Below, piece by piece: positions 1 through 64,000 of a stretch of 64,000 nt of DNA. The position numbers were made by a program, and so were the translations under genes. Positions within the stretch are counted from its first letter, which is position 1, and every line of letters starts with the position of its first letter. The notes beneath the pieces are model-generated. The model saw only the letters and a program-made list of their open reading frames with translations. It ran no database searches and was not told where the DNA came from. This stretch comes from a virus. The stretch lies in IMG/VR virus record IMGVR_UViG_3300022226_000003, positions 13,535 through 77,534 of that record, one strand, 5' to 3'.

Positions 1-4
1 GGCA

Positions 5-814
5 ATGGCCATCGATGACGCCGGAACTACGGGCTTTCTGTATGGACAATTGCTAACCGGCCTCACACCCACAAATAACCAAACACTTTATGGTGGAACT
101 TCAAACTCTACCGTGGATGTAAATGGCGCAGTATCCGTTCGTACGATCAACAACCAATACATGGGTGTTTATACTGGAACAAACTTCCAGACTAACTTCG
201 GTATTGCAATTGATCCGTTGAATGCTATCCTGGGAGATCTGAACAGGAACTTAGCTGATACTCAACAAGGTGTTCCGGACAACCAACAAGGTGTTGTCGG
301 CAACTTACAAGAGGGTGATGTCGTTACTGTATATCCTTGGGATGGTTCTACTCTTGATGCAAATGGAGACAGAGCACCTTTTTATGCAGAGACCACTATT
401 ACGGCCACAGTTACGGGTGGTGTTTCAACCACAATAGCAGCGGCTGCAATTCCCGATAATACTCCTTCAGCTGGTTTCTTGAGACTTGAAAGAGATTCTG
501 ATGGTAATTTCGATTTAATTGAATATGTTTCTTATTCAGGCTTAACTTATACTCTCGGTGGAAGTACTCCAACTGTACCCAACACAGCCACTTCAGGTAA
601 TAACCTGATGAGGGCGTTTATTGATGCAGTGGTTGCGGTGGCAGGACCTACCCAGCTATCCTACACAGCTGTAAAGGGTGCTGGTAATACGAATGTAGCA
701 ATCAAGGTCAGGAATGGTGGAACTCTCAACGGTCCCATTAAACCTAACCCGATCAACGCAACATTCGGTGCGACCGGCTTTAACGTAAACGCGACTAGAA
801 TCAGTGATGCCTAA
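5..814 (+). CDS. Virion structural protein, probably the C-terminal part of a gene starting before the window
   Basis: G/T/N/V-rich beta-type composition; stop is 2 nt before the next ATG; at the window edge. Confidence 0.5.
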   Translation: MAIDDAGTTGFLYGQLLTGLTPTNNQTLYGGTSNSTVDVNGAVSVRTINNQYMGVYTGTNFQTNFGIAIDPLNAILGDLNRNLADTQQGVPDNQQGVVGNLQEGDVVTVYPWDGSTLDANGDRAPFYAETTITATVTGGVSTTIAAAAIPDNTPSAGFLRLERDSDGNFDLIEYVSYSGLTYTLGGSTPTVPNTATSGNNLMRAFIDAVVAVAGPTQLSYTAVKGAGNTNVAIKVRNGGTLNGPIKPNPINATFGATGFNVNATRISDA

Positions 815-816
815 TA

Positions 817-2091
817 ATGGCCACACAGATAAATCGTGTAACCGGGGTTATATTTGTTCCTAGAGCAGATATGACTCTTGTTCAATCTAATCCTACTGAG
901 ATACGAGAGTTAGATCTTAATCAGTGGAGATTGATATTACGTGATTTAGATGACGATGTTGATGGTCGTTTATGGCCGGACACTCATTCACATAATGAAG
1001 ATGTTATTGTGGGTGGTGTTAGCTTGGCGGACGTATTGATAATTTCTGATTATTATACTGTTACTTTTGAGGATGGCCAATATGCAGTAAATTTGAGGGG
1101 CCTCAATTCAAATGTAGGTGACAGGGTAAATGTCAATCAGGTATCAGTACGTTCAGCTAATTCCGCAGGATTGGTGAATTCCAGAGCAATAGAGTCCATT
1201 GAATACGACAGAAGAGTGACTTTGGATCAGAACAATGTGACAGGTAATTCTAGGCCAGGTTCGGTGGCACCCACAGGGACATTGAGACAGCCCTCGGATA
1301 ATGTTGGAGACACCTTGATAATTGCGGCATTTAACGGTTTCGACACTATTCACTTAATTGGTGATGTACTGTTTACTACAGGTGATACCATAAATGACTT
1401 AACGATACACGGACAAAATCCTACAAGAAGTCTTGTTACCATCGATGCTGCAGCTAATTGTCTGAATTGTGAATTTGAGAATTCGGCTTTAACTGGTGTT
1501 CTTGACGGCGGTTCCATAATCAAAGATTGCGTGATAATCGGGTTAAATTACATAAATGGTACTGTTAAAAACTGTCGATTAGATCCCACTTTCAATCATG
1601 TATTGGGCGGAACTTCAGCGGATTATGCTTTCTTTAACAATTGCACAAGTGGGCAACCGGGTCCGACAACACCTGTTATAGATTGTGGCGGAGATGGTCC
1701 AAATTTATTTATGAGTGGATATTCAGGTGGATTAAAGCTAATAAATAAGACCGGTACAGCAGCATTTACGATAGGTCTCGGTGAAGGTTCCATCATCATA
1801 GATCTTGACACTGTCACTAATGGAACAATCATCATACGTGGTGATGGTCACGTAACAGATCAATTAGGCAATCATCTTGATAGTGGTACTTATGGTACTT
1901 TAACTTTGATAAATCAAACAGTAGATGGTGCAGAGATACATGAGAAAGTGTCTGAGATGTGGTCAAGATCTGATTTGAATCCAGACACTCCAAATACATA
2001 TGCAAATGATGCATCTAGTATTTCAAATGATAAATTTACTATAACTCGTACCGATAATGGGAATGGTACTTTCACAACACAGAGGTCTTAA
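817..2091 (+). CDS. Putative virion protein with beta-helix-like central region
   Basis: 424 aa; short beta repeats (NCLNCEFENS, IKDCVI, VKNCRL); lies in a tightly coupled structural operon. Confidence 0.45.
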   Translation: MATQINRVTGVIFVPRADMTLVQSNPTEIRELDLNQWRLILRDLDDDVDGRLWPDTHSHNEDVIVGGVSLADVLIISDYYTVTFEDGQYAVNLRGLNSNVGDRVNVNQVSVRSANSAGLVNSRAIESIEYDRRVTLDQNNVTGNSRPGSVAPTGTLRQPSDNVGDTLIIAAFNGFDTIHLIGDVLFTTGDTINDLTIHGQNPTRSLVTIDAAANCLNCEFENSALTGVLDGGSIIKDCVIIGLNYINGTVKNCRLDPTFNHVLGGTSADYAFFNNCTSGQPGPTTPVIDCGGDGPNLFMSGYSGGLKLINKTGTAAFTIGLGEGSIIIDLDTVTNGTIIIRGDGHVTDQLGNHLDSGTYGTLTLINQTVDGAEIHEKVSEMWSRSDLNPDTPNTYANDASSISNDKFTITRTDNGNGTFTTQRS

Positions 2092-2094
2092 ATA

Positions 2095-2580
2095 ATGGCA
2101 AATGAAGTTTTTAACATCGCAAAAGGCGAAGTTAATGGGTACGTAAATAGGGTAATCAATAATGATCCCACCAATGCAGGTCTTTATGTTATTTTATTAC
2201 AGACCGCTGAGGCTGACGCCACTTTACGTGATCACGATACACTGGCAGCAATTTTAGCAGGTGCTAATACAGAAGCAACTTTTACTAACTACACTCGTGC
2301 GGCTGTTACTATTACTGATGTTACAAATACACCAACTGTTACCGTAGATGATACTAATGATCGACGTGAAGCTGACTTCCCTGACATCACAATTTCAAGT
2401 GCAGGTGGAGCTACCAATAATACTCTCGCTAAAGGTATTGTTTGTTATGTGCCTGATGTAATAACACCCAGTGCTGATAATTTGATTATTCCTTTAACTC
2501 ATCACGATTTCGTAGTTACCACTAATGGTAATGATCTTATTATTCAGGTAGATCCTCTCGGATTCCATCGTGCTGCTTAG
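2095..2580 (+). CDS. Putative virion structural protein
   Basis: 161 aa, T/A/N-rich; operon context. Confidence 0.45.
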   Translation: MANEVFNIAKGEVNGYVNRVINNDPTNAGLYVILLQTAEADATLRDHDTLAAILAGANTEATFTNYTRAAVTITDVTNTPTVTVDDTNDRREADFPDITISSAGGATNNTLAKGIVCYVPDVITPSADNLIIPLTHHDFVVTTNGNDLIIQVDPLGFHRAA

Positions 2581-2592
2581 GAGGTATAAATA

Positions 2593-2994
2593 ATGGTAGA
2601 CTATGTGGCTTTAAAAGCCGAACTTGACGCAGGGCATCCTGATACAGGTCTTTATAATGTAGATGATGCTATTGCACTTTCTCAAATTAATTTAGCTAAT
2701 CGTACAAGAATTAAGCCTACAGTATCAGGTGCTGAGATTGCCGATGCAACCGATACTACTGAATTCGCTGCATTAACACCCACAGATCAAAATAGATGGC
2801 TTGCAATGTGTGCTATCAATACTTTAGATACTACAGGTGGTATTGCAGGAGCATTAGAAGCAGCCCTTTTCGGTGTTGCTACTGCAACCAGAGCTAACCT
2901 AGTTGCTCTTAGAGAAGAAACTGTAAGTCGTGCAGTAGAGTTATTCGGCTCAGATCTTATTATTGGTGATATTCAAAATGCGAGGGCCTTGTAA
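2593..2994 (+). CDS. Hypothetical protein
   Basis: GGAGG RBS; TAATG overlap with the next gene. Confidence 0.6.
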   Translation: MVDYVALKAELDAGHPDTGLYNVDDAIALSQINLANRTRIKPTVSGAEIADATDTTEFAALTPTDQNRWLAMCAINTLDTTGGIAGALEAALFGVATATRANLVALREETVSRAVELFGSDLIIGDIQNARAL

Positions 2995-3458
2995 TGGTTG
3001 ATGCAGTACTCAGTGGGTATAAAGAAGAAGCCCAGTCCGTTGTTTTCAGCGGCACACAGCAAATTAATTCCTTATTGGACAATGAATGGACAGATCCTTC
3101 AGATGTAATTGATAACAGTAGTTTAAAATATTTATTTGCAGATATTGAATTAGTTTTAGGTAGTGCTGCTTTTACAGGCACTGATTCTTCAATTGAATTG
3201 TATTTAATACCTTCAGTTGACGGCACAAACTATCCAGACTGGGTTGGTAATGTCACTACCGACGAACAGGAAAACAATAAACACTTTATTGGCTCTATGG
3301 TTACGAGTGGATCGACTGCTGCGCAAAGAATGACGTTACGTGCTGTTGCGATGCCTCCTGGTAAATTTAAGTTTGGTATTCGTAGTCGTGCTAATGTGAC
3401 ACTTGCCGCTTCAGGTAATACACTTAAATTTCGTCGTTGGAATTATTCGAGTCAGTAA
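2994..3458 (+). CDS. Hypothetical beta-sandwich virion protein
   Basis: 154 aa; translational coupling. Confidence 0.45.
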   Translation: MVDAVLSGYKEEAQSVVFSGTQQINSLLDNEWTDPSDVIDNSSLKYLFADIELVLGSAAFTGTDSSIELYLIPSVDGTNYPDWVGNVTTDEQENNKHFIGSMVTSGSTAAQRMTLRAVAMPPGKFKFGIRSRANVTLAASGNTLKFRRWNYSSQ

Positions 3459-3460
3459 AA

Positions 3461-4249
3461 GTGTCAAAAAACAAAACACTTAATTTCCCAATACTGAGCT
3501 CGCCCGAGTTACAAATTCCCGGACGAAAACCAGTTGGTCTAGTGGAGATTGATTGGCAAAACTCGATAACTAATGATCTAAAATTTTGCGTCCCTTTTAT
3601 CAATGGTTGGCATGAGTTAGTAAATAATCAACAGGCTGATACTTCGACGTTGGATGCCAATAATTTTATGAGCAGCCATCTAGGCGAAAAGGCTTTTCGA
3701 TTTGGCGGTGATCATAATGAATATATCGAATATCCTAATGATCCCGGGTTCGCCTTCAATCAAACGAAGGGCTATACAATACTAGCAAGAATTTCCTTAG
3801 ACTCTATAGCAGACTTTCGGTCGATTTGTTGTTATAAGCTGACTGATGATAGTGAGCCTTTTCTGATGTTTTACTCTAATGATGCTTCGTATTCTTCGCT
3901 TTCTTGGGGAAATCTAACTATCTCTGAAAAAGGTATAAATACCGGGGATATCAATATAACACCCGGAGATGGTCAATTTCACACTATTATTATTACAATG
4001 GATGGCGTGAATCCTGTTAATATATCTTCTTGGAATTGTTGGATTGATGGTGTTCCTCTAACTATTAATACTCAAGGTAATTTTGGGTCGGTCGGAAATA
4101 CTACTAAATTAGGCGCTTGGGATAATACTTTGCATGAGTGGCCCGGATTTGTATCTTTACAAGCTAGATGGGATAGGTCTTTAAATGACGTCGAAGTAAT
4201 AAGCTTATTTAAAGACCCATATCAAATTTTCAGGCCGAGGATTCGCTAA
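3461..4249 (+). CDS. LamG/concanavalin A-like lectin domain protein
   Basis: LamG-like pattern (YTILARI...FHTIIIT...WIDG...WDRSLNDVEV..L..PY); GTG 3461 chosen as start because it follows the upstream stop. Confidence 0.65.
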   Translation: MSKNKTLNFPILSSPELQIPGRKPVGLVEIDWQNSITNDLKFCVPFINGWHELVNNQQADTSTLDANNFMSSHLGEKAFRFGGDHNEYIEYPNDPGFAFNQTKGYTILARISLDSIADFRSICCYKLTDDSEPFLMFYSNDASYSSLSWGNLTISEKGINTGDINITPGDGQFHTIIITMDGVNPVNISSWNCWIDGVPLTINTQGNFGSVGNTTKLGAWDNTLHEWPGFVSLQARWDRSLNDVEVISLFKDPYQIFRPRIR

Positions 4250-6645
4250 TGTTGATCACGATACCCGAAGACGAAACGAAGCCGCATGTCATACCTGAAC
4301 TGCCGTTTAAAACTTATGACTCGATGTTGTTCAATGCGAGCCTCGCAACATATGCTACGCAAAATATTAATATACTCGTTAATCCTGCTGGTGCTTATAC
4401 ATTCGCTTGTTGGTTTCATATGACTACTGCCTCGAATCTCGAAGAATATATGCTTATGAATATAAGTGATGAAAATTTGAGTGATTTTATTAATATGCGA
4501 GTCAGTGATTTAACGCCGGGCCCACCAGCTTTTGAGTTCAATGTAAGAGCCCAGGGCACGGCAACTCAATCGGCCAATGCAAGTCCAGTCGTGCCATTTC
4601 AACAAGGGTGGCACCACGGTGTCGCAGTACAGTATGCAACAAATGACAGACACGCAATTTTAGATGGTCATATTGAGGGAATCAATACCGTTGACTTAAC
4701 TCCGGTGGGCCTAGTGCATGTTAATGTCGGTGCACACGTATACAACAACCGTAATAATCGCATCGATCATCATGACGGGTATATATGCTTGCCAGCAATA
4801 TGGAATGTCGGTTTAACAAAGGGCGAAATCAAGCAACTGTCAGAGGGCGTGCATCCGACAAAAATCAGGCCGGGCAACTTGGTCGCTTTATATAATAGTC
4901 GCGGAATAGATTTGATAAGCGGTAGAAATTTAACATTCTTTAACGGCGTTCAATCTAGTCAATTTTCACCGCCTTTTAAAAACGATTCCTACATATTCCC
5001 GTCAATAGATGATGAAAAATCTGTTATGCCGACTAAAACGCCCGAATTATATATTCACGAGCGTAAGCCAATTATCGGGCCGGTTGAAATAAATTTCACT
5101 AATTACCCAAAAATTAAATCGGCGTATTTATTCAATAGTCAGTCTGGTGCTAAGGATATTCTGGACCCGTCGACAGAATCAACACCTCAAGGCACTGCAA
5201 TCGTTGGGCCGTTTGGTTTAAAAACCTTTAACAATGCCAACGACTCGATGTATATCGGTACGAATAAATTAAATAGTATTTGTAACGGCGCGCAAGTCGT
5301 TATTTTTCACATCGGCTTTCGGGCAAGCTTTGACAGAGCTTCGAATGTAATTTTAGACGCTTATATTAACGGAGCTACGACGAACAGTTTTTATATATAT
5401 TTAACAGCTGCGGGCAACCTTACGGTTGGCGGCCGTAGCCAAGCTGGCGAAGTATTTGAAGACGGGGTATCTACTGGCGAAGAGTTTAAATCAGGCGAGG
5501 ATCATTTTGTAGAAATTATTTACGATTACGTCGGCGACAAAATCGTCGCCTATAAAGATGATCGCACAGTACTAAATCAGACAGTTACGTGGGATAGTGA
5601 TACTCTTGTGGCAGGCGTCTCTACCGTTCAGGATGGTTTAGGCGGCACGGCCCACAGAAGCCGAAACTCGGCAATGACGATATATTATTTTGCTGTCGAG
5701 ACATACGATGAAAGACCAATCACGCTTAATAAAAGAAGCTCGACAAGAAACCCTTATGGGCTTCTAAAACAAAGCCGCCCTGACGTTTTAATAGGTGAAA
5801 CGCAACCAGCTAATGGCTTTAATATTCCTGATGCAAAAGTTGAAATGCCTTCTTTATTTATTCCGGGTCGTAAACCAATAGGTGAAATGGAAATCGATTG
5901 GCAAAACCCGATAACATATAATTTAGAGCTATATCTACCTTTTTCAAATGCGCAGCCTCTTGCTGATTTGACTGGTAAAAATGGTGATCGTGAGTTTGTC
6001 ACTCCTTATGGTTCTCCTTCTAGGCATGTAGTAAGTGGTAGAGAATGTTGGGGTTTTAATCTAGCGGGTGGCGCAACGCAACATATATCAGTTGGTGAAG
6101 GGGCTTGCCGTCCCGGTTCTGATAATTTTAGCTATGGTTGTTGGGTTTGGATGGATGGCGGTATATCAACTGAATCTATAAATGTATTTATGTCTGCATC
6201 AGCGCCAATTGATGACGGCGATAGGTACGGATTTTGGGGAAATGATTCAAACACAACCTTTACCGCCCAATATCATGAGGGTGGCCCCGGTAATGTAGTT
6301 GAGCTTGTCAACTCAGGCGAAACTCCAGCGGATTACGAAAACAAATGGGTTTTCCTTCTCCACGTACTAGATCGCAATGCCGCAACGCCTACAATGTATT
6401 TATACCGCGATGGTATTTTGGTTGGCTCATCAACTGATCCGAAAATTAGTAACACGGCATTTGAAGATCCGGGTTTTGATTTAAAAATCGCCGCTTATGG
6501 AGACGCTATTCCAACGGTCGAGAGTGATAATCGCTTTGAATTACGCGGTTATATTTCTGATGCTTATTGGTGGCGTCGAGCTTTAACTCAATCAGAAGTT
6601 ATAGAACTTTCTAAAAATCCTTATCAATTCTTGGTACCTAAATAA
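4249..6645 (+). CDS. Multi-LamG (about 3 domains) adhesin/fibre protein
   Basis: YTFACWF...WHHGVAV...IWNVGLTKGEI and FSYGCWV...WVFLLHV...LYRDG...WRRALTQSEV; recurring RKPxGxxEI leader motif. Confidence 0.7.
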   Translation: MLITIPEDETKPHVIPELPFKTYDSMLFNASLATYATQNINILVNPAGAYTFACWFHMTTASNLEEYMLMNISDENLSDFINMRVSDLTPGPPAFEFNVRAQGTATQSANASPVVPFQQGWHHGVAVQYATNDRHAILDGHIEGINTVDLTPVGLVHVNVGAHVYNNRNNRIDHHDGYICLPAIWNVGLTKGEIKQLSEGVHPTKIRPGNLVALYNSRGIDLISGRNLTFFNGVQSSQFSPPFKNDSYIFPSIDDEKSVMPTKTPELYIHERKPIIGPVEINFTNYPKIKSAYLFNSQSGAKDILDPSTESTPQGTAIVGPFGLKTFNNANDSMYIGTNKLNSICNGAQVVIFHIGFRASFDRASNVILDAYINGATTNSFYIYLTAAGNLTVGGRSQAGEVFEDGVSTGEEFKSGEDHFVEIIYDYVGDKIVAYKDDRTVLNQTVTWDSDTLVAGVSTVQDGLGGTAHRSRNSAMTIYYFAVETYDERPITLNKRSSTRNPYGLLKQSRPDVLIGETQPANGFNIPDAKVEMPSLFIPGRKPIGEMEIDWQNPITYNLELYLPFSNAQPLADLTGKNGDREFVTPYGSPSRHVVSGRECWGFNLAGGATQHISVGEGACRPGSDNFSYGCWVWMDGGISTESINVFMSASAPIDDGDRYGFWGNDSNTTFTAQYHEGGPGNVVELVNSGETPADYENKWVFLLHVLDRNAATPTMYLYRDGILVGSSTDPKISNTAFEDPGFDLKIAAYGDAIPTVESDNRFELRGYISDAYWWRRALTQSEVIELSKNPYQFLVPK

Positions 6646-7937
6646 TGGCTAGAGCGTCCAGAATATTTGTAGGTAAAGTTCCTGCGGTAACAGTACAAGA
6701 AATACTGACACCCGTAAGTGCTACTTTAGGACAAGCGGTAGAAACTGATACTGCATTTGAGTTAGCTCCTATAAGTGATATCATAGGTACCTTAGGACAA
6801 GCGGTAGAAACTGACACTTCTAATCAGTTGTATAGTCCTGAAACTATAGGGCAGGCAGTAGAAACTGATACCGCATTCGAATTGGCCCCTATAAGTGATG
6901 TAATAGGAACTTTGGGGCAAGCCATTGAAACAGATACTTCTTTTGATTTCACCCCGGTTACCAATGTTACAGGTACTCTAGGACAGGCTGTAGAAACTGA
7001 TACTGCGCAAGAAGTATCAGGTATTACGAACGTCACAGGATTGCTCTCACAGGCTCAAGAGGTGGGCACTGCGGGAGAACTTTACGTTCCTAATACCATC
7101 ATAAGGGCCACGGAAACGGATCAGGCTGGCGTACTCTCGGGCACTCTGGACGTCACTGGGATGCTGAATCAGGCCGTCGAAACCGATACCGCTAATGAAT
7201 TATACAGTCCTGAAACAATAGCGCAAGCGATAGAAGCCGATACTGCTAACACTATTACTCCTATAACAAACGTTACAGGAACATTAGGACAGGCCGCCGA
7301 GACCGATACTGCACAGGCATTTACAGGATTAGTTGTTGTAGCTGGTTTATTAGGACAGGCTACTGAAACTGATACCGCGCAGACTATTACAGCTATTACG
7401 CCTGTAGTAGGTACATTATCCCAAGTTATTGAAGTTGATACTGCAGGTAATATAACACCTAGGACAGCTACAACAATTGTTCTTGGGCAGGCTGTTGAAA
7501 CTGATACTGCACAGGTATTAAGTGGTATAATAGCAGTCTCAGGTGTACTTATTCAAGCTACTGAGACCAATACTGCTAACAATATAATACCTATAAATGC
7601 CACAGTAGGTACATTAGGGCAAGCTACTGAGACTGATACTGCTCAAATATTTACTCCTGCAACATTAACAAGTAATGCTACTGTTGATATTATAGGTGGT
7701 GAAAACTTATCTAATTTGACATATATTGTATTTGACTCTTATGATCTTTCAACTGCAAATGTTATAAAACAAGGTGTTGGAGAAAGCACTGATGTAAATG
7801 GTAACTTAGTTGTGGATTTGGGTGGCACAGGAGTGGCTAATAATGATCCTATAACGATAGTAGTAACTAATTATACAACTACACCTACTGTAAATAGCAG
7901 AGCGGCTGTTTGTTATACTAATGCTGTGGTAGCCTAA
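6645..7937 (+). CDS. Repeat-rich fibre/stalk protein with about 15 TLGQAVETDTA-like repeats
   Basis: 18-22-aa repeats counted in the translation. Confidence 0.65.
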   Translation: MARASRIFVGKVPAVTVQEILTPVSATLGQAVETDTAFELAPISDIIGTLGQAVETDTSNQLYSPETIGQAVETDTAFELAPISDVIGTLGQAIETDTSFDFTPVTNVTGTLGQAVETDTAQEVSGITNVTGLLSQAQEVGTAGELYVPNTIIRATETDQAGVLSGTLDVTGMLNQAVETDTANELYSPETIAQAIEADTANTITPITNVTGTLGQAAETDTAQAFTGLVVVAGLLGQATETDTAQTITAITPVVGTLSQVIEVDTAGNITPRTATTIVLGQAVETDTAQVLSGIIAVSGVLIQATETNTANNIIPINATVGTLGQATETDTAQIFTPATLTSNATVDIIGGENLSNLTYIVFDSYDLSTANVIKQGVGESTDVNGNLVVDLGGTGVANNDPITIVVTNYTTTPTVNSRAAVCYTNAVVA

Positions 7938-8233
7938 TGAAGCTTAATGTTTGGGAAGACCTTAATACTTGGATAAAAACTTCTCCAAATTCTCCTTTAC
8001 TTTGTGTATGGAAACCTTTAAATACCTGGATTGAACAATTACCAGGACTAGGTATCTATTGGGGAGTAAATACAGGTTGGGCAAATAGTTGTGGTGATGA
8101 ATTATTCACACTTGGATGGATTCAATGTGATCAAGAACCTACTGGCGTCTTTAATAGAACCAGAAAGGTAACTAGAATGGTGAATTTTGGAAAAATTAAA
8201 CCTTTCTTAAAACATCCTAGATTTAAAGTATGA
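7937..8233 (+). CDS. Trp-rich hypothetical protein
   Basis: TAATG coupling; duplicated VWxxLNTWI. Confidence 0.55.
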   Translation: MKLNVWEDLNTWIKTSPNSPLLCVWKPLNTWIEQLPGLGIYWGVNTGWANSCGDELFTLGWIQCDQEPTGVFNRTRKVTRMVNFGKIKPFLKHPRFKV

Positions 8234-8241
8234 GGAACACC

Positions 8242-8562
8242 ATGTCTGATGAAAAAGAAGTAAATGATGGCGAGTTGACAGAATTGGAAAAACGTGCAGA
8301 TGAAGAAGCGCAAGCTTCTCGGGAAAAACTGAAAGCAGTACCTCAAGTTACAACACCTGATACATCTCCGGCACCCGCAACTGCACCGCCCACACCACCT
8401 CCTGCACCTGTAGCTTCCGGCAAAGGTTTCGAAGGTAATGATAGACGTCCTTGTTACTGGAATATTACTAAAACTGAAACAGGGATTGACGCTCGAAATA
8501 GTCTTACCGGTAATATATTCAAAGGTACCGTTGAAGAATTTAACGCGAAACTCAGAGGCTAA
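8242..8562 (+). CDS. Hypothetical protein with Pro-rich linker
   Basis: GAGGA RBS before ATG 8242. Confidence 0.6.
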   Translation: MSDEKEVNDGELTELEKRADEEAQASREKLKAVPQVTTPDTSPAPATAPPTPPPAPVASGKGFEGNDRRPCYWNITKTETGIDARNSLTGNIFKGTVEEFNAKLRG

Positions 8563-8566
8563 TTAA

Positions 8567-10135
8567 ATGGCTGTTGCGAACGCTGCTGATAGTACAAAGA
8601 AAGTTGGCGATCCTAATGCAGAATATGAATCCATGCGGGATATTTGGCAAAAATGCAGAGCTATTTGTAGCGGCGAAAGATTCGCAAAAGCCTTGGATAC
8701 ATATTTAGATATACATGGATACAGTAATCTTTTAATCCCATTTTCACCCTCAATGACTGATGCACAATACAAATTCTATAAAGCAGAAGCAGAACTACCC
8801 GGTATTACTGCACAGTTTGCGAGGATGTTAGTGGGAGGTCTTCTCAGAAAAGAGCCCATGTTGGAACTCCCGGATGGTATGAATGAAGATATTCAAAATT
8901 GGATGATGAATAATTTCACTCAAGATAATTCTACGATAACTTCATTCTTAGACGATATTCTTTGGGAAGAGATACAAACAGGCAGAGCGTGGATTTATGT
9001 GGATTATCCAGTAATACCTGATGTAGAAAATGCTACCCAGGAAGAAATCTTCGATTTAGCGCCATTTCCTGTTATGTGGAAAGCTGAAAATATTATAAAT
9101 TGGCGGGTTAGTCCTGACGAGGTAGGGAATGCCATTTTAAGACAGGTTATCATAAAGGGTTCTGTCGCTAGGTATACTGATAATGAATTTCATCCTGAAT
9201 TTATTGAAACTGTGTATGTGCATGAGTTAGATGATACGGGACATTACCAGATAAGAGTTTTTGAAAAGCAATCCATCGAGGCGAAAGTACCTGTTGTGGC
9301 CGGACAAAAATTTGTGGATAATCGAAAAACCACAGATAATTTTGTTTTGGTGAAGACAATTCAAGATATTAAAGCTGCTGGTGAAAGATTGAAATTGATT
9401 CCCGCTTGGCCTTTAAATGGAACTATCTCAGTCTCTGAACCAATATTGTCGCCAATTGTAGATAAAGAAGTTAGCCTATATAATAAGGTTAGCCGCAGGA
9501 ACCATCTGTTATATGGTGCCTCTACATATACACCTATTATCAAATCAGATATGTTAGATGAAGATTTTGACAAGATAGTGGATAGTGGATTAGGCACATG
9601 GATAAAACTTGGAAGAGATGATGATGCTTCTGTTTTAGAAACACCCACAGCTGCATTAAAAGATATGGACAGGGCCATCGCTGCCGCAATTGAGGAAATG
9701 GCCAAATTAGGTATCAGAATGTTGTCTCCTGAAACAGCACAATCTGGTGTTGCTTTGGAACTGAGAAATGCCGCGCAGAATGCTCAATTAGGTTCTTTAA
9801 ATAATAAAGTTAGTGTGACTATCTCGAAAGTCATAGCTTTTATGATTTTTTGGAAGACAGGCGATGAAATTAAAGATTCTGATATTGGTTTTCAACTATC
9901 TGCGGATTTCAACCCAATACCTCTTGGTGCGGATTGGTTAAGACTCGCGACAGAATGGTATGAAAATGGCTTAATACCGCGAAGCATTTGGTTACAAATA
10001 CTTAAACAGAATGATATAATGCCTCCGGATTATGATGATGACGACGGTTTGAAAGAAATAAATAATGATGAAATATTATTAAAGAAAGAGAAACAAAATG
10101 AAGAGTTCTTTGATGATGTGAATACCGAGGCTTAA
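8567..10135 (+). CDS. Portal protein (DUF4055-like)
   Basis: 522 aa; position before the MuF gene; typical motifs (SGVALELR, GLIPRSIWLQILKQ, acidic tail). Confidence 0.85.
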   Translation: MAVANAADSTKKVGDPNAEYESMRDIWQKCRAICSGERFAKALDTYLDIHGYSNLLIPFSPSMTDAQYKFYKAEAELPGITAQFARMLVGGLLRKEPMLELPDGMNEDIQNWMMNNFTQDNSTITSFLDDILWEEIQTGRAWIYVDYPVIPDVENATQEEIFDLAPFPVMWKAENIINWRVSPDEVGNAILRQVIIKGSVARYTDNEFHPEFIETVYVHELDDTGHYQIRVFEKQSIEAKVPVVAGQKFVDNRKTTDNFVLVKTIQDIKAAGERLKLIPAWPLNGTISVSEPILSPIVDKEVSLYNKVSRRNHLLYGASTYTPIIKSDMLDEDFDKIVDSGLGTWIKLGRDDDASVLETPTAALKDMDRAIAAAIEEMAKLGIRMLSPETAQSGVALELRNAAQNAQLGSLNNKVSVTISKVIAFMIFWKTGDEIKDSDIGFQLSADFNPIPLGADWLRLATEWYENGLIPRSIWLQILKQNDIMPPDYDDDDGLKEINNDEILLKKEKQNEEFFDDVNTEA

Positions 10136-10143
10136 GTAAAATA

Positions 10144-13100
10144 ATGGTAGACAATGTAAATACACAAATATATGACGGTCGTCTTAATAGGGCCGCATTA
10201 TTGAGATTGTATGAAAATAATACCATCAGTAAAGTAGATATTGTGATGGATGGACATGTATTCAGACTTGATAAGCTGATTAAGAATTCAAAGATGACTT
10301 CGACTAGCTTCAAGAGTTTTGAAATAAATTTGAATAGGGAACTGAAACGAACTTATAGAGAAGTTTTCTCGGTTTCTAAAAGATCACTTTTGGACTTAGC
10401 TAGCGACCAAGTCTCTTATACGTATCAGAATTTAGAAGCAGGTGTTAGTAAAGTTTGGCGCACAAAAAGACCTCAAAGAAGAATTGCTGAGGAAATTGTC
10501 TTGAAACAACCCTTGCATTCCAATAAGACTCTGGAACAGGGCTGGGTAGGTATAAGCGCGGGTGAGAGAAAACGATTATCGTCAGTTATTCGTAAAGGAA
10601 TTGCTGAAGGAGATACTCCGGAAGTTATTGCCAGGAATGTACGTAAAGGTAACATTCATAAGATAACCAGGAACCAATCTAGAGCTCTTGTAACTACTTC
10701 CATAACAAGTGTTGCAGCACAAGCTGATCATGAAGTCTATGCTGCAAACGGAGACGCCCTGAAAGGTTGGCAGTATGTGGCCGTCTTGGACTCCAGGACC
10801 ACGCCTGTGTGCTCGCATCGTGATGGCCATATTTACCCCATAGGGGACACGAAGCATCTGCCTCCGGCCCACTACCGCTGCAGGTCGACAACGACACCTG
10901 TAGTAAAAAGTTGGGATGATTTAAGTAAATTAGAAGGTGTAAATCAAGTAAGAAAAAGAAATCTTAAAAAATTGAACCCTGCGCAAGTGGCATTTTACGA
11001 TGGATTGACACCTTTAAAAGAATCATATAATTCATGGTTATTAAGACAGCCCACAAATATCCAAGTGAAACATCTAGGTAGTTACCAGAAAGTAGATCTA
11101 TTCAATAACGGTAAGTTATCTGTAGATAAATTCACCGCACCTTCGGGTGCTGAATTGGGAATACGGCAATTGAGACAATTAACTGATTCCGAATATACAG
11201 CTCCCAGTGACACTAAAAGATTTGCACTTGCTAAAGAAAGATTAGATGCAATGCACTTGGGCGCAAGTCGCCCTGAAGATTTTATTGATGATATCAAATT
11301 GACCAATACCCTGAGGGATTATTATGTCTTACAATCTGCTGAATTAGACGGGACATTATCTTTAACAAATTATAGAGGTAATTTAATAGGTACTAAGAGA
11401 CGAACTAAAAATTTGGTCTTAAACAAATTACCACGAGAAGATCAGCTATTGTTCAATCCTATAACTGGTAGATACGAAGATTCTAGATTATTCCAACCTG
11501 CCCCGGCTGTCTTGGAAAATAATTTAAAACTTGTTAATGAAAGTCTTGTATTGAAACAGGCTGATAAGGATTATATCATTAAATTTATAGCCAGTCTAGA
11601 AAGCCGAATGAGTGTTAATGAGAGAGCTGTTGTAGCAGATAACTTAAGAATACTATTTACAAGATACCGCAAAAACCCTGAAGTATGGACTAACTTTAAA
11701 GCAGTTTCTCAAGCTCAAATCAAATTTGATGTAATGAATGTTTCAGACTCTATCGAAACACAATTGAGAAAAGACGCCAATTTGCTTAAGAAATTGAAAC
11801 AAGACAATTACATAGACCCTGTATTAGGTGCTGTGCAATTAGATGATTTATCGAATAATTTTATAAATAATATTTCTAAAAGAAATCGATGGGAAGATAA
11901 AGTAGCACCTAAGTTAGCTAGACAACTAAGAGATATCTTTGACAGAAATATCCCAATAAGATTGCAGAGAAGAATTCCCGATGATAAATTACAACAATTT
12001 TATTTAAGATTTGCACATAGACTTAGCTTAGCAGATAGTCCTGATGTTGATAATTTAGCTGTCTCTTTAGGGCGCGATCTATATAATATGGCTGAACTCA
12101 ATGGTACTAAGCAACAATGGCATACTCTGGGTAAAAAGATAATTGAATCTAACAATAAGTTTTTTAAATTAGAAACATTCGGTGTCCAAAAACGCAGGAT
12201 GAAAAGTAGATTAAGTGGTCAATATTTTGGACCTTACTATGATACTTTTTCGTATAATATAAGAATCACTGATCCCAGGATTCAGGAGTACTCAAGACTT
12301 AATAGAAGTATTGATGTAGGTCTCCGTATAGGTGTCACTGATCCAAAGAATAGATTACTTTTTAGAGAAGGCTATAAAACTTATTTTTATAAAGATAAAT
12401 TAGGTGGCTATGTAGATACCCGAATTCCAATCACTTCTTCATCTGCATTCAGAGATTTTCCTGAAGAATTTATTGATAAAGATATGGTGAGTGCTTTAAA
12501 TTGGGCCGCTAAGTCTGAATTTAAGGTTGATGAAGATTACTATGATTTTGTAAATAAATTATTAAATTTTGCTGATGACCGTGGTCGTGCTCAATACTTC
12601 GATGACTTGAATCAGTATCGACGTTACATAATTTCTCGTGGAGATTCCTATGAAAGATTCAAATCCATGCAATGGTTTAGGGATCGTAATATTGCTTTCT
12701 CTAATCACCCTTTCATTGATTCTAGAGCACGGATCTATGATCGTGGATTTATTAGCCCTCAGTCTGGAGAAACTTTTAGGCCTTTCCTCAATACTTCGTA
12801 TGAGAGAGCTTTAGGCGAAATTGGTTTTAAAAATTTTAATGACCAAATAGGGTCTTTCTTAGGAGGATTGGATGACTTCTTTGAGGGTCGTTTCAACTCG
12901 CTAAGTATCACAGGTAGGCAAAAGATTGCAAATAAGTGGCGTCCAGAGTTAGTTAAAATTGGCAATCACATGATTCGTGGAAAGCCTAATGATATTAGAG
13001 CAATATTGCAATCAGATATTGTGGCTAAGATTGAAGGTGAAGAACTAGGGAAGTTTCTAAGATTTGCAATAGAGACGGCTAAGATTGATAACTTTATGAA

Positions 13101-14763
13101 AGGTGATTATAAAAATCTTTCTAAACTTAATAGTTATAAAACAGCATTAGCGCTAGAGCAAGATGCCTCTTCATCAGGTGCGCAAATAATTGCTTTAACA
13201 ACTAGAAACAAACAATTAGCTGAATTGAGCAATGTTATTCCAACTAACCAGAAGAAAAGATTATACGATGAGATAGCAGCAGCTACCTTCAATGATTCTA
13301 GATTTAGACAGTTAAATTTAAGGTTGGGAATAAATGAGAAAGATTTACGAAAAGCTGCAAAAGCACAAAATATGGTTACATTCTATGGTGCTGGCGATCG
13401 CACAGGTATTCTGAATGTTGAACGAAAACTGGCTTCAGCTTTGGAAAGACAGCCTGGAACATTGGTGGTCAAGGCTTCCCAGAGAGATGAAATCTTGGGT
13501 GAAATTTCCGCCAGAATAGCTAGGTTTGAAAAGTTCGATCCAGAAACTGCAGCTGAGCTTGCAGTATTAAGGACAAATGTTAGAGATATCTTTAATAAGG
13601 GTCTAAATCCTGGCCAAGATATCATGGATGATCTATATTTCTTGTCACCACAAACTAAAGATTTCTTAGAAAAGATGTCTTTGAGTTATGATAAAGTTAT
13701 CACACCGAACGATTTTAAAGAAATTGCTTCAATTATGAGTGAATACCTAGCAGAACAGACTCCTGTACTTAAAACATTCACGAAGTTTTTAGGTCGTCTT
13801 GCGGAAGATTTCCTTGAAAACGCCAGACCATCTAAGAGTGATTTTGATTGGAAAAGTATTTTTAAAGTAAAGCTATTAGGTACACGTAAGGATGGATATA
13901 AATTACCTGACAGAATAGGTGAAATATTGGGAGTAAATACTTCAAAATCTGTGAGTGAATCTTTTCTAAGTAAATTTGGTTTCTGGAAGCCCAATGGGTT
14001 TCTTGATGAATTAATATACGGCACCAGAGATCCTTTAAATAGACGGATCGGTGCCAAGTACTTTAAAATTGATATTGCAAAAATTAAGAAAATTTATGAA
14101 TTAGAAATTTTCAGAGCAAATAAATTACCCAAACGTTGGACAAATGTACCTTGGGTTAATTTTGATAAAAAGACACTAGAACAAAACTTTACATCAACAA
14201 TAGAAACACGGTTATTTTACAGAGATAAAGATGGAAATCCTATTACAAATATTATTCAAATAGATAATAAGAGTGAAGCTACATGGTGGGAACAATTCAT
14301 AAATAATTCTGGCAATATAAATGACATTGCAGATACAGCTAAGGCTAGAACAGCTTATGCTGTAAATGGAACTCATTCTAATGACGCAGTACTCGTCAAG
14401 AGATTTCATATCTGGGGTAGAGAAAATAATGTAAATACAGCGACTGTTCATGATGCTTTCTTCACTAATATTGGTGAGATGTTGGAAGCTAAACAAGCAT
14501 TACGGAATATCTACGCTAAGGCAGCCGAATCGAATGTAATCAAACAAACATTAGATGAAATGCGCGCTAGGGGTTTTCCGAAGGAATTATATGATAAGTA
14601 TTTAAATGAAGCAATTGAGATAGGGCTGATACCGATACCCGGTAAATCTAGGATTGGTGGAAGGCTTCTAACTGATACGGATATATTAACACGCGAGGAT
14701 ATTTTAAGAGATATAGATGAGGTTTTTGAAGACGACCTTAGCTGGTATGGTGTTGGCGGGTAG
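10144..14763 (+). CDS. MuF (SPP1 gp7-like) head protein fused to a T7-like single-subunit RNA polymerase; candidate virion RNAP
   Basis: N-terminal MuF motifs WQYVAVLDSRTTPVC and PPAHYRCRST; C-terminal RNAP motifs DSRARIY, QDASSSGAQ (A), RKAAKAQNMVTFYG (B), NGTHSNDA, VHDAF (C). Confidence 0.9.
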   Translation: MVDNVNTQIYDGRLNRAALLRLYENNTISKVDIVMDGHVFRLDKLIKNSKMTSTSFKSFEINLNRELKRTYREVFSVSKRSLLDLASDQVSYTYQNLEAGVSKVWRTKRPQRRIAEEIVLKQPLHSNKTLEQGWVGISAGERKRLSSVIRKGIAEGDTPEVIARNVRKGNIHKITRNQSRALVTTSITSVAAQADHEVYAANGDALKGWQYVAVLDSRTTPVCSHRDGHIYPIGDTKHLPPAHYRCRSTTTPVVKSWDDLSKLEGVNQVRKRNLKKLNPAQVAFYDGLTPLKESYNSWLLRQPTNIQVKHLGSYQKVDLFNNGKLSVDKFTAPSGAELGIRQLRQLTDSEYTAPSDTKRFALAKERLDAMHLGASRPEDFIDDIKLTNTLRDYYVLQSAELDGTLSLTNYRGNLIGTKRRTKNLVLNKLPREDQLLFNPITGRYEDSRLFQPAPAVLENNLKLVNESLVLKQADKDYIIKFIASLESRMSVNERAVVADNLRILFTRYRKNPEVWTNFKAVSQAQIKFDVMNVSDSIETQLRKDANLLKKLKQDNYIDPVLGAVQLDDLSNNFINNISKRNRWEDKVAPKLARQLRDIFDRNIPIRLQRRIPDDKLQQFYLRFAHRLSLADSPDVDNLAVSLGRDLYNMAELNGTKQQWHTLGKKIIESNNKFFKLETFGVQKRRMKSRLSGQYFGPYYDTFSYNIRITDPRIQEYSRLNRSIDVGLRIGVTDPKNRLLFREGYKTYFYKDKLGGYVDTRIPITSSSAFRDFPEEFIDKDMVSALNWAAKSEFKVDEDYYDFVNKLLNFADDRGRAQYFDDLNQYRRYIISRGDSYERFKSMQWFRDRNIAFSNHPFIDSRARIYDRGFISPQSGETFRPFLNTSYERALGEIGFKNFNDQIGSFLGGLDDFFEGRFNSLSITGRQKIANKWRPELVKIGNHMIRGKPNDIRAILQSDIVAKIEGEELGKFLRFAIETAKIDNFMKGDYKNLSKLNSYKTALALEQDASSSGAQIIALTTRNKQLAELSNVIPTNQKKRLYDEIAAATFNDSRFRQLNLRLGINEKDLRKAAKAQNMVTFYGAGDRTGILNVERKLASALERQPGTLVVKASQRDEILGEISARIARFEKFDPETAAELAVLRTNVRDIFNKGLNPGQDIMDDLYFLSPQTKDFLEKMSLSYDKVITPNDFKEIASIMSEYLAEQTPVLKTFTKFLGRLAEDFLENARPSKSDFDWKSIFKVKLLGTRKDGYKLPDRIGEILGVNTSKSVSESFLSKFGFWKPNGFLDELIYGTRDPLNRRIGAKYFKIDIAKIKKIYELEIFRANKLPKRWTNVPWVNFDKKTLEQNFTSTIETRLFYRDKDGNPITNIIQIDNKSEATWWEQFINNSGNINDIADTAKARTAYAVNGTHSNDAVLVKRFHIWGRENNVNTATVHDAFFTNIGEMLEAKQALRNIYAKAAESNVIKQTLDEMRARGFPKELYDKYLNEAIEIGLIPIPGKSRIGGRLLTDTDILTREDILRDIDEVFEDDLSWYGVGG

Positions 14764-14765
14764 AT

Positions 14766-14783
14766 ACCCCGTTAAATTAACCC
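14766..14783 (+). promoter_or_regulatory. Motif A copy 1 (ACCCCGTTAAATTAACCC), candidate phage RNAP promoter
   Basis: Identical at 55862, one mismatch at 34603; intergenic, upstream of scaffold and capsid. Confidence 0.65.
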
Positions 14784-14866
14784 ATACTATATTTTTTATA
14801 GTATCTATTTTTCTAAAATCATAATACTGTGTATTATGTCTTAAGTTGTACTTGAGGAATAAATTT

Positions 14867-15583
14867 ATGCCCGGCACTGATGAAACAAACACTGGCGATA
14901 GCACTGATGGTAATGGTAGCACCGAAAATGCTGCATCCACCATTACAGTTAAACCTAGTGAATCCAAATCTCCTAATGCGTCTGAAACTTCTGGTGATAG
15001 TGAGTTATCTATCCAAGAACAGATTCAAAAAGGGATTGATGAAGCTTTAAAACCGCTAAAAGAGAAAGTTGATAAAGCCTATTCTGAAAGGGATGAGGCT
15101 CTGGTTAAAATTAAGGAACATGAAGAAAGGTTAAGAAAAGAAGAGTTAGAAAGACTTGAAGCGGAAGGAAAGCATAAAGAAGCCTATGAAGCTAGACTCA
15201 GAGATGAGGAAGCTAAAAGACAAGCTCTTGAAAAACAAAATATTGAACTCACGAGAGATATTGAAGTTAAGAATGAGCTTTCTAAATATGAATTCAGGAA
15301 TCAAAATGCCCGAAATATGGCGTTTCGAGATATCTCTGGAGATCTAGTTAGAAATGATAAAGGCGTTTGGGTTCACAAAGATGGTGACAGTGTAGAAAAT
15401 ATAGTTAAAGCTTACGTGGAAAGTGCAGAAAATTCTTTCTTACTTAAGCCGAAGGTTTCATCAGGTTCAGGCACCGAGATTATCGAAACTAATAACTCCT
15501 CAGGTGGCAACAAATCACTTTTCGACTTACCGCAATCTGAGGTACTTAACATGGCTGCGAAGGGAAATCTTCGCAAAAGATAG
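14867..15583 (+). CDS. Capsid scaffolding protein
   Basis: Acidic N-terminus, coiled coil, SGSG C-terminal region; directly before the capsid gene; GAGGA RBS before ATG 14867. Confidence 0.8.
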   Translation: MPGTDETNTGDSTDGNGSTENAASTITVKPSESKSPNASETSGDSELSIQEQIQKGIDEALKPLKEKVDKAYSERDEALVKIKEHEERLRKEELERLEAEGKHKEAYEARLRDEEAKRQALEKQNIELTRDIEVKNELSKYEFRNQNARNMAFRDISGDLVRNDKGVWVHKDGDSVENIVKAYVESAENSFLLKPKVSSGSGTEIIETNNSSGGNKSLFDLPQSEVLNMAAKGNLRKR

Positions 15584-15595
15584 AGGAAATATTAA

Positions 15596-16798
15596 ATGCC
15601 ATTACGTATTAATGTTGCAGGTGCTACTGAATTTGCGCTACAAGAAGCAATTGGTGCTTATTCAGATGAAGCCTACACCAATGCCAAAAAACTTTCAAGT
15701 ACAGGTATTGTAGGCGGAAACCCACAAATCGATACCAGCTCAGAGACCTATATTGGTCAAATGCGTTGGTTTAAACCCTTAAACCCTACTATCAATACAG
15801 CTTCTCTGACAGTAGCTACTGATGGTGCTTTCACCACTTACGGTTCGGAATACCTGAACTACGTCAAAACTGCTCGTACCCACGGTGCGCAGAAAGTTAA
15901 CCTGCAAACCCTGGTCACTCAGCAAGATGGTCTTGCTAAGATCAGCCGTGATTTCGGTGAAACCAAGGCTCAAGATGAGCACAATGCTATCCTTGCTGTT
16001 CTGAAAGGTGTTGCTATTGCTGAACTTCTGCATGGTACCGGTGATGCCGGTGGTGGTGCTGGTCTTGGTGGACAAGGCTGGGATAATGACCCTACTGATC
16101 CGCTGTATGGCTTCTACGTGGATCTTGGCGCAAATCCGATTGTCACAGCCCCGGCTGCTGCTAATATTGGCGCTCAACGTGCTGCAGGCTTCCTTGATGC
16201 TATCGGTATGGCTTACAAAGATTACGAGCCGGAATTCTTCTACCTGATTACTAGCCCTGAAGTTATGGCTTCTCTGCGTTCTGCTAATCTTGTAGATGAA
16301 ACCAAAGTTGTTGACGGTAATATTGTTTTTGACACTATTTTCCAAGGTAAATTCCGTTTAATTCAAACTCGTGCAACTCAAAGTTTGACTGCTGCAGAAA
16401 TTGACAAATTTGATGCCACGAACGTATCTAATCTGGGTGTTGATTTAGTTGGTCAGAAGACCACTTATCTTGTACAACCCGGTGCATTGGCGATGGAAGC
16501 TCTGCAGATTGCAGAAGATGTTGAATTTGATCGTGATGCTTCTGCTTATGCTGGTGGCGGTACCACTGAAATTTGGTATCGTTGGGGCTACGTCGTTCAT
16601 CCGGGCGGTTACAACTGGACTGGTTCGCAAGATGCTTTCCCGAGTGATGCTCAGTATAAAGAAGTCACGAATGATGGCGGTGCGACTACCGCAACTGTTG
16701 TGGCAATGCCCGCAGCAACTACGGGTTACACTGGTGTTTGGACAAGGAAGGCTAATTCTGTACTCTCACTAGGAATTTTACCTGTATTCCACGCTTAA
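15596..16798 (+). CDS. Major capsid protein
   Basis: 400 aa; position; high-expression codon bias; EFDRD..AGGGTTEIWYRWGYVVHPGG motif. Confidence 0.85.
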   Translation: MPLRINVAGATEFALQEAIGAYSDEAYTNAKKLSSTGIVGGNPQIDTSSETYIGQMRWFKPLNPTINTASLTVATDGAFTTYGSEYLNYVKTARTHGAQKVNLQTLVTQQDGLAKISRDFGETKAQDEHNAILAVLKGVAIAELLHGTGDAGGGAGLGGQGWDNDPTDPLYGFYVDLGANPIVTAPAAANIGAQRAAGFLDAIGMAYKDYEPEFFYLITSPEVMASLRSANLVDETKVVDGNIVFDTIFQGKFRLIQTRATQSLTAAEIDKFDATNVSNLGVDLVGQKTTYLVQPGALAMEALQIAEDVEFDRDASAYAGGGTTEIWYRWGYVVHPGGYNWTGSQDAFPSDAQYKEVTNDGGATTATVVAMPAATTGYTGVWTRKANSVLSLGILPVFHA

Positions 16799-16813
16799 TT
16801 TTGGAGTTCACTT

Positions 16814-17296
16814 ATGGCCCTTGTAAAAGGAACAAATTCATATGTAACAGTAGCGGAAGCTGACAGTTATTTTGCAGATCGTTTGGATGCAACAGCTTGG
16901 ACAGCTGCCACTGCAGACCAAAAGAGTCAAGCATTGATTACTGCTACTGCTATGTTAGATAATTTGGACTGGATAGGAGTGGCTGTAAGTGATCTTCAAC
17001 CTCTAGCGTTTCCTCGAATTGGCATATATTTTGACCCTCGTGTTGGGGCTGATGTAATGTTTGAAGACACTGTTGTCCCGATTAGGATCGAGATAGCTGC
17101 TTTCGAGTTGGCTCTCCATCTATTAAATAATAGTGGATTGCTGGATGATACAGGGCGTGTTGACTCTATTGTGGTGGGTTCCATAGAACTCAAAGACATA
17201 AAGCCTGCTCAAAAATTACCTCCATTTGTGTTACAGCAGATCAAACCTTTAAGGGTTAGGCCTTCAGTAACTAATTCATGGTGGAGAGCTAATTAA
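16814..17296 (+). CDS. Head-tail adaptor (DnaT-like family)
   Basis: NSYVTVAEADSYF...QPLAFPR...AAFELAL signature. Confidence 0.8.
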   Translation: MALVKGTNSYVTVAEADSYFADRLDATAWTAATADQKSQALITATAMLDNLDWIGVAVSDLQPLAFPRIGIYFDPRVGADVMFEDTVVPIRIEIAAFELALHLLNNSGLLDDTGRVDSIVVGSIELKDIKPAQKLPPFVLQQIKPLRVRPSVTNSWWRAN

Positions 17297-17655
17297 TGAG
17301 TTATGTAAATCTGGTTAATAAAAGTTTGACTGTTGCATTTAATTCAGTCAAAGATTTAGCGACAGATATTACTTTCACGAAAAAGGCTGTTACTGGTTAT
17401 GATTTTTCAACAAAACTTAATACTGCAAATGCACCCACTGCTTTAAATATTAAGGGAGTGGTACTGGATTCTAAAAAAGGTAAATTAAATAGTGATCGAA
17501 ATTCACAATTAAAAGAGATAATGTTAAAGCGTCAAGATATTGGTGATATTACTTTTTATGATTCAGTCAGTATTGCAGGACAAGATTGGCGACTAGGCTC
17601 AACTATTGCAGATAATGGTTATATTGTGATGGTTGAGGCTTATAGAGAAATATAA
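17296..17655 (+). CDS. Head closure protein
   Basis: Size and synteny. Confidence 0.6.
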   Translation: MSYVNLVNKSLTVAFNSVKDLATDITFTKKAVTGYDFSTKLNTANAPTALNIKGVVLDSKKGKLNSDRNSQLKEIMLKRQDIGDITFYDSVSIAGQDWRLGSTIADNGYIVMVEAYREI

Positions 17656-18062
17656 TGGGTAAATATATTGATATTCAAAATGATATATTTTCAGTATTTG
17701 CTTCCGCTGGTTGGTTAGCCGAAGCGATCCCCACATATCCTCAAAATCATATTCCTATAAATCCGGGAACGGAATTTATAAGAGTTTCTATAGTACCCTC
17801 AAGCTTTTTGTCAACATTGGATTCCTTATCAGGTCAATTAATTATAGATATATTTACTGTCGCTGGAGAAGGCCCTTCGAGACCTTTCGAGATCGCTGAC
17901 ATTCTAGACCAGTACCTAACAGGCAAATATTTAGAAACTAGTGGCAATGGTGCTACTCAATTTTTAAATAGCGCTATGGGTAGTGGTTCCTTAGATGCGG
18001 ATAACCCAGGGTTATACCGATCTATGTACACAATTTCTTTTAATTATACTGGAGTACAATAA
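17655..18062 (+). CDS. Tail terminator-like protein
   Basis: GQLIIDIFTVAGEG...IADIL pattern; synteny. Confidence 0.7.
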   Translation: MGKYIDIQNDIFSVFASAGWLAEAIPTYPQNHIPINPGTEFIRVSIVPSSFLSTLDSLSGQLIIDIFTVAGEGPSRPFEIADILDQYLTGKYLETSGNGATQFLNSAMGSGSLDADNPGLYRSMYTISFNYTGVQ

Positions 18063-18643
18063 TGGCTCAAATTTCTTCAATTGGTGCAGGTCTATTTTCC
18101 GATCTGTCTGTTTGTGTAGATGCTACTGATAATGGGGTCGCTATTGCGACACCCAATGAAGCTAACTTTAAATTATGTTTTGCTAATGAGTTAGCTAACG
18201 GTGCAGCTCCTACAGTTGCTACTGGTGAATTTATTCGTATCACTAATATTCGCGAATTTCCGGCAATCGGAACTCCGCCTAATATCGTAAACGTGCCTGT
18301 ATATGGTCAGTTGACTTCGCAGCAAATTCAAGGTCAAGCTGACGCACCTTCTCTAGAATTATCTATTAACTATGTTGGTGATGCATGGCAAGATACTGCT
18401 AACTATCTTGGTAGCTTTGTGGGTGATGGTATTCAACGTGTATTCCGCTTCGCTCTGTTGAACTCTGAACCTACTGGTGGTTATGCTTCGGTTGTAGGTC
18501 AGATCGGTACTGTTGAGAACAGTCAGTATTTCTGGTTCGGAAAAATTGAGGCTTTTCAGGTTACCCCTCAGTTAACTGATGCCAACACTGCGACCGTAAC
18601 AATGACAATCCAGTCGAATATTTACGGTGCTTTCACTGATTAA
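18062..18643 (+). CDS. Major tail tube protein
   Basis: FPAIG...VNVPVYG....QIQGQADAPSLEL motif; no sheath gene present. Confidence 0.8.
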   Translation: MAQISSIGAGLFSDLSVCVDATDNGVAIATPNEANFKLCFANELANGAAPTVATGEFIRITNIREFPAIGTPPNIVNVPVYGQLTSQQIQGQADAPSLELSINYVGDAWQDTANYLGSFVGDGIQRVFRFALLNSEPTGGYASVVGQIGTVENSQYFWFGKIEAFQVTPQLTDANTATVTMTIQSNIYGAFTD

Positions 18644-18650
18644 TTTATAT

Positions 18651-18674
18651 GGGGCTTCTTAATGAAGCCCCTTT
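18651..18674 (+). terminator. Hairpin GGGGCTTC-TTAAT-GAAGCCCC with a short T tail
   Basis: Perfect 8-bp stem after the tail tube gene. Confidence 0.6.
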
Positions 18675-18691
18675 CCATCAAAGAAGATACA

Positions 18692-18928
18692 ATGAATGAA
18701 GAAGATTCGAAACCTTTCAGTATGGGGTATGTCCTTCGAACTACTGCAAAACATATGCGCAAAAGTATTGACATCAGTATTCGCAAAACATTTGACAGAG
18801 TTCAGGAGTTTGCGGAGGATCGTTCCAAATCTGAAGAGGTATTTAAAACCCTGTCTCATTTACATCAAATGAGGAAACAATTAGATGAATTCCAATATCA
18901 ATATTCCGACGATTTCAAAGGAGAATAG
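18692..18928 (+). CDS. Hypothetical protein in the tail module
   Basis: Fills the gap between tube and chaperone; start placed after the hairpin. Confidence 0.55.
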   Translation: MNEEDSKPFSMGYVLRTTAKHMRKSIDISIRKTFDRVQEFAEDRSKSEEVFKTLSHLHQMRKQLDEFQYQYSDDFKGE

Positions 18929-18929
18929 T

Positions 18930-19606
18930 ATGTCCGAAGTTAGTGGACTTAAAAGTGTTGTAGGTACTAAGCAAACTAAAGAATATAAATTTATGGGAAC
19001 TAAGTTAATTCTCACTAAATTGACAGTTTCTCAAGTACTGGAGATACAAGAGTTAAGTAAGATTTCTGAGAAAGAAGATCTCAAAGAAAGAGATGCTTTT
19101 GATTCGATTAAGACTGTTATTAGAATGTCAGTTCAAGATTCAGATGATATGGAAGATGATGACTTCAATGAACTACCGTTAGATGAGTTGATTAAACTCT
19201 CTCAGGAAATTATGAGGTTCTCAGGTATTGCTGATACTGAGGGAAAGTAGTACTCTCTGATCAAGAATTAGTTATCTACGAAGTAGCTTTTTGTTTAAAT
19301 AAATTTGCTTATGAAGTATATGAGATACCTTATGAGGAGCTTTTGAAATGGATAGATTTCTTTGAAAAGCGGCCCCTTGGTTGGAGAGACGATGACAGAG
19401 CATATAAGTTACTATCAGCTTGGGGTGTTAAAGCTGATCCTTGGGAGGTATTCGAAAGTCTCGGTAAGTTAAAAAGATCTAGTGAAAATGATAAGAGCCT
19501 AAATGATAGGAATAATAGTGAGTTATATATTACAACAGATTCTTTTAAAAATTCTATACTTTTCCAAAAACTAAAGAAAGCAAAAGGAGGTTCGAAAATT
19601 GCGTAA
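18930..19606 (+). CDS. Tail assembly chaperone G (18930-19250) and GT via -1 frameshift
   Basis: G GGA AAG slippery heptamer at 19241-19247 just before TAG; -1 frame open and in frame with ORF 19343..19606. Confidence 0.85.
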
Positions 19607-19907
19607 AGTTACAGGTGTAAAGCAGACACTCAATGCTATGAACCTTCAGTATCAAAAAGAATCTGCTCTTGGTCAAAGACGTGTAAAAGATAAATTGTTA
19701 GAGAATATTAAAAACTTGACACCAGTTGATACTGGTAAAGCCAGAGATGGTTGGTATCAAACGAAAAATTCTATAGAAAATGATGTAGAGTATGTTAATA
19801 CATTGAATAGTGGCTCTAGCAAAAGAGAGCCATTACATTTTATAGAAGAAGCCGTGCTTAGTACTCGTGGTATAAAAGTAAGAGGTACTATTGTTTTCCC
19901 AAAATAA
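19599..19907 (+). CDS. HK97 gp10-like tail completion/neck protein
   Basis: TPVDTGKARDGW...NDVEY motif; GGAGG RBS with TTG start. Confidence 0.75.
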   Translation: MRKVTGVKQTLNAMNLQYQKESALGQRRVKDKLLENIKNLTPVDTGKARDGWYQTKNSIENDVEYVNTLNSGSSKREPLHFIEEAVLSTRGIKVRGTIVFPK

Positions 19908-19923
19908 CAGAGGTTTTAGCTAA

Positions 19924-22900
19924 ATGACGGTAAGAATACCTGTTGAAGCCGAAACCCGAAGAGCTGAACAAAATTTAGCTAAAGTCACAAACTCTGTGAA
20001 GAGTTTAGAAACTACAGCTAACAATACTGCAAGAAATATACGAAGAGCTTTTATCGGTATTGGTGCTGTAATAACTGCAAATTTCTCAATTAGTTCTATT
20101 GGTAGGATTTCTACCGAATTTACTAATTTACAAAATAGGATTGCAATAGTTACAGGTAGGACAAAAGAGCTAGGTAAAGCGCAAAGAGAGCTACTTCGTA
20201 TATCTGAAAGAACACGTTTAAATCTTAATAGTACCACTGAAACTTTCGGAATACTAGGTAGATCAGGTAGACAGTTTGGTGCTCAAACTAAAGATGTTCT
20301 TACTGTAACTGAAAATATAGCGAAAGCTATTGCTGTCTCTGGGCAATCTGCTGAGTCTGCACGTTCAGCTATTATCCAATTAGGCCAGGGCTTAGGTGCT
20401 GGGACATTAAGGGGCCAAGAGCTTCTGGCTGTTCTGGAACAAGCAACACCTGTCGCTGAAGCTATTGCACGTGGGCTTGATGTTCCACTTGGTAAATTAA
20501 AAGAGCTTGGTGAACAGGGTCAGCTGACTTCTGAGCAAGTATTTGAAGCATTGCTTAGCCAAACCAAACAAATTGATAGAGAATTCCAGAACGTAAACCC
20601 CACAATTGAACAGTCTAAAAACCTGTTGATTGATGGGGTTAAAATTTACGTAGACCAGCTAGACAAAGGGTTGGGATTATCTGCTAGAGTGGGCCAAAAT
20701 CTATTAGAATGGTCTAAATCTGTACGTGCTGCTTCTGAAAATGCATTCGAATTAGGCACAAGAATTGCATTCTCTTTTAATATAATCAAGCGTGATGTAA
20801 AGAATGTAATAAGTCCTTTTGTAAGAATAATAAAAGATTTAGGGATCCAATTCTTAAATATTATACCTAAAGGCTTTTTAACAATTACTTTAGAAGGTCA
20901 AATAAATGAGTCTATACGAGCATTCGATAGATTATTAGGTGGCCCGATTGCTGCATTTAAACGATTTAAATTTATAGATGTTATTCGCATTGAAAGTGAT
21001 GTTGAACTTGCCATACGTAATTTAAGAAGATTAAGTCCAAAGTATTGGGCAGCTGCGGGCTTTGATGTTCCGACAATTAGGCAGCTATTTAGTAGGGATA
21101 ACTTTGAACTATATATTAATGGTTTTAGAAGATTAGCTGATGCTGTTGAGAGCAATACTAAATCCATTGCAAGCACAATTCGTCAATTCGTTATTGATGT
21201 AAGATTTGGTACACTTGCTGCATTGAGATTTTTAGGCTTACTGCCTGATACTCTGCTAGTATTTAAAGTAGGAAATTTAAAGAGTTTTTCTAAAACAATT
21301 ATTGAAATTCTAAGAGGAGTTAGTAATACCTCGTTAGAATTTTTCAGAATTGGGCGGATCATCGATGAGGTATTGTTTCCTAATCTATTAGATGTATTTG
21401 ATGTCCTCGCTGATATAATTCGTAAATTTTATAACTCTTTGAATGAATCCTCAATTCTGAGTTCAGTCAAAGGGCTTTTTGCTAGTTTCGGTCAATTTAT
21501 TATAAATATATTTAAAAATATTTATGATAAAATTATTGGAAATTCATATTGGACAGATACGGTAGAAGGATTACCTAAATTAGCTAAAGAAAATATAGAT
21601 AAAGCTCTTAAGGCATTCAATAATTTTGGCAAGCGGCTCACAGCACTTTTCAAAAATATTGCAAGAGCAGTCTCCGAGAATTGGAAAAATGTTGTTGTTT
21701 TATTCTTAGTAAGTGCTGTTGCTATAGGGCCGTTAATATTAGATGCTATTGGCTATTGGGTAAATTTTGTAAGTAGGGCTGTTGCCTTGGGCCTTGAATC
21801 ACTAGCTGTGGTAATCCTTTCAGGATTGATTAAACTGCCTGATGATTTGCCAGATGTTGTAACTAATGTAATAGAGAAATTAGGCGGGAGTATTGCAACA
21901 GCCTTAATAGTTACAGCTCAAGGTTTTAGGGCATATGGTTTTATTATAAAGAAAGTATTCAATATACTGTCTAATATTTTGTTATTTATAGAAATTCGTA
22001 TAATTCTTGTCCTTAATAAAATAGCGAAGAAGATAGCTTCTTTTATAAAGAGTATCTCATTAGATGATATTAAGGATCTTTTCAAAGAATTACCTGAATT
22101 GGTATCAAATGGTTTATCTAAAGCTACTGATAGTATCAAAAGTTTTGGATTGAAAACAATAGATGTTTTTAGAAATATTTACGACAAAGTTATTGGTAAC
22201 TCATATTGGACAGATACAATAGAGAGTATTGTGAATTCTTCCAATACATTGTGGAATAGAGTTAGTAAGGGCTTACTCATATTTAAAGAAAATGTAACAA
22301 ATATTTTTAGAGATATCTTTAATACCCGCAAAGAAGATCGCCTTAGTAAGATTCTAGATACTGGTCGTGATCTTATTCCAGGGCTTCAGCCGAAAGGTTT
22401 TGCTTCAGGTTTTATTGAAGAAATACAAGAAGTTTTTGCTTATATACAAGAGAAATTTCCTTTTGTTGTTACTGGTGCTTTCATCGGTATAGGTGGGCTT
22501 ATCGCATCTCTGTTATTCCCTGCAGGCAGCATAAAAACAGCAATACTTACAGGTGTAACACTTTCTTTAATAAAAGTTGGAACTATACTAACTGAAAAAT
22601 TGTCAAATAGTGTCTTAGATGCGAGTATTGTCAATCAATTGGCATTAAATGCTGGTGAGGCTGTCGGTGTCTTCTTCGCTTCCATCATAAGAGATTTGCC
22701 TAGCACATTGAGTATAGTATTTGGTGCAATTTCGAATTTCTTTAGAGGTGTCATTGAACAAATACCCTTGCTGGGAACTGCATTAAAAGGCGTATTTAAT
22801 ATTGCAGATGTTGCAGGCCTTGCCGGAGCTTTAGGTTTATTTGGAGTATTCTTATTTGGGAAATACACGATAGGTACAATCAGCAAAATAGCCAAGGCTC

Positions 22901-25900
22901 CTCTAGCCACAATTACCCGTCTATTTGTTGCTTCAAAAGCTGCCATCCTGGGGCAAAGCAGCGGTATCCTTTCTCAGTATGTATTTGGACCGCTAGGCCC
23001 CACACGCTCATTGGCATTAATAGGAATTGCTTTAGATCAATTAGGATTGTTTGAATCACTCTTCAGAGACTCAGCGCTAACTCAGACTGTTATTGAGGGA
23101 GGTCTGCTGTATTTACTGGTCACTGGCGGTAAGGGTGTTTCCACAATCGCAGATTTCATTGGCAAGAAAGTAATATTTCCATTAGGCAGTAAGCTAGCAA
23201 TTCTAGCTGCTAAAACAAAGGTAGGTACAACGCTGTTTGATATCTTCTTTGGTGTCACCGGTAATTTTGGAGATAGAGCAGTTTCTGCAGTCAGGAAAGT
23301 TATTGGTAGCGTAAGCGACAAGATCACCACACTGGGTGCTAAAGGTGTTCAATTTGCCGTGCCTTTCATAAGTAGATTTTTATTTGGCAGAGAACCCGGA
23401 GCTACGAAAGACCGTGCAAAGAATGAGTTAGGATTAGTATTTGATGTAATTAGAGATAGCCTTGCAGGTTTCATTAGACGAGTTCGCCAAACGAATATTG
23501 CAGAGGCGATTTTTAGTTTTGGAAATCCTGCACAAATCTTTGACCCGATTAAAAGAGGTTTAATAAGTTTCTCTACTTTCTTTACAAATACGCTAGGTAA
23601 AATGCGTAAGGCCTCGTTACTTTTTGCAGGTCCTGATGGTATTGTAGGTAAGGCCATCTTCGGCAAAGCCGGTAAAGCTGCGTTAATTACTGGCATCATA
23701 GCTACTCTTGCAATATTCAGTTCGAGTGTAAAAGCTGCAAGTGATGAAGTTCCTTCGGATGGAGAGAAAGGAGGTTTCTTTTCTGGAATCTTTGACAGTC
23801 TCGCAAAGTTGGCAAATGAGAACCCTCTGACAGCAACACTCATACCTGCAACAATTATTGCATTAATTGCTTTTAGACGACAAGTTTTGAGACTTATACT
23901 GAGCGCATTCCCCTCTAATGCATTAAAAGGTTTTGAAACATCTTCTTTGAAAAGTATTAAGAATGTTGGTAAAATCTTTAGGAGTGTTATTGGTGGATTA
24001 GTTGGCACATTCGTCGGTGCTGAGTTAGGTAGAAGAATTGGACCTGAGTTTGAAATTATTGGCGCAATTGCTGGAGCTGCTCTCGGTGAAGGTATCTTTA
24101 GAGGCTTAGGGAGAGCACTGGCCAGCAGTTTTGTTGTCAGAATCGGTGGCGCAATTTTAGCGGCAATTCTGTCAGTAAAAGCTGCAATAGTAGCTGCAAT
24201 AGCCTCGCTTGTTGCTGTCACTGGAGGACTTTTATATGTATTGTTCTTTGGGGAGACTGGTAATTTTTCCAAAGACTTAGATTCAGCAATAAATAAAATC
24301 AAGAACTTCTTTGGTTTCGGCAAAGATGCTTCCAAGGAAATTTCAACAGGAATCTCAGAAGCTGCTGAAGCTTTTGCAAATTTTGAAAGAATACGATTTA
24401 ATTTTTCATTGGAAGGTATTGATCCCGAGCAAATAAGTGAAAGAGAGCAAGGTAAGCTAGATTCCCGAATTGCTGAATTAAACGAAACTATCTTACGAGC
24501 AAGGGATGAGCAAGAAGAGACCGGTAAAATATCAACTGAGACATTAAATGCAATTAATGCTCTAGATAGAGGCTTGACAAGATTTACAGACAAACTTAAA
24601 GAACGTAGTGAAATTGATTTTGAAGGTACTACCAATCTCTTTAAAAAGTTCGAAGAATTCGAGCCAGTAAAATTTGGTGAGAAAATTGTAGTTGGTCTGA
24701 GGCAAAGTTTCCTAGATTTCTCTTTCTTCTTGAAAGAGATTTCTTTAAAGATAAAAGGATTCTTTGGCTCTGAAACTGCTGACAGTGAGTTAGAAGATCT
24801 AACCAAATTAAAGGATACACTTTTCAGTGCTACATTTAGAAATATCAGTCCCGGTGTTAAAGAAATAATAAAATTGCGAGAAGACCTGAACAACACGAAA
24901 GGTCTAGACGCAGATATTGTAGAAAGAATAAATAACGGTACAAAAGACTTATTAAATGTTCTTGAGATAATTCAAAGAGAGTCTAATTTTCTAGGATTTG
25001 AAACACCATTAGAAGAAGATAATAAGTTTCTGGTATTAAGAGAGGTTCTTGTAAAGAGACTCAAAAAGACTTTAGAGGAAGCTCTTGTTGCTCAACAAAG
25101 ATTAGTTGATGTTAAAGAGTTTAGAAACACTCTAACGCAAATCTCTCGTGGATTAAACGAAGTAGGTGTCAGTTTTGATGCGTCAAAATTATTCTTAGAT
25201 GAAACTGATTTTAATACACTCATAGATTTAGCTGGCAATGCAGCGACAATTGCTGCAGAGAGACTCAAAGGTGTTGCAAACACTGACGAATTAACACAGT
25301 TAAATTTAAGATCATTAGATATTCAAAGAGAAGCTGAGAAACTTATACAAAGAGGTGAAACAGCAAGTTTAAAGGTTCAAGCCGCAGCTGCAGTGCTTCT
25401 ATCAAAAATAGGTGAAGATACTTTCTCAGAAAATACAATTGAAAAATTAAGCAAAGACACCGCGAATAAAATAGTTGATTTAGTAGAAAAGATTCAAGGT
25501 AAAGAGCAGCAAATTAAACTAGAGGTAGAATTAGATACTGATCTTGCTAAATTCCAGATACGAAGATTAACCAATGAGGTTGCAAATCTTAGAACCCAGA
25601 TCAGTAACATTGTCTTAGAAGAAGGCGGATTTGATGCTCTAAATGAATTTGCTGATAAATTCGGTATAGATTTTAATAATGCACTAAGGCAATTTGACTT
25701 AAGTTTCATATTATCTGAATTTGATAGATTGCAAAATATTCTGAAAAGAATTAGAGTTGTAAAAGATAAAGATCCTAAGCAGGCAGCTTTACTTAGGAAA
25801 GAATTTGATCTTCTTGTTGCTAATCTAAATATAGCCGATAAAACAATTAATGAAATTCTCTCAGATGTTTCTTCGTTAGGTGTATCTTTTAATTTAGATG

Positions 25901-27549
25901 ATTTCGCAAACATCGATTCAAATACTTTAAATAAATTGAAAGAAGTGTCTGATGAACTTCGCGAAATAAATTTAATACTCTCTCGTCAGGGTAAAGATAT
26001 TAGCGATGATGAAGTCAGAGCAGCGGTTCAGCGTCGTGCCAAGCTGATTGGTACTGTAAATAAGATTGAAATTGACCAGTTATTTAATACTGCAGATAAA
26101 GCTATTAAGAGTTTAGGCGCGGCCGGTGCAACTGTAGATATCATTCCATTCATCAACGATGCAGCTTTAGAAAGATTGTTGGAGAGTGAAAGAACAATTG
26201 CAAGAATAAATCAAAAATTAAAATCTACTGAAAATGCTTCAGTCTACAAACAACTTGCAGAAGACTTGAGTAAGGCCAAGAAAGAGGCAGATAGTCTTTC
26301 CCGAAAGCAGCTGTTTTCAGAGTCATTTGAAAGATTCCAATTAAGTGATTTAGAAAATTTCAGCAAGACAGAGACTGTCGATATAGTACTTAAAGCTTTC
26401 CCCTTATTGCAAGACTTCAAGAGTCTTATTGAAGAGCTACCTTTCCAAGATCTCAGAGCTTTGCTAGCAGATGCTATCAAATTTAATGCTAGGGTGGATC
26501 GAGCAGATCTTGGAGTTGAGACTTTTACTTTAGCTGACAGGACATCTTTCCAAAGAAGAGGTGGAGGTGCGGTTACAGAGCAATTATCCGAAGATATATT
26601 TGGAATTGATACAAGAGGTCTTGCAAATATAGCCCAGCGTAAGATAAAACAAGAAACAATTAATTTAGTATCTAGTGTAAATAAAGTATATATTGATTCT
26701 TTGCTGAGAGATATAATTGCTGAGCAGGATAGATTACGTATCCCCGGTTTGTCAGAAGAATCCAGGATTGCTGCTCAAAACTTAATAAATCAAAAGTCCA
26801 GAGAATTAGATTTAGCAATACAACGAGCCTCACTTGATGTAGGAGAACTGGCATTTGAGGCAGGGCAATCTCTTGTAGATGCATTAGTTAACGGGCTTAA
26901 TGGTGCCTTATACAGAGGCGTCATAGGTATAAAAGAAGAAGGCAAATCTACTTGGACAACTTTCAGAGATGTAATTGTGAACACATTCACTGAAGAATTA
27001 ATTCGTCCTGTTGTAGATGGTATAACAGAAGCTATTAGGAATAGTGGTGCGCTAGATGCACTAGCTGATATTGGTTCTGAACTCTTCAGTACTTTCTTTG
27101 CTGCAATAGCAAGTGCTTTTTCTAAACAAGACAGCTTAGGCGGGACTGCTGGATTAGGTTCTCTGGTAGGATTTTTCTCCGCCGCCGATGGTGGCCCTGT
27201 AGTTGGCCCTGGAACAGGCACTTCTGATAGCATCCCCTCAATGCTATCCAATGGTGAATTTGTGATAAATGCATCAGCTACGAAACGAAATAGAGCACTT
27301 TTAGAAGCGATTAACAATAATAGATTACCAAAATATGCCTCGGGAGGTATTGTTGGAATACCCTCTACTTCTAGTATAAATCCCGCTAAATCTAATTCGC
27401 TAGTCTCTGATAATTCTAAATCGCAGCAGATTTTCAATATCAATGTGACCGGCGATATTAGTCGGCAAACTAAGTCAGAAATATTTAGAATGCTTCCTGA
27501 GATATCTAAAGGAGTTAATTCTTACAACTATGAAAAGAGGTTGGCGTAA
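19924..27549 (+). CDS. Tape measure protein (2541 aa)
   Basis: N-terminal AIIQLGQGLGAGTLRGQEL tape-measure domain; hydrophobic middle; C-terminal GPGTGTSDSIPSMLSNGEFV. Confidence 0.92.
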   Translation: MTVRIPVEAETRRAEQNLAKVTNSVKSLETTANNTARNIRRAFIGIGAVITANFSISSIGRISTEFTNLQNRIAIVTGRTKELGKAQRELLRISERTRLNLNSTTETFGILGRSGRQFGAQTKDVLTVTENIAKAIAVSGQSAESARSAIIQLGQGLGAGTLRGQELLAVLEQATPVAEAIARGLDVPLGKLKELGEQGQLTSEQVFEALLSQTKQIDREFQNVNPTIEQSKNLLIDGVKIYVDQLDKGLGLSARVGQNLLEWSKSVRAASENAFELGTRIAFSFNIIKRDVKNVISPFVRIIKDLGIQFLNIIPKGFLTITLEGQINESIRAFDRLLGGPIAAFKRFKFIDVIRIESDVELAIRNLRRLSPKYWAAAGFDVPTIRQLFSRDNFELYINGFRRLADAVESNTKSIASTIRQFVIDVRFGTLAALRFLGLLPDTLLVFKVGNLKSFSKTIIEILRGVSNTSLEFFRIGRIIDEVLFPNLLDVFDVLADIIRKFYNSLNESSILSSVKGLFASFGQFIINIFKNIYDKIIGNSYWTDTVEGLPKLAKENIDKALKAFNNFGKRLTALFKNIARAVSENWKNVVVLFLVSAVAIGPLILDAIGYWVNFVSRAVALGLESLAVVILSGLIKLPDDLPDVVTNVIEKLGGSIATALIVTAQGFRAYGFIIKKVFNILSNILLFIEIRIILVLNKIAKKIASFIKSISLDDIKDLFKELPELVSNGLSKATDSIKSFGLKTIDVFRNIYDKVIGNSYWTDTIESIVNSSNTLWNRVSKGLLIFKENVTNIFRDIFNTRKEDRLSKILDTGRDLIPGLQPKGFASGFIEEIQEVFAYIQEKFPFVVTGAFIGIGGLIASLLFPAGSIKTAILTGVTLSLIKVGTILTEKLSNSVLDASIVNQLALNAGEAVGVFFASIIRDLPSTLSIVFGAISNFFRGVIEQIPLLGTALKGVFNIADVAGLAGALGLFGVFLFGKYTIGTISKIAKAPLATITRLFVASKAAILGQSSGILSQYVFGPLGPTRSLALIGIALDQLGLFESLFRDSALTQTVIEGGLLYLLVTGGKGVSTIADFIGKKVIFPLGSKLAILAAKTKVGTTLFDIFFGVTGNFGDRAVSAVRKVIGSVSDKITTLGAKGVQFAVPFISRFLFGREPGATKDRAKNELGLVFDVIRDSLAGFIRRVRQTNIAEAIFSFGNPAQIFDPIKRGLISFSTFFTNTLGKMRKASLLFAGPDGIVGKAIFGKAGKAALITGIIATLAIFSSSVKAASDEVPSDGEKGGFFSGIFDSLAKLANENPLTATLIPATIIALIAFRRQVLRLILSAFPSNALKGFETSSLKSIKNVGKIFRSVIGGLVGTFVGAELGRRIGPEFEIIGAIAGAALGEGIFRGLGRALASSFVVRIGGAILAAILSVKAAIVAAIASLVAVTGGLLYVLFFGETGNFSKDLDSAINKIKNFFGFGKDASKEISTGISEAAEAFANFERIRFNFSLEGIDPEQISEREQGKLDSRIAELNETILRARDEQEETGKISTETLNAINALDRGLTRFTDKLKERSEIDFEGTTNLFKKFEEFEPVKFGEKIVVGLRQSFLDFSFFLKEISLKIKGFFGSETADSELEDLTKLKDTLFSATFRNISPGVKEIIKLREDLNNTKGLDADIVERINNGTKDLLNVLEIIQRESNFLGFETPLEEDNKFLVLREVLVKRLKKTLEEALVAQQRLVDVKEFRNTLTQISRGLNEVGVSFDASKLFLDETDFNTLIDLAGNAATIAAERLKGVANTDELTQLNLRSLDIQREAEKLIQRGETASLKVQAAAAVLLSKIGEDTFSENTIEKLSKDTANKIVDLVEKIQGKEQQIKLEVELDTDLAKFQIRRLTNEVANLRTQISNIVLEEGGFDALNEFADKFGIDFNNALRQFDLSFILSEFDRLQNILKRIRVVKDKDPKQAALLRKEFDLLVANLNIADKTINEILSDVSSLGVSFNLDDFANIDSNTLNKLKEVSDELREINLILSRQGKDISDDEVRAAVQRRAKLIGTVNKIEIDQLFNTADKAIKSLGAAGATVDIIPFINDAALERLLESERTIARINQKLKSTENASVYKQLAEDLSKAKKEADSLSRKQLFSESFERFQLSDLENFSKTETVDIVLKAFPLLQDFKSLIEELPFQDLRALLADAIKFNARVDRADLGVETFTLADRTSFQRRGGGAVTEQLSEDIFGIDTRGLANIAQRKIKQETINLVSSVNKVYIDSLLRDIIAEQDRLRIPGLSEESRIAAQNLINQKSRELDLAIQRASLDVGELAFEAGQSLVDALVNGLNGALYRGVIGIKEEGKSTWTTFRDVIVNTFTEELIRPVVDGITEAIRNSGALDALADIGSELFSTFFAAIASAFSKQDSLGGTAGLGSLVGFFSAADGGPVVGPGTGTSDSIPSMLSNGEFVINASATKRNRALLEAINNNRLPKYASGGIVGIPSTSSINPAKSNSLVSDNSKSQQIFNINVTGDISRQTKSEIFRMLPEISKGVNSYNYEKRLA

Positions 27550-28259
27550 TGTATGGTATCTTGGATATCTCAACAATAAATGCTGATACAGGCTCTGATT
27601 CGCTACTTTTGTGCACATTTGTCGCTCCAACAAAAGTTACATCAAAATCTATTATCAAAGGGAGTGATACACTATCTTTGAGACGTATTAGGTACCGAAC
27701 TTCCGCACAACGTTGGGAAATTGAAACTGATAGCGCAATCTTAAATAGAAGTACGGACTTATTTGTGCATCAAATTGAGAATGACTCGATTAATGCTATC
27801 TTTGTCAGACCTCCATTACCTGTTAAAAACAACAGTGTGGCTCTAGGCCATTCAAGACCTGCTGCTGGTGATGATACTGTGTACCCTATAGCAACTCAAG
27901 GACTTGCAGAATCAAATGGCACAGCCACGGCAGGTGCCGGATTTTCTGCGGGCGCTGTATCCGTTTCAATAATTTTAGATATTAACTCTGAAATATATAA
28001 ATCTGATTTTATAAGATTTAATGGTCATGATAAAGTATATATGGTCACGGATATTCAGGCGATCACACCTGCAGCACATACTTCAACTTTATCTATATTC
28101 CCGCCGTTGTCCGCTGATATTCTCGGTACAGAAGTTATATATTTAGGTAAAAGAGCTACCATGAAAATGACTTATGATTTAGGCTCTGTCCTAGGAATAA
28201 GTTACATAGATGGCGTATTAGCCAATCCCGGAATATTAACACTAATAGAAGATTTATGA
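27549..28259 (+). CDS. Distal tail-like protein
   Basis: Follows the TMP; DFIRFNGHDKVYMV and IFPPL motifs. Confidence 0.65.
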   Translation: MYGILDISTINADTGSDSLLLCTFVAPTKVTSKSIIKGSDTLSLRRIRYRTSAQRWEIETDSAILNRSTDLFVHQIENDSINAIFVRPPLPVKNNSVALGHSRPAAGDDTVYPIATQGLAESNGTATAGAGFSAGAVSVSIILDINSEIYKSDFIRFNGHDKVYMVTDIQAITPAAHTSTLSIFPPLSADILGTEVIYLGKRATMKMTYDLGSVLGISYIDGVLANPGILTLIEDL

Positions 28260-28855
28260 AAACTATATCAGATAATTTAAAAGCTTTACTGGCAAGAGAT
28301 GATATCCAACCTTTTCTTTTGATTGAGATAGGTCCCAGCGGTGTTCAGTACTTTAGATACACAACATTGCCTTACAATTTGACTTTTGAAGCTGAAGTTT
28401 ACACTAGTCAAAATAATCTGGCCAACATGGATCCTCCCCGTTTATCTAAAATACTTGATAAAGAAGCATATGTAATAACATTTGTAGATCCCCTGTATAC
28501 CTTGAGACCTTTTTTCGAGGGCGGCACTGGACAACTTATCGGTATTGACATGAGAGTTATAGGTGGGTTCATCAACTCCACAGCATCACCGATTTTCGGT
28601 ACAAATCCCGGACAAGATTTTGGTGAATACTTTTCATTATATAAAGGTTTTGTGGATAGCGCAAATTATAGTGTAACTGAAGATACCGTAATTCTATCCG
28701 TTGAAGGAGCTTCGCCTATGGGACCTCTTGATTTACGGAGGACAATTGTGACTTCTAAAGAATATATCCAAAGAGAATTCCCAACAGAAACAGGCTATGA
28801 CCAGGTGTATGAGGGTTCTCAAGAAGTTGTTTTGAATTGGGGTAAAGCGCAATGA
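28256..28855 (+). CDS. Tail tip/hub protein (DUF2163-like)
   Basis: Ends QREFPTETGYDQV...LNWG; synteny. Confidence 0.65.
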   Translation: MKTISDNLKALLARDDIQPFLLIEIGPSGVQYFRYTTLPYNLTFEAEVYTSQNNLANMDPPRLSKILDKEAYVITFVDPLYTLRPFFEGGTGQLIGIDMRVIGGFINSTASPIFGTNPGQDFGEYFSLYKGFVDSANYSVTEDTVILSVEGASPMGPLDLRRTIVTSKEYIQREFPTETGYDQVYEGSQEVVLNWGKAQ

Positions 28856-31800
28856 GTGTCATAGCGGCCATTGTTGTAGGTGCTGCAATAGTTACAAACG
28901 TAGGTATTGTTGCTGCATTACTAACCGCAGCTTCAATAAAATACCAACAAAGACAGCAAGAAAAGTTAAGAGATAAGCTAGCAAAAGCCGCAGATGAAGC
29001 TAAGGGTTTTCAATTAGCCACAGAAGGTGAAGTAGTAAATCTTCCGTTGGTTTACGGGAGAGCTCGGATAGGCGGTAATCGTGTATATCATAAGGTTAGC
29101 AGCTCTTATAACTATGCAGCCGCAGCCGCAGGTGGTGTTGAACTCCTGAGTAGCGGTGACACAAATGAGTTGAATACCATAAGTAATTCAGAAACTGTAA
29201 ACTCTTTTAATATTTTACTATATTACTATGCGACTAACTATAATCGACAAACAAAGGCTTTCGAATGGAATGTCAGTGCTGGGTATTACGTAGATAATCC
29301 ATTAGCGTCCCAATCTAATAGTGCATACTCGGGTGGTGGTGAGCATCGTTTAACAGCTTTTCCTTTTACACCTGTAGGGCCTTTGACAAGAAGTGGTCCT
29401 GACTCGAATATTTATAACATAACACTTGCAGCCGGGTTAAATACTTTTGCGAAAGTTGGTGCGAGAGTTAAGATCAATCATGCCCCAATGCTCACTTACA
29501 CTGCTTGGTTGCTGCAACAGGATAATGAAGCTATAGCAACCAGTCCCGCAACTTTTAATTACAAAATTCAATCTTATGATAATGTTACAGGTGCAACTGT
29601 ATTAACAGCAGATGTTGATGGAGCTTCAGGGACAGGCGCGCCATCTCTGAATGCGAATGTTGCCGGAACAAAAAATGAATTTTTGTATGTGGCACAGACG
29701 ATCTGTCTAGCTGGAATTGAAAGGATATATAGTGCATTTGTTAATGACAAAGATCATAGACACCCGGACTTCGGAAGATCTATGCGAATCCATGCTTATA
29801 GAGATGGTAATATTGCAGATCCCCTCTTCGTGGCCAATGATACGCTAGGAAATACCTCGCTATTCCCGGAAGCGGCTTACTCTTTTCAAGCTTTTAGATT
29901 AAATCGAGACGATCCCCAATACGGTGGCGCGGTCCCTAATGTTGAATTTATAATTGAAGGGATGCGAGTATTCACCATAAACAATGTCTCGGAAGTTTAC
30001 TCGCTATCTGGTTCCAAGACTTATACAAATAATCCTGCGTATTGTTTATTAGACTATCTCTTGAGTTCCAAATATGGTTTAGGACTCTCCGTTGCAGATA
30101 TTAATTTAAAGAGTTTCTGGCAAGCCGCTCAAGCCTACGAAGTTATTGTTGAAGTTAATGGAAATACCAATATTCCTCTAAATGGTAAACTGTGGGAAGC
30201 CAAAGGTTCCCCGAGAAACTTGAAACGATATGAATGTAATTTAATCATTGATACTTCAAAAACAGTTAGAGAGAATATTGTAGAGATACTTAACACAATT
30301 CCTAATTCATCATTTATATGGTCTGACGGACAATACAAATTAATCGATAGATATCCTATTGAATGGGTTGCTGGAACTTATAATCCAGGGACTATTGTTC
30401 AATATGATACAGGTACGAATATTGATTTATGGCGGTGTTTAACCACTACCACAGATGTCCCTACAGATGCCAGTCCGAATTGGGAACGCGGTCCTGATGA
30501 AAATTTAGTTGCGGCTTATATAACAGACGATGATATAATTCTTCAAGGCGACATCGGCACGGCCTGGCCTTCACTGGCATCTAGATACAATCATTGTGAA
30601 ATCTCATATATAAATGAAAGTGATGATTTCGAACAAGGTACGGTGGATTGGCCACCAATCTACTCGGGTACTGTGTACTCCACTTATCTCGCAGAAGATA
30701 ACGGTATTGAATTACACACTACACAAGATGCTGTAGGAGCCACAACCGAGTTCCATGCGAGAGCATTTGCGGAAGAAATAGTTAGAAAGTCCAGACACAG
30801 AAACACTCTCAGATTCACTGTTGGCAAAGCATTACTGTATTTAGAGCCAGGAGATTTAATTCACATTTCAAGTGCTGAATTGCAAATACCTTACGAGTTA
30901 TATAAAATTGAAGAATTAGAAGTTACGGATGACAATAATATCCAGCTTGTGTTGGAGAAATACGATGCCAGGATTCTTGCATGGAATGCACCCGATGATG
31001 AAGTCGTAGTTCCCCGAAATGTATACATAGGTCCAATTCAACAAATAACTGGCCTGACTTATACACCGGCTTCTATCTTTGAAAGATTAGGTTCAGCCGG
31101 GACACTGACTTGGGATCCCATTCTTCTAAATAATTTGCAAGCTTATGATGTGTATTACTATCCTGGCAGTATAAATGAGGCCTCCACGGAAACGGCTTGG
31201 ATTTATGCAGGATCCACTACCGAAAACAAGTTCAGATTACCACCTTTAGCTTATGTGGAGAGTGGCTCCACCTATATTGCCACAGTCGTCCCCAGAACTG
31301 TCGGCGGAAGAATAGCCCCTAGAGAAGATTGGGCAATGGGCTCTTTCTGGCCAGTAATTGAATTCGGCGTAACTGCGATACCCTCATTAGAAAATGCTGT
31401 AATTAAATTACAAATATATGTATACGCAAAAACAGATAGAGTAGGGGAAGTTATTAATGACAGCGGTTCCTATGATTTTTCAATAGCTTCCTTCACACCT
31501 CCCGTTGGTTTTTACGCCTCTCCAGCGGAAGCTTTGCTAGGTAGCGGTGATGTGGACAACCCAGGAGATCTGTATTTTGCGGAATCCCTAACCATCCTAG
31601 ACGGCGGACTCACACTGGCAGAGCCTCTCAGTTGGTCCAATTTAGAATTATTTGCCCCTGAAAGAAATACAATTGATATTACTGTATATCATCGAAGATT
31701 GTCAGCTGGAGCTGTGCCGACGGTTCCCACAGGCGGTAGTTATAATTTCACTACACGGGCGATAGTGGTACCAACAGGAAATGTGACTTGGTATACCAAA

Positions 31801-33936
31801 GAGAATCTCCCTGACGGCATAGGCGCTGTTTATGAGACATCGGCCACGCTATCTAGAATGGGTAATTATGGACTCAATACTAACATACCTTCTTGGGCAA
31901 CTCCTAAACTGTCTAATGCAACGGGTGCTCAAAGAATAACTTTAAGATTATATCAATGGTCCAGTACCGCTCCACCCATAGCTGCCGGTGCTGAGTCTGT
32001 ATATAATTGGCTAGATGGTAGTCACGGCACCCCCAGTAATTTAGGTAGTTGGTCGTTTATTTTATTGACCAACCCCGGAACTGCCGGCGTCAAATTGTGG
32101 GTAGCTGAAAGAACTTTGGAAGCAGAAGCCACAGCATCAACCTCCTTAGTTGATTGGGGTGATGGTAATACTGATGTTTATACAACTGATGCAGGTAGTG
32201 TCCCCGGTGGTAAAAGTAAGACAGTTGATATTTACCACTGGGCACTGACCATCCCTTCAGCACCTGTTCAAAATAGTACGTATACTTGGGAAACAGACTT
32301 ATTAAGCAATATTCCTAACAGCCCTCAGGTATGGTTCGATGAACCTTCGGTTGCTCCGACTCCCGGATTTACCTTATGGAAAATTGAAGCTAGATTGCAA
32401 GAAGAAATATCCGTTGCCACAACAACTGTCTTTTGGAGTAATTATAGTATACAGGCAGTGGGCTTTGCCGGTGACTCAGGTACGGCAGGTGGTGCGGGCA
32501 GTTCAGGAGCTAGCGCCAGGAGAGCTTATGGTGTTCAGTTGGCTAGCTATACCCCTATCAATGTTGGTGTGAACTTCATCGCTACAGGTGATGCATTACC
32601 TGACAGCGATTTGAATCAAACAGGTTCTCCTGACTTTGAATGGGGCGGTACATGGGCATGGCAACAAACAGCCAATTTCACGCTCTTGAATGGCGAAGCA
32701 ATATTTCAATCAGATGGTCTATTTGATGCTACCGCCAATCAAACTGTCTGGCAAGCACCTTACCTATCTACTTTGAAAGTCGGCAGTCTCTCGGCTATTT
32801 CCACTAACACAGGTTCATTATCTGTTACGGGGGATATCTTGGTCGGTTCAGGAGGTACCATAACTTCTCAGAATGTAGCATTCCCGATAGGTGCAGGGGA
32901 TGACGGATTTGGCTTGAATGAGAATGGTGAATTCTTTGTAGGTGATTTTACTGATAATAAATTCATATATTTCGACGGTGCTGATTTAACTATTAAGACA
33001 CCTACTCTAGAAATTTTGACCGGCAGTGCTTTATTCTCAGGTGATGTCGGAATTACTAGTCAAACTTTTGGTCAATCAGGTATACAGCTGCAAGATAACG
33101 GCGGTGCTCCCAGAGCATATATTGGTGACGGTGTAAATAACTTCTTTAAATATACCAGCACCGATGGCATTCAATTAGGTCCTGATACGCAAATTGAGGG
33201 TGCCAATACAATAAGTCGTAAGTCTCCTTGGTATTTCTCCACAGACTGTACTAACTTTGATGGTTGGACGAATAACTTATCAGGTACCCAAGGGCTACTT
33301 GTGGAATATGCCACGAGAGCTATTGTAAACAATTCTTGGCAATATCGCTTGAGAACGGGTTTTACGGGGCAGTATGCCTTCAGAAGAGATGTCTACCAAA
33401 AAGGCTTTTTCACAGGTGGTATCGGTATTGGAGAATATAACGACTGGAATCTACCCAGAAAATTTTATTGTGGTATAATCATGGGTAGAGGTTGGCGTAA
33501 CACTAATGCAACTATATTCTTGGAAATTGGGTTCGGTAATTTATATTGCGGTCCCTTCTCAAGTCCTGGAATAGTGGATGGCGTTAGTTTCGTAATAAAC
33601 TTTAATGTTGATAATACAACAACACAGCAAATCGGAAAAATAGTCAGGTCGGGTGTTTCCACTACAACAGCGCAAATATTCCCCGGCGGTCTCTTCAATC
33701 TTACAGAATATTCATTAGTAGATTTATTTATAGACTATGACCCTGTTCAAGGTTTCTGTGACTTTTATGTCAATGACCAAGTTGAAAGAATTTTATTAAC
33801 AGGTGCCAATATACCTAATCAAGATGACAGTCAGTTTAAAATGGGAAGTATCAGCATGTATGCTACTGATGATGTGCTTGTTTCTGACCTTGTGTCTGTC
33901 TATGTCCACAAAGTTGGAATGTGGATAAAACGATGA
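28852..33936 (+). CDS. Central tail fibre / host-specificity (J-like) protein
   Basis: LPLVYG, NNPAYCLLDYL, LEPGDLI motifs; FnIII-like region; LKVGSLSAIS linker; distinct C-terminal domain. Confidence 0.85.
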   Translation: MSVIAAIVVGAAIVTNVGIVAALLTAASIKYQQRQQEKLRDKLAKAADEAKGFQLATEGEVVNLPLVYGRARIGGNRVYHKVSSSYNYAAAAAGGVELLSSGDTNELNTISNSETVNSFNILLYYYATNYNRQTKAFEWNVSAGYYVDNPLASQSNSAYSGGGEHRLTAFPFTPVGPLTRSGPDSNIYNITLAAGLNTFAKVGARVKINHAPMLTYTAWLLQQDNEAIATSPATFNYKIQSYDNVTGATVLTADVDGASGTGAPSLNANVAGTKNEFLYVAQTICLAGIERIYSAFVNDKDHRHPDFGRSMRIHAYRDGNIADPLFVANDTLGNTSLFPEAAYSFQAFRLNRDDPQYGGAVPNVEFIIEGMRVFTINNVSEVYSLSGSKTYTNNPAYCLLDYLLSSKYGLGLSVADINLKSFWQAAQAYEVIVEVNGNTNIPLNGKLWEAKGSPRNLKRYECNLIIDTSKTVRENIVEILNTIPNSSFIWSDGQYKLIDRYPIEWVAGTYNPGTIVQYDTGTNIDLWRCLTTTTDVPTDASPNWERGPDENLVAAYITDDDIILQGDIGTAWPSLASRYNHCEISYINESDDFEQGTVDWPPIYSGTVYSTYLAEDNGIELHTTQDAVGATTEFHARAFAEEIVRKSRHRNTLRFTVGKALLYLEPGDLIHISSAELQIPYELYKIEELEVTDDNNIQLVLEKYDARILAWNAPDDEVVVPRNVYIGPIQQITGLTYTPASIFERLGSAGTLTWDPILLNNLQAYDVYYYPGSINEASTETAWIYAGSTTENKFRLPPLAYVESGSTYIATVVPRTVGGRIAPREDWAMGSFWPVIEFGVTAIPSLENAVIKLQIYVYAKTDRVGEVINDSGSYDFSIASFTPPVGFYASPAEALLGSGDVDNPGDLYFAESLTILDGGLTLAEPLSWSNLELFAPERNTIDITVYHRRLSAGAVPTVPTGGSYNFTTRAIVVPTGNVTWYTKENLPDGIGAVYETSATLSRMGNYGLNTNIPSWATPKLSNATGAQRITLRLYQWSSTAPPIAAGAESVYNWLDGSHGTPSNLGSWSFILLTNPGTAGVKLWVAERTLEAEATASTSLVDWGDGNTDVYTTDAGSVPGGKSKTVDIYHWALTIPSAPVQNSTYTWETDLLSNIPNSPQVWFDEPSVAPTPGFTLWKIEARLQEEISVATTTVFWSNYSIQAVGFAGDSGTAGGAGSSGASARRAYGVQLASYTPINVGVNFIATGDALPDSDLNQTGSPDFEWGGTWAWQQTANFTLLNGEAIFQSDGLFDATANQTVWQAPYLSTLKVGSLSAISTNTGSLSVTGDILVGSGGTITSQNVAFPIGAGDDGFGLNENGEFFVGDFTDNKFIYFDGADLTIKTPTLEILTGSALFSGDVGITSQTFGQSGIQLQDNGGAPRAYIGDGVNNFFKYTSTDGIQLGPDTQIEGANTISRKSPWYFSTDCTNFDGWTNNLSGTQGLLVEYATRAIVNNSWQYRLRTGFTGQYAFRRDVYQKGFFTGGIGIGEYNDWNLPRKFYCGIIMGRGWRNTNATIFLEIGFGNLYCGPFSSPGIVDGVSFVINFNVDNTTTQQIGKIVRSGVSTTTAQIFPGGLFNLTEYSLVDLFIDYDPVQGFCDFYVNDQVERILLTGANIPNQDDSQFKMGSISMYATDDVLVSDLVSVYVHKVGMWIKR

Positions 33937-34475
33937 AACTGAGCGAACGAAAAAGACATTGCGATAATAATTTAATTCTAAGAAAATTAAATAATATACA
34001 GTTGTCCATGAAAGAGCGAATAGAAAAATTGGAAGAGTACCTGAAGACTTTCCCTCAAGTGGAAGTTCCTCTGGAAGAGTCTTTCGGCTATAATCTTTAT
34101 GTAAGAGAAATCATGATGCCTGCGGGTTCATTCGTGATAGGAGCAATTCATAAATATAAGCATTTAAGTATAATGTTAGATGGTGAGTTGGTGATGTGGA
34201 CAGAGTTTGACGGACTCATTCACTTAAAAGGATTTAATAAAGTCCTTGCAGAACCGGGAATTAAAAGAGTTGGGTACGTATTGCAAGATACGCGATGGCT
34301 CACTGCACATGGTATGGATGCATCAATGGAAATTGGAGATATGGTCCCTTGTTTGACCGTAACGACATATGCTGAGTATACCAAGTTTAAGAACGATGAA
34401 ATGTCACTGATAGACCTAGACGATACTTTGAAGGTTCCCAAGTTCGCCCTGGCCCGAAGTGACCTCCAGATCTGA
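33933..34475 (+). CDS. Cupin-like protein
   Basis: REIMMPAGSFVIGAIHKYKH cupin pattern; ATGA overlap. Confidence 0.6.
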   Translation: MKLSERKRHCDNNLILRKLNNIQLSMKERIEKLEEYLKTFPQVEVPLEESFGYNLYVREIMMPAGSFVIGAIHKYKHLSIMLDGELVMWTEFDGLIHLKGFNKVLAEPGIKRVGYVLQDTRWLTAHGMDASMEIGDMVPCLTVTTYAEYTKFKNDEMSLIDLDDTLKVPKFALARSDLQI

Positions 34476-34482
34476 CGTCTCT

Positions 34483-34623
34483 GCAAAAATTTCGGGGTGA
34501 GCATTATGATGGTGTGCCCGAAAAAATCGCCCCGGAGACGGCAAATGTGGAGCACTCTGTGAGGGGTCAAAAAAACCCCTTTTAAATCAACCACTTACGG
34601 CAACCCCGTTATATTAACCCTTG
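34483..34623 (+). repeat. GC-rich degenerate element ending in motif A copy 2
   Basis: Shares ordered blocks with 55767-55882. Confidence 0.65.
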
Positions 34624-34649
34624 CATTTCTTTTCGAGATAGGTTATAAT
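34621..34649 (+). promoter_or_regulatory. Sigma70-type promoter TTGCAT-N17-TATAAT
   Basis: Perfect -10, 17-nt spacer, at the start of the early region. Confidence 0.75.
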
Positions 34650-34768
34650 AGATCTCATGATAAGAATGTGAGAGACCAATGAGGAAGCAGGTAATACACA
34701 ACTATGAAATATATTTCATAGTAGCGGCCCTCGTTAATTCGGGGGCCTTAAAATTGAAAGGAAATATT

Positions 34769-35023
34769 GTGAATTTTGCAAATGCTTCTGAAGTTGAAAA
34801 GTCTTTTAAACAGTTAGATAAGATTAACTATCTTATTATCAGGGTCATTAAGAGATTGACGAATCGGCACTATGTTCTTATTACAGACATTGAAAAGAAT
34901 ATTAAGATTGAAATTGATTCTTTTTCAAATTATAATCAAATAGCCAATCGATACAACTATTGCAAGGCTTACTTAAAATTATGTGAAGAAGACTTGATTC
35001 GGAGAGGAAAACGCAAGAAATAA
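34769..35023 (+). CDS. Early hypothetical protein
   Basis: AAAGGA RBS before in-frame GTG 34769 (track start 34679 also possible). Confidence 0.55.
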   Translation: MNFANASEVEKSFKQLDKINYLIIRVIKRLTNRHYVLITDIEKNIKIEIDSFSNYNQIANRYNYCKAYLKLCEEDLIRRGKRKK

Positions 35024-35056
35024 ATTGCGGGAAAATAGGTATCTTATATGAAAGAA
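35018..35056 (+). promoter_or_regulatory. Motif B copy 1, candidate early phage promoter
   Basis: 35/39 identical to 35558-35596. Confidence 0.6.
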
Positions 35057-35116
35057 ATGAAGATATGATTATTTCTTTTTGCGAAATACACTATCAACCC
35101 AAAAGGGAAACTTGTT

Positions 35117-35194
35117 ATGATTATCGGAATTTACCAACTGAATAGTCGTACTTATGCCGTTTACGCAGACGGTACCGTGAAGTTTTTGAATTAA
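35117..35194 (+). CDS. 25-aa small protein MIIGIYQLNSRTYAVYADGTVKFLN
   Basis: AAGGGA RBS; downstream of motif B. Confidence 0.5.
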   Translation: MIIGIYQLNSRTYAVYADGTVKFLN

Positions 35195-35210
35195 CCAGGC
35201 GGAGGAGCAC

Positions 35211-35228
35211 GTTGACAAGGATGTCAAT
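35211..35228 (+). promoter_or_regulatory. CsrA/RsmA-type hairpin TTGAC-AAGGAT-GTCAA
   Basis: ACAAGGATGT with GGA in the loop, upstream of ORF 35252. Confidence 0.55.
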
Positions 35229-35251
35229 ACCAATTTTACAGGAGATTAAAA

Positions 35252-35557
35252 GTGAATATTTATGAGTGGTTAATTGAGTATATTAACCGGAACAGTAAAA
35301 CACATATAGCACGCACTTGGTGGCATGGCGATAATACTTTTATCCAGATCAACCCCAAACCAGAATCTGAAAATGCAGCAAAGCATTGTATACATAGAAA
35401 TACTACTATGAAAGATATTGTATATATCTTTAGTGATATTGGCATTTCTGAGATGTCCCGCGAGGATTTACGAAAGATAATGATCAACGAAGAGAACCAT
35501 GATAAGTTTGAAGGAGATATTATGGACTCGATTGACCCCAGCTGGGGAGATTTCTAA
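35252..35557 (+). CDS. Early hypothetical protein
   Basis: AGGAG RBS, GTG start. Confidence 0.65.
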   Translation: MNIYEWLIEYINRNSKTHIARTWWHGDNTFIQINPKPESENAAKHCIHRNTTMKDIVYIFSDIGISEMSREDLRKIMINEENHDKFEGDIMDSIDPSWGDF

Positions 35558-35596
35558 AAATAAATTGCGGAAAAAGCAGTATCTTATATGAAAGAA
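35558..35596 (+). promoter_or_regulatory. Motif B copy 2
   Basis: AAATAAATTGCGG-aAAAAgca-GTATCTTATATGAAAGAA. Confidence 0.6.
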
Positions 35597-35634
35597 GTAA
35601 TTAAACTTAATATTAACTCAACGGAGATTTTAAA

Positions 35635-35754
35635 ATGTTAAATACAATACTTACGGTAATCGCAGTAGTTTTCGCAATGCGGGTATTAGTTGTAGCAGTT
35701 GCGACAATTGTTTACTTTTCACGAAAAGTTTTTCTTAAGGTCAGTACGAAATGA
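35635..35754 (+). CDS. 39-aa membrane peptide
   Basis: GGAG RBS; one hydrophobic helix followed by a basic tail. Confidence 0.6.
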   Translation: MLNTILTVIAVVFAMRVLVVAVATIVYFSRKVFLKVSTK

Positions 35755-35921
35755 TTATCAGCATTGTAGCCTTGATATTGGCGGTCATAAGTTTGATTTT
35801 TTCATTTGTGATCATTCCTGCAATTCTCGTGTCATTGCTAAAAATTCTTCTTACGTCAGCTATTGTAATAGTTATTATCGTAGCTGTGTTTAAAACTTTA
35901 AGAAGGAGGAACCTGGTATGA
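35751..35921 (+). CDS. 56-aa membrane protein, about 2 TM helices
   Basis: ATGA overlaps at both ends; MIISIVALILAVISLIFSFVIIPAILV...KTLRRR. Confidence 0.6.
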   Translation: MIISIVALILAVISLIFSFVIIPAILVSLLKILLTSAIVIVIIVAVFKTLRRRNLV

Positions 35922-36037
35922 AAAGTTTTCTGAAAAAAGCTGCTGTACTTATTATGGCGATAATTCTCTATTTCCCGTTAATTACTGTGAAGTATATCTT
36001 CAGTAAACCTGGCTTTCTCAAAGCTAACGGAGAGTAG
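35918..36037 (+). CDS. 39-aa membrane peptide
   Basis: AGGAGG RBS; ATGA overlap. Confidence 0.6.
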   Translation: MKSFLKKAAVLIMAIILYFPLITVKYIFSKPGFLKANGE

Positions 36038-36039
36038 AG

Positions 36040-36348
36040 ATGTCAACTAATTACATTAGTATTTCTGGGTACTTTTGTATTTCCAAAGAATATCCAGAAT
36101 CCCTCGATAGAGCATTGCTTGACAGGGATATATTTAAAGAGAGTGTTAAAAGAGTCAATCCTGAAAATTTAGAGATAATGGAGAATTTTACAAAACTCTA
36201 TGGAAATTTCATTAATGCTATTGAAGTAGTAGGTGTAATAGATACATCTGAAGGGTCTCTAATCCCGTTCTTTATTGACAAAAAGAAACTGAAAAAACTG
36301 CAAGACATTATTGCTAAAACAAAACCTGCCGCTATAATGAACTTGTAG
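36040..36348 (+). CDS. Hypothetical protein
   Basis: GGAG RBS; followed by a hairpin. Confidence 0.6.
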   Translation: MSTNYISISGYFCISKEYPESLDRALLDRDIFKESVKRVNPENLEIMENFTKLYGNFINAIEVVGVIDTSEGSLIPFFIDKKKLKKLQDIIAKTKPAAIMNL

Positions 36349-36349
36349 C

Positions 36350-36409
36350 GGTCCCCCTCTGAGAGTCTCTTAATTGAGATTTTCAGAGGGGCCTACTCGT
36401 TTATTTTTT
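36350..36409 (+). terminator. Long hairpin with TTAATT loop and downstream T tract
   Basis: CCCTCTGAGAGTCTC / GAGATTTTCAGAGGG, with two G-U pairs. Confidence 0.65.
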
Positions 36410-36420
36410 GTGGAGAGGTT

Positions 36421-36549
36421 ATGCTTTTAGAAACAAAGATAGCTAATTTTTTAATTATATTGGCGGTAGTTGCCCTGTTTTCTAAGCTCACTTTTGATGC
36501 TATAATTTTAGGTGCTATTGCAATATATCTTTATCAGAGACAGCTATGA
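36421..36549 (+). CDS. 42-aa membrane protein
   Basis: GGAGAGG RBS; two hydrophobic segments. Confidence 0.55.
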   Translation: MLLETKIANFLIILAVVALFSKLTFDAIILGAIAIYLYQRQL

Positions 36550-36618
36550 TCAAACTATTAATAGGACTGTATTTGCTTACTCTTATTCCCAAGATTTTTA
36601 AGAAATTAGAGAAAATAA

Positions 36619-38877
36619 ATGAAAAGAAAATTAATTGAGTCTTTGACACTAAGACTTAAAAAAGAAGTGGCTCCTCAGAACCCTATTAAGTATTTGAAGA
36701 ATTACGACGTTGAGCAATATATTGATATTGTAATTTCTGTTATGTATTTATACACAAGACCAAAGAAAAACAATATTGTTCCTATTTTAGTTACTGAAGT
36801 AATAACTGCAATAGGGCATAGAGTTCGGAGTGAATTGAAACAAAAAAGAGATTCTGCCCTGGCTGCTAAGACCGGGGCCTTTATATTATACTCATTTGAA
36901 CTGCTTGATATTACATATATTAAACTAGCACCGGGACGAAGAGGGCACGCAACTTACATACTAGAGGTAATAAATGATAACGTTATTTGCGAACTTTGGC
37001 AAAATCTAGGCGCTAAAGATATTGAAAAAGTGCCCTCATTGTATCCCTATTTACCCTGGAAAGGTACCAGACATGCCACCGGATTGACTATGGTAAAAAC
37101 GCAAAATAAAGAGGTTCTAGAAAAGATAAAACCAGAGACACACGGTATGCTATTCGATTGTTTAAATAGAGCTCAACAAGTAGGTTGGAGAATAAATGAT
37201 GAAATATATAAATTACATCTATGGGCTTTACGAAATAAAACAGACGCTTTTGCGGATATTTGGGAGCAACATGACCCAGAAGCTAAAGCCACAAAGCTCA
37301 GAGAGGCAAGAGCTGTTGGAGATATTGCTCGTAAATTTATTGGGAAAACCTTCTACCATCTCTATTACTACGATTTCAGAGGTCGTAAGTACGCTGCAAC
37401 AGCATATCTGCATGAGCAGGGGGCTGACTTGGCACGTGGACTTCTGTTACGAGACGATAAAAAAGCAATTGGTGTTAAAGGTTATTTCTGGCTCTTAGTG
37501 AGTATTGCTTCAAATTGGGCAGGAGAAGCCGGTAGAGAAGATAGTTTAAAGACTGATAAAATACCTTTACAAGAACGTTACCAGTGGTCTTTAGATAATG
37601 AAGAGATTTTATTATCATATGCAAAAGCTCCTAAAGTTAATCAAGGTTGGATGCAAGCGGATAAACCATGGCAATTCCTCGCTGGCTGTTTTGAATTAGA
37701 AAAATTTAGAGATTATCAATTAAAATTAGAAGAAAAATTAAACGGTTTGCATTGCAGTGAGGAAATGTGGTATGGATATGAATCTCATCTTGAGTGTTTT
37801 ATTGACGGGAGTAATAATGGGAGTCAGCATCTTGCTGCGCTCACCCGAGACGAAATTACAGCGCCTCATGTTAATCTTGTACCTCTGGACTACCCCGGCG
37901 ATTTATACAATTATGTGGCTGAGAATGTATGGGAAGCCCTAGGTAAGCAGGTTGAGATGTTTTCTATTGATGAAATAAAAGACTGTGAAGAGTTTATTGA
38001 CAATCTCGTCAAAATAAAGAAAAAGATAAACAAAGCACCCACAAGTGAAATCAAAGCAAAATACATAAATGAAATTCAAGAATTAAAATACAATAACCTT
38101 GAACTGATGACAATGGCTGCACCAATATATTGGTTCAGAATTACGGATGCAAAAGAACGAAGGAAAATAGTTAAAAGAAATACAATGACGTTGCCTTATG
38201 GAGGAACACCCTACGGGCTGGGCCAGCAGATAATCGATGATGCTAAAAAACATGGTATTGAGCAATTGTTATATATGGAACATAAATGGGGTGCTTTCTT
38301 GGGTAGAGAAATATTTGAGAACTGTAAAATATCTCTTACGCGACTTATGAAGCTCTTACTCATATTTGAAGCTGCTGGAAGGCAAGCTGAATTGGAAGGT
38401 AGATTTCTGAGTTGGACGGTCCCTTTAACAAACTTCCCTGTTGTTCAACATTACACTGAAGGGATCGTAAAGCGGGTGTATGTCCAATATGGACCACCCT
38501 CTGGACAAAGGACTACTACGGGATATTTCAAAAATACTCTGCAACTACACGTATGTTTCCTTGAAGAAACGGTGCCTTCAAAAAGAAAGCAATCGCAAGG
38601 TGCTTCGCCTAATGCTATCCACAGCCTGGATGCGGCGCATTTGACATTAACGGTATGTAAAGCAAATTTTCCTGTGACTACTGTCCATGATTCATTCGGA
38701 TGCTTACTCGCGGATATGCCTGATTTATTCAGGATTGTTAGAGAAACCTTTGTGGAATTACACGAAGTAAATCCCCTAAATTCAATTATGAAGGATATAC
38801 AAGGAGATATCTCAGAATTGGAAATGGGTAACTTAGATATTAATCTTATATTAGAATCGGAGTATTGTTTTTCATGA
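36619..38877 (+). CDS. T7-like single-subunit RNA polymerase (752 aa)
   Basis: DFRGRKY, IDGSNNGSQH (A), RKIVKRNTMTLPYG (B), PNAIHSLDA, VHDSF (C); C-terminal YCFS resembles T7 FAFA. Confidence 0.95.
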   Translation: MKRKLIESLTLRLKKEVAPQNPIKYLKNYDVEQYIDIVISVMYLYTRPKKNNIVPILVTEVITAIGHRVRSELKQKRDSALAAKTGAFILYSFELLDITYIKLAPGRRGHATYILEVINDNVICELWQNLGAKDIEKVPSLYPYLPWKGTRHATGLTMVKTQNKEVLEKIKPETHGMLFDCLNRAQQVGWRINDEIYKLHLWALRNKTDAFADIWEQHDPEAKATKLREARAVGDIARKFIGKTFYHLYYYDFRGRKYAATAYLHEQGADLARGLLLRDDKKAIGVKGYFWLLVSIASNWAGEAGREDSLKTDKIPLQERYQWSLDNEEILLSYAKAPKVNQGWMQADKPWQFLAGCFELEKFRDYQLKLEEKLNGLHCSEEMWYGYESHLECFIDGSNNGSQHLAALTRDEITAPHVNLVPLDYPGDLYNYVAENVWEALGKQVEMFSIDEIKDCEEFIDNLVKIKKKINKAPTSEIKAKYINEIQELKYNNLELMTMAAPIYWFRITDAKERRKIVKRNTMTLPYGGTPYGLGQQIIDDAKKHGIEQLLYMEHKWGAFLGREIFENCKISLTRLMKLLLIFEAAGRQAELEGRFLSWTVPLTNFPVVQHYTEGIVKRVYVQYGPPSGQRTTTGYFKNTLQLHVCFLEETVPSKRKQSQGASPNAIHSLDAAHLTLTVCKANFPVTTVHDSFGCLLADMPDLFRIVRETFVELHEVNPLNSIMKDIQGDISELEMGNLDINLILESEYCFS

Positions 38878-39422
38878 AAAAATTATCAAATGTTGAAGAT
38901 GTGGAATTGCTGGTCACAGATTCAAAACTGAAGAATTGGATCTATGGTATGAACGATCAACTTGCAGAGGATCTTGACGAAGATGATGCGCAAGAGTTTG
39001 TTGTGTACTTCGGAGGTGACATTTTCTTAGTTGAAAATGAGCAAGATCTTAAAGAAATCGATTTACCGTATGATGGTTCGAATGTTGATAGGAATATAAC
39101 TGAAGGGGCCGCAGTATTTGATATTGCTGAATGGATCCTAGGAGGTATGTATGCGCAGCTAATGCTGATCACAAATAATGGTGGTGGTAATACATATGTA
39201 ATCCCGAGAGTAGTTGCCGGTAAATCAGAGAATGTCATTGAAAGTATGAAGATGACTCAAAAGAGCTATGAGAAGGAAACTGAGAATCTTTATGGCGATC
39301 CACAAAAAGAAAAGCTAGAAGAGGATGCAAAAGATATTGAACAAGAGATGAAATCAAGTTTAAAAGAGTATGATGACCCGATGTCAGATGAAATGGAATT
39401 GGGGCCAGAAGATAAACTTTAG
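38874..39422 (+). CDS. Acidic hypothetical protein
   Basis: ATGA overlap with the RNAP stop. Confidence 0.6.
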   Translation: MKKLSNVEDVELLVTDSKLKNWIYGMNDQLAEDLDEDDAQEFVVYFGGDIFLVENEQDLKEIDLPYDGSNVDRNITEGAAVFDIAEWILGGMYAQLMLITNNGGGNTYVIPRVVAGKSENVIESMKMTQKSYEKETENLYGDPQKEKLEEDAKDIEQEMKSSLKEYDDPMSDEMELGPEDKL

Positions 39423-39431
39423 GGGATAAAA

Positions 39432-39635
39432 GTGATATTAATTACTAAAGTAGACCCGTTTACCGGAAAGACTAATCAGCGGTTGATAGATATAACCCGC
39501 GAACAGTTAGAACAATATGAAAAGGGTGGTAAGTGCATACAAGATGCGTTCCCGCATTTAACGCCCGATGAGCGCGAATTTATCATGACGGGTATTACAC
39601 CCGATTCATGGAATGCAGCATTTAATAAAACTTAA
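39432..39635 (+). CDS. Small phage protein (IQDAFPHLTPDEREFIMTG type)
   Basis: AGGGG RBS, GTG start. Confidence 0.65.
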   Translation: MILITKVDPFTGKTNQRLIDITREQLEQYEKGGKCIQDAFPHLTPDEREFIMTGITPDSWNAAFNKT

Positions 39636-39655
39636 TATTATAAGTAGGGGATAAA

Positions 39656-40258
39656 ATGATAATCAAAAATTGTGAAATCTGGTTCGCCAAAGTAGACCCC
39701 AAGAGGCCCAACCCGAAGTTTGATCCAAAGAATCCCACATGGGAAGTCCAGATGAGAACCAGTGATAAAGCAGTTTTGAAATACTGGAAAGAATGTGATT
39801 TGAAAGAACCTAAGGCCGTGATACCAGATGAAGGTGAGCCTTATTTCCGTATAAATCTGAAAAAGAAATCTATTCGAAAGGATGGTGATCCAGCTGATCC
39901 AGTGCAAGTTGTGAATATGCAACGAGAACCGGTGGACCCTAATTCCATCGGAAATGGCTCTATCGCAAATATCCGAGTATTTCAATATCCGTATCCCGAT
40001 AAAGCAACAGGTGAAGAAAGAATATCTTCTATCTTAATGGGAATACAACTTATCAAGCATATTGTTTGGATACCCAAGCCCGGTGAAGATTTCGAGGATG
40101 AGGGTGAAACTGAAGTCATTATGCCCGAAACTGATGAAGATGATGAAGCACCTTGGGAAGATGAGGAAGGTCCCGACGACGGCCCTAAAGAACCTAAGAA
40201 AACCCCGACACCCGCAATTAAAGTCGGTAGCAAGGATGACGTAGATCCTGAATTTTAA
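39656..40258 (+). CDS. ssDNA-binding protein, T7 gp2.5-like
   Basis: IGNGSIANI motif; acidic tail ending in Phe. Confidence 0.8.
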   Translation: MIIKNCEIWFAKVDPKRPNPKFDPKNPTWEVQMRTSDKAVLKYWKECDLKEPKAVIPDEGEPYFRINLKKKSIRKDGDPADPVQVVNMQREPVDPNSIGNGSIANIRVFQYPYPDKATGEERISSILMGIQLIKHIVWIPKPGEDFEDEGETEVIMPETDEDDEAPWEDEEGPDDGPKEPKKTPTPAIKVGSKDDVDPEF

Positions 40259-40265
40259 ATATTAA

Positions 40266-40340
40266 CCTATGGGAGCAACGCTACACGTAGATGTACTGCC
40301 AGTTATAAAAGTCTGGCCGTTGCCCCGCCTTATAAGTAGG
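40266..40340 (+). ncRNA. Candidate structured intergenic RNA (multi-stem)
   Basis: GCAACG/CGTTGC closing stem around a GCCAG/CTGGC hairpin. Confidence 0.4.
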
Positions 40341-40347
40341 ATAACCT

Positions 40348-40893
40348 ATGAAATACGAATATGTCTTATATCTGAGGCACGATACATCGAAAGATGAAAT
40401 TATAGCAACAGCCTTCAATCCCCAAGAGATACTTAAACAATGGGGAGCCCGAGAGCAAGGAGCTTTTGCTCATAGCTGGTATCAGCTAGTTATCAACGAC
40501 TATTGTACAGGTGAACAGTTAGCAGCATACCTGGATCTAGAGCGTTTTGCGTCAAGTGTTTGGTTTCATAATGATAAAGACCCTCACAAAGAAATGCTAA
40601 AAAATACACCCAGTAAAGATCCCGTAAACCCCAGTCACTATCAAAGATTTGTAATGGATCTTCAATGGATTGAAACGAAGCAATATACTAGTATGAATTT
40701 CGAAGCAGCTATTCAATTACAAGTCGAAAAATATCTAGATCGCTTAGGTAAAAAGGACGAGGAAATACAAGAACTAAAGAAAGCTTTTTGGTATCTTGGT
40801 TTTTGGATAGCATATAAAATTAATGATAAAAAGCCAATTAAAGTTAAAGATATCCCTGAATTACTTGATATAAGCAATATCTGGAAAGGTTAA
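40348..40893 (+). CDS. DUF3310-like domain protein
   Basis: DPVNPSHY...KYLDRLGKK...ELKKAFWYL. Confidence 0.7.
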   Translation: MKYEYVLYLRHDTSKDEIIATAFNPQEILKQWGAREQGAFAHSWYQLVINDYCTGEQLAAYLDLERFASSVWFHNDKDPHKEMLKNTPSKDPVNPSHYQRFVMDLQWIETKQYTSMNFEAAIQLQVEKYLDRLGKKDEEIQELKKAFWYLGFWIAYKINDKKPIKVKDIPELLDISNIWKG

Positions 40894-40895
40894 AA

Positions 40896-42890
40896 ATGCG
40901 ATTAGTATTTGACATCGAGACCAATTCGCTATTACCTGCATTAAAGAGAATGTGGTTGTTAATAGCACAAGATACTAAATTCAAAATTAAATATGAATAT
41001 TTTGAAAATGATTTTGGCTGGAAGAAACTTTTCGAAAAAGCTCAAGTAGTAATAGGCCACAATATTTTAGGGTTTGACGTTCCTGCTTTGAAGAAACTAT
41101 TTAATTATGAGTTTCCAAAAAGCGTAGTTTTTCATGATACAGCTCTGATGTCCAGAATTTTAGATTACCGAAGATTCGGACACCGTAGCCATTCTCTGGA
41201 AGTTTGGGGTGAAATGCTGGGAGACCCTAAAGGTAAGTTTATTGAATACGGCGGTTGGGATCCCGAAAAATCTATCTATTCCAGTGAAGAAGAATGGTCT
41301 GAAGCAATGCACCTCTATTGCGCGCAAGATGTAAATGTCAATATTCAAATTTATGAAATACTGCTAGCAGAGTTTAGTGCTCTTGCTAAAAGAAATCCTT
41401 TCATAAAAACCTATATGACGGCAGAACACTATGCGGCAAGATGGCAAGCCACAGCACAATTACATGGTTGGCCTTTTAATGTGGAAGCTGCCAAAAAGCT
41501 ATTTGAAGAAATTGACGAAAAGTTAAATGCAACCAGGGAACTATTGGAACCGAGGCTTGGAATAAAAGTAATTGCAAAAGATAAAGCAAATCGCAAAGTT
41601 GAAACAAAGAAACCTGCTTGGACAAAAGATGGTTACTATGCTAAACGTACAGCTGATTGGTTTAATATCCCTGTACAATGTGGTTTTGAGATGGACAGAG
41701 AGGAGGCTCTGGAAATACTGGAAATGGATCCTCAAGACCAGTCTGATGAACTCATTGTTCTTGCTGAAGAAATATTAGAGTATGGCTCAAGACCTATTAT
41801 CGGGGAATATTGTCGTGTGGAATTTCAGCCCAGATCACTAACTTCACCTTCGGACGTCAAAGATTTTCTATTTGAACAGGGGTGGGAGCCGTCTGAGTGG
41901 AACACAAAGAGGGATGAAGAAACGGGCGAAATAATAAAAACTTCACCAAAGATATCTGATGACGATCTCGAACTTCTAGGTGGAGACGGTGCTTTGTATA
42001 ACGAATTCAAATCACTCGCTTCCAGGCACAGTATCATAGCTACTTGGATAGCGGAAGTTGATGAGAATGGAATGCTACACGGTGAATCGCATCTAGTTGG
42101 AACACCGAGTATGCGAACTCGACATCAAATCATTGTAAATGTTCCTACAGCTGAAAAGCCTTATGGCAAAGAAATGAGATCATTGTTCCACGCATTACCC
42201 AATTGGAAATTGATTGGAGCGGACTCTTCAGGTAATCAAGCAAGGGGCCTGGCCTTTTACTTAGGCGATAAGGAATTTATTGATGTTATTTTGAATAAAG
42301 ATATTCATGAGTACAATAAAGAAAAGCTTAATGATGTATTAGAAGAAATGGGTTACGGTCGGCCAGTTACTAGAGACCAAGCGAAAAGAGTTTTATATGC
42401 TTTTCTTTTCGGTGCATCAGGAATGAAGCTATGGAGCTATATCTTCGGTGTAGCAAAAATAAAAGAAGGGAATACTCTTAAAAGAGGCTTCGTGAAAGCC
42501 GTCCCCGGATTTAAAGACCTGATAGATAAATTGGAGAATATTTATGGCGCAACTTCTAAGGAAGGATATGGCTATATTCCTTCTCTGGCAGGTAATAAGA
42601 TATATGTGGACTCGTTCCATAAGTTACTTGTGTACTTGTTACAAAGCCTTGAGAAAATAACTTGCAGTACTTCTTTAATGCTGACAATGCAAAGGCTGGA
42701 AGCTGAAAACATACCTTATATTCCGTTGATGTATTATCATGATGAAATAGACTTTATGACACCTGATGAATACGCAGAACGTGCTTCGGAAATAAGTGAA
42801 CAAGCTTTTACTGATGGGCCTAAGCTATACGGTATTGATATTATGGCAGGTCAAGGAAAAATAGGAGATACATGGTATGAAATTCACTAA
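40896..42890 (+). CDS. Family A DNA polymerase, T7 gp5-like, with 3'-5' exonuclease
   Basis: FDIETN, GHNILGFD, YCAQDV; DSSGNQAR, RDQAKRVLYAFLFG, YHDE. Confidence 0.93.
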   Translation: MRLVFDIETNSLLPALKRMWLLIAQDTKFKIKYEYFENDFGWKKLFEKAQVVIGHNILGFDVPALKKLFNYEFPKSVVFHDTALMSRILDYRRFGHRSHSLEVWGEMLGDPKGKFIEYGGWDPEKSIYSSEEEWSEAMHLYCAQDVNVNIQIYEILLAEFSALAKRNPFIKTYMTAEHYAARWQATAQLHGWPFNVEAAKKLFEEIDEKLNATRELLEPRLGIKVIAKDKANRKVETKKPAWTKDGYYAKRTADWFNIPVQCGFEMDREEALEILEMDPQDQSDELIVLAEEILEYGSRPIIGEYCRVEFQPRSLTSPSDVKDFLFEQGWEPSEWNTKRDEETGEIIKTSPKISDDDLELLGGDGALYNEFKSLASRHSIIATWIAEVDENGMLHGESHLVGTPSMRTRHQIIVNVPTAEKPYGKEMRSLFHALPNWKLIGADSSGNQARGLAFYLGDKEFIDVILNKDIHEYNKEKLNDVLEEMGYGRPVTRDQAKRVLYAFLFGASGMKLWSYIFGVAKIKEGNTLKRGFVKAVPGFKDLIDKLENIYGATSKEGYGYIPSLAGNKIYVDSFHKLLVYLLQSLEKITCSTSLMLTMQRLEAENIPYIPLMYYHDEIDFMTPDEYAERASEISEQAFTDGPKLYGIDIMAGQGKIGDTWYEIH

Positions 42891-43116
42891 TATTAAAAAT
42901 GTTATTATAGTATTGCTATTGAGTGGTTGCGGTACTGATTTACCGTATGATGATGCAGAGCAAATCAATGATGGCAACAATACAAGACCTTTGACAATCG
43001 AAGAGAGGCAGCTCTGTGGTCTTTCTGATAAACGTATTATTGTCGAAATAGTTGAGAATGGAGTAAGTGTAGGGTTTTACACTATCTACTGTAAATACGG
43101 ATATGTTAGGTATTAG
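42877..43116 (+). CDS. Small putative lipoprotein
   Basis: VIIVLLLSGC lipobox-like signal. Confidence 0.5.
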   Translation: MKFTNIKNVIIVLLLSGCGTDLPYDDAEQINDGNNTRPLTIEERQLCGLSDKRIIVEIVENGVSVGFYTIYCKYGYVRY

Positions 43117-43121
43117 CATTC

Positions 43122-43214
43122 GGATGCGAGGCGGATATTGGCTTAAGTCGCACCGGACTGTAAATCCGGATTCTGCTAGACAGGGTGATGGTTCGATTCC
43201 ATCCGCATCCACCA
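43122..43214 (+). tRNA. tRNA-Tyr (GTA)
   Basis: GGATGCG/CGCATCC acceptor; CCGGA-CTGTAAA-TCCGG anticodon arm; long variable arm; GGTTCGATT; CCA end. Confidence 0.9.
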
Positions 43215-43240
43215 CTTAACTTAAAATCAATGGAGACCAA

Positions 43241-43543
43241 ATGAATATTCATATAGTATATTGGAGAGGTTCTACAGAACTCGGTGGCATAGAGCTGAGT
43301 GATTTAAGAATAAATTACAATCTTGCCTCTGAAATGGATTTAATTATAGTCCATAATGACAAACAATTTGTAACATTAAGAGATCGAATGGGAAATAGTA
43401 AAAAACAGCTCTTCCGAGAGGATATGCTCACGGAATTTGTAGCGCAGTGGATTGACGATTGGAGAATGTCAAATCCCCCGGAACCTGATCAAGAGGATGA
43501 CACCACAGATTGGGGCATTGAAAACCAAACAATTGGGGGTTAA
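43241..43543 (+). CDS. Hypothetical protein
   Basis: GGAG RBS. Confidence 0.6.
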   Translation: MNIHIVYWRGSTELGGIELSDLRINYNLASEMDLIIVHNDKQFVTLRDRMGNSKKQLFREDMLTEFVAQWIDDWRMSNPPEPDQEDDTTDWGIENQTIGG

Positions 43544-43669
43544 CATGGATTTAATAGATACGATAATTGTCTCTTCGGTTGTTTCTACTATGATGGTGAT
43601 TATCGTCACATTAGCCTGGAACAAGTAATTAAAACAAAATATTATTTCAGAAATATTAAGGAGAAACCA

Positions 43670-43903
43670 ATGCAATTTGAAAGATTACAAGTTGAAAGAC
43701 AGAAGTATGGTGAGAACAAGGGTAAAGCTACGGGAGCCATCAAATACTCAGACCCTGTAGGAGAGATGACATTAGCTTTATCTGAAAGGCAATGTGATGA
43801 AATCTTGAGAATTATTTCAGATACAATGGTAAGAATGACAAACGATCTTGCTAATAATATGACATCTTCTATCATCACTCAAAAGAGTTTAGGAGTAGAT
43901 TGA
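43670..43903 (+). CDS. Hypothetical protein
   Basis: AGGAG RBS. Confidence 0.6.
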   Translation: MQFERLQVERQKYGENKGKATGAIKYSDPVGEMTLALSERQCDEILRIISDTMVRMTNDLANNMTSSIITQKSLGVD

Positions 43904-43904
43904 T

Positions 43905-44141
43905 ATGGGTATGTTTGATAGAGTAATTGCAGATTGTCCTAATTGTGAAGGTTTTGTGGAATTTCAAAGTAAATCCGGTGATTGCGAGTTGACAACATTT
44001 AATATTATGGCTGTACCTTTGGAAATAGCTCAGGATATCAATTTAGATGAATCAATTTGTGATCATTGTAAATCAAGATTTATTATAAGTAAAATTATTG
44101 ATATAGATACATTGCCGATGCAATTAACGGAGGTAGATTAA
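43905..44141 (+). CDS. Zinc-ribbon protein (MGMFD..CPNC..QSK..CDHC)
   Basis: Two CxxC pairs. Confidence 0.65.
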   Translation: MGMFDRVIADCPNCEGFVEFQSKSGDCELTTFNIMAVPLEIAQDINLDESICDHCKSRFIISKIIDIDTLPMQLTEVD

Positions 44142-44398
44142 TGCCAATACGAGAGAAAGATAATTATCATTATTTCGCATCATCTGGAATTGGTTGGAAT
44201 ACCGGCTCTGATATTCGAAAGGTGCTGGAAATCCGGCGGCAAGAAGATCATCTAATAGCATCGGGCTTTCAAGTTTGGGAAGTTCCCGGTAAAGATAAAG
44301 ATAGTGACTATAAAATAGAATGGTATGCACCACAAGTGGAAGGTGCTAAATCTATTATTGTGGAAGAATACGACTGGTCTAGGAGTAAGAAACGATGA
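44141..44398 (+). CDS. Hypothetical protein
   Basis: GGAGG RBS; coupling. Confidence 0.6.
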   Translation: MPIREKDNYHYFASSGIGWNTGSDIRKVLEIRRQEDHLIASGFQVWEVPGKDKDSDYKIEWYAPQVEGAKSIIVEEYDWSRSKKR

Positions 44399-44592
44399 GT
44401 GAAGATTTAAAAGATGCCACCATTGAAGCTCTCAGAAGGCAGCTCGCCGTGAAAGAGATGGAATTAGAAACCAAGAATGAGCGAATTCATAATTTACTGA
44501 AACAACTCGAAAGCCTAGAATGCAGCAAACAGAATCCCACGTGGGGTGACAGCCCAGCTAAACCTCTCTTTCAACGAAAAGGTAAAACATAG
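44395..44592 (+). CDS. Small coiled-coil protein
   Basis: AGGAG RBS; ATGA overlap. Confidence 0.55.
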   Translation: MSEDLKDATIEALRRQLAVKEMELETKNERIHNLLKQLESLECSKQNPTWGDSPAKPLFQRKGKT

Positions 44593-45429
44593 ATGACAAC
44601 TCTGGTCATAGATGGCGATATATTAGTCCACTTGGCTTGTCGATACGATAGATGGCAAACTAAATGTAAAAAAGAAGGCAAATATTTATTAGTAAATCTA
44701 AATGAGGAGGGTACTAAAGAACATTTAGAATACACTAAAAGAGAAGATGAGAAGTACATGAGGGAGTCATGGGAGAATTTTGAAAAACTGGTAAATACTC
44801 TGGTGGATGAATTATGGGCAATAGGTTACTTCATGGCAGTAAAAGGTGAAGGAAATTTCCGACATGATCTCTATAGTGAATATAAAGCCAATCGCGCCAG
44901 ACAGAAAGAAAAAAGGCCCGACAACCGCAGTAAGTTCGTGAATGCCATAACTAAATTAGCCGTATTGAATGGCTATGCAACTCCAGCAGATGGCATGGAA
45001 GCTGATGACTTAGTGAGAATTAAGGCAGAAGAATTACGTGAATCTGGAGAAGATTTCACGATAGTCACGATAGACAAAGATTTGCGATGTATTCCCGGTA
45101 AATTCTATGATCCAAAAAAGAAAGAACATTTTGAAATATCGGAAGAGGAAGCTACCAAGTTCTATTATGAACAATTGCTGTCAGGGGACTCCTCTGATAA
45201 TATTCCGGGTGTTCCGGGAGTGGGACCAATCAATGCCCAAAAAATGTTAGCTGGAATTAATTCAGAGGAAGAATATCAAGAGATTGTTGTGAGTAATTAT
45301 CTGGCAGCATACGAAGATGATTGGGAAGTTATGCTGGAGCTCAATGGTAAATTACTCTATATTTTAAAAAGTATAGATGACTCTTTTTCAATGGCTGATT
45401 GGCCAATCGTTAAGGAATTAAAGGAGTAA
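44593..45429 (+). CDS. 5'-3' exonuclease, T7 gp6-like
   Basis: IDGD, NFR..YKANR, EADD, DKDL, GDSSDNIPGVPGVG. Confidence 0.92.
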   Translation: MTTLVIDGDILVHLACRYDRWQTKCKKEGKYLLVNLNEEGTKEHLEYTKREDEKYMRESWENFEKLVNTLVDELWAIGYFMAVKGEGNFRHDLYSEYKANRARQKEKRPDNRSKFVNAITKLAVLNGYATPADGMEADDLVRIKAEELRESGEDFTIVTIDKDLRCIPGKFYDPKKKEHFEISEEEATKFYYEQLLSGDSSDNIPGVPGVGPINAQKMLAGINSEEEYQEIVVSNYLAAYEDDWEVMLELNGKLLYILKSIDDSFSMADWPIVKELKE

Positions 45430-45432
45430 TTT

Positions 45433-45768
45433 ATGTATAGTACGTTAACTGTTAAAGGAGTTCTTAGTATGAAAATGCCGTCTGCTAAATCAGGCTATAA
45501 GCCGAAATATAAGTATATGGTGGAGCATTGCAGAACCATCAATGGCAAGATGCTAATTAAGCATTGGATAATGGATAGCTATTCTCAAGCAAGAGACTAT
45601 GCTCACAAGGAACTTCGAAGTGGACTGGGAGGTGATATTTTCAAAGCAAATTCTCTCATCTATACCACAGCATCCTACCGAGAAGGGGTAAGAAAGACAA
45701 AATTCAGCCGTGTATTTGGAGGTCGTTTCGAGCATGTGCTGGTTTTTCGTGTTGAACTTTATCAATGA
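45433..45768 (+). CDS. Hypothetical protein (start may be downstream)
   Basis: Fills the operon gap. Confidence 0.5.
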   Translation: MYSTLTVKGVLSMKMPSAKSGYKPKYKYMVEHCRTINGKMLIKHWIMDSYSQARDYAHKELRSGLGGDIFKANSLIYTTASYREGVRKTKFSRVFGGRFEHVLVFRVELYQ

Positions 45769-46232
45769 TAATTCCGAAAGTAGACAGTAAGCTACCTCGA
45801 TATAATAACGGTAAATGGAAATTTTGCGAACAATTAGATCCCACGAAGTATGTGGGATTTCTATATGTAATTCGAGACAATTACTTAGAACGTTTTTATT
45901 TTGGAAAAAAGAATTTTAAAGTAAAAAGAGGTAAGTTTAAAGGTAAGGAGAGTGATTGGCGTAAATACAACACTTCTTCACCACTCCTTAAAGAACTTTT
46001 TATTGAAAGAGGATTTGAAGAGTTTGAATTCATCGTACTTGAACAATATAAAACACAAGGCACGCTGTCTTATGCAGAAACATGGACTCTATGTGAAGTT
46101 GAAGCACCGACTAATGTTAAATGGTATAATACCAGAATTGAAAAAGTATCGTGGACCGTCAAGGAGCCTATTTCGTCTAGGCACAAAGAAAGACTCCTAA
46201 AAACAATAGCACTGGAGGAGTTTAATGAATAA
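45765..46232 (+). CDS. GIY-YIG-like endonuclease
   Basis: GFLYVI...YFGKK...WRKY..SS...E...YN pattern. Confidence 0.7.
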   Translation: MIIPKVDSKLPRYNNGKWKFCEQLDPTKYVGFLYVIRDNYLERFYFGKKNFKVKRGKFKGKESDWRKYNTSSPLLKELFIERGFEEFEFIVLEQYKTQGTLSYAETWTLCEVEAPTNVKWYNTRIEKVSWTVKEPISSRHKERLLKTIALEEFNE

Positions 46233-46255
46233 ACCACACAAACCAGAGACATCTA

Positions 46256-47905
46256 ATGGGAAAGATTAAAGATAAAAACAATCCTTGTTTGGATCCTGTT
46301 TGTGGATCTAGTGATGCAAGGCAAATATATGAAGATGGTACCTCATTCTGTTTTTCTTGTCAGAAATTTTTTACTGCTAAAGATGAAGAAGATTTCGATA
46401 AAATAGAAGTAGCCCCAACTAAAATAAAAGTAAATCAAGAAAAAATTTTAGAAGATATTAAAGAATACCCAATAAGAGGTTTCAAAGAAAGGAATGTCAC
46501 GAAACGAATTGCAGAATTTTATGATGTGCGTGTGTCTTATGGCACAGATGGTTTCATTGATTCACACTACTATCCATATCCGAAAGGTTACAAAGTAAGG
46601 GGTTTGCCCAAGCACTTTAAATGGTTAGGCAAGTCCGGAGGAATTTTCGGAAAAGATAAATTCAATGCAGGTGGTAGGAAACTAGTAATTTGTGAAGGTG
46701 AGATAGATACCCTGGTTGTTGCTCAAGCTAACTATGACAAGTATAAAAAATTTTATCCAGTGGTGGGGTTATCTTCCGCTTCTGCAACTGAAGAATTATT
46801 AAAAGAAAGAGACTGGTTAAGATCTTTTGAAGAGGTAATCTTGTGTTTTGATGAAGACGCCGCAGGAGAGGAAGCCAGAGAAAGAGCGATAAAAATAATT
46901 GGTATTGATAAGGTTCGATTCACAAAGTTACCTGAGCATGATGCCGATAGAGTATACGCAGAAAAAGGTTCAGACACTCTATTACAATGTATCTGGAATG
47001 CACAAAAGTATATACCTCCGGGCATAATTGGCAAAGAAGAGTTATGGGAATCGTTAGTTAAGTACAATGATACACCCTCTTTTCCATACCCTGAATGTAT
47101 ACACGGATTAAATGAAAAATTAAAAGGAATGAGAGAAGGTGAAATTAGCTTATTTATTTCAGGGACTGGTTCAGGTAAGAGTACACTATTACGAGAGATA
47201 ATGCTACATGTTTTAGAAACAAGTGATGAGAAAATTGGAGTAATTTCATTAGAGGAATCCCCTGCCGAAACTGCTAGGAAGCTAGCGGGGATGGTATTGA
47301 AGAAGAACCCAGCATCTGAAGAAATTCCTTTAGATGAATTGAAAATTGGATTCGATAAAGTCTTTGGTGACGATCGTGTAATAGTGCTCAATCATGGATT
47401 AGAGCTAAATGATAATTCTATAATGGACCAACTTGAATATATGGCATTATCGGGTTGTAAAAAATTATTTATAGATCATATTACAATACTTGTCTCTGAA
47501 GGTATAGACCACTACGAAGGTAATGAAGCGCAAGATCGCATTATGAATGAGTTTGTAAGATTAACAAAACGACACCCAGTATGGATTGGTTTAGTTTCAC
47601 ATTTAAGAAAAGTAATGCCAGGAAGAAAGTCTTTTGAAGAAGGTAAGATGCCGACATTGGATGATATTCGAGGATCAGGTTCCATAAAACAGATTTCCTC
47701 AGATATCATAGCTTTTGCAAGAAACCTGACAGCAGAAGGCGAATTAGAGAGAAATACTATAAAGATGAGTGTTCTCAAAAGTCGTTTCACAGGTCTTACA
47801 GGTCCTGTCCCTAGCTCAGTTTATAAGTTTGATACCGGAAGGTTATTAGCTACGGAACAAGAGTTTGAATTTATTCCTGAAACTCAATTCACAAAATTAC
47901 CCTAG
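46256..47905 (+). CDS. Primase-helicase, T7 gp4-like
   Basis: Zn finger C..CGSSD..CFSC; TOPRIM EGEID and FDED; GTGSGKS; IDHI; RGSGSIKQ; KSRFTG. Confidence 0.95.
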   Translation: MGKIKDKNNPCLDPVCGSSDARQIYEDGTSFCFSCQKFFTAKDEEDFDKIEVAPTKIKVNQEKILEDIKEYPIRGFKERNVTKRIAEFYDVRVSYGTDGFIDSHYYPYPKGYKVRGLPKHFKWLGKSGGIFGKDKFNAGGRKLVICEGEIDTLVVAQANYDKYKKFYPVVGLSSASATEELLKERDWLRSFEEVILCFDEDAAGEEARERAIKIIGIDKVRFTKLPEHDADRVYAEKGSDTLLQCIWNAQKYIPPGIIGKEELWESLVKYNDTPSFPYPECIHGLNEKLKGMREGEISLFISGTGSGKSTLLREIMLHVLETSDEKIGVISLEESPAETARKLAGMVLKKNPASEEIPLDELKIGFDKVFGDDRVIVLNHGLELNDNSIMDQLEYMALSGCKKLFIDHITILVSEGIDHYEGNEAQDRIMNEFVRLTKRHPVWIGLVSHLRKVMPGRKSFEEGKMPTLDDIRGSGSIKQISSDIIAFARNLTAEGELERNTIKMSVLKSRFTGLTGPVPSSVYKFDTGRLLATEQEFEFIPETQFTKLP

Positions 47906-47914
47906 GAGATATTA

Positions 47915-49855
47915 GTGCAATACGCTGACTTACCGAAAATAATAACACCATGGAGCACTGTTGGTTATCTGACTTACAAACGGACCTACTCAAGAAAGTT
48001 TGAAGAAGAGGAAGACTTACTAGCTGCAGACGCTCCCACAGAAGAATTTGAAGATACTATATTAAGAATCATTAATGCATGTGATGAACAATTTAATTGC
48101 GGATTCACCAAACATGAAGAATATAGATTAGCTGAATATTTCTTAAAATTAAAAGGGTCAGTGGCCGGTAGATTTTTATGGCAAGCCGGGACAAAAACAG
48201 TAGATCGATTAGGCCTACCTTCTCTACAGAATTGTGCTTTTGTGGTAATTGATAGCCCGGTAAGACCCTTCACTTGGGCTATGGATATGTTAGCTGTCGG
48301 TGCAGGTGTCGGGTATAATTTACAAAAACACCATATCGACAAACTACCCACAGTTAGACCGTGGTTCAAAGCGCCTACACGTTATAATGATGGCGGTGCT
48401 GACTTCATAGTACCTGATTCAAGGGAAGGTTGGGTAAAGTTATTAGGTAAGGTGCTAAAAGCTGCCTTTCTGTCGAGCAGCCCCGAAAATGGGACTTTTA
48501 CATTTTCAACACAAATGATTAGGAGTAAGGGCGCACCCATTAAAGGATTTGGTGGCACAGCGAGTGGACCAGAAGACCTAGTTTGGGGGATCTCGCAAAT
48601 CTCCGCCTTATTGGAAAAGCGTAGAAATAAAAAGATAAGACCGATAGATGCTCTAGATATTATGAATATAATTGGTCATATTATTGTGGCCGGAAATGTT
48701 AGGCGTTCAGCCCAAATAGCAATTGGCGATCCTGACGATGTTGAATTCTTGCTAGCAAAAAGATGGGACATGGGCACGATACCTAAATGGCGAGCAATGT
48801 CAAATAACAGTGTAGCTTGTGAAGATATTAATGATTTGCATCCTTATTTTTGGCAAGGGTATGAAGGCAGGGGAGAACCTTATGGTTTAATAAATTTACC
48901 TTTGTCGAGATCTTGCGGAAGGTTAGGAGAAACTTGGTATAGCGACCCAGATGTAGAAGGCTATAATCCTTGTGCGGAGCAATCGCTTGTCCCCTATGAG
49001 ACTTGCTGTCTCTCCGAAGTATTCTTGCCTAATATAGAGTCAGAAGCGGAGTTGATGGATATCTGTGAGCTCCTTTATAGGATTAATAAGCATGCAATGA
49101 CACTGGGATCACATTTAAAAGAAACAGAAAAAGTTGTTCATGAAAATTTTAGAATGGGGATAGGGATGACGGGTATCCTTCAAGCCAGCGAAGAGCAAAT
49201 TAGTTGGCTATCTGAAACGTATAGATACTTACGACGTTTCGATGTTAAGTATTCTCATAAACGCGATTTACCGAGGTCAATTAAACTTACAACAGTTAAA
49301 CCAAGTGGAACACTATCCCTACTTCCCGGCGTGACTGCCGGAATACACCCAGGATTCTCTCAGTATATGTACCGGCGAATCACCATAGCCACTGAACACC
49401 CTTTAACGGCGATGTGCAGAGAAAAAGGTTATCCTGTTGAATTTAAGAAAGAGTTTGATGGAAGTGAGAATTATGGGTCATGCATAGTCACATTTCCTTT
49501 TAAATACTCAGAGGGTACCATTCTAGCTGAAGAAATGACGGCAATAAAACAACTTGAGTGGATTCGTAAATTACAAACGGAATGGTCTGACAATAGTGTA
49601 TCCTGTACTGTCTATTACAGTTCTGAAGAGATACCTGAAATAAAGAGATATTTAGAAAAATATTACAAGAGTCATCACAAAAGTCTTTCCTTTATGTTGC
49701 ATCAAGATCATGGCTTCGAACAAGCTCCTTTTGAGAGTATAACAAAAGAAGAGTATGATGCCCTTGTCGCAAAAGTGGAACCAATAACTGAAATTGATTC
49801 CGCAGATTTTGAGCTAAATGATGAATGTGTGGGCGGAATGTGTCCCGTGAGATAA
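47915..49855 (+). CDS. nrdJ: Class II (B12-dependent) ribonucleotide reductase
   Basis: GNVRRSA, NPCAEQ, TTVKPSGT, C-terminal CVGGMCPVR; no beta subunit present. Confidence 0.9.
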   Translation: MQYADLPKIITPWSTVGYLTYKRTYSRKFEEEEDLLAADAPTEEFEDTILRIINACDEQFNCGFTKHEEYRLAEYFLKLKGSVAGRFLWQAGTKTVDRLGLPSLQNCAFVVIDSPVRPFTWAMDMLAVGAGVGYNLQKHHIDKLPTVRPWFKAPTRYNDGGADFIVPDSREGWVKLLGKVLKAAFLSSSPENGTFTFSTQMIRSKGAPIKGFGGTASGPEDLVWGISQISALLEKRRNKKIRPIDALDIMNIIGHIIVAGNVRRSAQIAIGDPDDVEFLLAKRWDMGTIPKWRAMSNNSVACEDINDLHPYFWQGYEGRGEPYGLINLPLSRSCGRLGETWYSDPDVEGYNPCAEQSLVPYETCCLSEVFLPNIESEAELMDICELLYRINKHAMTLGSHLKETEKVVHENFRMGIGMTGILQASEEQISWLSETYRYLRRFDVKYSHKRDLPRSIKLTTVKPSGTLSLLPGVTAGIHPGFSQYMYRRITIATEHPLTAMCREKGYPVEFKKEFDGSENYGSCIVTFPFKYSEGTILAEEMTAIKQLEWIRKLQTEWSDNSVSCTVYYSSEEIPEIKRYLEKYYKSHHKSLSFMLHQDHGFEQAPFESITKEEYDALVAKVEPITEIDSADFELNDECVGGMCPVR

Positions 49856-49908
49856 GCGAAGCTATCCATAAAAAGGACGCCAAGCAATCCTGGGATTTAT
49901 GATAGAAA

Positions 49909-50181
49909 GCACAAGGACGTGCATTTTTATTAGTAGTGGCAGGCGGGGCTCGGTAGAACTGGGTTGATCCCGTAGTGGCAGGAAATGGTGTGGCAGGCAT
50001 GGAGGGTTGGCCTGGGCGAGTTATGGTGTGATCGGTCTGGAGCGGATTGGTTGGAAAGGGTGTGGCAGGCAAGGTTGGCTAGGTAAGGAGCCGCGAGACG
50101 CGAATTGGTTGGAAAGGGCATGGCAGGCGCGGCATGGTGTTGTCAGGGCAAGCTAAGACTAGGCAAGACAAGCCATGGATT
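49909..50181 (+). ncRNA. G-rich (GGY-NN)n array 1 with a 5' GCAC-AAGGAC-GTGC hairpin; candidate guide RNA array
   Basis: 5-nt period; GGCAGG at 49938, 49977, 49992, 50064, 50122; non-coding on + strand. Confidence 0.7.
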
Positions 50182-50266
50182 ATTTAAAATAAATTACTTA
50201 ATATTATATATATCTATAAAGTCGGGGTATATATAATTTTCAATTACGACTTAGGAGAATGATAAA

Positions 50267-50872
50267 ATGGCGATTTCAATTAAACCAATTAAAAGGCAGA
50301 AAGTATCTTTTCATATTGTTGGGACTACTCCCATGATTCAACATAAATGGGCTGAAAAAGCTATCATGCAAATGCGTGAAAAGCATGCAGGTAAGAAAAC
50401 TCGAGCACGTGATATTAGAAAACCTGAAGAAGAATTTCAAAATGCGTGTTATCTTACTGATAGTGATGAATATGGCTTTCCTCTAATGGGTTTTAAGACA
50501 TCACTTATTACGGCAGCGCATAAAGACATCGGTATTGAAAAGACTTTGGTGAAAAAGTCTATCTTTATTGAAAGTGATGATTCAAATCTTGTCGGTAAAA
50601 TGGAATGTTCTGAACCTATCATGCGTGAAGATTGTGTTCGAGTAGGGGCAGGTAGTACTGATCTTAGATATCGCCCTGAGTTCAGAGAGTGGGCTGCACA
50701 AATTTCTTTTGAAATTGACGGTGAAATGCTCACAGTAGAAGACCTTATTAATTTAACAAATCGAGCTGGATTTGGAGTAGGTTTGTGTGAATGGCGTCCT
50801 GAGAAAGGTGGTGAATATGGTCGTTTTAAAGTCGATACTACACAACCTATTACTACTGAAGATCTGGTGTAA
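50267..50872 (+). CDS. Stand-alone RAMP/Cas7-like protein
   Basis: N-terminal strand FHIVGTTPMI; FPLMGFKTSL helix; C-terminal G-rich loop AGFGVGLCEWRPEKGGEYGRFKV; AGGAG RBS. Confidence 0.7.
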   Translation: MAISIKPIKRQKVSFHIVGTTPMIQHKWAEKAIMQMREKHAGKKTRARDIRKPEEEFQNACYLTDSDEYGFPLMGFKTSLITAAHKDIGIEKTLVKKSIFIESDDSNLVGKMECSEPIMREDCVRVGAGSTDLRYRPEFREWAAQISFEIDGEMLTVEDLINLTNRAGFGVGLCEWRPEKGGEYGRFKVDTTQPITTEDLV

Positions 50873-51345
50873 TGAAAGCACGATGGAAACAAGGCTTTCA
50901 TGCTAAAGTCTCTGCAGATATTGCTGCTACTGAATTTGAAAGAATTCGTCAAAAGAATGGCGGTAATTTAGAAGCACCTTTAGTTCATGATGAAATTTCA
51001 AAAAAGAGAAATCCTTTACACAACACAGTAGAATGGAATGATTCTATAGCTGGTAAAGAGTATAGGTTATATCAAATTAGAAATATGTTACGTGCTATTG
51101 AAGTAATATATCTTGAAAATGATATTCCTACGCCTTCTCGACTTTTTGAAGTAATTTCAATAAAACCAGAAGCTTCTCCTAAAATGAATGTCTATAGAAC
51201 ATTAGAAGATATTCTAGCTGATCCCGAGCAAAGAAAGCAGCTCTTAATGAGAGCAAAAAGAGAACTTGCAGCATGCCGTAAAAGATATAAAGATCTAACA
51301 GAACTTTCAAATGTATTTGATGCAATTGATAGTATCTTAGATTAG
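50872..51345 (+). CDS. Helical partner protein of the RAMP-like gene
   Basis: TAATG coupling; NPLH..VEWND..A..YRLYQIR motif. Confidence 0.65.
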   Translation: MKARWKQGFHAKVSADIAATEFERIRQKNGGNLEAPLVHDEISKKRNPLHNTVEWNDSIAGKEYRLYQIRNMLRAIEVIYLENDIPTPSRLFEVISIKPEASPKMNVYRTLEDILADPEQRKQLLMRAKRELAACRKRYKDLTELSNVFDAIDSILD

Positions 51346-51355
51346 TTTATATTGT

Positions 51356-51549
51356 GATGACAAGGACGTCATCTTAAAGGCTTGCCGAGGATAGGCGTGG
51401 TATTGTTAGGCGTTGCAGGCTTGGACTGGCATAATTGGACTAGGCGTGACAGGGGTCGCGAGGCTTGACATGGTACGGCAGGCGAGGTGAGACGTTAAGG
51501 GGCATGGTGGCTTTCGTTGTGACTTGACATGGTACGGCAGGCGAGGTAA
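51356..51549 (+). ncRNA. (GGY-NN)n array 2 with a 5' GATGAC-AAGGAC-GTCATC hairpin
   Basis: 5-nt register from 51379; junctions at 51414, 51477, 51536; exact 25-nt repeat at 51464 and 51523. Confidence 0.72.
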
Positions 51550-51573
51550 CATTATTAAACTTTAAGATTGTTG

Positions 51574-51701
51574 GCACAAGGATGTGCATTTATTCAGGGA
51601 AATACTTAGGCGCAAAACTCACAGTGCTGAGGATGCGGTGGGCGGCAACCTGCGAAGAACCTTTGCCGAGGCATTTGGACCTAGGTGTTTCCCTAAATAA
51701 A
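51574..51701 (+). ncRNA. GGA hairpin followed by a structured RNA with a ~21-bp closing stem
   Basis: TTATTcAGGGAAATACTTAGG / CCTAGGTGTTTCCCTaAATAA enclosing two internal hairpins. Confidence 0.6.
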
Positions 51702-51724
51702 ATTTACCGCGAGGAGTATTAACA

Positions 51725-51955
51725 ATGTCCAAGAAAGAGGATATAGACCCAGTATATGGCCCTGATTACGGGCATTTAATGACATTGGAGGAATTCAAAG
51801 ATGCCATTCGATGCGGTGCGTTTATTGATGATGATGGAGTGGGAGTATTGGCCACCGCTGACTACTCCACAGACCATCAAATTTCTCCTTCAGCAATATC
51901 TACCGACAAAGAGCTCCCGGAATGGGTGACACATATTGTATGGTATAATAAATAG
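51725..51955 (+). CDS. Small phage protein (FIDDDG...VWYNK)
   Basis: GAGGAG RBS. Confidence 0.65.
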   Translation: MSKKEDIDPVYGPDYGHLMTLEEFKDAIRCGAFIDDDGVGVLATADYSTDHQISPSAISTDKELPEWVTHIVWYNK

Positions 51956-51963
51956 GAAATATT

Positions 51964-52497
51964 ATGAAAATTACTAGAAGTTCAAAGATGACATACGCTG
52001 AGATGGCAGACCTTGTCACGAGTTATATTAACAAAGGAGTTAACACCAAGCTCAGATTGCGAGATATCTTGAAAGTTCGTGCTAAAATAAGTTCGGCTGG
52101 TGCGGTTGCATTCATCGATGGTTACACCGGGAATGACCCTAAGAAACATTGCTGGAATTATAAAATTGGGGCTCATAATCGAAAAGAATTCTACGTATTG
52201 CAAGAAAAGAATGTATCATCCATTGAAGAAACTCTGGTTGAACGTAAATCTACGTACGGCAGTTTTGAAGACAATTCGGATATTTCCCAAACCTTGAAAG
52301 CAAGACTCAGAGCTTTTCCAAAATGGCAGTTACTTAATGATGTTCAAAAAGAAGCTCTGGAAATGGTTTGTTTGAAGCTAAGCCGAATATTAAGTCCAGG
52401 TGAAGGTCATGCACACATCGATAACTGGCATGATATTGCAGGATATGCTAAATTGGTTGAGAATCAGTTAAAAAATGGGAGATGCAATGATAGCTAG
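51964..52497 (+). CDS. Protein with a C-terminal DUF6378-like domain
   Basis: TLVER..YGSF...KLSRIL...DNWHDIAGYAKL. Confidence 0.7.
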   Translation: MKITRSSKMTYAEMADLVTSYINKGVNTKLRLRDILKVRAKISSAGAVAFIDGYTGNDPKKHCWNYKIGAHNRKEFYVLQEKNVSSIEETLVERKSTYGSFEDNSDISQTLKARLRAFPKWQLLNDVQKEALEMVCLKLSRILSPGEGHAHIDNWHDIAGYAKLVENQLKNGRCNDS

Positions 52498-52557
52498 ATA
52501 CACATTAGCTTTACAGGCTAAAATCTATTATAAAACATTGGAATTACAGGAGCTAAG

Positions 52558-52803
52558 ATGAGTAATAAATTGCCCTCTTTGTATAAATTACTGGGTGGTA
52601 ATCTAATTGGCCATGGTACTTACACAGGGCAATATTTAGTAGGCGCAGATAAGGACGATACTTTTATCCTGAACCTAGCTGATCTACCCAGGCTTCTTGA
52701 AGCCGAATCCCGATTAATCGAATTGAACAATCAAAATGCTAGATTAAAAAATATGCTTATGATTAAAGAAATTATGGACTCAAAGGAGACAAGTAGTGGA
52801 TAG
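52558..52803 (+). CDS. Hypothetical protein
   Basis: AGGAG RBS. Confidence 0.55.
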   Translation: MSNKLPSLYKLLGGNLIGHGTYTGQYLVGADKDDTFILNLADLPRLLEAESRLIELNNQNARLKNMLMIKEIMDSKETSSG

Positions 52804-54133
52804 TTATACAATCTACTCCTGCTTGGATATAATTGCAGGAGAACCAAAAACAAGCGTCAAAGTGGCGCTGCTTGAGGAATTCTTAGAGGAAGAAGAGTTC
52901 GTGAAAGTTATTAAGTTAGCGTATGACCCTTTAATTAATTACGGTATATTAGCTATAGAGCCGCCATTGATTACGGGTGAAAGAAATTTTGACGGGTCAA
53001 CTTATGAGTTACTCGACTGCTTAGCCAAAAGAATATTGACAGGTAATCAGGCACGTGCTGCAATCAAACAACATCTGTCAGAATTGAATAAGGAGTCCGG
53101 GGAGCTTTTCATAAATATCCTTAATAAAGACCTAAGAGCCGGTTTCAGTGCAAAATTGATAAATAAAGCTGCACCGGGGACAATTGAGACATTTCCGTAT
53201 ATGCGCTGCAGTACTTTAAAAGAAGTTGATATGCTAAAGTTGGATTGGAAGACCGGTCTCTATAGCCAATTAAAAGCAGACGGAATGTTCTTGAATATAG
53301 AGATTGGAATTACACTGGCTTACGGTGGACACGATTTTAAAGTCTTTACCAGAAATGGTATGCAGTTCCCTGTAGAAGTTTTCAGTAGACTCCCACAAAT
53401 ATTGATGCCTGGTTACCAATACCATGGTGAAGGGATTGTGTATGAAATAACTTCAGGAGATGCGCTCACACGAAAAGTCAGTAATGGAATTCTGAATAGC
53501 ATTCTACAATCAGGTGCCGAAGCCTTACCTAAGCATTTAGGTATAAAGGTGTTATTATGGGATATGGTTCCAATAGAAGATATTAAAGCTTCTATTAGTG
53601 AGATTCCCTATTGTAACAGATTTGCCAATTTAGAATCTTTGATTATCAAATCTGCAACCAGATATGCTAGCTTAATACCCACAGAAATTGTACACAGCTT
53701 AGCTGACGCATACACACATTTCAAAACAGTCACAGAAGATGGTTATGAGGGGACTGTTCTGAAAGATCCACGAGCTTTTTGGGAAGACAAGACTTCGCGT
53801 AAACAAGTCAAGATGAAATCTGAAAAAGAATGCGAGCTGGAGATCGTAGATGTAACTGAAGGTAAAGGCAAATATGTGGGCAGCACGGGTTCCGTTCTAT
53901 GTACTTCTTCTGATAAATTCTTAGAAGTAAATGTTTCAGGTTTTACGGATGAAGAACGGGACAATATCTGGAACAATAAAGAAAATTGGATCGGCAGAGT
54001 CATAACTGTTAAATTTAATGAAGTGATAGATGATAAACATGGTGGGAAATATTCACTATTTTTACCTAGATTTGTTGAGAAGCGTGAAGATAAACTGACA
54101 GCTGATACCACAGACTATATCCTTAATCTATAG
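52796..54133 (+). CDS. ATP-dependent DNA ligase
   Basis: KADG, GEG, WD, EGTVLK, KMK, SLFLPRF...REDK. Confidence 0.93.
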   Translation: MDSYTIYSCLDIIAGEPKTSVKVALLEEFLEEEEFVKVIKLAYDPLINYGILAIEPPLITGERNFDGSTYELLDCLAKRILTGNQARAAIKQHLSELNKESGELFINILNKDLRAGFSAKLINKAAPGTIETFPYMRCSTLKEVDMLKLDWKTGLYSQLKADGMFLNIEIGITLAYGGHDFKVFTRNGMQFPVEVFSRLPQILMPGYQYHGEGIVYEITSGDALTRKVSNGILNSILQSGAEALPKHLGIKVLLWDMVPIEDIKASISEIPYCNRFANLESLIIKSATRYASLIPTEIVHSLADAYTHFKTVTEDGYEGTVLKDPRAFWEDKTSRKQVKMKSEKECELEIVDVTEGKGKYVGSTGSVLCTSSDKFLEVNVSGFTDEERDNIWNNKENWIGRVITVKFNEVIDDKHGGKYSLFLPRFVEKREDKLTADTTDYILNL

Positions 54134-54142
54134 GAGAATTAT

Positions 54143-55090
54143 ATGTTAGAAATACATTACGGTAGGAAACGAAGTGGTATTAAACGTGAGCTAAAAAAGA
54201 AAGTAGATGAGTGGTTAGAATCAATCGAATCGGAAAATGTGCGAAAAATTGCCAAAAATAATGTAATAGTTACGGGAGGCGCAATTGCCAGTATGCTGCT
54301 GGGTGAACGCATAAACGATTTTGATATTTACTTTAAAACTAAGAAGGCCACATTGGAAGTGGCCTCTTATTATGTTAATAAGTTTATGGAAATTAATAGT
54401 GATAAAGTAAAGAAGATGACCATAAAGTATGAGCCGGAGGTTAGACAAGCAACTATTGAAAATTGTAAAGGAATTGAGGAGGAGCGTGTAATCATATGGA
54501 TGAAATCTGCAGGTGTGATCGCTGAAGAACAAGAAGATTATAATTACTTTGAAACTTTAAGTGAAAATCAAGTGGTTGATTTTGCGGAAACACTGATTGA
54601 ATCTGTGAAAGAAGAGAAGCCTAGGTATCGTCCTGTTTTCATGTCTCAAAATGCTATCACGCTTTCAGATAAAATACAGATAGTCATAAGGTTTTTCGGC
54701 AATCCTAAAAAAATTCATAATAATTATGATTTTGTGCATGCCACATGTTACTGGGATCACGCAAAGAACTTTTTATATTTAGATCCGGATGCAATGGAGT
54801 GTTTGCTTAGCAGAGTGTTAATCTACAGAGGTTCTTTATACCCGGTCGCCAGTATCTTCCGAATGAAGAAATTTGTAGAAAGAGGTTGGAGAATAACTGC
54901 AGGTCAACAACTGAAAATTATGTGGCAAATAAGTGAATTGGATTTAAAGAATCCTATGACTCTCAGGGAACAATTGACCGGAGTGGATATGGCTTACATG
55001 TATCAATTGATATCAGCCCTTGAAGGTATTGAGCCCGAGAAAATTGACAGCAGTTATATTGCCACAATAATTGACAGGATCTTTGAATGA
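54143..55090 (+). CDS. Pol-beta-superfamily nucleotidyltransferase-like protein
   Basis: VTGGAIAS...NDFDIYF; YDF; R..K...RGW. Confidence 0.7.
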   Translation: MLEIHYGRKRSGIKRELKKKVDEWLESIESENVRKIAKNNVIVTGGAIASMLLGERINDFDIYFKTKKATLEVASYYVNKFMEINSDKVKKMTIKYEPEVRQATIENCKGIEEERVIIWMKSAGVIAEEQEDYNYFETLSENQVVDFAETLIESVKEEKPRYRPVFMSQNAITLSDKIQIVIRFFGNPKKIHNNYDFVHATCYWDHAKNFLYLDPDAMECLLSRVLIYRGSLYPVASIFRMKKFVERGWRITAGQQLKIMWQISELDLKNPMTLREQLTGVDMAYMYQLISALEGIEPEKIDSSYIATIIDRIFE

Positions 55091-55374
55091 TGGAAAAGAC
55101 ATCTGTAGTGAATATAAACAATTCACCTTATCAAGTGTACATCGGTCGCCCCGGCAAATGGGGAAACCCTTTCATAATTGGTGTACATGGTAACAGAAAC
55201 GAAGTTATTGAAAAATATGAAAAGTGGATAAGAAAGCGACCGGGTCTGCTCGCAGATTTAGGTGAATTGAAAGGGAAAGTTTTAGGCTGCCATTGCTGGC
55301 CCAGTAGATGTCACGGTGACATTTTAATTAAATTACTTGAGGAAAGAGATGAGACCGATCAACACATTCCATAA
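55087..55374 (+). CDS. DUF4326 protein
   Basis: VYIGRPGKWGNPF...LKGKVLGCHCWP..CHGD. Confidence 0.85.
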   Translation: MMEKTSVVNINNSPYQVYIGRPGKWGNPFIIGVHGNRNEVIEKYEKWIRKRPGLLADLGELKGKVLGCHCWPSRCHGDILIKLLEERDETDQHIP

Positions 55375-55744
55375 AGATCCCGGAAAAATGTCAAATGAAG
55401 AATGGGTGGTGCATTTAATGAATCATCACCCAGCAGGAGGAATCATTCAATCTTTTGTGATTGAAGCATTACGACTATATAGCCGTATTGTTGCACAACA
55501 GGATCCCGTAAATTTCAAAGATCCAGAACAACAAGTAATCAACCCCATGATGTGGCGTGCAATGGGTATTGATGTATATCAACAGGTTTTGCGTAAATAC
55601 GGACAGACCGAAGAGGATAAAGTAGCTATAGCTATAATTCAAGAGATACAAACCAGGGTAGATAAAGAGCGTAAAGAAAAAGAAGAGAAAGATAGACTTG
55701 AAGCTGGAGCAAAAAAGAGCGAGCGGCCGGAATACAAGCACTGA
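55349..55744 (+). CDS. Hypothetical protein
   Basis: GAGGA RBS before ATG 55349. Confidence 0.55.
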   Translation: MRPINTFHKDPGKMSNEEWVVHLMNHHPAGGIIQSFVIEALRLYSRIVAQQDPVNFKDPEQQVINPMMWRAMGIDVYQQVLRKYGQTEEDKVAIAIIQEIQTRVDKERKEKEEKDRLEAGAKKSERPEYKH

Positions 55745-55766
55745 GCTTGCCGGTTACATCGCTGCG

Positions 55767-55882
55767 GCAAAAATTTCAAGTCGCCAGGGGCCAGACAGGG
55801 GCTAAAAAACGTCCCGCAGACGGCCACCGGGGAGCACAGAGAGTACCCCTTTCTGCATAGAACCCCGTTAAATTAACCCTTG
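55767..55882 (+). promoter_or_regulatory. GC-rich element plus motif A copy 3
   Basis: AACCCCGTTAAATTAACCCTTG at 55861-55882. Confidence 0.65.
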
Positions 55883-55976
55883 AAAGGGTTTTGTCATATT
55901 TTTGACAATTGTATCGTTTCAATTAAACGAATCTTACTTAAATGCAAATTTGCATATTTAGCAGAGGAATTTTTAA

Positions 55977-56555
55977 ATGACTGATGAGTTAAAACAAGTA
56001 TTCGTGACCCCTGATGGTCAGATGTTTAACACGAAAGCAGAAGCAAATGATTACCAACGGCGTCCATTGATTAAAGAAGCACTGATGGCGTTGACTGACA
56101 AGAATGAAGAACTGGCTGACTGGTTGGTTGAAAATCAGGAAACTGTCGTAAGTGCCTTTAATATTGGTACAATCAAGCGTGTAACAAAATCTGAAAAGAA
56201 AAAGCTGCATGCGGCACTTGAAGCAATCGTGGCTGCTGAAAATAAAGACTTTGCATTTATTGCAGAGAATGCCGAAGCTGTTGAAGAATCTTTCCGCTGG
56301 CCCACAGTCAAGCGCATGGATGATGAAGAGAAAGCAGCTGCTGCTAAGAAAACTCTTATGGAAGAAAGCGAAAACAATGAAGAGCTGTCTGATTGGGTAG
56401 TTGCCAATCAAGAGCAAATTATTGAAGCTTACTCGGCAGGTAAAGTTAAGCGCGAAGTCTCACCGAAAGCTCAACAAGCTCTGGCTGAGTATCGTGCAAA
56501 GAAAGCAGCTCAGAAAGCAGCAGAAGAAGCTGCCGCCGCTAAAGCTGCGCAATAA
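55977..56555 (+). CDS. Probably abundant helical protein with an internal duplication
   Basis: NEELADWLVENQE / NEELSDWVVANQE; A/K-rich tail; GAGGA RBS. Confidence 0.75.
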   Translation: MTDELKQVFVTPDGQMFNTKAEANDYQRRPLIKEALMALTDKNEELADWLVENQETVVSAFNIGTIKRVTKSEKKKLHAALEAIVAAENKDFAFIAENAEAVEESFRWPTVKRMDDEEKAAAAKKTLMEESENNEELSDWVVANQEQIIEAYSAGKVKREVSPKAQQALAEYRAKKAAQKAAEEAAAAKAAQ

Positions 56556-56761
56556 GCTACCTTGGGGCTACGTTGCTAAAACATTGTTCGTCCGTGGTGT
56601 GCCTCAATAACGGACCCATAGCGCTGTTTGCCCGTGGCGTCTCCTGGAACGGGCTTCATAATCATGGGTTTTGAGTCTTCCTTTACAAAAAGACTCCATC
56701 TTGTGAAAACTGGTTATTTTCATCTCGATGCTCCTCCATTGGTGGGAGTTTGTTGGTAGCT
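56555..56761 (+). ncRNA. Candidate ~205-nt multi-hairpin ncRNA
   Basis: AGCTACC/GGTAGCT closing stem around at least 5 hairpins. Confidence 0.55.
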
Positions 56762-56792
56762 CTTCTCCTTAATAAAAACGAACTACTAACTT

Positions 56793-56822
56793 ATCCTCTA
56801 GAGCTATCTGGAGGATTTTTTT
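56793..56822 (+). terminator. Intrinsic terminator
   Basis: ATCCTCTAGA-GCTA-TCTGGAGGAT followed by a T run. Confidence 0.75.
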
Positions 56823-56845
56823 CGACCAAATTAAAGAGGTACATA

Positions 56846-57136
56846 ATGAGTAAATATTTCTGTATATTACCTCGAGGTGTTTATGATTGGCATTTTAAGA
56901 AGCGCCGCTTTAGAAATAAGCCAGAGAATATTAATAATACATCTACAATGGATTGGCAAGAATTTTATCTAATAAATGGAGAAGATAAATTACATGTAGG
57001 GACAATCATAAGAGATGGTGACAGAGACTGGAGTTGTTTCAGTTCGAGAGGCCACTCTTTGGGTGTTGTCAGAGGTTTAAATTCACGGCATAATGCCGCT
57101 AATCTTTTATTACGAATGGGGAATTTTGAGCCATGA
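56846..57136 (+). CDS. Hypothetical protein
   Basis: GAGGT RBS before ATG 56846. Confidence 0.6.
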   Translation: MSKYFCILPRGVYDWHFKKRRFRNKPENINNTSTMDWQEFYLINGEDKLHVGTIIRDGDRDWSCFSSRGHSLGVVRGLNSRHNAANLLLRMGNFEP

Positions 57137-57465
57137 GTTCATTTTTAACGGAAGAACAAGAGAATATACTACGCAAAGCCTCAGACATGTGGGGGAAAAC
57201 TTTTCAAAAAGATATGGCTATAGAGGAATGCTCTGAATTGATTTTAGCAATTTCTCATTTCAAGAGAGATCGTATACATGCGGACATGCTCTTAGAGGAG
57301 GTCGCTGATGTACTCATCATCTGTCATCAAATGCAGTTAGATGAAGATAAGCACGGTATTGTGCAAACAATCATTGACAATAAAATGAGGCGTTTAGCGA
57401 AGCGTGTGGAAGCTGACAATCCTAACGAGAGATTTAAAGAATTTAGCTGTTTTTATAAACCATAA
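57133..57465 (+). CDS. MazG-like NTP pyrophosphohydrolase
   Basis: EECSELI...EEVADV. Confidence 0.8.
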   Translation: MSSFLTEEQENILRKASDMWGKTFQKDMAIEECSELILAISHFKRDRIHADMLLEEVADVLIICHQMQLDEDKHGIVQTIIDNKMRRLAKRVEADNPNERFKEFSCFYKP

Positions 57466-57476
57466 GGAGTACACTA

Positions 57477-57830
57477 ATGGTAGCATTAAATGACGAAGAA
57501 TTATATTCTATGAAAAGAATTAAAGAGGCTTTCTTAGATGCACAAGGCTCTTTACCTAAGTTTTTAACTAAATTACGGCAACTAGAATGGCATCCAGAAG
57601 AGAATGAAGTTGTGTTTAATCTAGTGACGATGACATATATGCCGTTTCTTTCCACACAAGATCAATCATGTAGGAGATTGACACCTGCCGAAGGTGGTTA
57701 CGCAGAAGTGATCAGACTCCTCAAAGAAATCGGCGAAAACAAACATCCTTTTCCGGATATCATGTGCAGAGATTTTTTGGAAAGATTTGATGCAAATTTT
57801 AAACCGTTGGAAATACCTAAAAATGAATGA
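57477..57830 (+). CDS. Hypothetical protein
   Basis: AGGAG RBS. Confidence 0.6.
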   Translation: MVALNDEELYSMKRIKEAFLDAQGSLPKFLTKLRQLEWHPEENEVVFNLVTMTYMPFLSTQDQSCRRLTPAEGGYAEVIRLLKEIGENKHPFPDIMCRDFLERFDANFKPLEIPKNE

Positions 57831-58038
57831 AGAAACTTTCACCAAAACTGAGATAGAGTTAATCAAACAAGCCGTAAAAACGCAACAAGATAAATTATGG
57901 GCAGCTGTTGTGGAAATTGATAAGAAATTTCCTATCCATACAGCAACAAGAGCTCAGCTTGAAGAGAGAAAATATGCTTTGGAAAATGCATTAGCTGCTG
58001 ACTCTCTCAGAGTTAAGCTTAAACTACTATTCGGGTAA
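57823..58038 (+). CDS. Hypothetical protein
   Basis: Overlapping start. Confidence 0.5.
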   Translation: MNEETFTKTEIELIKQAVKTQQDKLWAAVVEIDKKFPIHTATRAQLEERKYALENALAADSLRVKLKLLFG

Positions 58039-58041
58039 ACT

Positions 58042-58545
58042 ATGAATATTTTCATTCTAGATAAAGATCGCATGAAATGTGCGGAGTATGCAACAGATAC
58101 ACATGTTAGTTCCCAGATAAAAGAACTCTGCCAAATGTTGTCAACTGCGCATCATGTGATGGCCGCAGCTAACCCTTTAATAAAAGATATTAATAGACTG
58201 CTACACCCTGCATTGTGTAAGCCCATAAATCCAAATCACCCATGCACTAAATGGGTGCGAGAAACCACCAGTAACTACCTATGGGCCATTGATTTCTTAA
58301 GACTCTTGGAATTAGAATTTGAATATAGGAAAGGGAAAACACACGAAACATTTCAAAACCGTTATGATGCAGTTAGACGTATGCCTAAAAATATCCCAGA
58401 AGGTCCCCGGACGCCTTTTGCGAGATGTATCCCCAAAAAATATACAGAAGAAAATATTGTGGATGCTTATAGGAGATATTATAATGAAGAAAAGTCCAGA
58501 TTATTTGAGTGGACTAATCGTGAAGTCCCCTATTGGATAATATAA
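58042..58545 (+). CDS. Pyrimidine-dimer DNA glycosylase-like protein
   Basis: MNIFILD...CQMLSTAH...NHPCTKW...YRRYY..K...WT.R..PYW. Confidence 0.8.
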   Translation: MNIFILDKDRMKCAEYATDTHVSSQIKELCQMLSTAHHVMAAANPLIKDINRLLHPALCKPINPNHPCTKWVRETTSNYLWAIDFLRLLELEFEYRKGKTHETFQNRYDAVRRMPKNIPEGPRTPFARCIPKKYTEENIVDAYRRYYNEEKSRLFEWTNREVPYWII

Positions 58546-58554
58546 GGAGCTCCT

Positions 58555-60455
58555 ATGGTAGATGTTTCTAAAATAAAAATTGCTTCCAAGATTCTTTCAG
58601 CTTTTTTCGAAAGAGATCAAATTCCTGATGATGTTTTTATAAAAACATGTGAATTAATGTGGCCGAGAGAAAACGAAAAGACTTACTCTAAAGAATATAT
58701 TATGACTGTGCTTAAAGAAGAGTTCGGCGAAAGAGCCAACTTTGTTATTGAATTTTTAGTTAAGGAGAATCTTAATGAGAAATAGACCAAAGTATAATTT
58801 TCATCCCGGGCAAGTAGTTATGGCTCATTTTTATGGGCTTAGGACTGACCCTGAGACAAGAGGTAGGAAACCTCATATTTTTGCACATTGGGAAGAGCCT
58901 TTCTTGGAAGATCCCGTTGCGAAAACTACTGATGGATTTTTAATATACGATCTCAGACCTTTAACTGTAAATGAGATAGGTATAAGCCAAATGAAACTCA
59001 CGAAACCGACGGCAGTTCTCAACCAGATACACGAGTACTTAAACAGGGGTACTAATGAAAACTGACCAAAAAATACAACTGGAAGACGATATTGAGCGCC
59101 AGGAATTTAGAGCTGTTCAGAAAACATTCACACACAGACAATATCCGACAATTCAGGTTTTGAGAAAAAAAGACTCTCACGGTGCTTGTTCTATTTTAAT
59201 ATATTTTGGATCACAAAAACTTGCAATAGAGAATGAGGATGACTCTATAGGAGATCATTACGAAATGATGGCGAGGGCTCTGTGTGAGGTCCTAGATGAA
59301 GCCACTGACGATACTTGCAAACTGTGATCTACTCATAAACTCAGAGATATAGGTTCAATATATGGACGAATTATTATTAGAAGCGATCGTGGTAAAAGAA
59401 TGTTTTGACGAATATCCTTTATTTAAAGACCTAGTCATTATTGTCCTTTTATTCTGTATCATAGGCTTAACAATCACTTGTATGTTCCTTTCGAATAGGT
59501 ATGAACAAGTTAAAAATTATTCTGAAAATTTGCGTAAAGAGCGATACGGCGATCGTTACCAAGCTGCCAAAGATTCAGTAGAAACCTTAATGGAGAATTG
59601 AGATGCTTATAAAAACCAAACCAGGGCATAAGTATTCTTTTAGTGGTGTTGAATATATGGTAGTTCGACCTTCGAACGTCCTTTTAAACTCCCGCATGAT
59701 AAAGAATATTGATGACGCTGAGAACAGATGTTTAGTAGTCAATCTGGACAACGGTCTTTTAACTATCCATAAGTACCCTACTTTAACACTTAAGTATTTT
59801 GCCGACATAGACAGTAAACCTCATTATATAATGTCCAAAACTTACGATGATATTTTGTCTGAATTGGAGACTATATACGGCTGCGTCGGTCCCGGCACCG
59901 TCACTTGTCCTCAATTGAAAAGAAGTTTTTATTTTGACGGGGACATCAGTCTAGTTTATGGAGATCTGAGTTTCATTATTACCAGCGCAAGTTTAGGAGA
60001 TATTGAAAATGAAAGATAGCCACGAATTATGGTTTCCGGATAACTCAAAAATTGAAATCACAACTGATCCCCTAAACCATTTCCATACGGGTTGGCCATC
60101 CTTTAAGTCGGAAATAATGCAGGCTTGTGGTGCTATCCCAATCTGGGCTATAGAATGGGCAACTGTACGAATGACGGATTCAATGGAAATAACATTAGCT
60201 GACTTCTTAGGAAAAGCTTATAAATTCGGCATGTATCCTATGTCCGGGACAATTGCAGAAGATGGCGTCTATTTATATCCCGAAGATCCTCCGCTTTACC
60301 CACTGTTGAAAATGAATTTTGTGGAGCCCACTAATTCAAAAATGCATCATGTTGAAAAAGAACACTCTTCAAATAAAGTAATGCTATATCAATACCTACA
60401 TGCGATTGTAGCCATTATTGAAAAAGGAAATACATTAGTAGTAAGAATGGATTAA
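58555..60455 (+). CDS. Run of six small hypothetical genes (58555-58785, 58775-59065, 59055-59327, 59362-59601, 59603-60019, 60009-60455)
   Basis: Tightly packed + strand ORFs, mostly with RBSs; no recognisable motifs. Confidence 0.55.
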
Positions 60456-60460
60456 ACCTA

Positions 60461-60545
60461 GCGGGTGTGATGGAATTGGTAGACATGACAGACTTAAAAT
60501 CTGTTGCCGAAAGGTGTATGGGTTCGAGTCCCGTCATCCGCACCA
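60461..60545 (+). tRNA. tRNA-Leu (TAA)
   Basis: GCGGGTG/CATCCGC acceptor; ACAGA-CTTAAAA-TCTGT anticodon arm; GGTTCGAGT; CCA end. Confidence 0.92.
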
Positions 60546-60646
60546 ACCTTAAATTATCAATGAGGAAATTGAAATGGAAACTTGTATTATTGAAACAGCA
60601 ACGGCCACATACCAAATATCTGATTCAGAAGAGATTGAAATGATAC

Positions 60647-61553
60647 GTGAAGAAGTCAAAATTGCGGCGTACTATCCCGAAAGAGAATATGTTGAGTGCT
60701 ATTCCGACATTTCTGAATTGGAGTTTTGAGATGACGTCAGCATGGAATCAAAAATTGTATATGTTGACAGCGGAAATCATGGATTTGATATTGGATAATG
60801 TAGAAGTTATACCTTCCACAGTTAAACAAGAATTTCATCGGAAAAGTTATTATTTTCAAACTAATATCAGTCAAGTTAAAATCATTGAATTGATAGAAAA
60901 AGTTTATTCTCAAGTGGAATGGTTCAGCTTTGCAGAGAGAACTCCTCCTGAACAAAAGAAGGTGCTGGGTAGAACAAAACAAGGAATTGTAGCATCCATT
61001 AGATATAGATACGGAAACTTAGGAGAACCTTCACAAGATGACTGTGGATGGCGTTGTGATTGTTGTGGGCGTCTCGGAGGATTCACTCACTGGATGTTCG
61101 ATTTAAACGAACCACGAACTTAGGAGATAATTATGAATGTAAACAAAATACCTAACCAGAGACCTAACAATGAGTAAGGCATCTCAAAGAAAAACTTCTG
61201 AGTATAATCACTGGTTTAAAAAGGGAATGGACTTCACGCTGGAGAAAGAAATCAAGGATTGGAATCTTTTTAAACAACTTTTTGAAACAAATAAATTGAG
61301 AGGAAAGTGTCGATCAGCTGCATTGACCGGTTTTGTTGCGGGTAAGCGTGAGATGGAATTAAAAGCTGAAAGAGAGCGCAATCAAAAGATAGGTGTCGCT
61401 ACTCAATTGACAGATACGCCTAAAGGGACTTCCGGTATTTCCATTCCGAGTTCTATACCCAAGGTAAAGCCCACAAGTACTTTTAAGGATAGTGAACCGG
61501 TTAGTGCAGCGGGAATTAAGTTGAGCCCAAGTAAAATTAAGATAAACAAATGA
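60647..61553 (+). CDS. Two hypothetical genes (60647-61123, 61170-61553)
   Basis: ORF track; starts uncertain. Confidence 0.45.
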
Positions 61554-61676
61554 AGGAGACTGTGAAAATGTTATTGAAATCTTTGGAAGAGCTCTTTTAT
61601 AGGTTGTGCTTCTGGGGAATTCTTCCCGGCATAATTATCTGGGCAGTTTTCTTATACTATATCTGGTAAAGGAGGA

Positions 61677-61823
61677 ATGATTGTGGATAGGAAAGATTAC
61701 GAGCCAGATTATTATCGATATGCCGAATGGATTGACTGCCCAATATGCGGCTATACACATCGGGAAGATTACAATTGTCGAACTGGAAAGCGAGAAACTC
61801 CGATGGACGTAAAGGAGAAATGA
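61677..61823 (+). CDS. 48-aa Zn-binding peptide (CPICGYTH....C)
   Basis: AGGAGG RBS; absent from the ORF track. Confidence 0.55.
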   Translation: MIVDRKDYEPDYYRYAEWIDCPICGYTHREDYNCRTGKRETPMDVKEK

Positions 61824-61834
61824 TTGTGGATACA

Positions 61835-61876
61835 GACTACGAAAGATCAGTAAAAGATTACGAAAGATCAGTAAAA
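61835..61876 (+). repeat. 21-nt tandem repeat (DYERSVK x2) inside small ORF 61820-61966
   Basis: GA(C/T)TACGAAAGATCAGTAAAA twice. Confidence 0.85.
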
Positions 61877-61985
61877 GACAGCAACAGAAAGAAAACAATG
61901 CTGGCAATCTTTGCTGCAATTAGTGGGTTTTCTATGGGAGTTGGTCTCGTGAGTATGTTTTGTTAATTTTATGAGGTGATCAAAA

Positions 61986-63257
61986 ATGAATGACAAAGAT
62001 TTACAAAAAAGAGTTGATGAAATATTGACCACGGCCAGCGGTGCGAGGTTCGTGAAAGAGACTGTTAGGCAATTGTACGACCAATTGGAATTGTCTGAAA
62101 GGCGTGCCAGAGCATTGAAGCACTATTATATGGTTCATGATGATACAAGAGTTAATTTATCGTTCAGCAAAAACGCTTGGGATGAATTGCCCAATAAGAT
62201 GAAACTACGACTTCTTCATGAAGCGGCCTGGTATAATGAATATGAAGAAACTGTTTCGGATGAAGATTTAATAACAGTTTTACAAAAGGTTCGAACACTT
62301 CGAAAAGAAATCGCGGACATATCGGGAGTCCAAGCCAAGCTGGAAACGGCAAAGAAGCGTATCGCGGAACTGGAAGAGGACAATATTCGACTCGCTGAAG
62401 GAATAATTAGTGGTCGAATCGGTCAGCTTGAAAGGGAAAACAAACGCCTCGACGCGGCTTTGGCTCAAGCAATTGACCACTACGAAGACGCAAAAGCAGG
62501 TGATTGTGCTATGGATACATGCGCTGAGACGATAATAAAAATACTTAAGAAAGCGAGGGCGGGGGAATGAGTTATGCAAATATAGACGCATCAAGCGGAG
62601 AAGTTGTTGCAACCGTAACCAGTGATAGTGAACATATCAAGGAACTGGAAAAGCGTATTGACGAACTGGAAAAGGCGCGAGACTTCCATATTGAGAGCGT
62701 AGCCCGTCATGTTGAAAAATCGCGAAAAGAAATCATCGACAAAAATAAGCGCCTCGATGCGGCTCTAGCTGAATTACTTCGATTGAAAAACCTAAAAGAC
62801 ACGCAGGGCAAAACACCCGAATATTTACGCGACCAACCGAAAGCATGGGAACAAGCCAGAAAAGCGAGGGTGGGGAATGACGATGGATAAGGAAGAAAAA
62901 ATATTATCTTTAGTTGGTTTGGCGTCGGTTCTTATCATAATCTTGTTTGCTGGTATTGTTGGTTATCTGGCGGGAGTGTAAACAATGGATAAGAGATTAA
63001 TTGAACGAGTAGAAACGGTGAGATGTGTTGATGGCAATGAACGTGGGCGCTGTGAAGAGTGCGACTTGCGCGACGACTTAGTTACAGCATTGGAAGCGGC
63101 AGAGCTGCGCATCGCGGAATTAAAGAATACTATTGCATCGTTGCCCCCGGTTAACTGGGAGGCGACCATATCGGAAGCCCAAGCCAAGCTGGAAGTAGCA
63201 GAGCGACGTCTTGCGGCACTGGAAAAAGCGAGGGCGGGAAAGCCAGATGAAATTTGA
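61986..63257 (+). CDS. Three coiled-coil proteins with shared ends (61986-62570, 62567-62890, 62985-63257)
   Basis: RIAELE / KRLDAALA / KARAG segments recur. Confidence 0.6.
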
Positions 63258-63919
63258 TAACGGTAAATATGAAATAAAACGTGAAGGTGATAGGCTGATT
63301 GCGTATCGATATGGAGAAGTTTGGAGAGACTTGACAGGAGACAATCTAATATATTGGATGGTAGAACGCGTAAAACAATTGGAAAGTGATCTCCTTTATA
63401 TTGACAAAGAGAATACTGAGAAACGCGAACGTATAATATATTTAGATAATGTTTTAAATTCAATTGAAGATTACGCGGACAGTAAAGGTTATGAAGGCTT
63501 GGTCAATCTTGTTCAACAGGGGAGGCTGGGTCCACAATGAGAATGTTAATTTAAAAGAGGAATTACGAATGTACAAATGGCACGAATTAGAGGTAACACA
63601 AGAAGAATTTGAACAACTAATTTTGAATGTTCTCAACGCTTCCGTACCGGTGGGAATGGGCTTCCTGAGCTATCAAGCTAGAGAATACGATATGGCTTAT
63701 CTTAAAAAGAATTTTGAAGATGCTTTCGAAGAAATTGTTAAGATCGACTGGCAAATAAGTTTTGATTATTTTGAAGGCAGGATGGTGAAAACCGGTTTCG
63801 TGAAGGAATGGCCTGGAAAATATTACATAACAAGATCGGATCCTTTGGACGTGGAATACCAGAGTTGGGCTCTCAAATACCCTACCATTCAAGATCTACT
63901 AAATTCATTAGAAAACTAA
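63247..63919 (+). CDS. Two hypothetical genes (63247-63540, 63569-63919)
   Basis: ORFs with plausible starts; the second has a FDYFEGRMVK motif. Confidence 0.55.
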
Positions 63920-63927
63920 TCTATTCT

Positions 63928-63998
63928 ATAGAGCTGACCTTCTGGGTGTCCCTTAATGGGATATCTGGGAGGTCAGCTCTATTTTTTTTTTTGTTTTT
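63928..63998 (+). terminator. Strong terminator: 25-bp stem, TTAAT loop, long T tract
   Basis: All five non-Watson-Crick positions are G-U pairs. Confidence 0.85.
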
Positions 63999-64000
63999 CT

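Follow-up and report, generated by a model that had tools for sequence, protein, structure and literature searches.

Why should a phage join a structural protein of its head to a complete RNA polymerase? The question is posed by a long-tailed phage from sediment with a genome of 77.5 kb, in which we analysed a stretch of 64,000 nucleotides (IMG/VR record IMGVR_UViG_3300022226_000003, positions 13,535 to 77,534; here called the window, whose numbering is used throughout unless genome positions are specified). To our knowledge, polymerases carried in the virion occur in only a few groups of phages, the N4-like, the phiKZ/AR9-like jumbo and the crAss-like, each with its own unusual enzyme. Our answer is that the polymerase is probably carried in the capsid to start infection, because a MuF protein is fused here to a complete and apparently active polymerase of the T7 type, and a second, free polymerase together with two classes of promoter-like motif suggests a relay between the two enzymes. 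MuF proteins belong to the phage head and often bear a fused enzymatic cargo, which has been proposed to be injected (PMC5512222, PMC9503650, PMC5576092), and these papers agree with the statement in an initial annotation of this DNA that such cargo commonly sits at the C-terminus.

A head protein joined to a polymerase

The fusion gene, P0001, is a single uninterrupted open reading frame from ATG to stop, encoding 1539 residues and beginning at 10144, just past the end of the portal gene at 10135 (Table 1). Profile matches of its neighbours place it in the MuF slot between portal and scaffold, as the initial annotation had proposed, and 39 related loci likewise have a portal reading frame immediately 5' of the fusion. 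From genome position 626 to the fusion stop codon, open reading frames follow one another on the + strand without gaps for ~27.7 kb, and this block, which contains the large terminase and portal genes and has the fusion as its last gene, is probably one operon. Because intergenic gaps are absent along its whole length, the fusion probably belongs to the late structural operon. Is the join itself real? In each of three sediment runs, positions 9500-15500 lie whole in one contig, at a depth of 12-23 and with 0 differences (the runs listed included no RNA run with the sequence), and since the same fusion recurs in hundreds of homologues, the join is neither a chance product nor the assembly artefact that the initial annotation had kept in view. 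An assembly chimera or a decaying pseudogene, in favour of which we found no evidence, is refuted by these runs, by the homologous fusions and by the invariance of the catalytic residues.

Residues 1 to ~560 are the phage's sole minor head protein of the MuF/SPP1 gp7 type. Pfam Phage_Mu_F (PF04233) matches residues 146-250 with 47.7 bits against a cut-off of 29.6, and matches nothing else in the 77.5-kb genome, so that there is one copy per phage; in addition, the head morphogenesis family phrog_241 matches residues 49-351 (2.5e-66) and the minor head protein family phrog_115 residues 49-559 (9e-23). Alignments of homologues show conservation of C223, P240, P241, H243, C246, R247 and S248, which include the expected MuF Cys/His positions (C223, H243 and C246). 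The AF2 model of this module has a pLDDT of 84.9 and found no fold match in the PDB.

The remaining ~980 residues, at the C-terminal end, form by fold and profile matches a complete polymerase of the T7 type in which every catalytic residue is kept. Pfam RNA_pol (PF00940) scores 45.3 bits against a cut-off of 22, and N-terminal domain, thumb, palm, fingers, specificity-loop region and a conserved C-terminal WYGVG can all be recognised. The AF2 model (pLDDT 84.9, pTM 0.84) superposes in VIA-align on T7 RNAP with Z 29.5 and an rmsd of 3.4 over 527 residues, model residues 9-978 corresponding to T7 42-883, while mitochondrial polymerases reach about Z 28 and N4 mini-vRNAP Z 20.2. Likewise, a profile of the family finds T7 RNAP at 2.7e-26, in an alignment that takes in the specificity-loop region, and no N4 vRNAP chain is among its matches at E <= 1. 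The signature residues are R863 (DxRGR-like), D1007 (motif A), R1069, K1073, Y1081 and G1082 (motif B), H1411 and D1414 (HSxD) and H1436 and D1437 (motif C). R863, D1007, K1073, Y1081, D1414 and D1437, along with the MuF motif, are invariant in 25 homologues down to 20% identity, and D1007, D1437, K1073 and Y1081 are so in 25-44 homologues (alignments A1 and A2); the enzyme is apparently active and under purifying selection. Everything that had been noted of its architecture at the outset holds up: motifs A, B and C with both catalytic aspartates, a long insert between motifs B and C (356 aa, against 173 from Y639 to D812 in T7) and a tail of about 100 aa after motif C that is longer than T7's (102 against 71 aa).

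Table 1. Features of the fusion locus and the early region, in window coordinates
Feature	Position	Strand	Remarks
Portal protein gene	8567..10135	+	phrog_145 portal, 5.8e-61; directly 5' of fusion
MuF::RNA polymerase fusion gene P0001, 1539 aa	10144..14763	+	Single ORF; both Pfam domains above curated cut-offs
MuF-type minor head protein module, residues 1 to ~560	10144..11823	+	Pfam core 146-250; phrog_241, phrog_115
T7-like single-subunit RNA polymerase module, residues 561-1539	11824..14760	+	Complete by fold and profile matches
D1007 codon, motif A catalytic aspartate	13162..13164	+	T7 D537 in alignment; invariant
Polymerase motif B core, K1073 to Y1081	13360..13386	+	T7 K631 to Y639 in alignment; invariant
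D1437 codon, motif C catalytic aspartate	14452..14454	+	T7 D812 in alignment; invariant
Promoter-like motif A copy, ACCCCGTTAAATTAACCC	14766..14784	+	3 nt past fusion stop, ahead of scaffold-capsid-tail operon
Hairpin, 8-bp stem, TGT loop	14820..14838	+	7 nt (14839-14845) before scaffold start codon
Scaffold gene	14846-15583		3' of fusion
Major head protein gene	15596-16798		3' of scaffold gene
Promoter-like motif A copy, one substitution in 16-nt core	34603..34620	+	Start of early/replication region
Promoter-like motif B copy 1, TGCG-N10-TATCTTATATG	35026..35050	+	Candidate early promoter, upstream of free polymerase gene
Promoter-like motif B copy 2	35566..35590	+	Same motif class as copy 1
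Free T7-like RNA polymerase gene P0002, 752 aa	36619..38877	+	phrog_414, 1.2e-107
Promoter-like motif A copy	55862..55879	+	Ahead of small-gene block

How common is such a design? Hundreds of homologues are fused alike, cultured Naomviridae included: the family comprises 431 clusters at 90% identity and 160 representatives at 50%, and 468 IMG/VR stretches carry the fusion. When 25 diverse members were checked for domains, MuF was found in 24/25 and RNA_pol in 21/25. The fusion gene of EBPR siphovirus 1 is interrupted, exactly within the motif B codons, by a group I intron that carries an HNH gene, and homing introns typically sit in genes with conserved catalytic sites. The MuF::polymerase design is widespread, and we found no description of it in the published literature; three surveys of MuF and polyvalent proteins (PMC5576092, PMC5512222, PMC9503650) mention no polymerase cargo, and the Naomviridae paper mentions neither polymerase nor MuF.

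Might this be just an ordinary cytoplasmic late polymerase that happens to be joined to the head gene beside it, with halves that work independently or are made separate by cleavage or internal initiation, and with no delivery at all? The fused gene does lie among late genes, the confidence of the model drops at ~541-560 between the two modules, and two representatives of ~800 aa with a Met start near the polymerase N-terminus (P0146 and P0156) might be unfused forms. However, the covalent link is retained in 24/25 members while the family diverges to about 20% identity, the shorter matches open to examination are 5'-truncated fragments, no prohead protease is seen between the portal and capsid genes, and a second late polymerase would only duplicate the free one described below, all of which makes us think this explanation improbable.

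A second polymerase and two promoter-like motifs

The free-standing polymerase, P0002, is encoded in the early/replication region, finds T7 RNAP in the PDB at 7.7e-41 and has a T7-like C-terminal end; its similarity to the fused enzyme is limited to 27% identity over 79 aa. Both polymerases also occur together in 8/9 near-complete relatives and in DSS3_VP1. The genome codes in addition for a primase-helicase (46256-47905) and a DNA polymerase, and these bear on the idea that the fused enzyme is injected chiefly to prime DNA replication or open its origin, and less for early expression. T7 and mitochondrial polymerases, which it resembles by fold, can indeed prime or open origins for DNA replication, and N4 vRNAP is also required for the replication of N4; with a primase-helicase and a DNA polymerase of the phage's own, and with conserved copies of the second motif below standing ahead of coding operons, we nevertheless regard this as a long shot.

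Motifs A and B (not to be confused with the catalytic motifs of the same letters) look like two strand-specific classes of promoter, conserved across relatives. Motif A, with the consensus CCCGTTAAATTAACCC, heads structural operons; it has four copies in this genome and 3-5 copies each in 8/10 genomes compared, 31/32 of them on the coding strand, against 1 hit in the control. In most of 49 related loci a copy stands just past the fusion gene, and the one found there in this phage is a candidate promoter for the free polymerase. Because motif A also precedes the early region, the division between early and late is blurred. Motif B, with the consensus YGCG-N10-YATCTTATATG, is present in 10/10 genomes, on the coding strand only and with 0 control hits, and in every one of them at least one copy precedes the free polymerase gene by 1-4 kb. 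The spacing of motif B is at odds with a sigma-70 promoter, and no enrichment of sigma-70-like sites was found in the early region. The hairpin ahead of the scaffold gene is the only intergenic one with a TGT loop in the genome, and hairpins of this class, with varying stems, occupy the same position in 40/49 related loci.

The place of motif A immediately 3' of the fusion gene also fits a quite different explanation, namely that a polymerase tethered to the portal acts in the producing cell, where transcription, or an enzyme paused on replicated DNA, recruits or positions DNA for packaging, and where injection is irrelevant. In T7, a pause of the RNAP at the concatemer junction has a reported role in DNA maturation, MuF is a portal-associated protein, and the fusion shares its gap-free structural block with terminase and portal. 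Yet the free polymerase already serves the current cycle, we found no link of either motif to a packaging site, and MuF cargo fusions are usually taken to be injected effectors (PMC5512222), so we consider action in the producing cell unlikely.

Proposed delivery at the start of infection

We return to a polymerase delivered with the virion, which is partly supported in that it fits all features readable from the sequence, and from these we infer packaging, ejection and activity. In its favour we count the sole MuF of the phage, in the slot between portal and scaffold and at the end of a structural operon, the completeness of the polymerase and the selection that preserves it, and a covalent link that persists while the family diverges to about 20% identity. 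On the other side, a folded protein of 175 kDa would need to pass through the tube of a siphovirus tail. The sequence of events that we favour, with a probability of roughly 0.6, is that the fusion would be made late and enter the procapsid by docking of its MuF part to the portal, as SPP1 gp7 does, and would then exit the capsid together with the DNA. In the new cell it would start at motif B sites and transcribe the early operon with no need of the host polymerase, and as this operon includes the free polymerase gene, the free enzyme would then take over and read the motif A sites before the structural operons, the fusion gene among them. The weakest step of such a relay is the assignment of each motif to its polymerase, and motif B could instead be read by the polymerase of the phage's host.

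Should it be true, an ordinary T7-type enzyme would become a virion polymerase merely by fusion to a portal-docking head protein, and hundreds of environmental siphoviruses, cultured marine representatives among them, would do the same. This would bear on how these phages escape the transcription control and defences of their hosts, on how an enzyme of such size gets through a long tail, and on how the genomes of Naomviridae are transcribed early, independently of their dU-DNA. It would also furnish a source of compact polymerases that tolerate N-terminal fusion, with motifs A and B as new candidate promoters for orthogonal expression, and the cultured phages DSS3_VP1 and DSS3_PM1 make the idea open to direct testing. 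On a larger scale, we would give even odds to the view that the injected virion polymerase was invented a second time, independently, when T7-type enzymes came to be docked through MuF, and that a large clade of siphoviruses, mostly uncultured and with the abundant marine Naomviridae among its members, uses it in a self-contained relay of two polymerases and two promoters (motif B to motif A) that frees early infection from host RNA polymerase.

Comparison with known systems

The closest analogue is gp50 of coliphage N4, although its architecture differs and its lineage appears to. Both are single-subunit polymerases of the T7 family encoded by a late gene, both would be carried in the capsid and injected (in our phage, we infer this), and both phages encode a second T7-like polymerase expressed from the early region; work referenced in PMC5512222 describes the injected N4 enzyme as acting beside that second one. 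N4-like polymerases, however, are always fused to MPTase domains and not to MuF (Iyer et al. 2017, PMC5512222). N4 gp50 has about 3,500 aa with the polymerase at its centre, whereas the fusion consists in its 1539 aa of MuF and polymerase only, which bears out the earlier remark that the N4 enzyme lacks this architecture. The fused enzyme looks nearer to T7 RNAP (by profile and fold) and to the mitochondrial polymerases (by fold) than to N4 vRNAP, so lineage gives no hint of a virion role, and N4 is a podovirus with DNA-hairpin promoters, a class that we did not find ahead of the early genes here.

The phiKZ/AR9-like jumbo phages and the crAss-like phages also package a polymerase made late for the next infection, and the former have a second, non-virion polymerase as well. 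Their virion enzymes, in contrast, are multisubunit or two-barrel, unrelated to the T7 family and without MuF fusion. T7 RNAP itself is alike in its fold over the whole length, N-terminal domain included, and its catalytic Asp pair, motif B Lys/Tyr, HSxD and specificity-loop region all align. It is, though, free-standing, made early by the host polymerase and unpackaged, while the fused enzyme is longer by ~180 residues between motifs B and C, carries a beta-rich insert in its N-terminal domain and finishes with WYGVG where T7 has FAFA.

With the MuF/SPP1 gp7 cargo proteins our fusion shares an N-terminal Phage_Mu_F domain, a gene next to the portal's, a single copy per phage and a C-terminal enzymatic domain (PMC5576092, PMC5512222, PMC9503650). 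The cargoes described are small toxins or effectors (ART, RNases, RelA/SpoT, Nudix, PRTase), whereas here it is a polymerase of 980 aa. MuF toxins are often paired with immunity genes, in temperate phages; a polymerase at the C-terminus and a scaffold gene next in line, in the place of an immunity gene, set the fusion apart from the MuF polymorphic toxins as defined by Jamet et al. (2017).

Cultured relatives are the Naomviridae (roseophages DSS3_VP1 and DSS3_PM1), in whose public records the fused gene is labelled only 'head morphogenesis' or 'minor head protein-like'. They have dU-DNA, and the genome studied here lacks their Dcd (PF00383) and Dtm (PF12917) families. Their MuF::RNAP of 1463 aa shares 30% identity with ours over 90% coverage, and the gene order is the same in both: portal, MuF::RNAP, scaffold, capsid, tape measure, free RNAP, nucleotide kinase, DNA polymerase, exonuclease, primase-helicase and RNR.

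The fusion gene and its place in the genome

The fusion gene is a single ATG-to-stop reading frame whose product joins a MuF head protein to a T7-like RNA polymerase, and it lies, as the initial annotation proposed, uninterrupted in the MuF slot, 8 nt behind the portal gene and with a scaffold-like gene next. The source record, of which the window is 13535-77534, derives from sediment metagenomes, comprises 77,534 bp with an IMG/VR completeness rating of 100%, and has ends that share a 40-bp overlap, which suggests that the assembly is circular; the plus strand carries every sizeable gene. Since no intergenic gap exceeds 50 nt from genome position 626 to the fusion stop codon, a stretch that also holds the large terminase gene, the fusion gene probably closes a long structural operon. 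A head–tail adaptor gene comes after the major head protein gene, and the length of the tape measure protein implies an unusually long tail.

Positions of the features discussed (window coordinates, except where the genome, meaning the whole record, is named)
Feature	Position	Strand	Remarks
Promoter-like motif A	genome 329-347 (before window)	+	gene-block start
Large terminase gene	genome 2478-3836
Portal gene	8567-10135	+	phrog_145, 5.8e-61
Fusion gene	10144-14763	+	1539 aa
Beta-rich insert of fusion	12175-12561		residues 678-806
Promoter-like motif A	14766-14784	+	3 nt past fusion stop codon
TGT-loop hairpin	14820-14838		just 5' of scaffold gene's ribosome-binding site
Scaffold-like gene	14846-15583	+	3' of fusion
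Major head protein gene	15596-16798	+	after scaffold-like gene
Tape measure gene	19924-27549	+	2541 aa; tail genes in same downstream region
Promoter-like motif A	34603-34620	+	ahead of early region
Promoter-like motif B (tandem)	35026-35050, 35566-35590	+	after small early ORFs
Free polymerase gene	36619-38877	+	752 aa, T7-like
Promoter-like motif A	55862-55879	+	gene-block start

Two modules in one widespread protein

Both halves of the protein score above their Pfam cut-offs. Phage_Mu_F covers residues 146-250 (47.7 bits, cut-off 29.6). Because PHROG matches to a head-morphogenesis family (residues 49-351, 2.5e-66) and a minor-head family (49-559, 9e-23) reach residue 559, we take this module, the genome's sole MuF, to extend to about residue 560. 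The AlphaFold model of residues 1-620 (pLDDT 84.9) gave no Foldseek match in the PDB at E <= 0.001, and a complex prediction of the portal with MuF residues 1-360 scored 0.00, a value that carries no weight for or against docking.

The polymerase half matches RNA_pol (45.3 bits, cut-off 22). Its model (residues 561-1539; pLDDT 84.9, pTM 0.84) superposes along its entire length on T7 RNA polymerase, with a Z of 29.5 and an rmsd of 3.4 over 527 residues (model 9-978 to T7 42-883), on the yeast and human mitochondrial enzymes with Z of about 26-28, and on the N4 mini-vRNAP with Z 20.2. A family profile of 44 members matches T7 RNA polymerase at 2.7e-26 and N4 RNAPII weakly, with N4 vRNAP absent from its matches at E <= 1. 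In the profile alignment R863 falls opposite the T7 DxRGR motif, R1069, K1073, Y1081 and G1082 opposite R627, K631, Y639 and G640, H1411 and D1414 opposite H784 and D787, and H1436 opposite H811, while D1007 and D1437 stand opposite D537 and D812, so that the Cys/His part of MuF is indeed followed by polymerase motifs with both catalytic aspartates; the specificity-loop region can be aligned as well. The long insert noticed between polymerase motifs B and C is there (356 aa against 173 in T7), as is the longer tail after motif C (102 aa against 71), despite which the modelled C-termini superpose; a conserved WYGVG ends the proteins of the family. A further, beta-rich insert in the N-terminal domain of the polymerase (residues 678-806) has no counterpart in T7 RNA polymerase; its match is to the C-terminal portion of PH1932 (PDB 1uly, E 1.7e-5), a putative transcription regulator from an archaeon.

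Might such a protein be an accident of assembly, as the initial annotation had allowed? We give this reading practically no credence, given that window 9500-15500 recurs unbroken, in one contig and with zero differences, in each of three sediment runs (depths 12-23), which may however stem from the source campaign of the record itself; among the runs listed for the gene there is no RNA run. For the architecture search that had been called for, we used the polymerase part as query. At 90% identity the matches form 431 protein clusters, and almost every full-length one has both Pfam domains; an exhaustive search gave 160 representatives at 50% identity, of which the complete ones measure 1260-2070 aa and have their polymerase towards the C-terminus. 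At least 468 stretches in IMG/VR code for the fusion, and in 39 loci the portal gene lies directly upstream. Among 25 diverse members (20-63% identity), Phage_Mu_F is detected in 24 and RNA_pol in 21; MuF residues P240, P241, H243, C246, R247 and S248 and polymerase residues R863, D1007, K1073, Y1081, D1414 and D1437 are invariant. These patterns argue that the fusion is no artefact and is under selection. It is unlikely, too, that neighbouring genes were simply fused with no role in delivery, or that the halves are later separated: the shorter matches that were examined are 5'-truncated fragments, and the only candidates for unfused forms are two representatives of about 800 aa (P0146 and P0156), which might instead be intron-split.

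The longer homologues vary in their own ways. Inserts follow the position matching residue 989 in P0015, P0045, P0055, P0077 and P0116 and residue 1105 in P0083, C-terminal extensions occur in P0158, P0168 and P0183, and some distant members gain about 300 aa at the C-terminus. Just before polymerase motif A lies a hot spot for inserts of 70-160 aa that are unrelated to one another; a DG[YL]HR motif reminiscent of ParB/Srx occurs in two. A Pfam scan of P0015, P0045, P0055, P0116 and P0183 matched none of the inserts or extensions, and we rejected inteins as the identity of the 70-230-aa inserts, those inspected showing no intein ends and those scanned no Pfam match.

Just four of 50,697 phage records contain a homologue covering >=80% of the fusion protein: EBPR siphovirus 1 (57% identity), and the Naomviridae roseophages DSS3_VP1 (NC_055826, MN602266) and DSS3_PM1 (30% identity, 90% coverage). 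In the Naomviridae records the gene goes under 'head morphogenesis' or 'minor head protein-like', and the papers on the family are silent on both the polymerase and MuF. DSS3_VP1 and the present genome share one gene order, running from the portal to ribonucleotide reductase, but the present genome lacks the dU-DNA synthesis families of that phage, PF12917 (HD phosphatase) and PF00383 (deaminase); on this ground we reject dU-DNA here, and the link between the fused polymerase and uracil DNA is thus not obligatory. For EBPR siphovirus 1 the record (JF412302) annotates three genes, gp47, an HNH endonuclease and gp49. From the start of the interruption a group I intron model matches over its full length (40.5 bits, E 1e-8, under the Rfam gathering score), and the frame resumes exactly inside the codons of polymerase motif B (KAQNMV / TFYGAG), from which we conclude that 9186-10040 is a group I intron with an HNH endonuclease gene inside the fused polymerase gene. 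That the intron has homed to the catalytic site with the strongest conservation is consistent with a working enzyme.

A second polymerase, two motifs and a proposed relay

The genome encodes another T7-like enzyme, the free polymerase of the early/replication region (phrog_414, 1.2e-107; T7 RNA polymerase, 7.7e-41), and at 27% identity over just 79 aa it is no recent duplicate of the fused one. Both enzymes are present in DSS3_VP1 and in eight of the nine near-complete relatives. In the ninth (G006) the contig breaks exactly at the expected locus, so the gene may be present all the same, and we dropped the idea of linking it to that genome's missing motif A. The free polymerase is much more variable than the fused one (G003, G004, G008 and G009), being 744-769 aa long in some related genomes and 926-1013 aa in others; in G009 it is two ORFs of 514 and 257 aa, which recalls the two-subunit N4 RNAPII.

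Two long, directional DNA motifs accompany this pair. Motif A, ACCCCGTTAAATTAACCC, has four copies here, all oriented with the genes and each at the head of a gene block. In most of the 49 related loci a copy stands immediately behind the fusion gene; the motif has 3-5 copies in eight of ten genomes, and lies on the coding strand in 31 of 32 cases, with one match in the reversed control. We consider it a candidate promoter for a phage polymerase, or else a directional signal of another kind. Motif B, with the consensus TTGCGG-AAA-N4-GTATCTTATATGA, occurs 2-4 times in all ten genomes, on the coding strand only and with zero control matches, and each genome that has the free polymerase gene places a copy 1-4 kb upstream of it. 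The spacing within both motifs differs from that of sigma-70 promoters, sites resembling such promoters show no enrichment over shuffled sequence (28 against 21.6 +/- 4.4; 26 against 27.1 +/- 5.6), and TTGCAT-N17-TATAAT after 34620 was rejected as a sigma-70 promoter, its -35 hexamer matching just 3/6. A genome-wide intergenic scan for N4-style hairpin promoters found one TGT-loop hairpin, before the scaffold gene, and none before early genes. In loci L011-L090 the 200 nt that follow the fusion gene contain hairpins of this family, 74 in all, spread over 40 of the 49 loci. The TGT loop never changes and the stems do so freely, their innermost 4 nt coming in 24 versions; these hairpins may act as mRNA 5' stabilisers, processing sites or operators.

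In N4 a polymerase of the T7 family is injected and a second phage-encoded one comes after it, which shows such a programme to be workable. We think that a comparable relay, in which the fusion would be delivered from the capsid for early transcription and read motif B, and the free polymerase would then read motif A, is the simplest reading of a genome with two polymerases and a pair of conserved, long and directional motifs, one of which, motif B, lies ahead of the free polymerase gene. This pairing of enzymes with motifs is our inference from sequence; motif B may instead serve the host polymerase, and motif A, too, has a copy ahead of the early region. Capsid delivery for early transcription we put at roughly 0.6, on the ground that an enzyme made from the last gene of a structural operon would be of little service to the ongoing cycle when a free polymerase is there already. 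The same consideration bears on a portal-tethered polymerase serving packaging in the producing cell, which we hold to be improbable. An injected enzyme that acts in priming would share the delivery step, and seems to us very improbable indeed.

Comparison with known systems

By function the closest system is the N4 virion polymerase, and yet the fusion is not a member of that type on architecture, as the initial annotation had recognised, and the fused enzyme is nearer to the T7 and mitochondrial polymerases. The MuF/SPP1 gp7 proteins belong to the minor components of the head and associate with the portal, and their C-terminal enzymatic fusions are generally taken to be packaged, injected cargo (PMC5512222, PMC9503650, PMC5576092). 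Three surveys of MuF architectures mention no polymerase cargo, and in the literature searched, which comprised papers open without subscription, we found no prior description of a MuF–polymerase design. As a MuF protein with fused cargo, the present one follows a theme that is already known.

What the first reader, a model, noticed from the sequence alone, without database searches (positions are those of the whole stretch)
49909..51701. Candidate non-CRISPR RNA-guided system: a lone RAMP/Cas7-like gene bracketed by (GGY-NN)n arrays
Seen: between nrdJ and a run of small genes lies hairpin-array 1, a 201-aa gene, a 157-aa gene, hairpin-array 2, and hairpin-structured RNA. The arrays are G-rich, strand-skewed and non-coding in an AT-rich genome, with a 5-nt period (semi-constant GGC/GGT/GGA/GAC triplet plus 2 variable nt) reset by a 4-nt GGCA step. 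The 201-aa protein has an N-terminal beta strand, a P..GFK helix and a C-terminal Gly-rich loop (GFGVGLCEWRPEKGGEYGRF). Established: this layout is the RAMP (Cas5/6/7) pattern, and Cas7 filaments bind guide RNA with a fixed per-subunit period. Inference: each subunit grips a triplet while the NN dinucleotides together spell a discontinuous target, probably to silence or block rival phages, mobile elements or host genes. No cas1, cas3 or canonical CRISPR repeat is present. From memory this resembles the recently reported phage VIPR systems (GGY/NN guides); I cannot verify that here, so novelty is uncertain.
Basis: partly seen in the sequence, partly recalled or inferred. Interest (0 to 1): 0.95.

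Follow-up and report, generated by a model that had tools for sequence, protein, structure and literature searches.

The report
VIPR RNA-guided locus in a phage

Summary
The two G-rich stretches (49938-50177 and 51379-51549) are the two strongest period-5 GG signals and the two most G-rich windows in the whole 77.5-kb phage genome. The 201-aa protein matches the solved SUSP1 Vipr protein (PDB 36pp, E 1.3e-7; hhalign 98%). It folds as a Cas7/Csm3-type RAMP and keeps the residues that grip the GGY triplet in the SUSP1 cryo-EM structure.

In 80 IMG/VR relatives, GGNNN repeat chains total 4097 units on the vipr strand against 35 on the other strand. Of their 208 4-nt phase steps, 199 read GGCA. 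This is the 'staggered vrRNA array' of the VIPR preprint (bioRxiv 10.64898/2026.04.26.720920). The 157-aa gene follows vipr in 72 of the 82 loci then held. It looks winged-helix-like and is unrelated in sequence to the gene in the vap1 position of a SUSP1-type felixounavirus locus.

Two caveats remain. The window's arrays are degenerate (51-57% canonical GGY, with internal 4- and 6-nt slips). No target was found under the published 1-nt-skip rule.

Verdict: a genuine VIPR locus of non-type-II architecture. It is a new member of a known kind, of modest interest. Other first-reader notes of this scan cover this same stretch.

The parts
49909..49922 (+). Hairpin 1, GCAC-AAGGAC-GTGC, just after the nrdJ stop and just before array 1. 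The extended stem spans 49900-49932 and is followed by a T-run.
   Evidence: Folds at -10.8 kcal/mol, z -5.2. Exact ACAAGGACGT motif. Terminator-like only on the minus-strand scan.
49938..50177 (+). vrRNA array 1: 49 pentamer-type units with GGCA junctions at 49938, 49977, 49992, 50064 and 50122. Candidate vrRNAs are 49942-49980 (39 nt), 49981-49995 (15 nt, probably vestigial), 49996-50067 (72 nt), 50068-50125 (58 nt) and 50126-~50177.
   Evidence: Period-5 GG autocorrelation. Top-scoring window of the genome. Parses. GGCA is the junction in 199 of 208 4-nt steps in relatives.
50203..50237 (+). Conserved stem-loop between array 1 and vipr: a 13-bp AT-rich stem around a loop that includes AAGUCGG, followed by UUUUC. 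Possibly a terminator for array 1 or a regulator of vipr expression.
   Evidence: z -3.2 in the window and -2.8 in relative L003, with different stem sequences and a conserved AGTCGGGG stretch.
50267..50872 (+). vipr: 201-aa minimal RAMP (single RRM, thumb hairpin 118-139, G-loop 168-186).
   Evidence: PDB 36pp_D 'SUSP1 Vipr protein', E 1.3e-7. hhalign 98%, E 2e-13, against a SUSP1-type Vipr. AF2 pLDDT 87. Foldseek hits to Cas7/Csm3, E 2e-5, probability 1.0. phrog_4652. At least 1009 homologues.
50872..51345 (+). vap-type accessory gene: 157 aa, a winged-helix-like N-terminal domain (1-119) plus C-terminal helices. Its start overlaps the vipr stop codon.
   Evidence: Homologue downstream of vipr in 72 of the 82 loci then held, immediately downstream in most, and in ODay, Donkeykong and Cy-LDV1. 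AF2 pLDDT 95.5. VIA Z 5-6 to PadR/MecI/MarR/forkhead/Fur winged helices. phrog_15946. No sequence similarity to the gene in the vap1 position of a SUSP1-type locus.
51356..51373 (+). Hairpin 2, GATGAC-AAGGAC-GTCATC, between the vap stop and array 2.
   Evidence: A matching hairpin sits at the same place in relative L003.
51379..51549 (+). vrRNA array 2: 35 units, with junctions at 51414 (TGCA), 51477 and 51536 (GGCA). Candidate vrRNAs are 51379-51417 (39 nt), 51418-51480 (63 nt) and 51481-51539 (59 nt = 11x5+4, perfectly phased).
51574..51587 (+). Hairpin 3, GCAC-AAGGAT-GTGC, followed by ATTTATT. It closes array 2.
   Evidence: Terminator-like site on the + strand. Motif.
51589..51701 (+). Structured RNA-like element of about 113 nt closed by a long stem. 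Function unknown, and membership of the VIPR locus is unproven.
   Evidence: MFE -51.2 kcal/mol, z -3.45. No Rfam match. No homologue in the related loci.

Best explanation
The locus is a phage-encoded VIPR (Viral Interference Programmable Repeat) system with staggered arrays.

Shown here:
- vipr encodes a minimal Cas7-like RAMP homologous to the solved SUSP1 Vipr.
- It is followed by a conserved winged-helix-like accessory gene.
- It is flanked, on the same strand, by two arrays of pentamer units: a G-G/A-Y triplet plus two variable bases. 4-nt GGCA steps break the arrays into roughly seven or eight vrRNAs of about 39-72 nt.

Inferred from the published SUSP1 work:
- The arrays are transcribed and cut at the GGCA junctions.
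- One Vipr protomer binds each pentamer, flipping out the GGY bases and presenting the NN pairs.
- The filament reads double-stranded DNA with one skipped base per NN (xNN xNN ...). This forms an R-loop/triplex that blocks transcription of a competing phage, satellite or prophage. The Vap protein assists.

The target of this particular phage's guides is unknown.
For: Protein:
- Sequence match to PDB 36pp 'SUSP1 Vipr protein', E 1.3e-7.
- Profile match of 98%, E 2e-13, over 168 columns to a felixounavirus Vipr.
- A confident AF2 model whose best PDB matches are all Cas7-family subunits.
- The SUSP1 residues reported to contact G1, G2 and Y3 are H17, R138, D177, W178 and R179 (paper 10.64898/2026.04.26.720927). 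They align with H26, R136, E175, W176 and R177 here. H26, R136 and R177 are invariant and E175 nearly invariant in the 30-sequence family alignment; W176 is not on either list.

Arrays:
- Period-5 signal.
- In 80 IMG/VR relatives, 4097 GGNNN chain units lie on the vipr strand and 35 on the other. 92% of the triplets are GGY, and 70 of 80 loci have 8 or more units.
- 199 of 208 phase steps are GGCA, with 8-12 units between junctions. This matches the 'staggered arrays with 1-nt overlap' of the VIPR preprint.

Operon and context:
- A vap homologue lies downstream of vipr in 72 of the 82 loci then held, and in cultured Gordonia, Mycobacterium and cyanobacterial phages.
- The context is a complete phage genome with no Cas1 or CRISPR array.
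- No self-target was found, as the preprint reports for its systems.
Against: - Only 51-57% of the window's triplets are canonical GGY, against 100% in relative L009. Several vrRNAs contain internal 4- or 6-nt slips, and one is only 15 nt long. The preprint reports that perturbing GGY motifs abolished silencing, so some or all guides here may work poorly.
- No target was found. Nothing exceeded shuffled-guide controls in the phage's own genome or in the related loci.
- There were no exact 9- to 11-unit matches in IMG/VR or in the metagenome contigs.
- There was no match with up to 3 mismatches in five relatives' full contigs.
- Transcription, processing and RNP formation are untested.
- The Vap fold assignment is weak (Z 5-6).
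Confidence: 0.88

Rival explanations
1. A decaying VIPR locus. vipr and vap are intact, but the arrays have eroded under AT-biased mutation and slippage. Few or no functional guides are made, and the locus is on the way to loss or to a guide-independent role.
For: - GGY content is 51-57% here and about 70% in the closest relative L003, against 100% in L009.
- There are internal 4- and 6-nt steps, and one inter-junction segment is only 15 nt long.
- No target was found.
- The genome is AT-rich, 38.6% GC.
Against: - Position 1 (G, about 90%) and position 3 (pyrimidine, about 83%) are still strongly constrained, and the strand bias is intact.
- The arrays remain by far the most G-rich sequence in an AT-rich genome, which argues for selection.
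- A perfectly phased 59-nt unit exists at 51481-51539.
- The Vipr RNA-contact residues are kept.
- The preprint itself notes frequent internal degeneracy of vrRNAs and variant consensus forms such as NNNGG, YNNNG and NNNNG.
Confidence: 0.1
2. The G-rich arrays are not guides. They would be a protein-sponge or regulatory RNA (for example a CsrA/RsmA decoy, given the AAGGAY hairpins and the many GGA motifs) or G-quadruplex elements, and the neighbouring RAMP gene would be unrelated to them.
For: - Three hairpins with an ACAAGGAYGT core flank the arrays. From my own knowledge, this resembles the SELEX CsrA consensus RUACARGGAUGU.
- Several units read GGA.
Against: - Relatives' arrays are almost pure GGC/GGT with few GGA, and they lack the hairpin motif: it occurs only four times in 401 kb of relatives, and only the L003 copy lies beside an array.
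- The arrays nevertheless co-occur with vipr, on its strand, in 70 of 80 loci.
- The 5-nt phase with GGCA junctions has no explanation under a sponge or G-quadruplex model.
Confidence: 0.02

Closest known systems
VIPR type II system of Escherichia phage SUSP1 (bioRxiv 10.64898/2026.04.26.720920; structures PDB 36pp/36PK; bioRxiv 10.64898/2026.04.26.720927)
   Same: - A homologous Vipr protein of about 200 aa, with conserved G-loop, thumb and GGY-contact residues.
- A two-gene vipr-accessory operon.
- GGYNN pentamer arrays on both sides of the genes, on the coding strand.
- Phage-borne, with no cas genes.
   Different: - Only about 25% identity in the profile alignment.
- The accessory protein is unrelated in sequence to the gene in the vap1 position of the SUSP1-type locus L082.
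- vrRNAs abut through GGCA 4-nt junctions, instead of each carrying a roughly 40-nt pseudoknotted 3' tail.
- The triplets are degenerate (G-G/A-Y).
VIPR 'staggered vrRNA arrays' (fig. S18 of the same preprint). Examples found here: IMG/VR relatives L004, L009 and L011, Gordonia phage ODay, Mycobacterium phage Donkeykong and Cyanophage Cy-LDV1.
   Same: - The same Vipr subfamily (35-70% identity).
- The same Vap family (phrog_15946).
- The same (GGYNN)n-GGCA junction grammar, with 8-12 units per vrRNA.
   Different: - The window's arrays are far less regular.
- The lineage adds AAGGAY-loop hairpins at the array borders. These are seen only here and in relative L003.
- Which of the preprint's seven types this is could not be read, because the figures are not held.
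Class 1 CRISPR-Cas backbone subunits (Cas7/Csm3, type VII Cas7, Cas7-11)
   Same: An RRM core, thumb hairpin and glycine-rich loop. These are the best structural matches in the PDB. Binding to guide RNA is filamentous, with one subunit per fixed period.
   Different: - 9-15% identity and TM about 0.45-0.53.
- A 5-nt rather than a 6-nt period.
- No repeat-spacer array, and no Cas1/2, Cas5, Cas6 or large subunit.
- The guide is read discontinuously.

Membership tests
VIPR system | Vipr protein: a minimal single-RRM RAMP with thumb and G-loop, homologous to characterised Vipr | tested here: met
   - PDB 36pp_D, E 1.3e-7.
- hhalign 98%, E 2e-13.
- AF2 plus Foldseek: Cas7 family, probability 1.0.
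- H26, R136, E175, W176 and R177 correspond to SUSP1 H17, R138, D177, W178 and R179.
VIPR system | Tandem YNNGG/GGYNN pentamer repeats (at least 4 units, internal degeneracy allowed) in the intergenic regions flanking vipr, on its strand | tested here: met
   84 units in two arrays. Position 1 is G in about 90%, position 3 is Y in about 83%, and NN is variable. Canonical GGY makes up only 51-57%. Relatives: 4097 units on the vipr strand against 35 on the other.
VIPR system | Minimal locus with an adjacent vap accessory gene and no cas genes or CRISPR array | tested here: met
   A conserved 157-aa gene lies downstream of vipr in 72 of the 82 loci then held. No Cas1. No CRISPR-like tandem repeats. 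Cas genes other than cas1 were not searched individually.
VIPR system | Arrays are transcribed into vrRNAs of about 50-100 nt that co-purify with Vipr | not testable with these tools
   Needs sRNA-seq and pull-down. Only sizes predicted from the GGCA junctions are available: 39, 15, 72, 58, about 52, 39, 63 and 59 nt.
VIPR system | NN dinucleotides specify dsDNA targets by the 1-nt skip rule (natural targets at 80% or more NN match in competing mobile elements) | tested here: inconclusive
   No hit above shuffled-guide controls in the own genome or the related loci. No exact 9- to 11-unit hits in IMG/VR or in the metagenome contigs. None with up to 3 mismatches in five relatives' contigs. Collection-wide searching allowed exact matches only, which is much less sensitive than the preprint's nhmmer 80% criterion.
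VIPR type II (SUSP1/P. fulva clade) | vap1 accessory gene, and vrRNAs each ending in a conserved 3' tail of about 40 nt | tested here: not met
   The Vap here has no similarity to the gene in the vap1 position of the SUSP1-type locus L082 (BLASTP E 1.5; hhalign probability 0.05). vrRNAs abut at GGCA junctions without a separate tail.
VIPR staggered-array architecture | Consecutive vrRNAs overlap by 1 nt, so the pentamer phase steps by 4 nt at each boundary | tested here: met
   GGCA|GG steps occur at seven positions in the window. In relatives, 199 of 208 4-nt steps are GGCA and only two 6-nt steps occur. Figure legend S18.
CRISPR-Cas (class 1) | A repeat-spacer array with adaptation genes (cas1/cas2) and a multi-subunit effector | tested here: not met
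   No Cas1. No repeat-spacer array. A single RAMP gene only.

The most novel reading that the evidence does not exclude
This phage lineage (the window plus relative L003) may run a modified VIPR in two respects. First, the protein may tolerate a relaxed G-R/G-Y triplet, so that 'degenerate' units are still read. Second, each array is capped by a CsrA-consensus-like AAGGAY hairpin. A further conserved hairpin lies between array 1 and vipr. These elements could tie guide production or stability to a host RNA-binding regulator, or to one of the phage's own T7-type RNA polymerases. Neither layer is mentioned in the parts of the VIPR papers read here.
Probability: 0.1. Interest if true: 0.6.

Novelty: new member of a known kind. 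Interest (0 to 1): 0.3.

Why it matters
- The locus shows that the sequence-only first pass can recognise a very recently described class of RNA-guided system.
- It adds an AT-rich, RNA-polymerase-encoding environmental phage to the VIPR host range.
- It documents a large subfamily with staggered arrays. Its vap is unlike the SUSP1-type one, and it has more than 1000 protein relatives. Tractable cultured members exist: Gordonia phage ODay, Mycobacterium phage Donkeykong and Cyanophage Cy-LDV1.
- The degenerate arrays are a natural test of how strictly Vipr needs GGY. That bears on guide design if VIPR is used as a programmable repressor.
- The locus does not open a new kind of biology.

Tried and rejected
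Annotation searches that returned nothing:
- Rfam, at E up to 1, found nothing in 49000-52500, including hammerhead ribozymes. A loose CUGAGGA...GAAG resemblance in the 51589-51701 element was therefore dropped.
- Pfam, NCBIfam and PADLOC have no model for either protein.
- Megablast of 20 kb against GenBank phages found no close relative.
- The genome-contig scan returned only six MAG contigs, with inconsistent phyla, so no host could be assigned.
- Tandem Repeats Finder does not see the arrays.

Accessory protein:
- Sequence homology to the gene in the vap1 position of a SUSP1-type locus was rejected.
- The PDB sequence search gave nothing meaningful.
- Foldseek gave only weak winged-helix hits, E 0.26 or higher.

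[quoted passage not shown] Results were at the level of shuffled-guide controls.
- 124 clean guides from relatives were scanned against the window's genome and all loci. One 85% match appeared, judged to be chance.
- Five exact-pattern scans of IMG/VR and one of the metagenome contigs returned zero hits.
- A scan allowing up to 3 mismatches over five relatives' whole contigs returned zero hits.

Other:
- The AAGGAY hairpin as a general VIPR feature was rejected. It is specific to this lineage.
- A T7-like promoter reading of AATTACGACTTAGGAG upstream of vipr is unsupported. There is a single copy in the window, which is the chance expectation.
Full report
**What is in the sequence**

The window belongs to a 77,534-bp IMG/VR virus record that CheckV rates as complete. 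The region has the following layout:
- a class II ribonucleotide reductase-like gene ending at 49855
- a hairpin at 49909-49922
- a G-rich non-coding stretch at 49938-50177
- a 201-aa ORF at 50267-50872
- a 157-aa ORF at 50872-51345, whose start overlaps the preceding stop codon
- a second hairpin at 51356-51373
- a second G-rich stretch at 51379-51549
- a third hairpin at 51574-51587
- a structured element of about 113 nt at 51589-51701
- small genes from 51725 onward

**Is the periodicity more than chance?**

- The two stretches are 43% and 36% G but only 15-16% C, in a window of 38.6% GC.
- GG-to-GG autocorrelation peaks at lags 5, 9/10, 14/15 and 19/20 (z about 2-3 against shuffles), with depletion between the peaks. 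The split peaks reflect occasional 4-nt steps.
- On a sliding scan of the whole genome, both strands, the two stretches score 18 and 11 on a period-5 GG statistic. The next best window scores 6.
- They are also the two most G-rich 150-nt windows (0.47 and 0.41, against 0.35 or less elsewhere).
- A dynamic-programming parse into 5-nt units, with penalised 4- and 6-nt steps, gives 49 units in array 1 and 35 in array 2.
- Position 1 is G in about 90% of units, position 2 is G in about two thirds (mostly A otherwise), and position 3 is a pyrimidine in about 83%. Positions 4-5 are unconstrained.

Only 57% and 51% of the triplets are canonical GGY.

**The 201-aa protein**

- Pfam, NCBIfam and PADLOC have no model for it. 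PHROGs places it in phrog_4652, of unknown function.
- A search of PDB sequences returns one hit, chain 36pp_D, 'SUSP1 Vipr protein', at E 1.3e-7 over the C-terminal thumb and G-loop region.
- A 30-sequence family profile aligns with the Vipr of a SUSP1-type felixounavirus over 168 columns, at 98% probability and E 2e-13.
- AlphaFold2 gives a confident model (pLDDT 87, pTM 0.82).
- Its best PDB matches by Foldseek are all Cas7-family backbone subunits: type VII Cas7, Csm3, Cas7-11 and type III-D. They come at probability 1.0, E down to 2e-5 and TM 0.45-0.53.
- The cryo-EM paper names the SUSP1 residues that hold the GGY bases: H17 and D177 for G1, R138 and W178 for G2, and R179 for Y3 (10.64898/2026.04.26.720927). 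Read off the alignments, these correspond to H26, E175, R136, W176 and R177 here.
- H26, R136 and R177 are invariant and E175 is nearly invariant across the family alignment. W176 appears on neither list.

The protein is a Vipr.

**The published system**

VIPR systems were reported in April 2026 (10.64898/2026.04.26.720920). The main points are:
- A VIPR system has a minimal RAMP (Vipr), an accessory gene (vap), and vrRNAs of 9-16 YNNGG repeats.
- The system is mostly phage-borne.
- It binds dsDNA through the NN dinucleotides, with one skipped base per unit, and silences competing satellites and prophages.
- Seven types are described.
- Array architectures include 'staggered arrays' in which successive vrRNAs overlap by 1 nt (fig. 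S18 legend).

**Relatives**

The protein has at least 1009 homologues in the metagenomic protein collection. I fetched 80 IMG/VR loci with 35-69% identical Vipr genes.

Across these 80 loci:
- Chains of four or more GGNNN units total 4097 units on the vipr strand and 35 on the opposite strand.
- 70 of the 80 loci have at least 8 units.
- The triplet is GGC in 65% and GGT in 27% of units.

Loci such as L009, L004 and L011 show textbook arrays. Runs of GGCNN end in GGCA, after which the phase steps by 4 nt. Of 208 such steps flanked by clean units, 199 read GGCA. Only two 6-nt steps occur, and the commonest spacing is 8-12 units.

In the window the GGCA|GG junctions lie at 49938, 49977, 49992, 50064, 50122, 51477 and 51536. 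They predict vrRNAs of 39, 15, 72, 58 and about 52 nt in array 1. In array 2 the predicted sizes are 39, 63 and 59 nt. The last of these (51481-51539) is perfectly phased: 11 pentamers plus GGCA.

**The 157-aa gene**

- A homologue lies downstream of vipr in 72 of the 82 loci then held, immediately downstream in most.
- It is also found in the six MAG contigs and in Gordonia phage ODay (gp19/gp20), Mycobacterium phage Donkeykong (gp49/gp50) and Cyanophage Cy-LDV1 (g34/g33). All of the cultured phages carry arrays, and ODay and Cy-LDV1 show GGCA junctions in the printed sequence.
- The family is large: 7447 clusters at E up to 1e-3. It corresponds to phrog_15946.
- The model is very confident (pLDDT 95.5).
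- Residues 1-119 align with winged-helix DNA-binding domains (PadR, MecI, MexR, forkhead, Fur, Z-alpha) at Z 5-6. That is suggestive but not decisive.
- It shows no similarity to the 146-aa gene that follows vipr in the SUSP1-type felixounavirus locus. This system is therefore not type II.
- The preprint says that types II, VI and VII have predicted DNA-binding Vaps. I could not assign the type, because the figures and data tables are not held.

**Closest relative and the degeneracy**

The nearest relative is L003, a 69-kb complete UViG whose Vipr is 69% identical. It is syntenic: nrdJ, array, vipr, vap, hairpin, array, then tRNA-Tyr. Its arrays are also degenerate, at 67-70% GGY. It shares short guide blocks with the window, for example GGCTT GGACT GGC.

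The erosion, or relaxation, of the triplet is therefore a trait of this AT-rich lineage. The preprint notes 'frequently observed internal degeneracy' and variant consensus forms. It also reports that perturbing GGY abolished silencing in SUSP1. Whether every guide here is active is an open question, and I keep a 'decaying arrays' rival at about 10%.

**Targets**

Following the published rule (GGY replaced by one wildcard), I ran these scans:
- The three best-phased guides were scanned against the phage's own genome, with the arrays masked, and against the related loci then held. Best scores equalled those of shuffled guides. The absence of self-targets agrees with the preprint.
- 124 clean guides from relatives did not hit this phage above chance.
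- Collection-wide scans accept exact patterns only. Sub-guides of 9 to 11 units from the window and from relatives gave no match in IMG/VR or in the metagenome contigs.
- A scan allowing up to 3 mismatches over five relatives' whole contigs gave nothing.

The target remains unknown. The test is much weaker than the preprint's 80%-match nhmmer search.

**Other elements**

- Three hairpins with the core ACAAGGAYGT border the arrays, and a fourth lies at 35211-35228 in a 5' leader.
- One matching hairpin occurs at the same place in L003. Otherwise the motif is essentially absent from 401 kb of relatives. It is a lineage feature and not part of VIPR in general.
- Another first-reader note pointed out that the core resembles the CsrA SELEX consensus, which I recall as RUACARGGAUGU. 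I could not test binding.
- A hairpin at 50203-50237, between array 1 and vipr, is conserved in L003. The stem sequences differ while the AGTCGGGG stretch is kept, and a U-run follows.
- The 51589-51701 element folds significantly (z -3.45). It has no Rfam match and no homologue in the related loci.

**Verdict**

It is a VIPR system of the staggered-array architecture whose accessory gene is unrelated to the SUSP1-type one. The kind is already published, so this is a new member of a known kind and not a new system. The points of residual interest are the degenerate triplets, the lineage-specific hairpins and the unknown target.

Noticed in passing
window 35211-35228, 49909-49922, 51356-51373, 51574-51587; L003 3582-3599: There are four + strand hairpins with the loop AAGGAY and the core ACAAGGAYGT. 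The stems differ but still pair. Three border the VIPR arrays and one lies about 24 nt upstream of a gene start. One copy sits at the same place in the closest relative. Otherwise the motif is essentially absent from 401 kb of other VIPR loci. The core resembles the CsrA binding consensus (from memory).
   Followed up: partly
window 50203-50237; L003 2428-2464: A stem-loop lies between array 1 and vipr. The stems differ in sequence while the AGTCGGGG stretch and a downstream UUUUC are conserved, as is AATTACGACTYAGGAG just upstream of the vipr start. It is possibly a terminator or a regulator of vipr.
   Followed up: partly
window 51589-51701: A structured element of about 113 nt closed by a long stem (z -3.45). 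It has no Rfam match and no homologue in the related loci. In relative L003 the corresponding position holds a tRNA-Tyr.
   Followed up: partly
L090 (Mycobacterium phage Donkeykong, NC_051648) 1499-1844: A clean staggered GGYNN array (chains of 5-12 units) lies inside the annotated protein-coding genes gp47 and gp48 ('hypothetical protein'). These CDS calls are probably spurious ORFs over a vrRNA array.
   Followed up: no
L009 (IMGVR_UViG_3300037606_000121) 3107-5589: A very large VIPR locus with about 290 repeat units in three arrays and two tandem vap homologues (3841-4314 and 4629-5102).
   Followed up: no
window 51964-52497: A 177-aa protein with a DUF6378 domain (E 5e-8), two genes downstream of the VIPR locus.
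   Followed up: no
related loci L004-L079: Nearly every clean guide of 12 or more units ends with the NN pair AG. This is the GGCA|G junction shared with the next vrRNA, so the last 'unit' may be a processing signal and not part of the guide.
   Followed up: partly
window 50047-50070 and 50104-50127; 51462-51488 and 51521-51547: Direct repeats span vrRNA junctions: ATTGGTTGGAAAGGGYRTGGCAGGC twice in array 1, and a 25-nt repeat, TTGACATGGTACGGCAGGCGAGGT, twice in array 2. They could be recent duplications that extend the arrays, or a conserved junction or processing context.
   Followed up: no

Follow-up and report, generated by a model that had tools for sequence, protein, structure and literature searches.

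Organization of the locus

The window analyzed here is a stretch of 64,000 nucleotides taken from a 77.5-kb phage record (IMGVR_UViG_3300022226_000003). The phage is an AT-rich uncultured siphovirus with a GC content of ~38%, every long ORF lies on the + strand, and a sequence of ~30 nt is identical at both ends of the record. The region of interest, 49931-50181, is preceded by a ribonucleotide reductase gene (47915-49855) and followed by a gene encoding a 201-residue protein, behind which lie a gene encoding a 157-residue protein and a second periodic tract. The genes around the locus are replication genes (primase-helicase, ribonucleotide reductase, and ligase) and not cas genes: none of the nine flanking genes scanned resembles cas1, cas2, or any other cas gene, and no direct-repeat/spacer structure of the CRISPR kind was found at the tracts. 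A BLASTN search with the region as query returned no match among 50,697 phage records. The features discussed below are collected in Table 1.

Table 1 Features of the locus. Coordinates are those of the window, except for the source record; array and unit assignments are predictions.
Feature	Coordinates	Strand	Description
Source record	13535-77534 (bases of the record that form the window)		77.5-kb IMG/VR phage; complete according to CheckV
Fourth hairpin	35212-35227
Hairpin	49909-49922	+	GCAC-AAGGAC-GTGC, then T-rich run; just upstream of array 1
Putative vrRNA array 1	49938-50181	+	From periodicity, GGY-pentamer parse against shuffles, and pentamer frequencies
Array 1 opening junction	49938-49941	+	GGCA
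Array 1 unit	49942-49995	+	54 nt, canonical 5k+4; 10 pentamers + GGCA
Array 1 unit	49996-50067	+	72 nt; 4-nt slips at 50001 and 50030; breaks 5k+4
Array 1 unit	50068-50125	+	58 nt; 4-nt slip at 50073; breaks 5k+4
Array 1 last unit	50126-50181	+	Open-ended; degenerate scaffold
vipr	50267-50872	+	201 aa; predicted lone RAMP/Cas7-like RNA-binding protein; profile against PDB 36pp
vap-like gene	50872-51345	+	157 aa; probable accessory gene; start overlaps the vipr stop codon (TAATG)
Hairpin	51356-51373	+	GATGAC-AAGGAC-GTCATC; upstream of array 2
Putative vrRNA array 2	51379-51549	+	From parse against shuffles and periodicity; all unit lengths 5k+4
Array 2 unit	51379-51417	+	39 nt; ends TGCA
Array 2 unit	51418-51451	+	34 nt; ends GACA
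Array 2 unit	51452-51480	+	29 nt; GGCA
Array 2 unit	51481-51539	+	59 nt; 11 pentamers + GGCA
Array 2 terminal pentamer pair	51540-51549	+
Hairpin	51574-51587	+	GCAC-AAGGAT-GTGC, then T-rich run; after array 2; terminator-like

The protein genes between the arrays

A profile built from the family of the 201-residue protein matches one PDB entry, 36pp_D (SUSP1 Vipr protein), with an E value of 1.1e-13, and the single sequence matches SUSP1 Vipr with an E value of 1.3e-7 in phmmer. SUSP1 was not among the organisms listed as matches when the phage collection was searched with this protein by tblastn. The AF2 model of the protein (pLDDT 85.6) has Csm3/Cas7 proteins, including type VII Cas7, as its top Foldseek matches, with a probability of 1.00. 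Residues H17, R138, D177, W178, and R179 of SUSP1 Vipr align to H26, R136, E175, W176, and R177 of the window protein, with an Asp to Glu change at E175. The residues that hold G1, G2, and Y3 are invariant over 24 relatives, except for W176, and the G-loop (GFGVGLCEWRP) and the thumb (RYRP) are conserved. The alignment and the predicted fold identify the product as a Vipr protein in which the RNA-contacting residues are kept.

Vipr is a minimal RAMP protein, with an RRM core, a G-loop, and a thumb, and belongs to VIPR (Viral Interference Programmable Repeat), a CRISPR-related system for RNA-guided DNA silencing in phages that was first described in 2026 (bioRxiv 10.64898/2026.04.26.720920 and.720927). 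According to the VIPR preprints, a vrRNA consists of 9-16 GGY/NN pentamers, and each pentamer is bound by one Vipr protomer that holds G1, G2, and Y3 and presents N4 and N5. The string of NN bases pairs with dsDNA while every third target base is skipped, and rival phages or satellites are silenced (bioRxiv 10.64898/2026.04.26.720920 and.720927). In SUSP1 Vipr, W178 stacks on G2 of the GGY triplet (VIPR preprints).

The relatives of the 201-residue protein (45-58% identity, with one partial match at 38%) were used to fetch 26 related loci, and a homologue of the 157-residue protein adjoins vipr in 23 of them. The pairing also occurs in Gordonia and Mycobacterium phages. The AF2 model of this second protein has a pLDDT of 90.3; its N-terminal ~115 residues are weakly similar to winged-helix DNA-binding domains (Z 5-6.3; Foldseek E > 0.1) and are followed by a long C-terminal helix. 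It matches no Pfam family. Vap proteins have been described as DNA-binding (bioRxiv 10.64898/2026.04.26.720920), and judging from the model, the gene probably encodes a winged-helix Vap, the conserved partner of vipr. We note that vipr and vap homologues are present in more than 30 Mycobacterium and Gordonia phage records, from cultured actinophages, in which they are annotated only as hypothetical protein. At one of the related loci (L029, Gordonia phage ODay, MW534375.1 10343-11608), a 213-nt gap splits vipr and vap, and the pair is located among tail genes.

Pentamer periodicity of the two arrays

Array 1 consists of 43% G and 15% C, with a GC skew of ~0.5. The autocorrelation of G peaks at lags of 5, 10, and 15 (0.35, 0.33, and 0.28), and the period-5 power was matched by none of 500 shuffles. 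A dynamic-programming parse into GGY pentamers scores 64.2, compared with 9.6 ± 4.9 in 300 shuffles (~11 SD), and 28 of the 50 parsed units are strictly GGY, against 9.6 expected. Array 2 behaves in the same way, with G autocorrelations of 0.30, 0.29, and 0.20 at these lags, a parse score of 43.1 against 4.6 ± 4.4 in shuffles (z ~9), and 18 strict GGY units out of 35. The parse was fitted to the model, and under it the pentamer frequencies of array 1 are G.93, G.67, Y.79, N, and N, the information content of the window units at positions 1-5 is 1.33, 0.65, 0.47, 0.24, and 0.14 bits, ~55% of the units are strictly GGY, and position 2 is A in 21%. The two arrays are the only period-5 tracts in the genome; other G- or C-rich windows are coding and have a period of 3. 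Small ORFs overlapping array 1 were considered as coding sequences and rejected, because the period of the array is 5 and not 3.

The arrays do not appear to be structured. Array 1 folds no more stably than its shuffles (z = 0.15), and array 2 has no stable structure when compared with shuffles (z = -1.4). Hammerhead ribozymes separate the vrRNAs in some VIPR types (VIPR preprints); a search of Rfam with the arrays, both at the gathering threshold and at E <= 1, returned no family and no hammerhead ribozyme. The invariant ~40-nt 3' pseudoknot tail that follows each repeat tract in type II VIPR was not found either, and the window units abut at GGCA with no stable or conserved structure.

A preliminary description of the locus, made from the sequence, had read array 1 as triplet-plus-NN pentamers starting at 49942, 50034, and 50147, and all of its strings and coordinates are correct. 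Its proposal that these pentamers form guide RNAs agrees with the VIPR code, and the grammar it set out anticipated the published one. It had also taken GGCAGG, found at 49938, 49977, 49992, 50064, and 50122, as the mark that delimits units with spacings of 39, 15, 72, and 58. This hexamer occurs five times, compared with ~0.3 copies expected from base composition by our own estimate for the array 1 stretch. The positions and spacings hold, whereas the split into units of 39 and 15 nt probably does not: at 49977 the hexamer is best taken as part of the pentamer register (GGCAG, followed by GAAAT), so that the first unit would be 54 nt in length and this copy is probably not a guide boundary. 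The tetramer GATC at 50030-50033 looks like a decayed junction, because the sequences on its two sides (49985-50004 and 50023-50042) share 75% identity.

The 54-nt and 59-nt units contain 10 and 11 pentamers, respectively, and several units of array 2 contain 5-7, which is under the published range of 9-16. Array 2 terminates 14 nt past its last junction, like the arrays of many relatives. Compared with those of relatives, the window arrays are partly decayed: strict GGY is found in only ~55% of their units, and in array 1 all but one of the four units have frame slips or lack a closing junction. Some of the guides may therefore be non-functional.

Guide junctions in related phages

G-rich tracts adjoin vipr in many of the 26 loci and consist of near-perfect runs of GGC-NN or GGT-NN pentamers, with up to ~100 units. 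The arrays go with vipr in phages of 38-62% GC. For the comparison of arrays, a set of 37 related phage loci was used. Across 112 units bounded by GGCAGG, the pentamer frequencies are G.95, G.89, Y.94, N, and N, much cleaner than in the window, and the information content at positions 1-5 is 1.64, 1.41, 0.66, 0.05, and 0.03 bits. At position 3, A is rare (3% of the relatives' units).

Among GGCAGG spacings of <= 120 nt in the relatives, 147 of 212 are of the form 5k+4 (4 modulo 5). Most of them are 49-64 nt, with 49, 54, 59, and 64 the commonest values, and the commonest lengths of guide units are 49-59 nt. From this spacing and the pentamer frequencies, it follows that a guide consists of k pentamers and one 4-nt GGCA. 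Equivalently, the last pentamer, GGCAG, shares one base with the next GGCNN. About half of the relatives' arrays start no more than 5 nt from a junction, and about half end 9 or 14-15 nt past the last one. Two AT-rich relatives (L023 and L025) have a GTT-NN scaffold, yet 13 of their 14 intervals between GGCA units are of 5k+4 length. Among the NN positions, only the pair immediately preceding the junction shows mild conservation in the family (0.26 and 0.46 bits). One figure legend in the VIPR preprints describes 'staggered' arrays, in which the vrRNAs come from positions overlapping by 1 nt, so that the end of one is the start of the next (bioRxiv 10.64898/2026.04.26.720920, fig. S18 legend). 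The 5k+4 spacing, the array ends, the GGCA kept within GTT scaffolds, and the wording of this legend support the view that GGCA marks guide boundaries. The comparison and the literature therefore speak for the delimiter proposed in the preliminary description, although the punctuation appears to be the 4-nt GGCA and one of the hexamers, at 49977, is probably no boundary.

W176 of the window Vipr (codon 50792-50794), at the position of SUSP1 W178, is replaced by M in 10 relatives (L014, L022, L023, L025, L034-L037, L042, and L045). Position 2 of the pentamer is T-rich in nine of these ten M forms (T 0.31-0.85, compared with 0-0.32 in W forms), L014 being the exception, a trend that is confounded by genome GC and shared ancestry.

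Origin and turnover of guides

The preliminary description had noted that units of array 1 have duplicated 3' ends, and these duplications are real. In the last four pentamers, 7 of 8 NN bases agree between the units that end at 50064 and 50122, as does an odd GAA scaffold, and ATTGGTTGGAAAGGG is present at both 50046 and 50104. Array 2 has a comparable pair, in the units ending at 51477 and 51536, again with 7 of 8 NN bases shared; the likeness belongs to a repeated block extending across the junction. In the relatives, sharing at this level is found in 5 of 345 within-locus pairs (1.4%), three of which are adjacent units. These figures mark the shared ends as local duplications and not as a general handle. 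One relative (L018) contains a tandem duplicate of a whole guide, with an NN identity of 0.875.

Guides had further been proposed to arise by duplication and point mutation rather than by spacer capture, with faster change expected at NN than at the triplet positions. The local duplicates in the window and in L018 fit the duplication part of this proposal. On the other hand, the mean NN identity is 0.33 between guides within an array and also 0.33 between guides of different phages, and for most guides no paralogue is detectable. Orthologous guides, grouped into 12 clusters, showed changes in 18 of 274 NN columns (6.6%) and 16 of 411 triplet columns (3.9%), only a slight excess at NN (p = 0.15), in a comparison that the selection threshold of the clusters biases against NN change. 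Close relatives (L010, L015-L018, and L024; L034-L045) carry collinear subsets of guides and differ from each other by insertion, deletion, or replacement of whole guides. An origin by duplication and point mutation is thus only partly supported, because most guides lack a paralogue and orthologues change little at NN. The exclusion of spacer capture fits the absence of cas1/cas2-type neighbors, which does not prove it.

We note that the turnover of guides between close relatives resembles that of CRISPR arrays, and no adaptation genes were found among the neighbors examined.

A broader reading is possible, and we put it forward tentatively, as we hold it to be more doubtful than not. GGCA would be the universal guide boundary in this Vipr clade, kept even where GGY has become GTT; guide repertoires would turn over by junction-mediated duplication, loss, or replacement of cassettes rather than by point mutation; and the scaffold would co-vary with the residue that stacks on G2, W going with GG and M with a T-rich position 2. 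If true, this would supply three things not made explicit in the preprints: a signal for processing, a mechanism of evolution, and a residue that determines specificity.

Searches for targets

No self-targeting is reported for the published VIPR systems (bioRxiv 10.64898/2026.04.26.720920). When the window guides were compared with their own genome in a mismatch-tolerant search, no self-target was found above shuffled-guide nulls. Mismatch-tolerant comparisons of the window guides with the relatives' loci, and of 99 guides from relatives with the window genome, likewise gave nothing above shuffled nulls. The databases were searched with exact patterns skipping 1 nt. With such patterns, no match was obtained for the 59-nt guide (22 informative bases) in IMG/VR, JGI metagenomes, or GTDB genomes, for the 54-nt guide (20 informative bases) in IMG/VR or JGI metagenomes, or for nine pentamers of the 58-nt unit (18 informative bases) in IMG/VR. 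The 54-nt guide had one match in 596 Gb of genomes, in a Hyphomonas MAG. This match was rejected as a target and taken as a chance hit, because ~1 match would be expected at random and the skipped positions coincide with codon position 2 instead of being wobble-aligned.

Interpretation and alternative readings

Taken with the neighboring genes, the tract at 49938-50181 is very likely one of the two vrRNA arrays of a phage VIPR system, laid out as array 1, vipr, the probable vap, and array 2. By analogy with SUSP1 and the published work, the array would be transcribed, and each pentamer would be bound by one Vipr protomer, which would hold G-G-Y and present the two N bases as a filament assembles. 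The string of NN dinucleotides would then pair with dsDNA, skipping every third base, and silence a competing mobile element. In the Vipr clade of the window, the guides appear to be arranged head to tail ('staggered') without structured tails, each probably consisting of k pentamers followed by a single 4-nt GGCA that would shift the register by one base and mark the boundary. The literature suggests that the RNA may be processed at GGCA.

The closest known counterparts appear to be the 'staggered' VIPR systems, as far as the legend of fig. S18 describes them (bioRxiv 10.64898/2026.04.26.720920). In both, Vipr is the only RAMP protein, a vap or vap-like gene adjoins it, and the GGY-NN guides are tail-less and placed head to tail, with a one-base overlap at the boundary (in the window, GGCA followed by G). 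The window differs in its degenerate scaffold and in having some units off register; the likeness is drawn from the legend text, and the junction sequence GGCA is that of the window and its relatives. Type II VIPR of Escherichia phage SUSP1 (PDB 36pp; vap1; four vrRNAs) has a homologous Vipr with conserved residues for G1, G2, and Y3, the same order of array, vipr, vap (in the window, the vap-like gene), and array (with one vrRNA upstream and three downstream in SUSP1), the same pentamer code, and the same lack of self-targeting (in the window, of self-targets above shuffled nulls). In contrast, the vrRNAs of SUSP1 are ~100 nt in length with a ~40-nt 3' pseudoknot tail, whereas the window units are 29-72 nt and tail-less, and the similarity between the two Vipr proteins is seen only by phmmer (E 1e-7) and the PDB profile search (E 1e-13). 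The backbone of class 1 CRISPR systems (Cas7/Csm3 on crRNA) shares the RAMP fold and the binding of one protomer per RNA segment of fixed length. VIPR differs from it in a period of 5 rather than 6 nt, in having two informative bases out of five, in the lack of repeat-spacer arrays and cas genes, and in being phage-encoded.

Within the VIPR reading, the locus could be a relic, in which the protein is intact and array 1 is a largely decayed tract of pseudo-guides that no longer silences anything. The slips at 50001, 50030, and 50073, the decayed GATC junction, and the open-ended last unit of array 1, with GCT, GAC, and GCC scaffolds and A-rich NN positions, would be expected of such a tract, as would the share of strict GGY units and the lack of targets in the searches run. 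However, the periodicity of array 1 still stands far above that of shuffles, Vipr and Vap are intact with key residues kept, and other AT-rich relatives have non-GGY scaffolds throughout. We consider a relic unlikely, though it deserves consideration. It is far less probable that the tract is a sponge RNA for a protein unrelated to Vipr, such as CsrA/RsmA (a sponge of the CsrB/RsmZ type) or a TRAP-like ring protein. Array 1 has about ten GGA motifs, and the flanking hairpins carry ACAAGGAYGT, which agrees with the CsrA SELEX consensus. These GGA motifs lie outside hairpin loops in an array with no stable fold, Rfam gave no match at E <= 1, the conserved unit is GGY and not GGA, with A so rare at position 3 in the relatives, and the arrays travel with vipr over a wide range of GC content.

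A DNA-level element, namely a replication origin or an R-loop-forming G-rich tract, a G-quadruplex, or a primase hot zone, is just as improbable. The location among replication genes, the strong GC skew, and the regularly spaced GG runs are what such an element might show, but the relatives' arrays follow vipr and vap whatever the neighbors are, including the tail genes in Gordonia phage ODay. Nor would an origin account for units the size of guides, for the variability of two positions in each pentamer, or for the RNA evidence published for homologous loci. TRAP-like, Hfq, Rho-loading (antisense C-rich), R-loop origin, G-quadruplex, and Chi-cluster readings had been dropped because the adjacent gene matched Vipr. 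Least probable of all is a CRISPR-like array that gains units by spacer capture. The gain and loss of whole cassettes in collinear order between close relatives recalls such an array; there is, however, no repeat-spacer structure and no cas1/cas2-like neighbor, and under the VIPR code the NN strings of the guides are non-contiguous copies of their targets and therefore cannot be excised protospacers.

VIPR is a newly described form of RNA-guided DNA recognition that has been proposed to be older than CRISPR. The locus very likely gives VIPR one more complete example, from an uncultured, AT-rich siphovirus, and leaves the known picture unchanged. Together with its 37 relatives, it provides comparative data on GGCA punctuation (5k+4), on the turnover of cassettes with occasional tandem duplication, and on the drift of the scaffold from GGY to GNY or GTT.

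Hairpins and other features of the genome

Four hairpins in the genome have the common loop AAGGAY, and their stems differ yet remain paired. Three of the four bracket the arrays. The one just upstream of array 1 is possibly a terminator, a processing site, or a promoter. AAGGAY hairpins are absent from the relatives' VIPR loci and thus probably serve this phage as punctuation, in the form of a terminator, a promoter, or a processing site, rather than belonging to VIPR.

Directly 3' of array 2 and its hairpin, a 28-nt inverted repeat (51589-51701, 82% complementary) surrounds a GC-rich core of ~57 nt and may form a structured RNA; it had no Rfam match at E <= 1. A 155-aa ORF among the replication genes (45765-46232) matches homing-endonuclease PHROG families. 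Elsewhere in the window, a 1539-aa head-morphogenesis protein (10144-14763) has an RNA polymerase domain embedded at residues 857-1092 (phrog_414), which suggests a virion-packaged RNA polymerase, and a separate 752-aa T7/N4-like RNA polymerase is also encoded (36619-38877). The tape measure is a protein of 2541 aa.

Follow-up and report, generated by a model that had tools for sequence, protein, structure and literature searches.

The question raised by this locus is whether a G-rich intergenic tract with a five-base rhythm carries guide RNAs and, if so, for which system. The window analysed here comprises 64 kb (64,000 nt) of a 77.5-kb virus record (IMG/VR IMGVR_UViG_3300022226_000003), and the tract in question, array 2 (51379–51549), sits in a 379-nt intergenic gap (51346–51724) which is G-rich with a GC skew of about +0.4. 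The original prediction read each pentamer of this array as a fixed scaffold triplet followed by two variable bases (NN), the latter forming a gapped target code. This reading is supported and is the same as the mechanism published for the vrRNAs of VIPR, as described in the accessible text of that report (bioRxiv 10.64898/2026.04.26.720920). We conclude that the region 49,909–51,587 is very probably a phage VIPR locus composed of an array, vipr, a vap-like gene and a second array.

VIPR (Viral Interference Programmable Repeat), an RNA-guided silencer of DNA with kinship to CRISPR, was first described in 2026 and has been in print since April (bioRxiv 10.64898/2026.04.26.720920). According to the accessible parts of the same report, it is defined by a phage-borne Vipr RAMP together with an accessory vap gene, and its vrRNAs consist of 9–16 pentamers with a fixed GGY triplet and a hypervariable NN. 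Double-stranded DNA is recognized without a PAM by a '1-nt skip' rule (NNxNNx...), leading to transcriptional silencing of rival phages and satellites, and seven types are distinguished, some with 'staggered arrays' in which vrRNAs overlap by 1 nt. A second preprint, in its available text, assigns one Vipr protomer to each pentamer (bioRxiv 10.64898/2026.04.26.720927). Membership of the present locus in VIPR was assessed through the adjacent Vipr homolog and through family-wide GGY/NN statistics.

Array 2 lies on the + strand and its phasing was borne out: 51481–51535 is 55 nt long and divides into 11 pentamers (GGCGA GGTGA GACGT TAAGG GGCAT GGTGG CTTTC GTTGT GACTT GACAT GGTAC) between GGCA junctions at 51477–51480 and 51536–51539. 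The whole unit (51477–51540) comprises the GGCA junction, the 11 pentamers and a terminal GGCAG, the final G of which is also the first G of the next unit (a 1-nt overlap); its NN read GA GA GT GG AT GG TC GT TT AT AC, to which the terminal GGCAG adds AG. The first unit of the array (51379–51417) contains, as had been claimed, exactly seven pentamers in the 35 nt at 51379–51413 (GGCTT GCCGA GGATA GGCGT GGTAT TGTTA GGCGT), five of which open with GG, followed by a degenerate TGCA junction that is itself followed by GG. The second unit (51418–51476) is 59 nt long with internal register breaks, its final five pentamers being in phase with the junction at 51477, and a two-pentamer stub (GGCGA GGTAA, 51540–51549) ends the array after the last junction. 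The exact 25-nt repeat described earlier, CTTGACATGGTACGGCAGGCGAGGT, is indeed present in exactly two copies, which begin at 51464 and 51523 and extend across both junctions, such that about 25 nt around the junction are repeated within array 2. This qualifies the suggestion that the NN code of the unit offers the cleanest query for a target, given that seven NN are unique to the unit and the first (GA) and last three (TT, AT, AC) fall inside the repeat held in common with the neighbouring unit.

The five-base rhythm is evident in both arrays of the locus. Successive GG starts between 51372 and 51572 are spaced by multiples of five in 55% of cases versus 20% after shuffling (p = 0.0015, 2000 shuffles), and the corresponding share in the sister array (49923–50195) is 47% versus 20.5% (attained by none of 2000 shuffles). 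Within the unit at 51477–51540, the G signal at period 5 is equalled in 2.6% of 500 shuffles, and no single-phase period-5 signal extends across the whole of array 2 because of register shifts. Tandem Repeats Finder lists no array in this region, since the NN vary.

The locus belongs to a T7-like phage of 77.5 kb recovered from sediment metagenomes, and all its parts read on the + strand, in the order upstream vrRNA array, vipr (50267–50872), vap-like gene (50872–51345) and downstream vrRNA array (51379–51549). Among the sequencing runs listed, three of sediment-metagenome DNA, possibly where this DNA came from, contain the sequence, and none of RNA does. The upstream array (array 1, 49938–50190) has GGCAGG at 49938, 49977, 49992, 50064 and 50122, corresponding to inter-junction distances of 39, 15, 72 and 58 nt in an irregular register. 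Both genes between the arrays were previously without annotation; the first encodes a 201-aa Cas7-like RAMP homologous to Vipr (phrog_4652) and the second a 157-aa accessory protein (phrog_15946). The phage genome is AT-rich (38.6% GC) with nearly every called gene on the + strand, and its gene set is T7-like, including a single-subunit RNA polymerase, family A DNA polymerase, primase-helicase, class II ribonucleotide reductase (RNR) and ATP-dependent ligase; RNR, ligase and genes of unknown function are the neighbours of the VIPR locus. The T7-like genes and the virus record show the locus to be virus-encoded, as expected of VIPR. Nothing relevant emerged from Rfam, whether the whole window was searched at the gathering score or 49700–51900 at E ≤ 10, and blastn of 49850–51730 against 50,697 phage records gave no match.

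Four hairpins with an AAGGAY loop occur on the + strand (35211–35226, 49909–49922, 51356–51373 and 51574–51587), all flanked by AC...GT and with covarying stems (GTTGAC/GTCAAT, GCAC/GTGC, GATGAC/GTCATC and GCAC/GTGC, respectively). Three of them bracket the vrRNA arrays: GCAC[AAGGAC]GTGC (49909–49922) is located 15 nt upstream of array 1, GATGAC[AAGGAC]GTCATC (51356–51373) directly 5' of array 2, and GCAC[AAGGAT]GTGC (51574–51587) 24 nt past array 2. The fourth precedes an early gene, and none was found in 27 other loci (26 from IMG/VR plus Gordonia phage ODay). The hairpin core ACAAGGAYGU resembles what we take to be the CsrA SELEX consensus, and it is possible that these hairpins are processing or protein-binding sites. 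Beyond the last hairpin, the leader of the next gene (76 aa; 51588–51724) has a predicted 14-bp stem in which GGGAAATACTTAGG pairs with CCTAGGTGTTTCCC at 51588–51700, enclosing ~80 nt; the region 51560–51724 has no counterpart in the same 27 loci and no Rfam match.

Other features of the phage genome were noted in passing. A 22-mer, AACCCCGTTAWATTAACCCTTG, occurs three times in intergenic positions on the + strand (14765–14786, 34602–34623 and 55861–55882, with 0, 0 and 3 mismatches; 0 expected in shuffles) and resembles a promoter for the RNA polymerase that the phage itself encodes. Further blocks are common to the elements at 34470–34650 and 55740–55910, with a mean column identity of 74%. 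A 194-nt intergenic gap (56556–56749) following a 192-aa gene contains two similar GC-rich hairpins, GTCCGTGG...ACGGAC and GCCCGTGG...ACGGGC, and a GIY-YIG SegE-like homing endonuclease gene (45765–46232) lies between the exonuclease and primase-helicase genes.

The protein encoded by the first gene is, by sequence comparison, a Vipr homolog, Vipr being a minimal RAMP composed of an RRM core, a G-loop and a thumb. Searched against PDB sequences with phmmer it had one match, 36pp_D 'SUSP1 Vipr protein' (E 1.3e-7, with only residues 117–193 aligned), and a profile built from 16 relatives aligned to 36pp over nearly the full length (E 6.3e-13; profile 12–188, chain 5–188). An AF2 model of the protein (mean pLDDT 84.8) gave 71 Foldseek matches at E ≤ 0.001, of which the top ones were Csm3 and type VII Cas7 (E 3e-6 to 3e-4, TM 0.42–0.56). 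In the SUSP1 Vipr, the first triplet base (G1) is contacted by H17 and D177, G2 by R138 and W178, and Y3 by R179 together with a narrow pocket, as reported in the available text of bioRxiv 10.64898/2026.04.26.720927. The residues H26, R136 and E175-W176-R177 of the present protein align with H17, R138 and D177-W178-R179 of SUSP1, with a single D to E replacement, and the putative GGY-contacting residues are accordingly conserved by alignment. All 40 alignment-invariant residues are retained in the window's Vipr, and both vipr and the vap-like gene are intact.

The pairing of vipr with a second gene is present here and conserved among relatives, as expected of a two-gene VIPR system. A homolog of the 157-aa protein was identified by tblastn 3' of vipr in 23 of 26 related IMG/VR loci and in Gordonia phage ODay, sometimes with an array between the two genes. 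A further 33 phage records, from Mycobacterium and Gordonia phages and one cyanophage, hold homologs, and among the Mycobacterium and Gordonia matches listed these are encoded just downstream of the Vipr match. A word-based search for related loci with this protein returned none because exact peptide words are not shared, no fitting family was found in Pfam, and tblastn gave no match in Felixounavirus. Its AF2 model (mean pLDDT 90.8) has a winged-helix-like N-domain and a long C-terminal helix; VIA-align scored it at Z 5–6.3 to winged-helix DNA-binding domains, values that are weak and under the safe level, and Foldseek returned nothing at E ≤ 0.001. The model thus hints weakly at DNA binding, short of proof, in agreement with the prediction of some vap proteins as DNA binders in the accessible text of bioRxiv 10.64898/2026.04.26.720920.

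A search of IMG/VR with the 201-aa protein retrieved 26 loci at 38–58% identity, and the total set fetched by Vipr homology amounts to 40 distinct IMG/VR contigs (41 loci). These contigs carry like arrays, most of the first 26 loci having long arrays beside vipr. Phased units were found beside vipr in 21 of these 26 (23 with a looser junction) and in all 15 loci of the second set. The distances of at least 30 nt from one GGCAGG to the next equal 4 mod 5 in 108 of 143 cases in the window plus 26 loci, mostly 49, 54, 59 or 64 nt. The same sources yielded 101 unique phased units with 1,041 pentamers, in which the columns are G (95%), G (89%) and Y (94%) followed by near-uniform NN, with GGY making up 81% of triplets. 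The NN entropy is 3.4–3.9 bits of a possible 4, falling to 2.9 bits in the last pentamer where AT or TT predominate, and 79 of the 101 units have 9–12 pentamers. The pattern is unmistakable in relatives, pristine arrays (L015, 2063–2590; L008, 4116–4650) consisting of GGCA and then 9–13 copies of GGTNN. In phage ODay, whose Vipr is 39% identical to that of the window, runs at 3129–3183, 3183–3222 and 3222–3271 share their boundary nucleotides and are located between vipr and vap. The arrays therefore form a large family of the form GGCA + (G-G-Y-N-N)n in which a fixed triplet alternates with near-random NN, and they have the 1-nt overlap and 4+5n unit length of staggered arrays, with a 4-nt GGCA step.

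Some guides recur among related contigs. L008/L015, L013/L016 and L014 have guides that are common to them or differ by 1–3 NN bases (e.g. TA/AA.AC.AT.TA.GC.CC.GA.TG.AG.CA.AA), and several different guides finish in a common ...GC.AC.TT. From such shared and near-identical guides it follows that arrays evolve by unit duplication combined with point changes in the NN.

The family follows the vrRNA pentamer pattern closely, the window only loosely. Canonical GGY accounts for only 5 of the 11 triplets in 51481–51535 and for 9 of 18 pentamers in the window's two phased units. This share of 50% compares with 69–100% in 18 related loci out of the 21 that have phased units, and makes the window's arrays the most worn but one among sources with phased units. 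Only two of its five GGCAGG-to-GGCAGG distances (39, 15, 72, 58 and 59 nt) equal 4 mod 5, namely 39 and 59 nt, and array 1 contains 3-, 4- and 6-nt steps. A guide caller copied, together with its null models, from the available text of 10.64898/2026.10.15.759431 found no run over the whole phage genome under strict settings (at least 6 units, at least 70% GGY). A relaxed G[GAT]Y caller recovered 51481–51540 as a run of 12 units, 10 of them conforming, as well as a 10-unit run (50005–50054) and a 6-unit run (50142–50171) in array 1; shuffled genomes gave 0 strict and a mean of 1.6 relaxed runs.

The alternative that survives best is accordingly one of decay, in which the window's units are VIPR relics that have lost the ability to load Vipr or to reach a target, and the 59-nt unit stands out only as the copy with the least erosion, phased by a recent junction duplication that left the 25-nt exact repeat. 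The low GGY share, the irregular steps of array 1, the lack of any strict run and the negative target searches described below all fit such a history, as do the TAA and CTT triplets of the unit, which break all three base contacts given in the accessible description of SUSP1 Vipr. Set against this are the intact vipr and vap genes with the full complement of invariant Vipr residues, and the finding that T or A at the second position is common in sub-clades with intact genes (34% T in L004, 18–41% T in L031–L042). The latter implies that G-[G/A/T]-Y may be tolerated, and this looser triplet fits 10 of the 12 in the unit when the terminal GGCAG is included. We consider decay unlikely on balance; nonetheless, because the poor GGY, the absence of a strict run and the register breaks occur despite intact genes, we keep a worn or no longer working locus as a serious subordinate explanation. 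Under the preferred reading as a VIPR locus, the unit is perhaps a guide of reduced strength, or one read by a Vipr that tolerates G-[G/A/T]-Y.

A much less credible explanation is that the arrays are a non-guide G-rich element, such as an RNA sponge for a ring-shaped, TRAP-like protein reading a triplet and its spacer, an R-loop-prone origin before an AT-rich region, or a G-quadruplex tract. It can draw on the strong G skew of the arrays (0.4–0.5), the AT-rich DNA following array 1, and a triplet plus 2-nt spacing that presumably resembles TRAP sites. It leaves the 4+5n unit lengths without explanation, and the arrays occur in linkage with a Vipr homolog in the 40 distinct contigs that were fetched by Vipr homology and, with their fixed GGY and free NN, match exactly the vrRNA grammar as given in the accessible text of the VIPR report; we regard it as highly improbable. 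A TRAP-like ring, R-loop origin, G-quadruplex, primase sites and a mini-CRISPR were all dropped after the Vipr match, and a CsrA sponge was dropped for lack of GGA enrichment relative to GGN in general (8 of the 45 GG of array 1). Chance periodicity in a G-rich intergenic spacer, for which the missing single-phase signal over the whole array could be cited, is refuted by the GG-spacing shuffles, the scarcity of runs in shuffled genomes and the family-wide distance and pentamer statistics that agree with a real rhythm, and its probability is negligible.

If the locus is a VIPR system, its mode of action can be posited from the work on SUSP1 and Pseudomonas fulva, as set out in the available text of bioRxiv 10.64898/2026.04.26.720920 and 10.64898/2026.04.26.720927. 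The array would be transcribed together with the operon, and Vipr would assemble on the RNA as a filament with one protomer per pentamer, sequestering the GGY and presenting the two N bases. These NN would pair with double-stranded DNA reading NNxNNx..., one base being skipped per unit, and the resulting R-loop triplex would then keep a competing mobile element from being transcribed. The 59-nt unit would represent one guide, made up of its 11 pentamers and the terminal GGCAG. The original prediction was right in expecting a gapped reading, although it had not singled out the published model of one skipped base among the possible gaps.

Natural VIPR targets are reported to match at least 80% of the NN under the 1-nt skip rule, with no self-target (accessible text of bioRxiv 10.64898/2026.04.26.720920). 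Searched as a 22-base NNx pattern, the unit had no exact match in any of viral_contigs, genome_contigs and metagenome_contigs and, with up to 3 mismatches allowed, 0 in the window and 0 in five related whole virus records (334,669 bases). The 18-base core of this pattern had 0 matches in viral_contigs and 5 in genome_contigs, the latter agreeing at 18–20 of 22 positions. Two of these represent a single gene found in two related MAGs, in which an ILVGDxxAS motif, presumably typical of FolD, is conserved; another corresponds to the C-terminal end of a protein carrying GTGLGLSIV, a motif which we take to be typical of histidine kinases; and two fall outside the longest open frame. We read these five matches, located in unrelated genes, as chance scatter. 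Three pristine guides from relatives (L008/L015, L008/L014/L015 and L013/L016) likewise had 0 exact matches in viral_contigs.

The gapped-pattern search with shuffled controls that had been proposed as a check on the NN code gave nothing above background. When 105 guides were compared with the phage genome and 26 loci (441,342 positions), no best score beat the maximum of 20 shuffles by more than 1 match. Across 93 guides, gap models 0, 1 and 2 had mean best identities of 0.734, 0.739 and 0.739 versus 0.739, 0.740 and 0.742 when shuffled, and gap model 3 matched only the arrays themselves. No self-targets above shuffles were found in the phage's own genome, an absence likewise reported for published VIPR systems in the accessible text of 10.64898/2026.04.26.720920. 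These searches were small in scope or, for the collection scans, confined to exact matches, and the lack of a target therefore does not refute targeting.

The related loci also provide a lead on how the scaffold triplet might vary with the protein. The residue at the W position of E-W-R stacks on G2 in SUSP1, according to the available text of 10.64898/2026.04.26.720927. In ten distinct contigs (13 loci, the contigs L020/L030, L021/L028 and L023/L029 having been fetched twice) the G-loop of Vipr has E-M-R in place of E-W-R, and T is more frequent at the second pentamer position of their arrays. GTT-NN makes up 72–85% of pentamers in L021/L028 and L023/L029, and second-position T reaches 31–47% in seven of the eight other E-M-R contigs (L020/L030, L031–L034, L039 and L042); the exception is L012, which is E-M-R yet has 0% T and 94% G at this position. 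The E-W-R contigs with phased units have 0–34% second-position T; L035–L038 and L040 served as the comparison for the T-rich E-M-R contigs. Among close relatives, all 51–53% identical to L021, the difference is in the expected direction, with 31–41% T in E-M-R contigs versus 18–31% in E-W-R contigs, a comparison confounded by phylogeny as these contigs are mutually related.

Because of this relatedness we treat the association between E-M-R and T as a lead and not as a test; the accessible text of 10.64898/2026.04.26.720927 makes no mention of it. That the VIPR scaffold triplet is itself evolvable in this clade, tuned by one G-loop residue, is an idea we put forward tentatively and consider rather doubtful. 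If the link were causal, Vipr–vrRNA pairs with different scaffold triplets would be orthogonal, shielding a phage from the solo vrRNAs of its rivals, and the G-[G/A/T]-Y units of the window would represent a working dialect and not decay. Separately, the residue three before the E of the G-loop is either I/V or L. In a by-eye tally of L001–L026 that ignores relatedness, loci with G-I/V-x-E-W-R-P are mostly GGC-NN (12 of 13) and those with G-L-x-E-[W/M]-R-P mostly GGT or GTT (9 of 10); the window has G-L-C-E-W-R-P and mixed triplets.

Comparison with known systems places the locus closest to VIPR with staggered arrays, as these are described in the accessible text of bioRxiv 10.64898/2026.04.26.720920. 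It resembles them in being phage-encoded, in pairing a lone Vipr RAMP with one accessory gene flanked by GGY/NN arrays, and in the 1-nt overlap of successive vrRNAs, here a 4-nt GGCA step with the final G in common. It differs from them in the degeneracy of the window copy, whose best unit has GGY in 5 of 11 triplets, and in the conservation of ~25 nt per junction within the array. The available supplement text of the same report names no such clade.

Type II VIPR, known from Escherichia phage SUSP1 and a P. fulva prophage, is alike in its homologous Vipr (E 6.3e-13) with the same G1/G2/Y3 contacts and, according to the accessible text, in the placement of one vrRNA region before vipr-vap and an array after it, with 9–16 pentamers per guide. 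The sequence similarity is low, however, with a near-full-length alignment obtained only with the profile, and a SUSP1-like vap is not detectably related to the accessory gene of the window. The invariant ~40-nt 3' tail with a pseudoknot reported for type II is also absent here, where units abut at GGCA. The locus thus belongs to the staggered-array part of the VIPR family and, because it lacks the 3' tail, is not type II-like in RNA architecture.

The Cas7 filaments of Class 1 CRISPR systems (Csm3, type VII Cas7) share with Vipr the fold and the principle of a filament whose protomers line up along a guide RNA and turn bases outward at regular intervals. Unlike these, the present system has a period of 5 instead of 6, with 2 of 5 guide bases pairing, and an identity as CRISPR-Cas was ruled out as the locus has no CRISPR repeat-spacer array and no further cas genes. 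This kind of system has been known since 2026, and the locus adds a fairly degenerate new example of it. Its main value lies in correct annotation, in clean natural guides for target mining and in the lead on co-variation between scaffold triplet and protein. It places VIPR in a lytic T7-like sediment phage, within a block of DNA-metabolism genes, and the 40 distinct IMG/VR contigs record a large clade of uncultured phages whose staggered arrays lack tails, in addition to the type II systems that have been examined experimentally.
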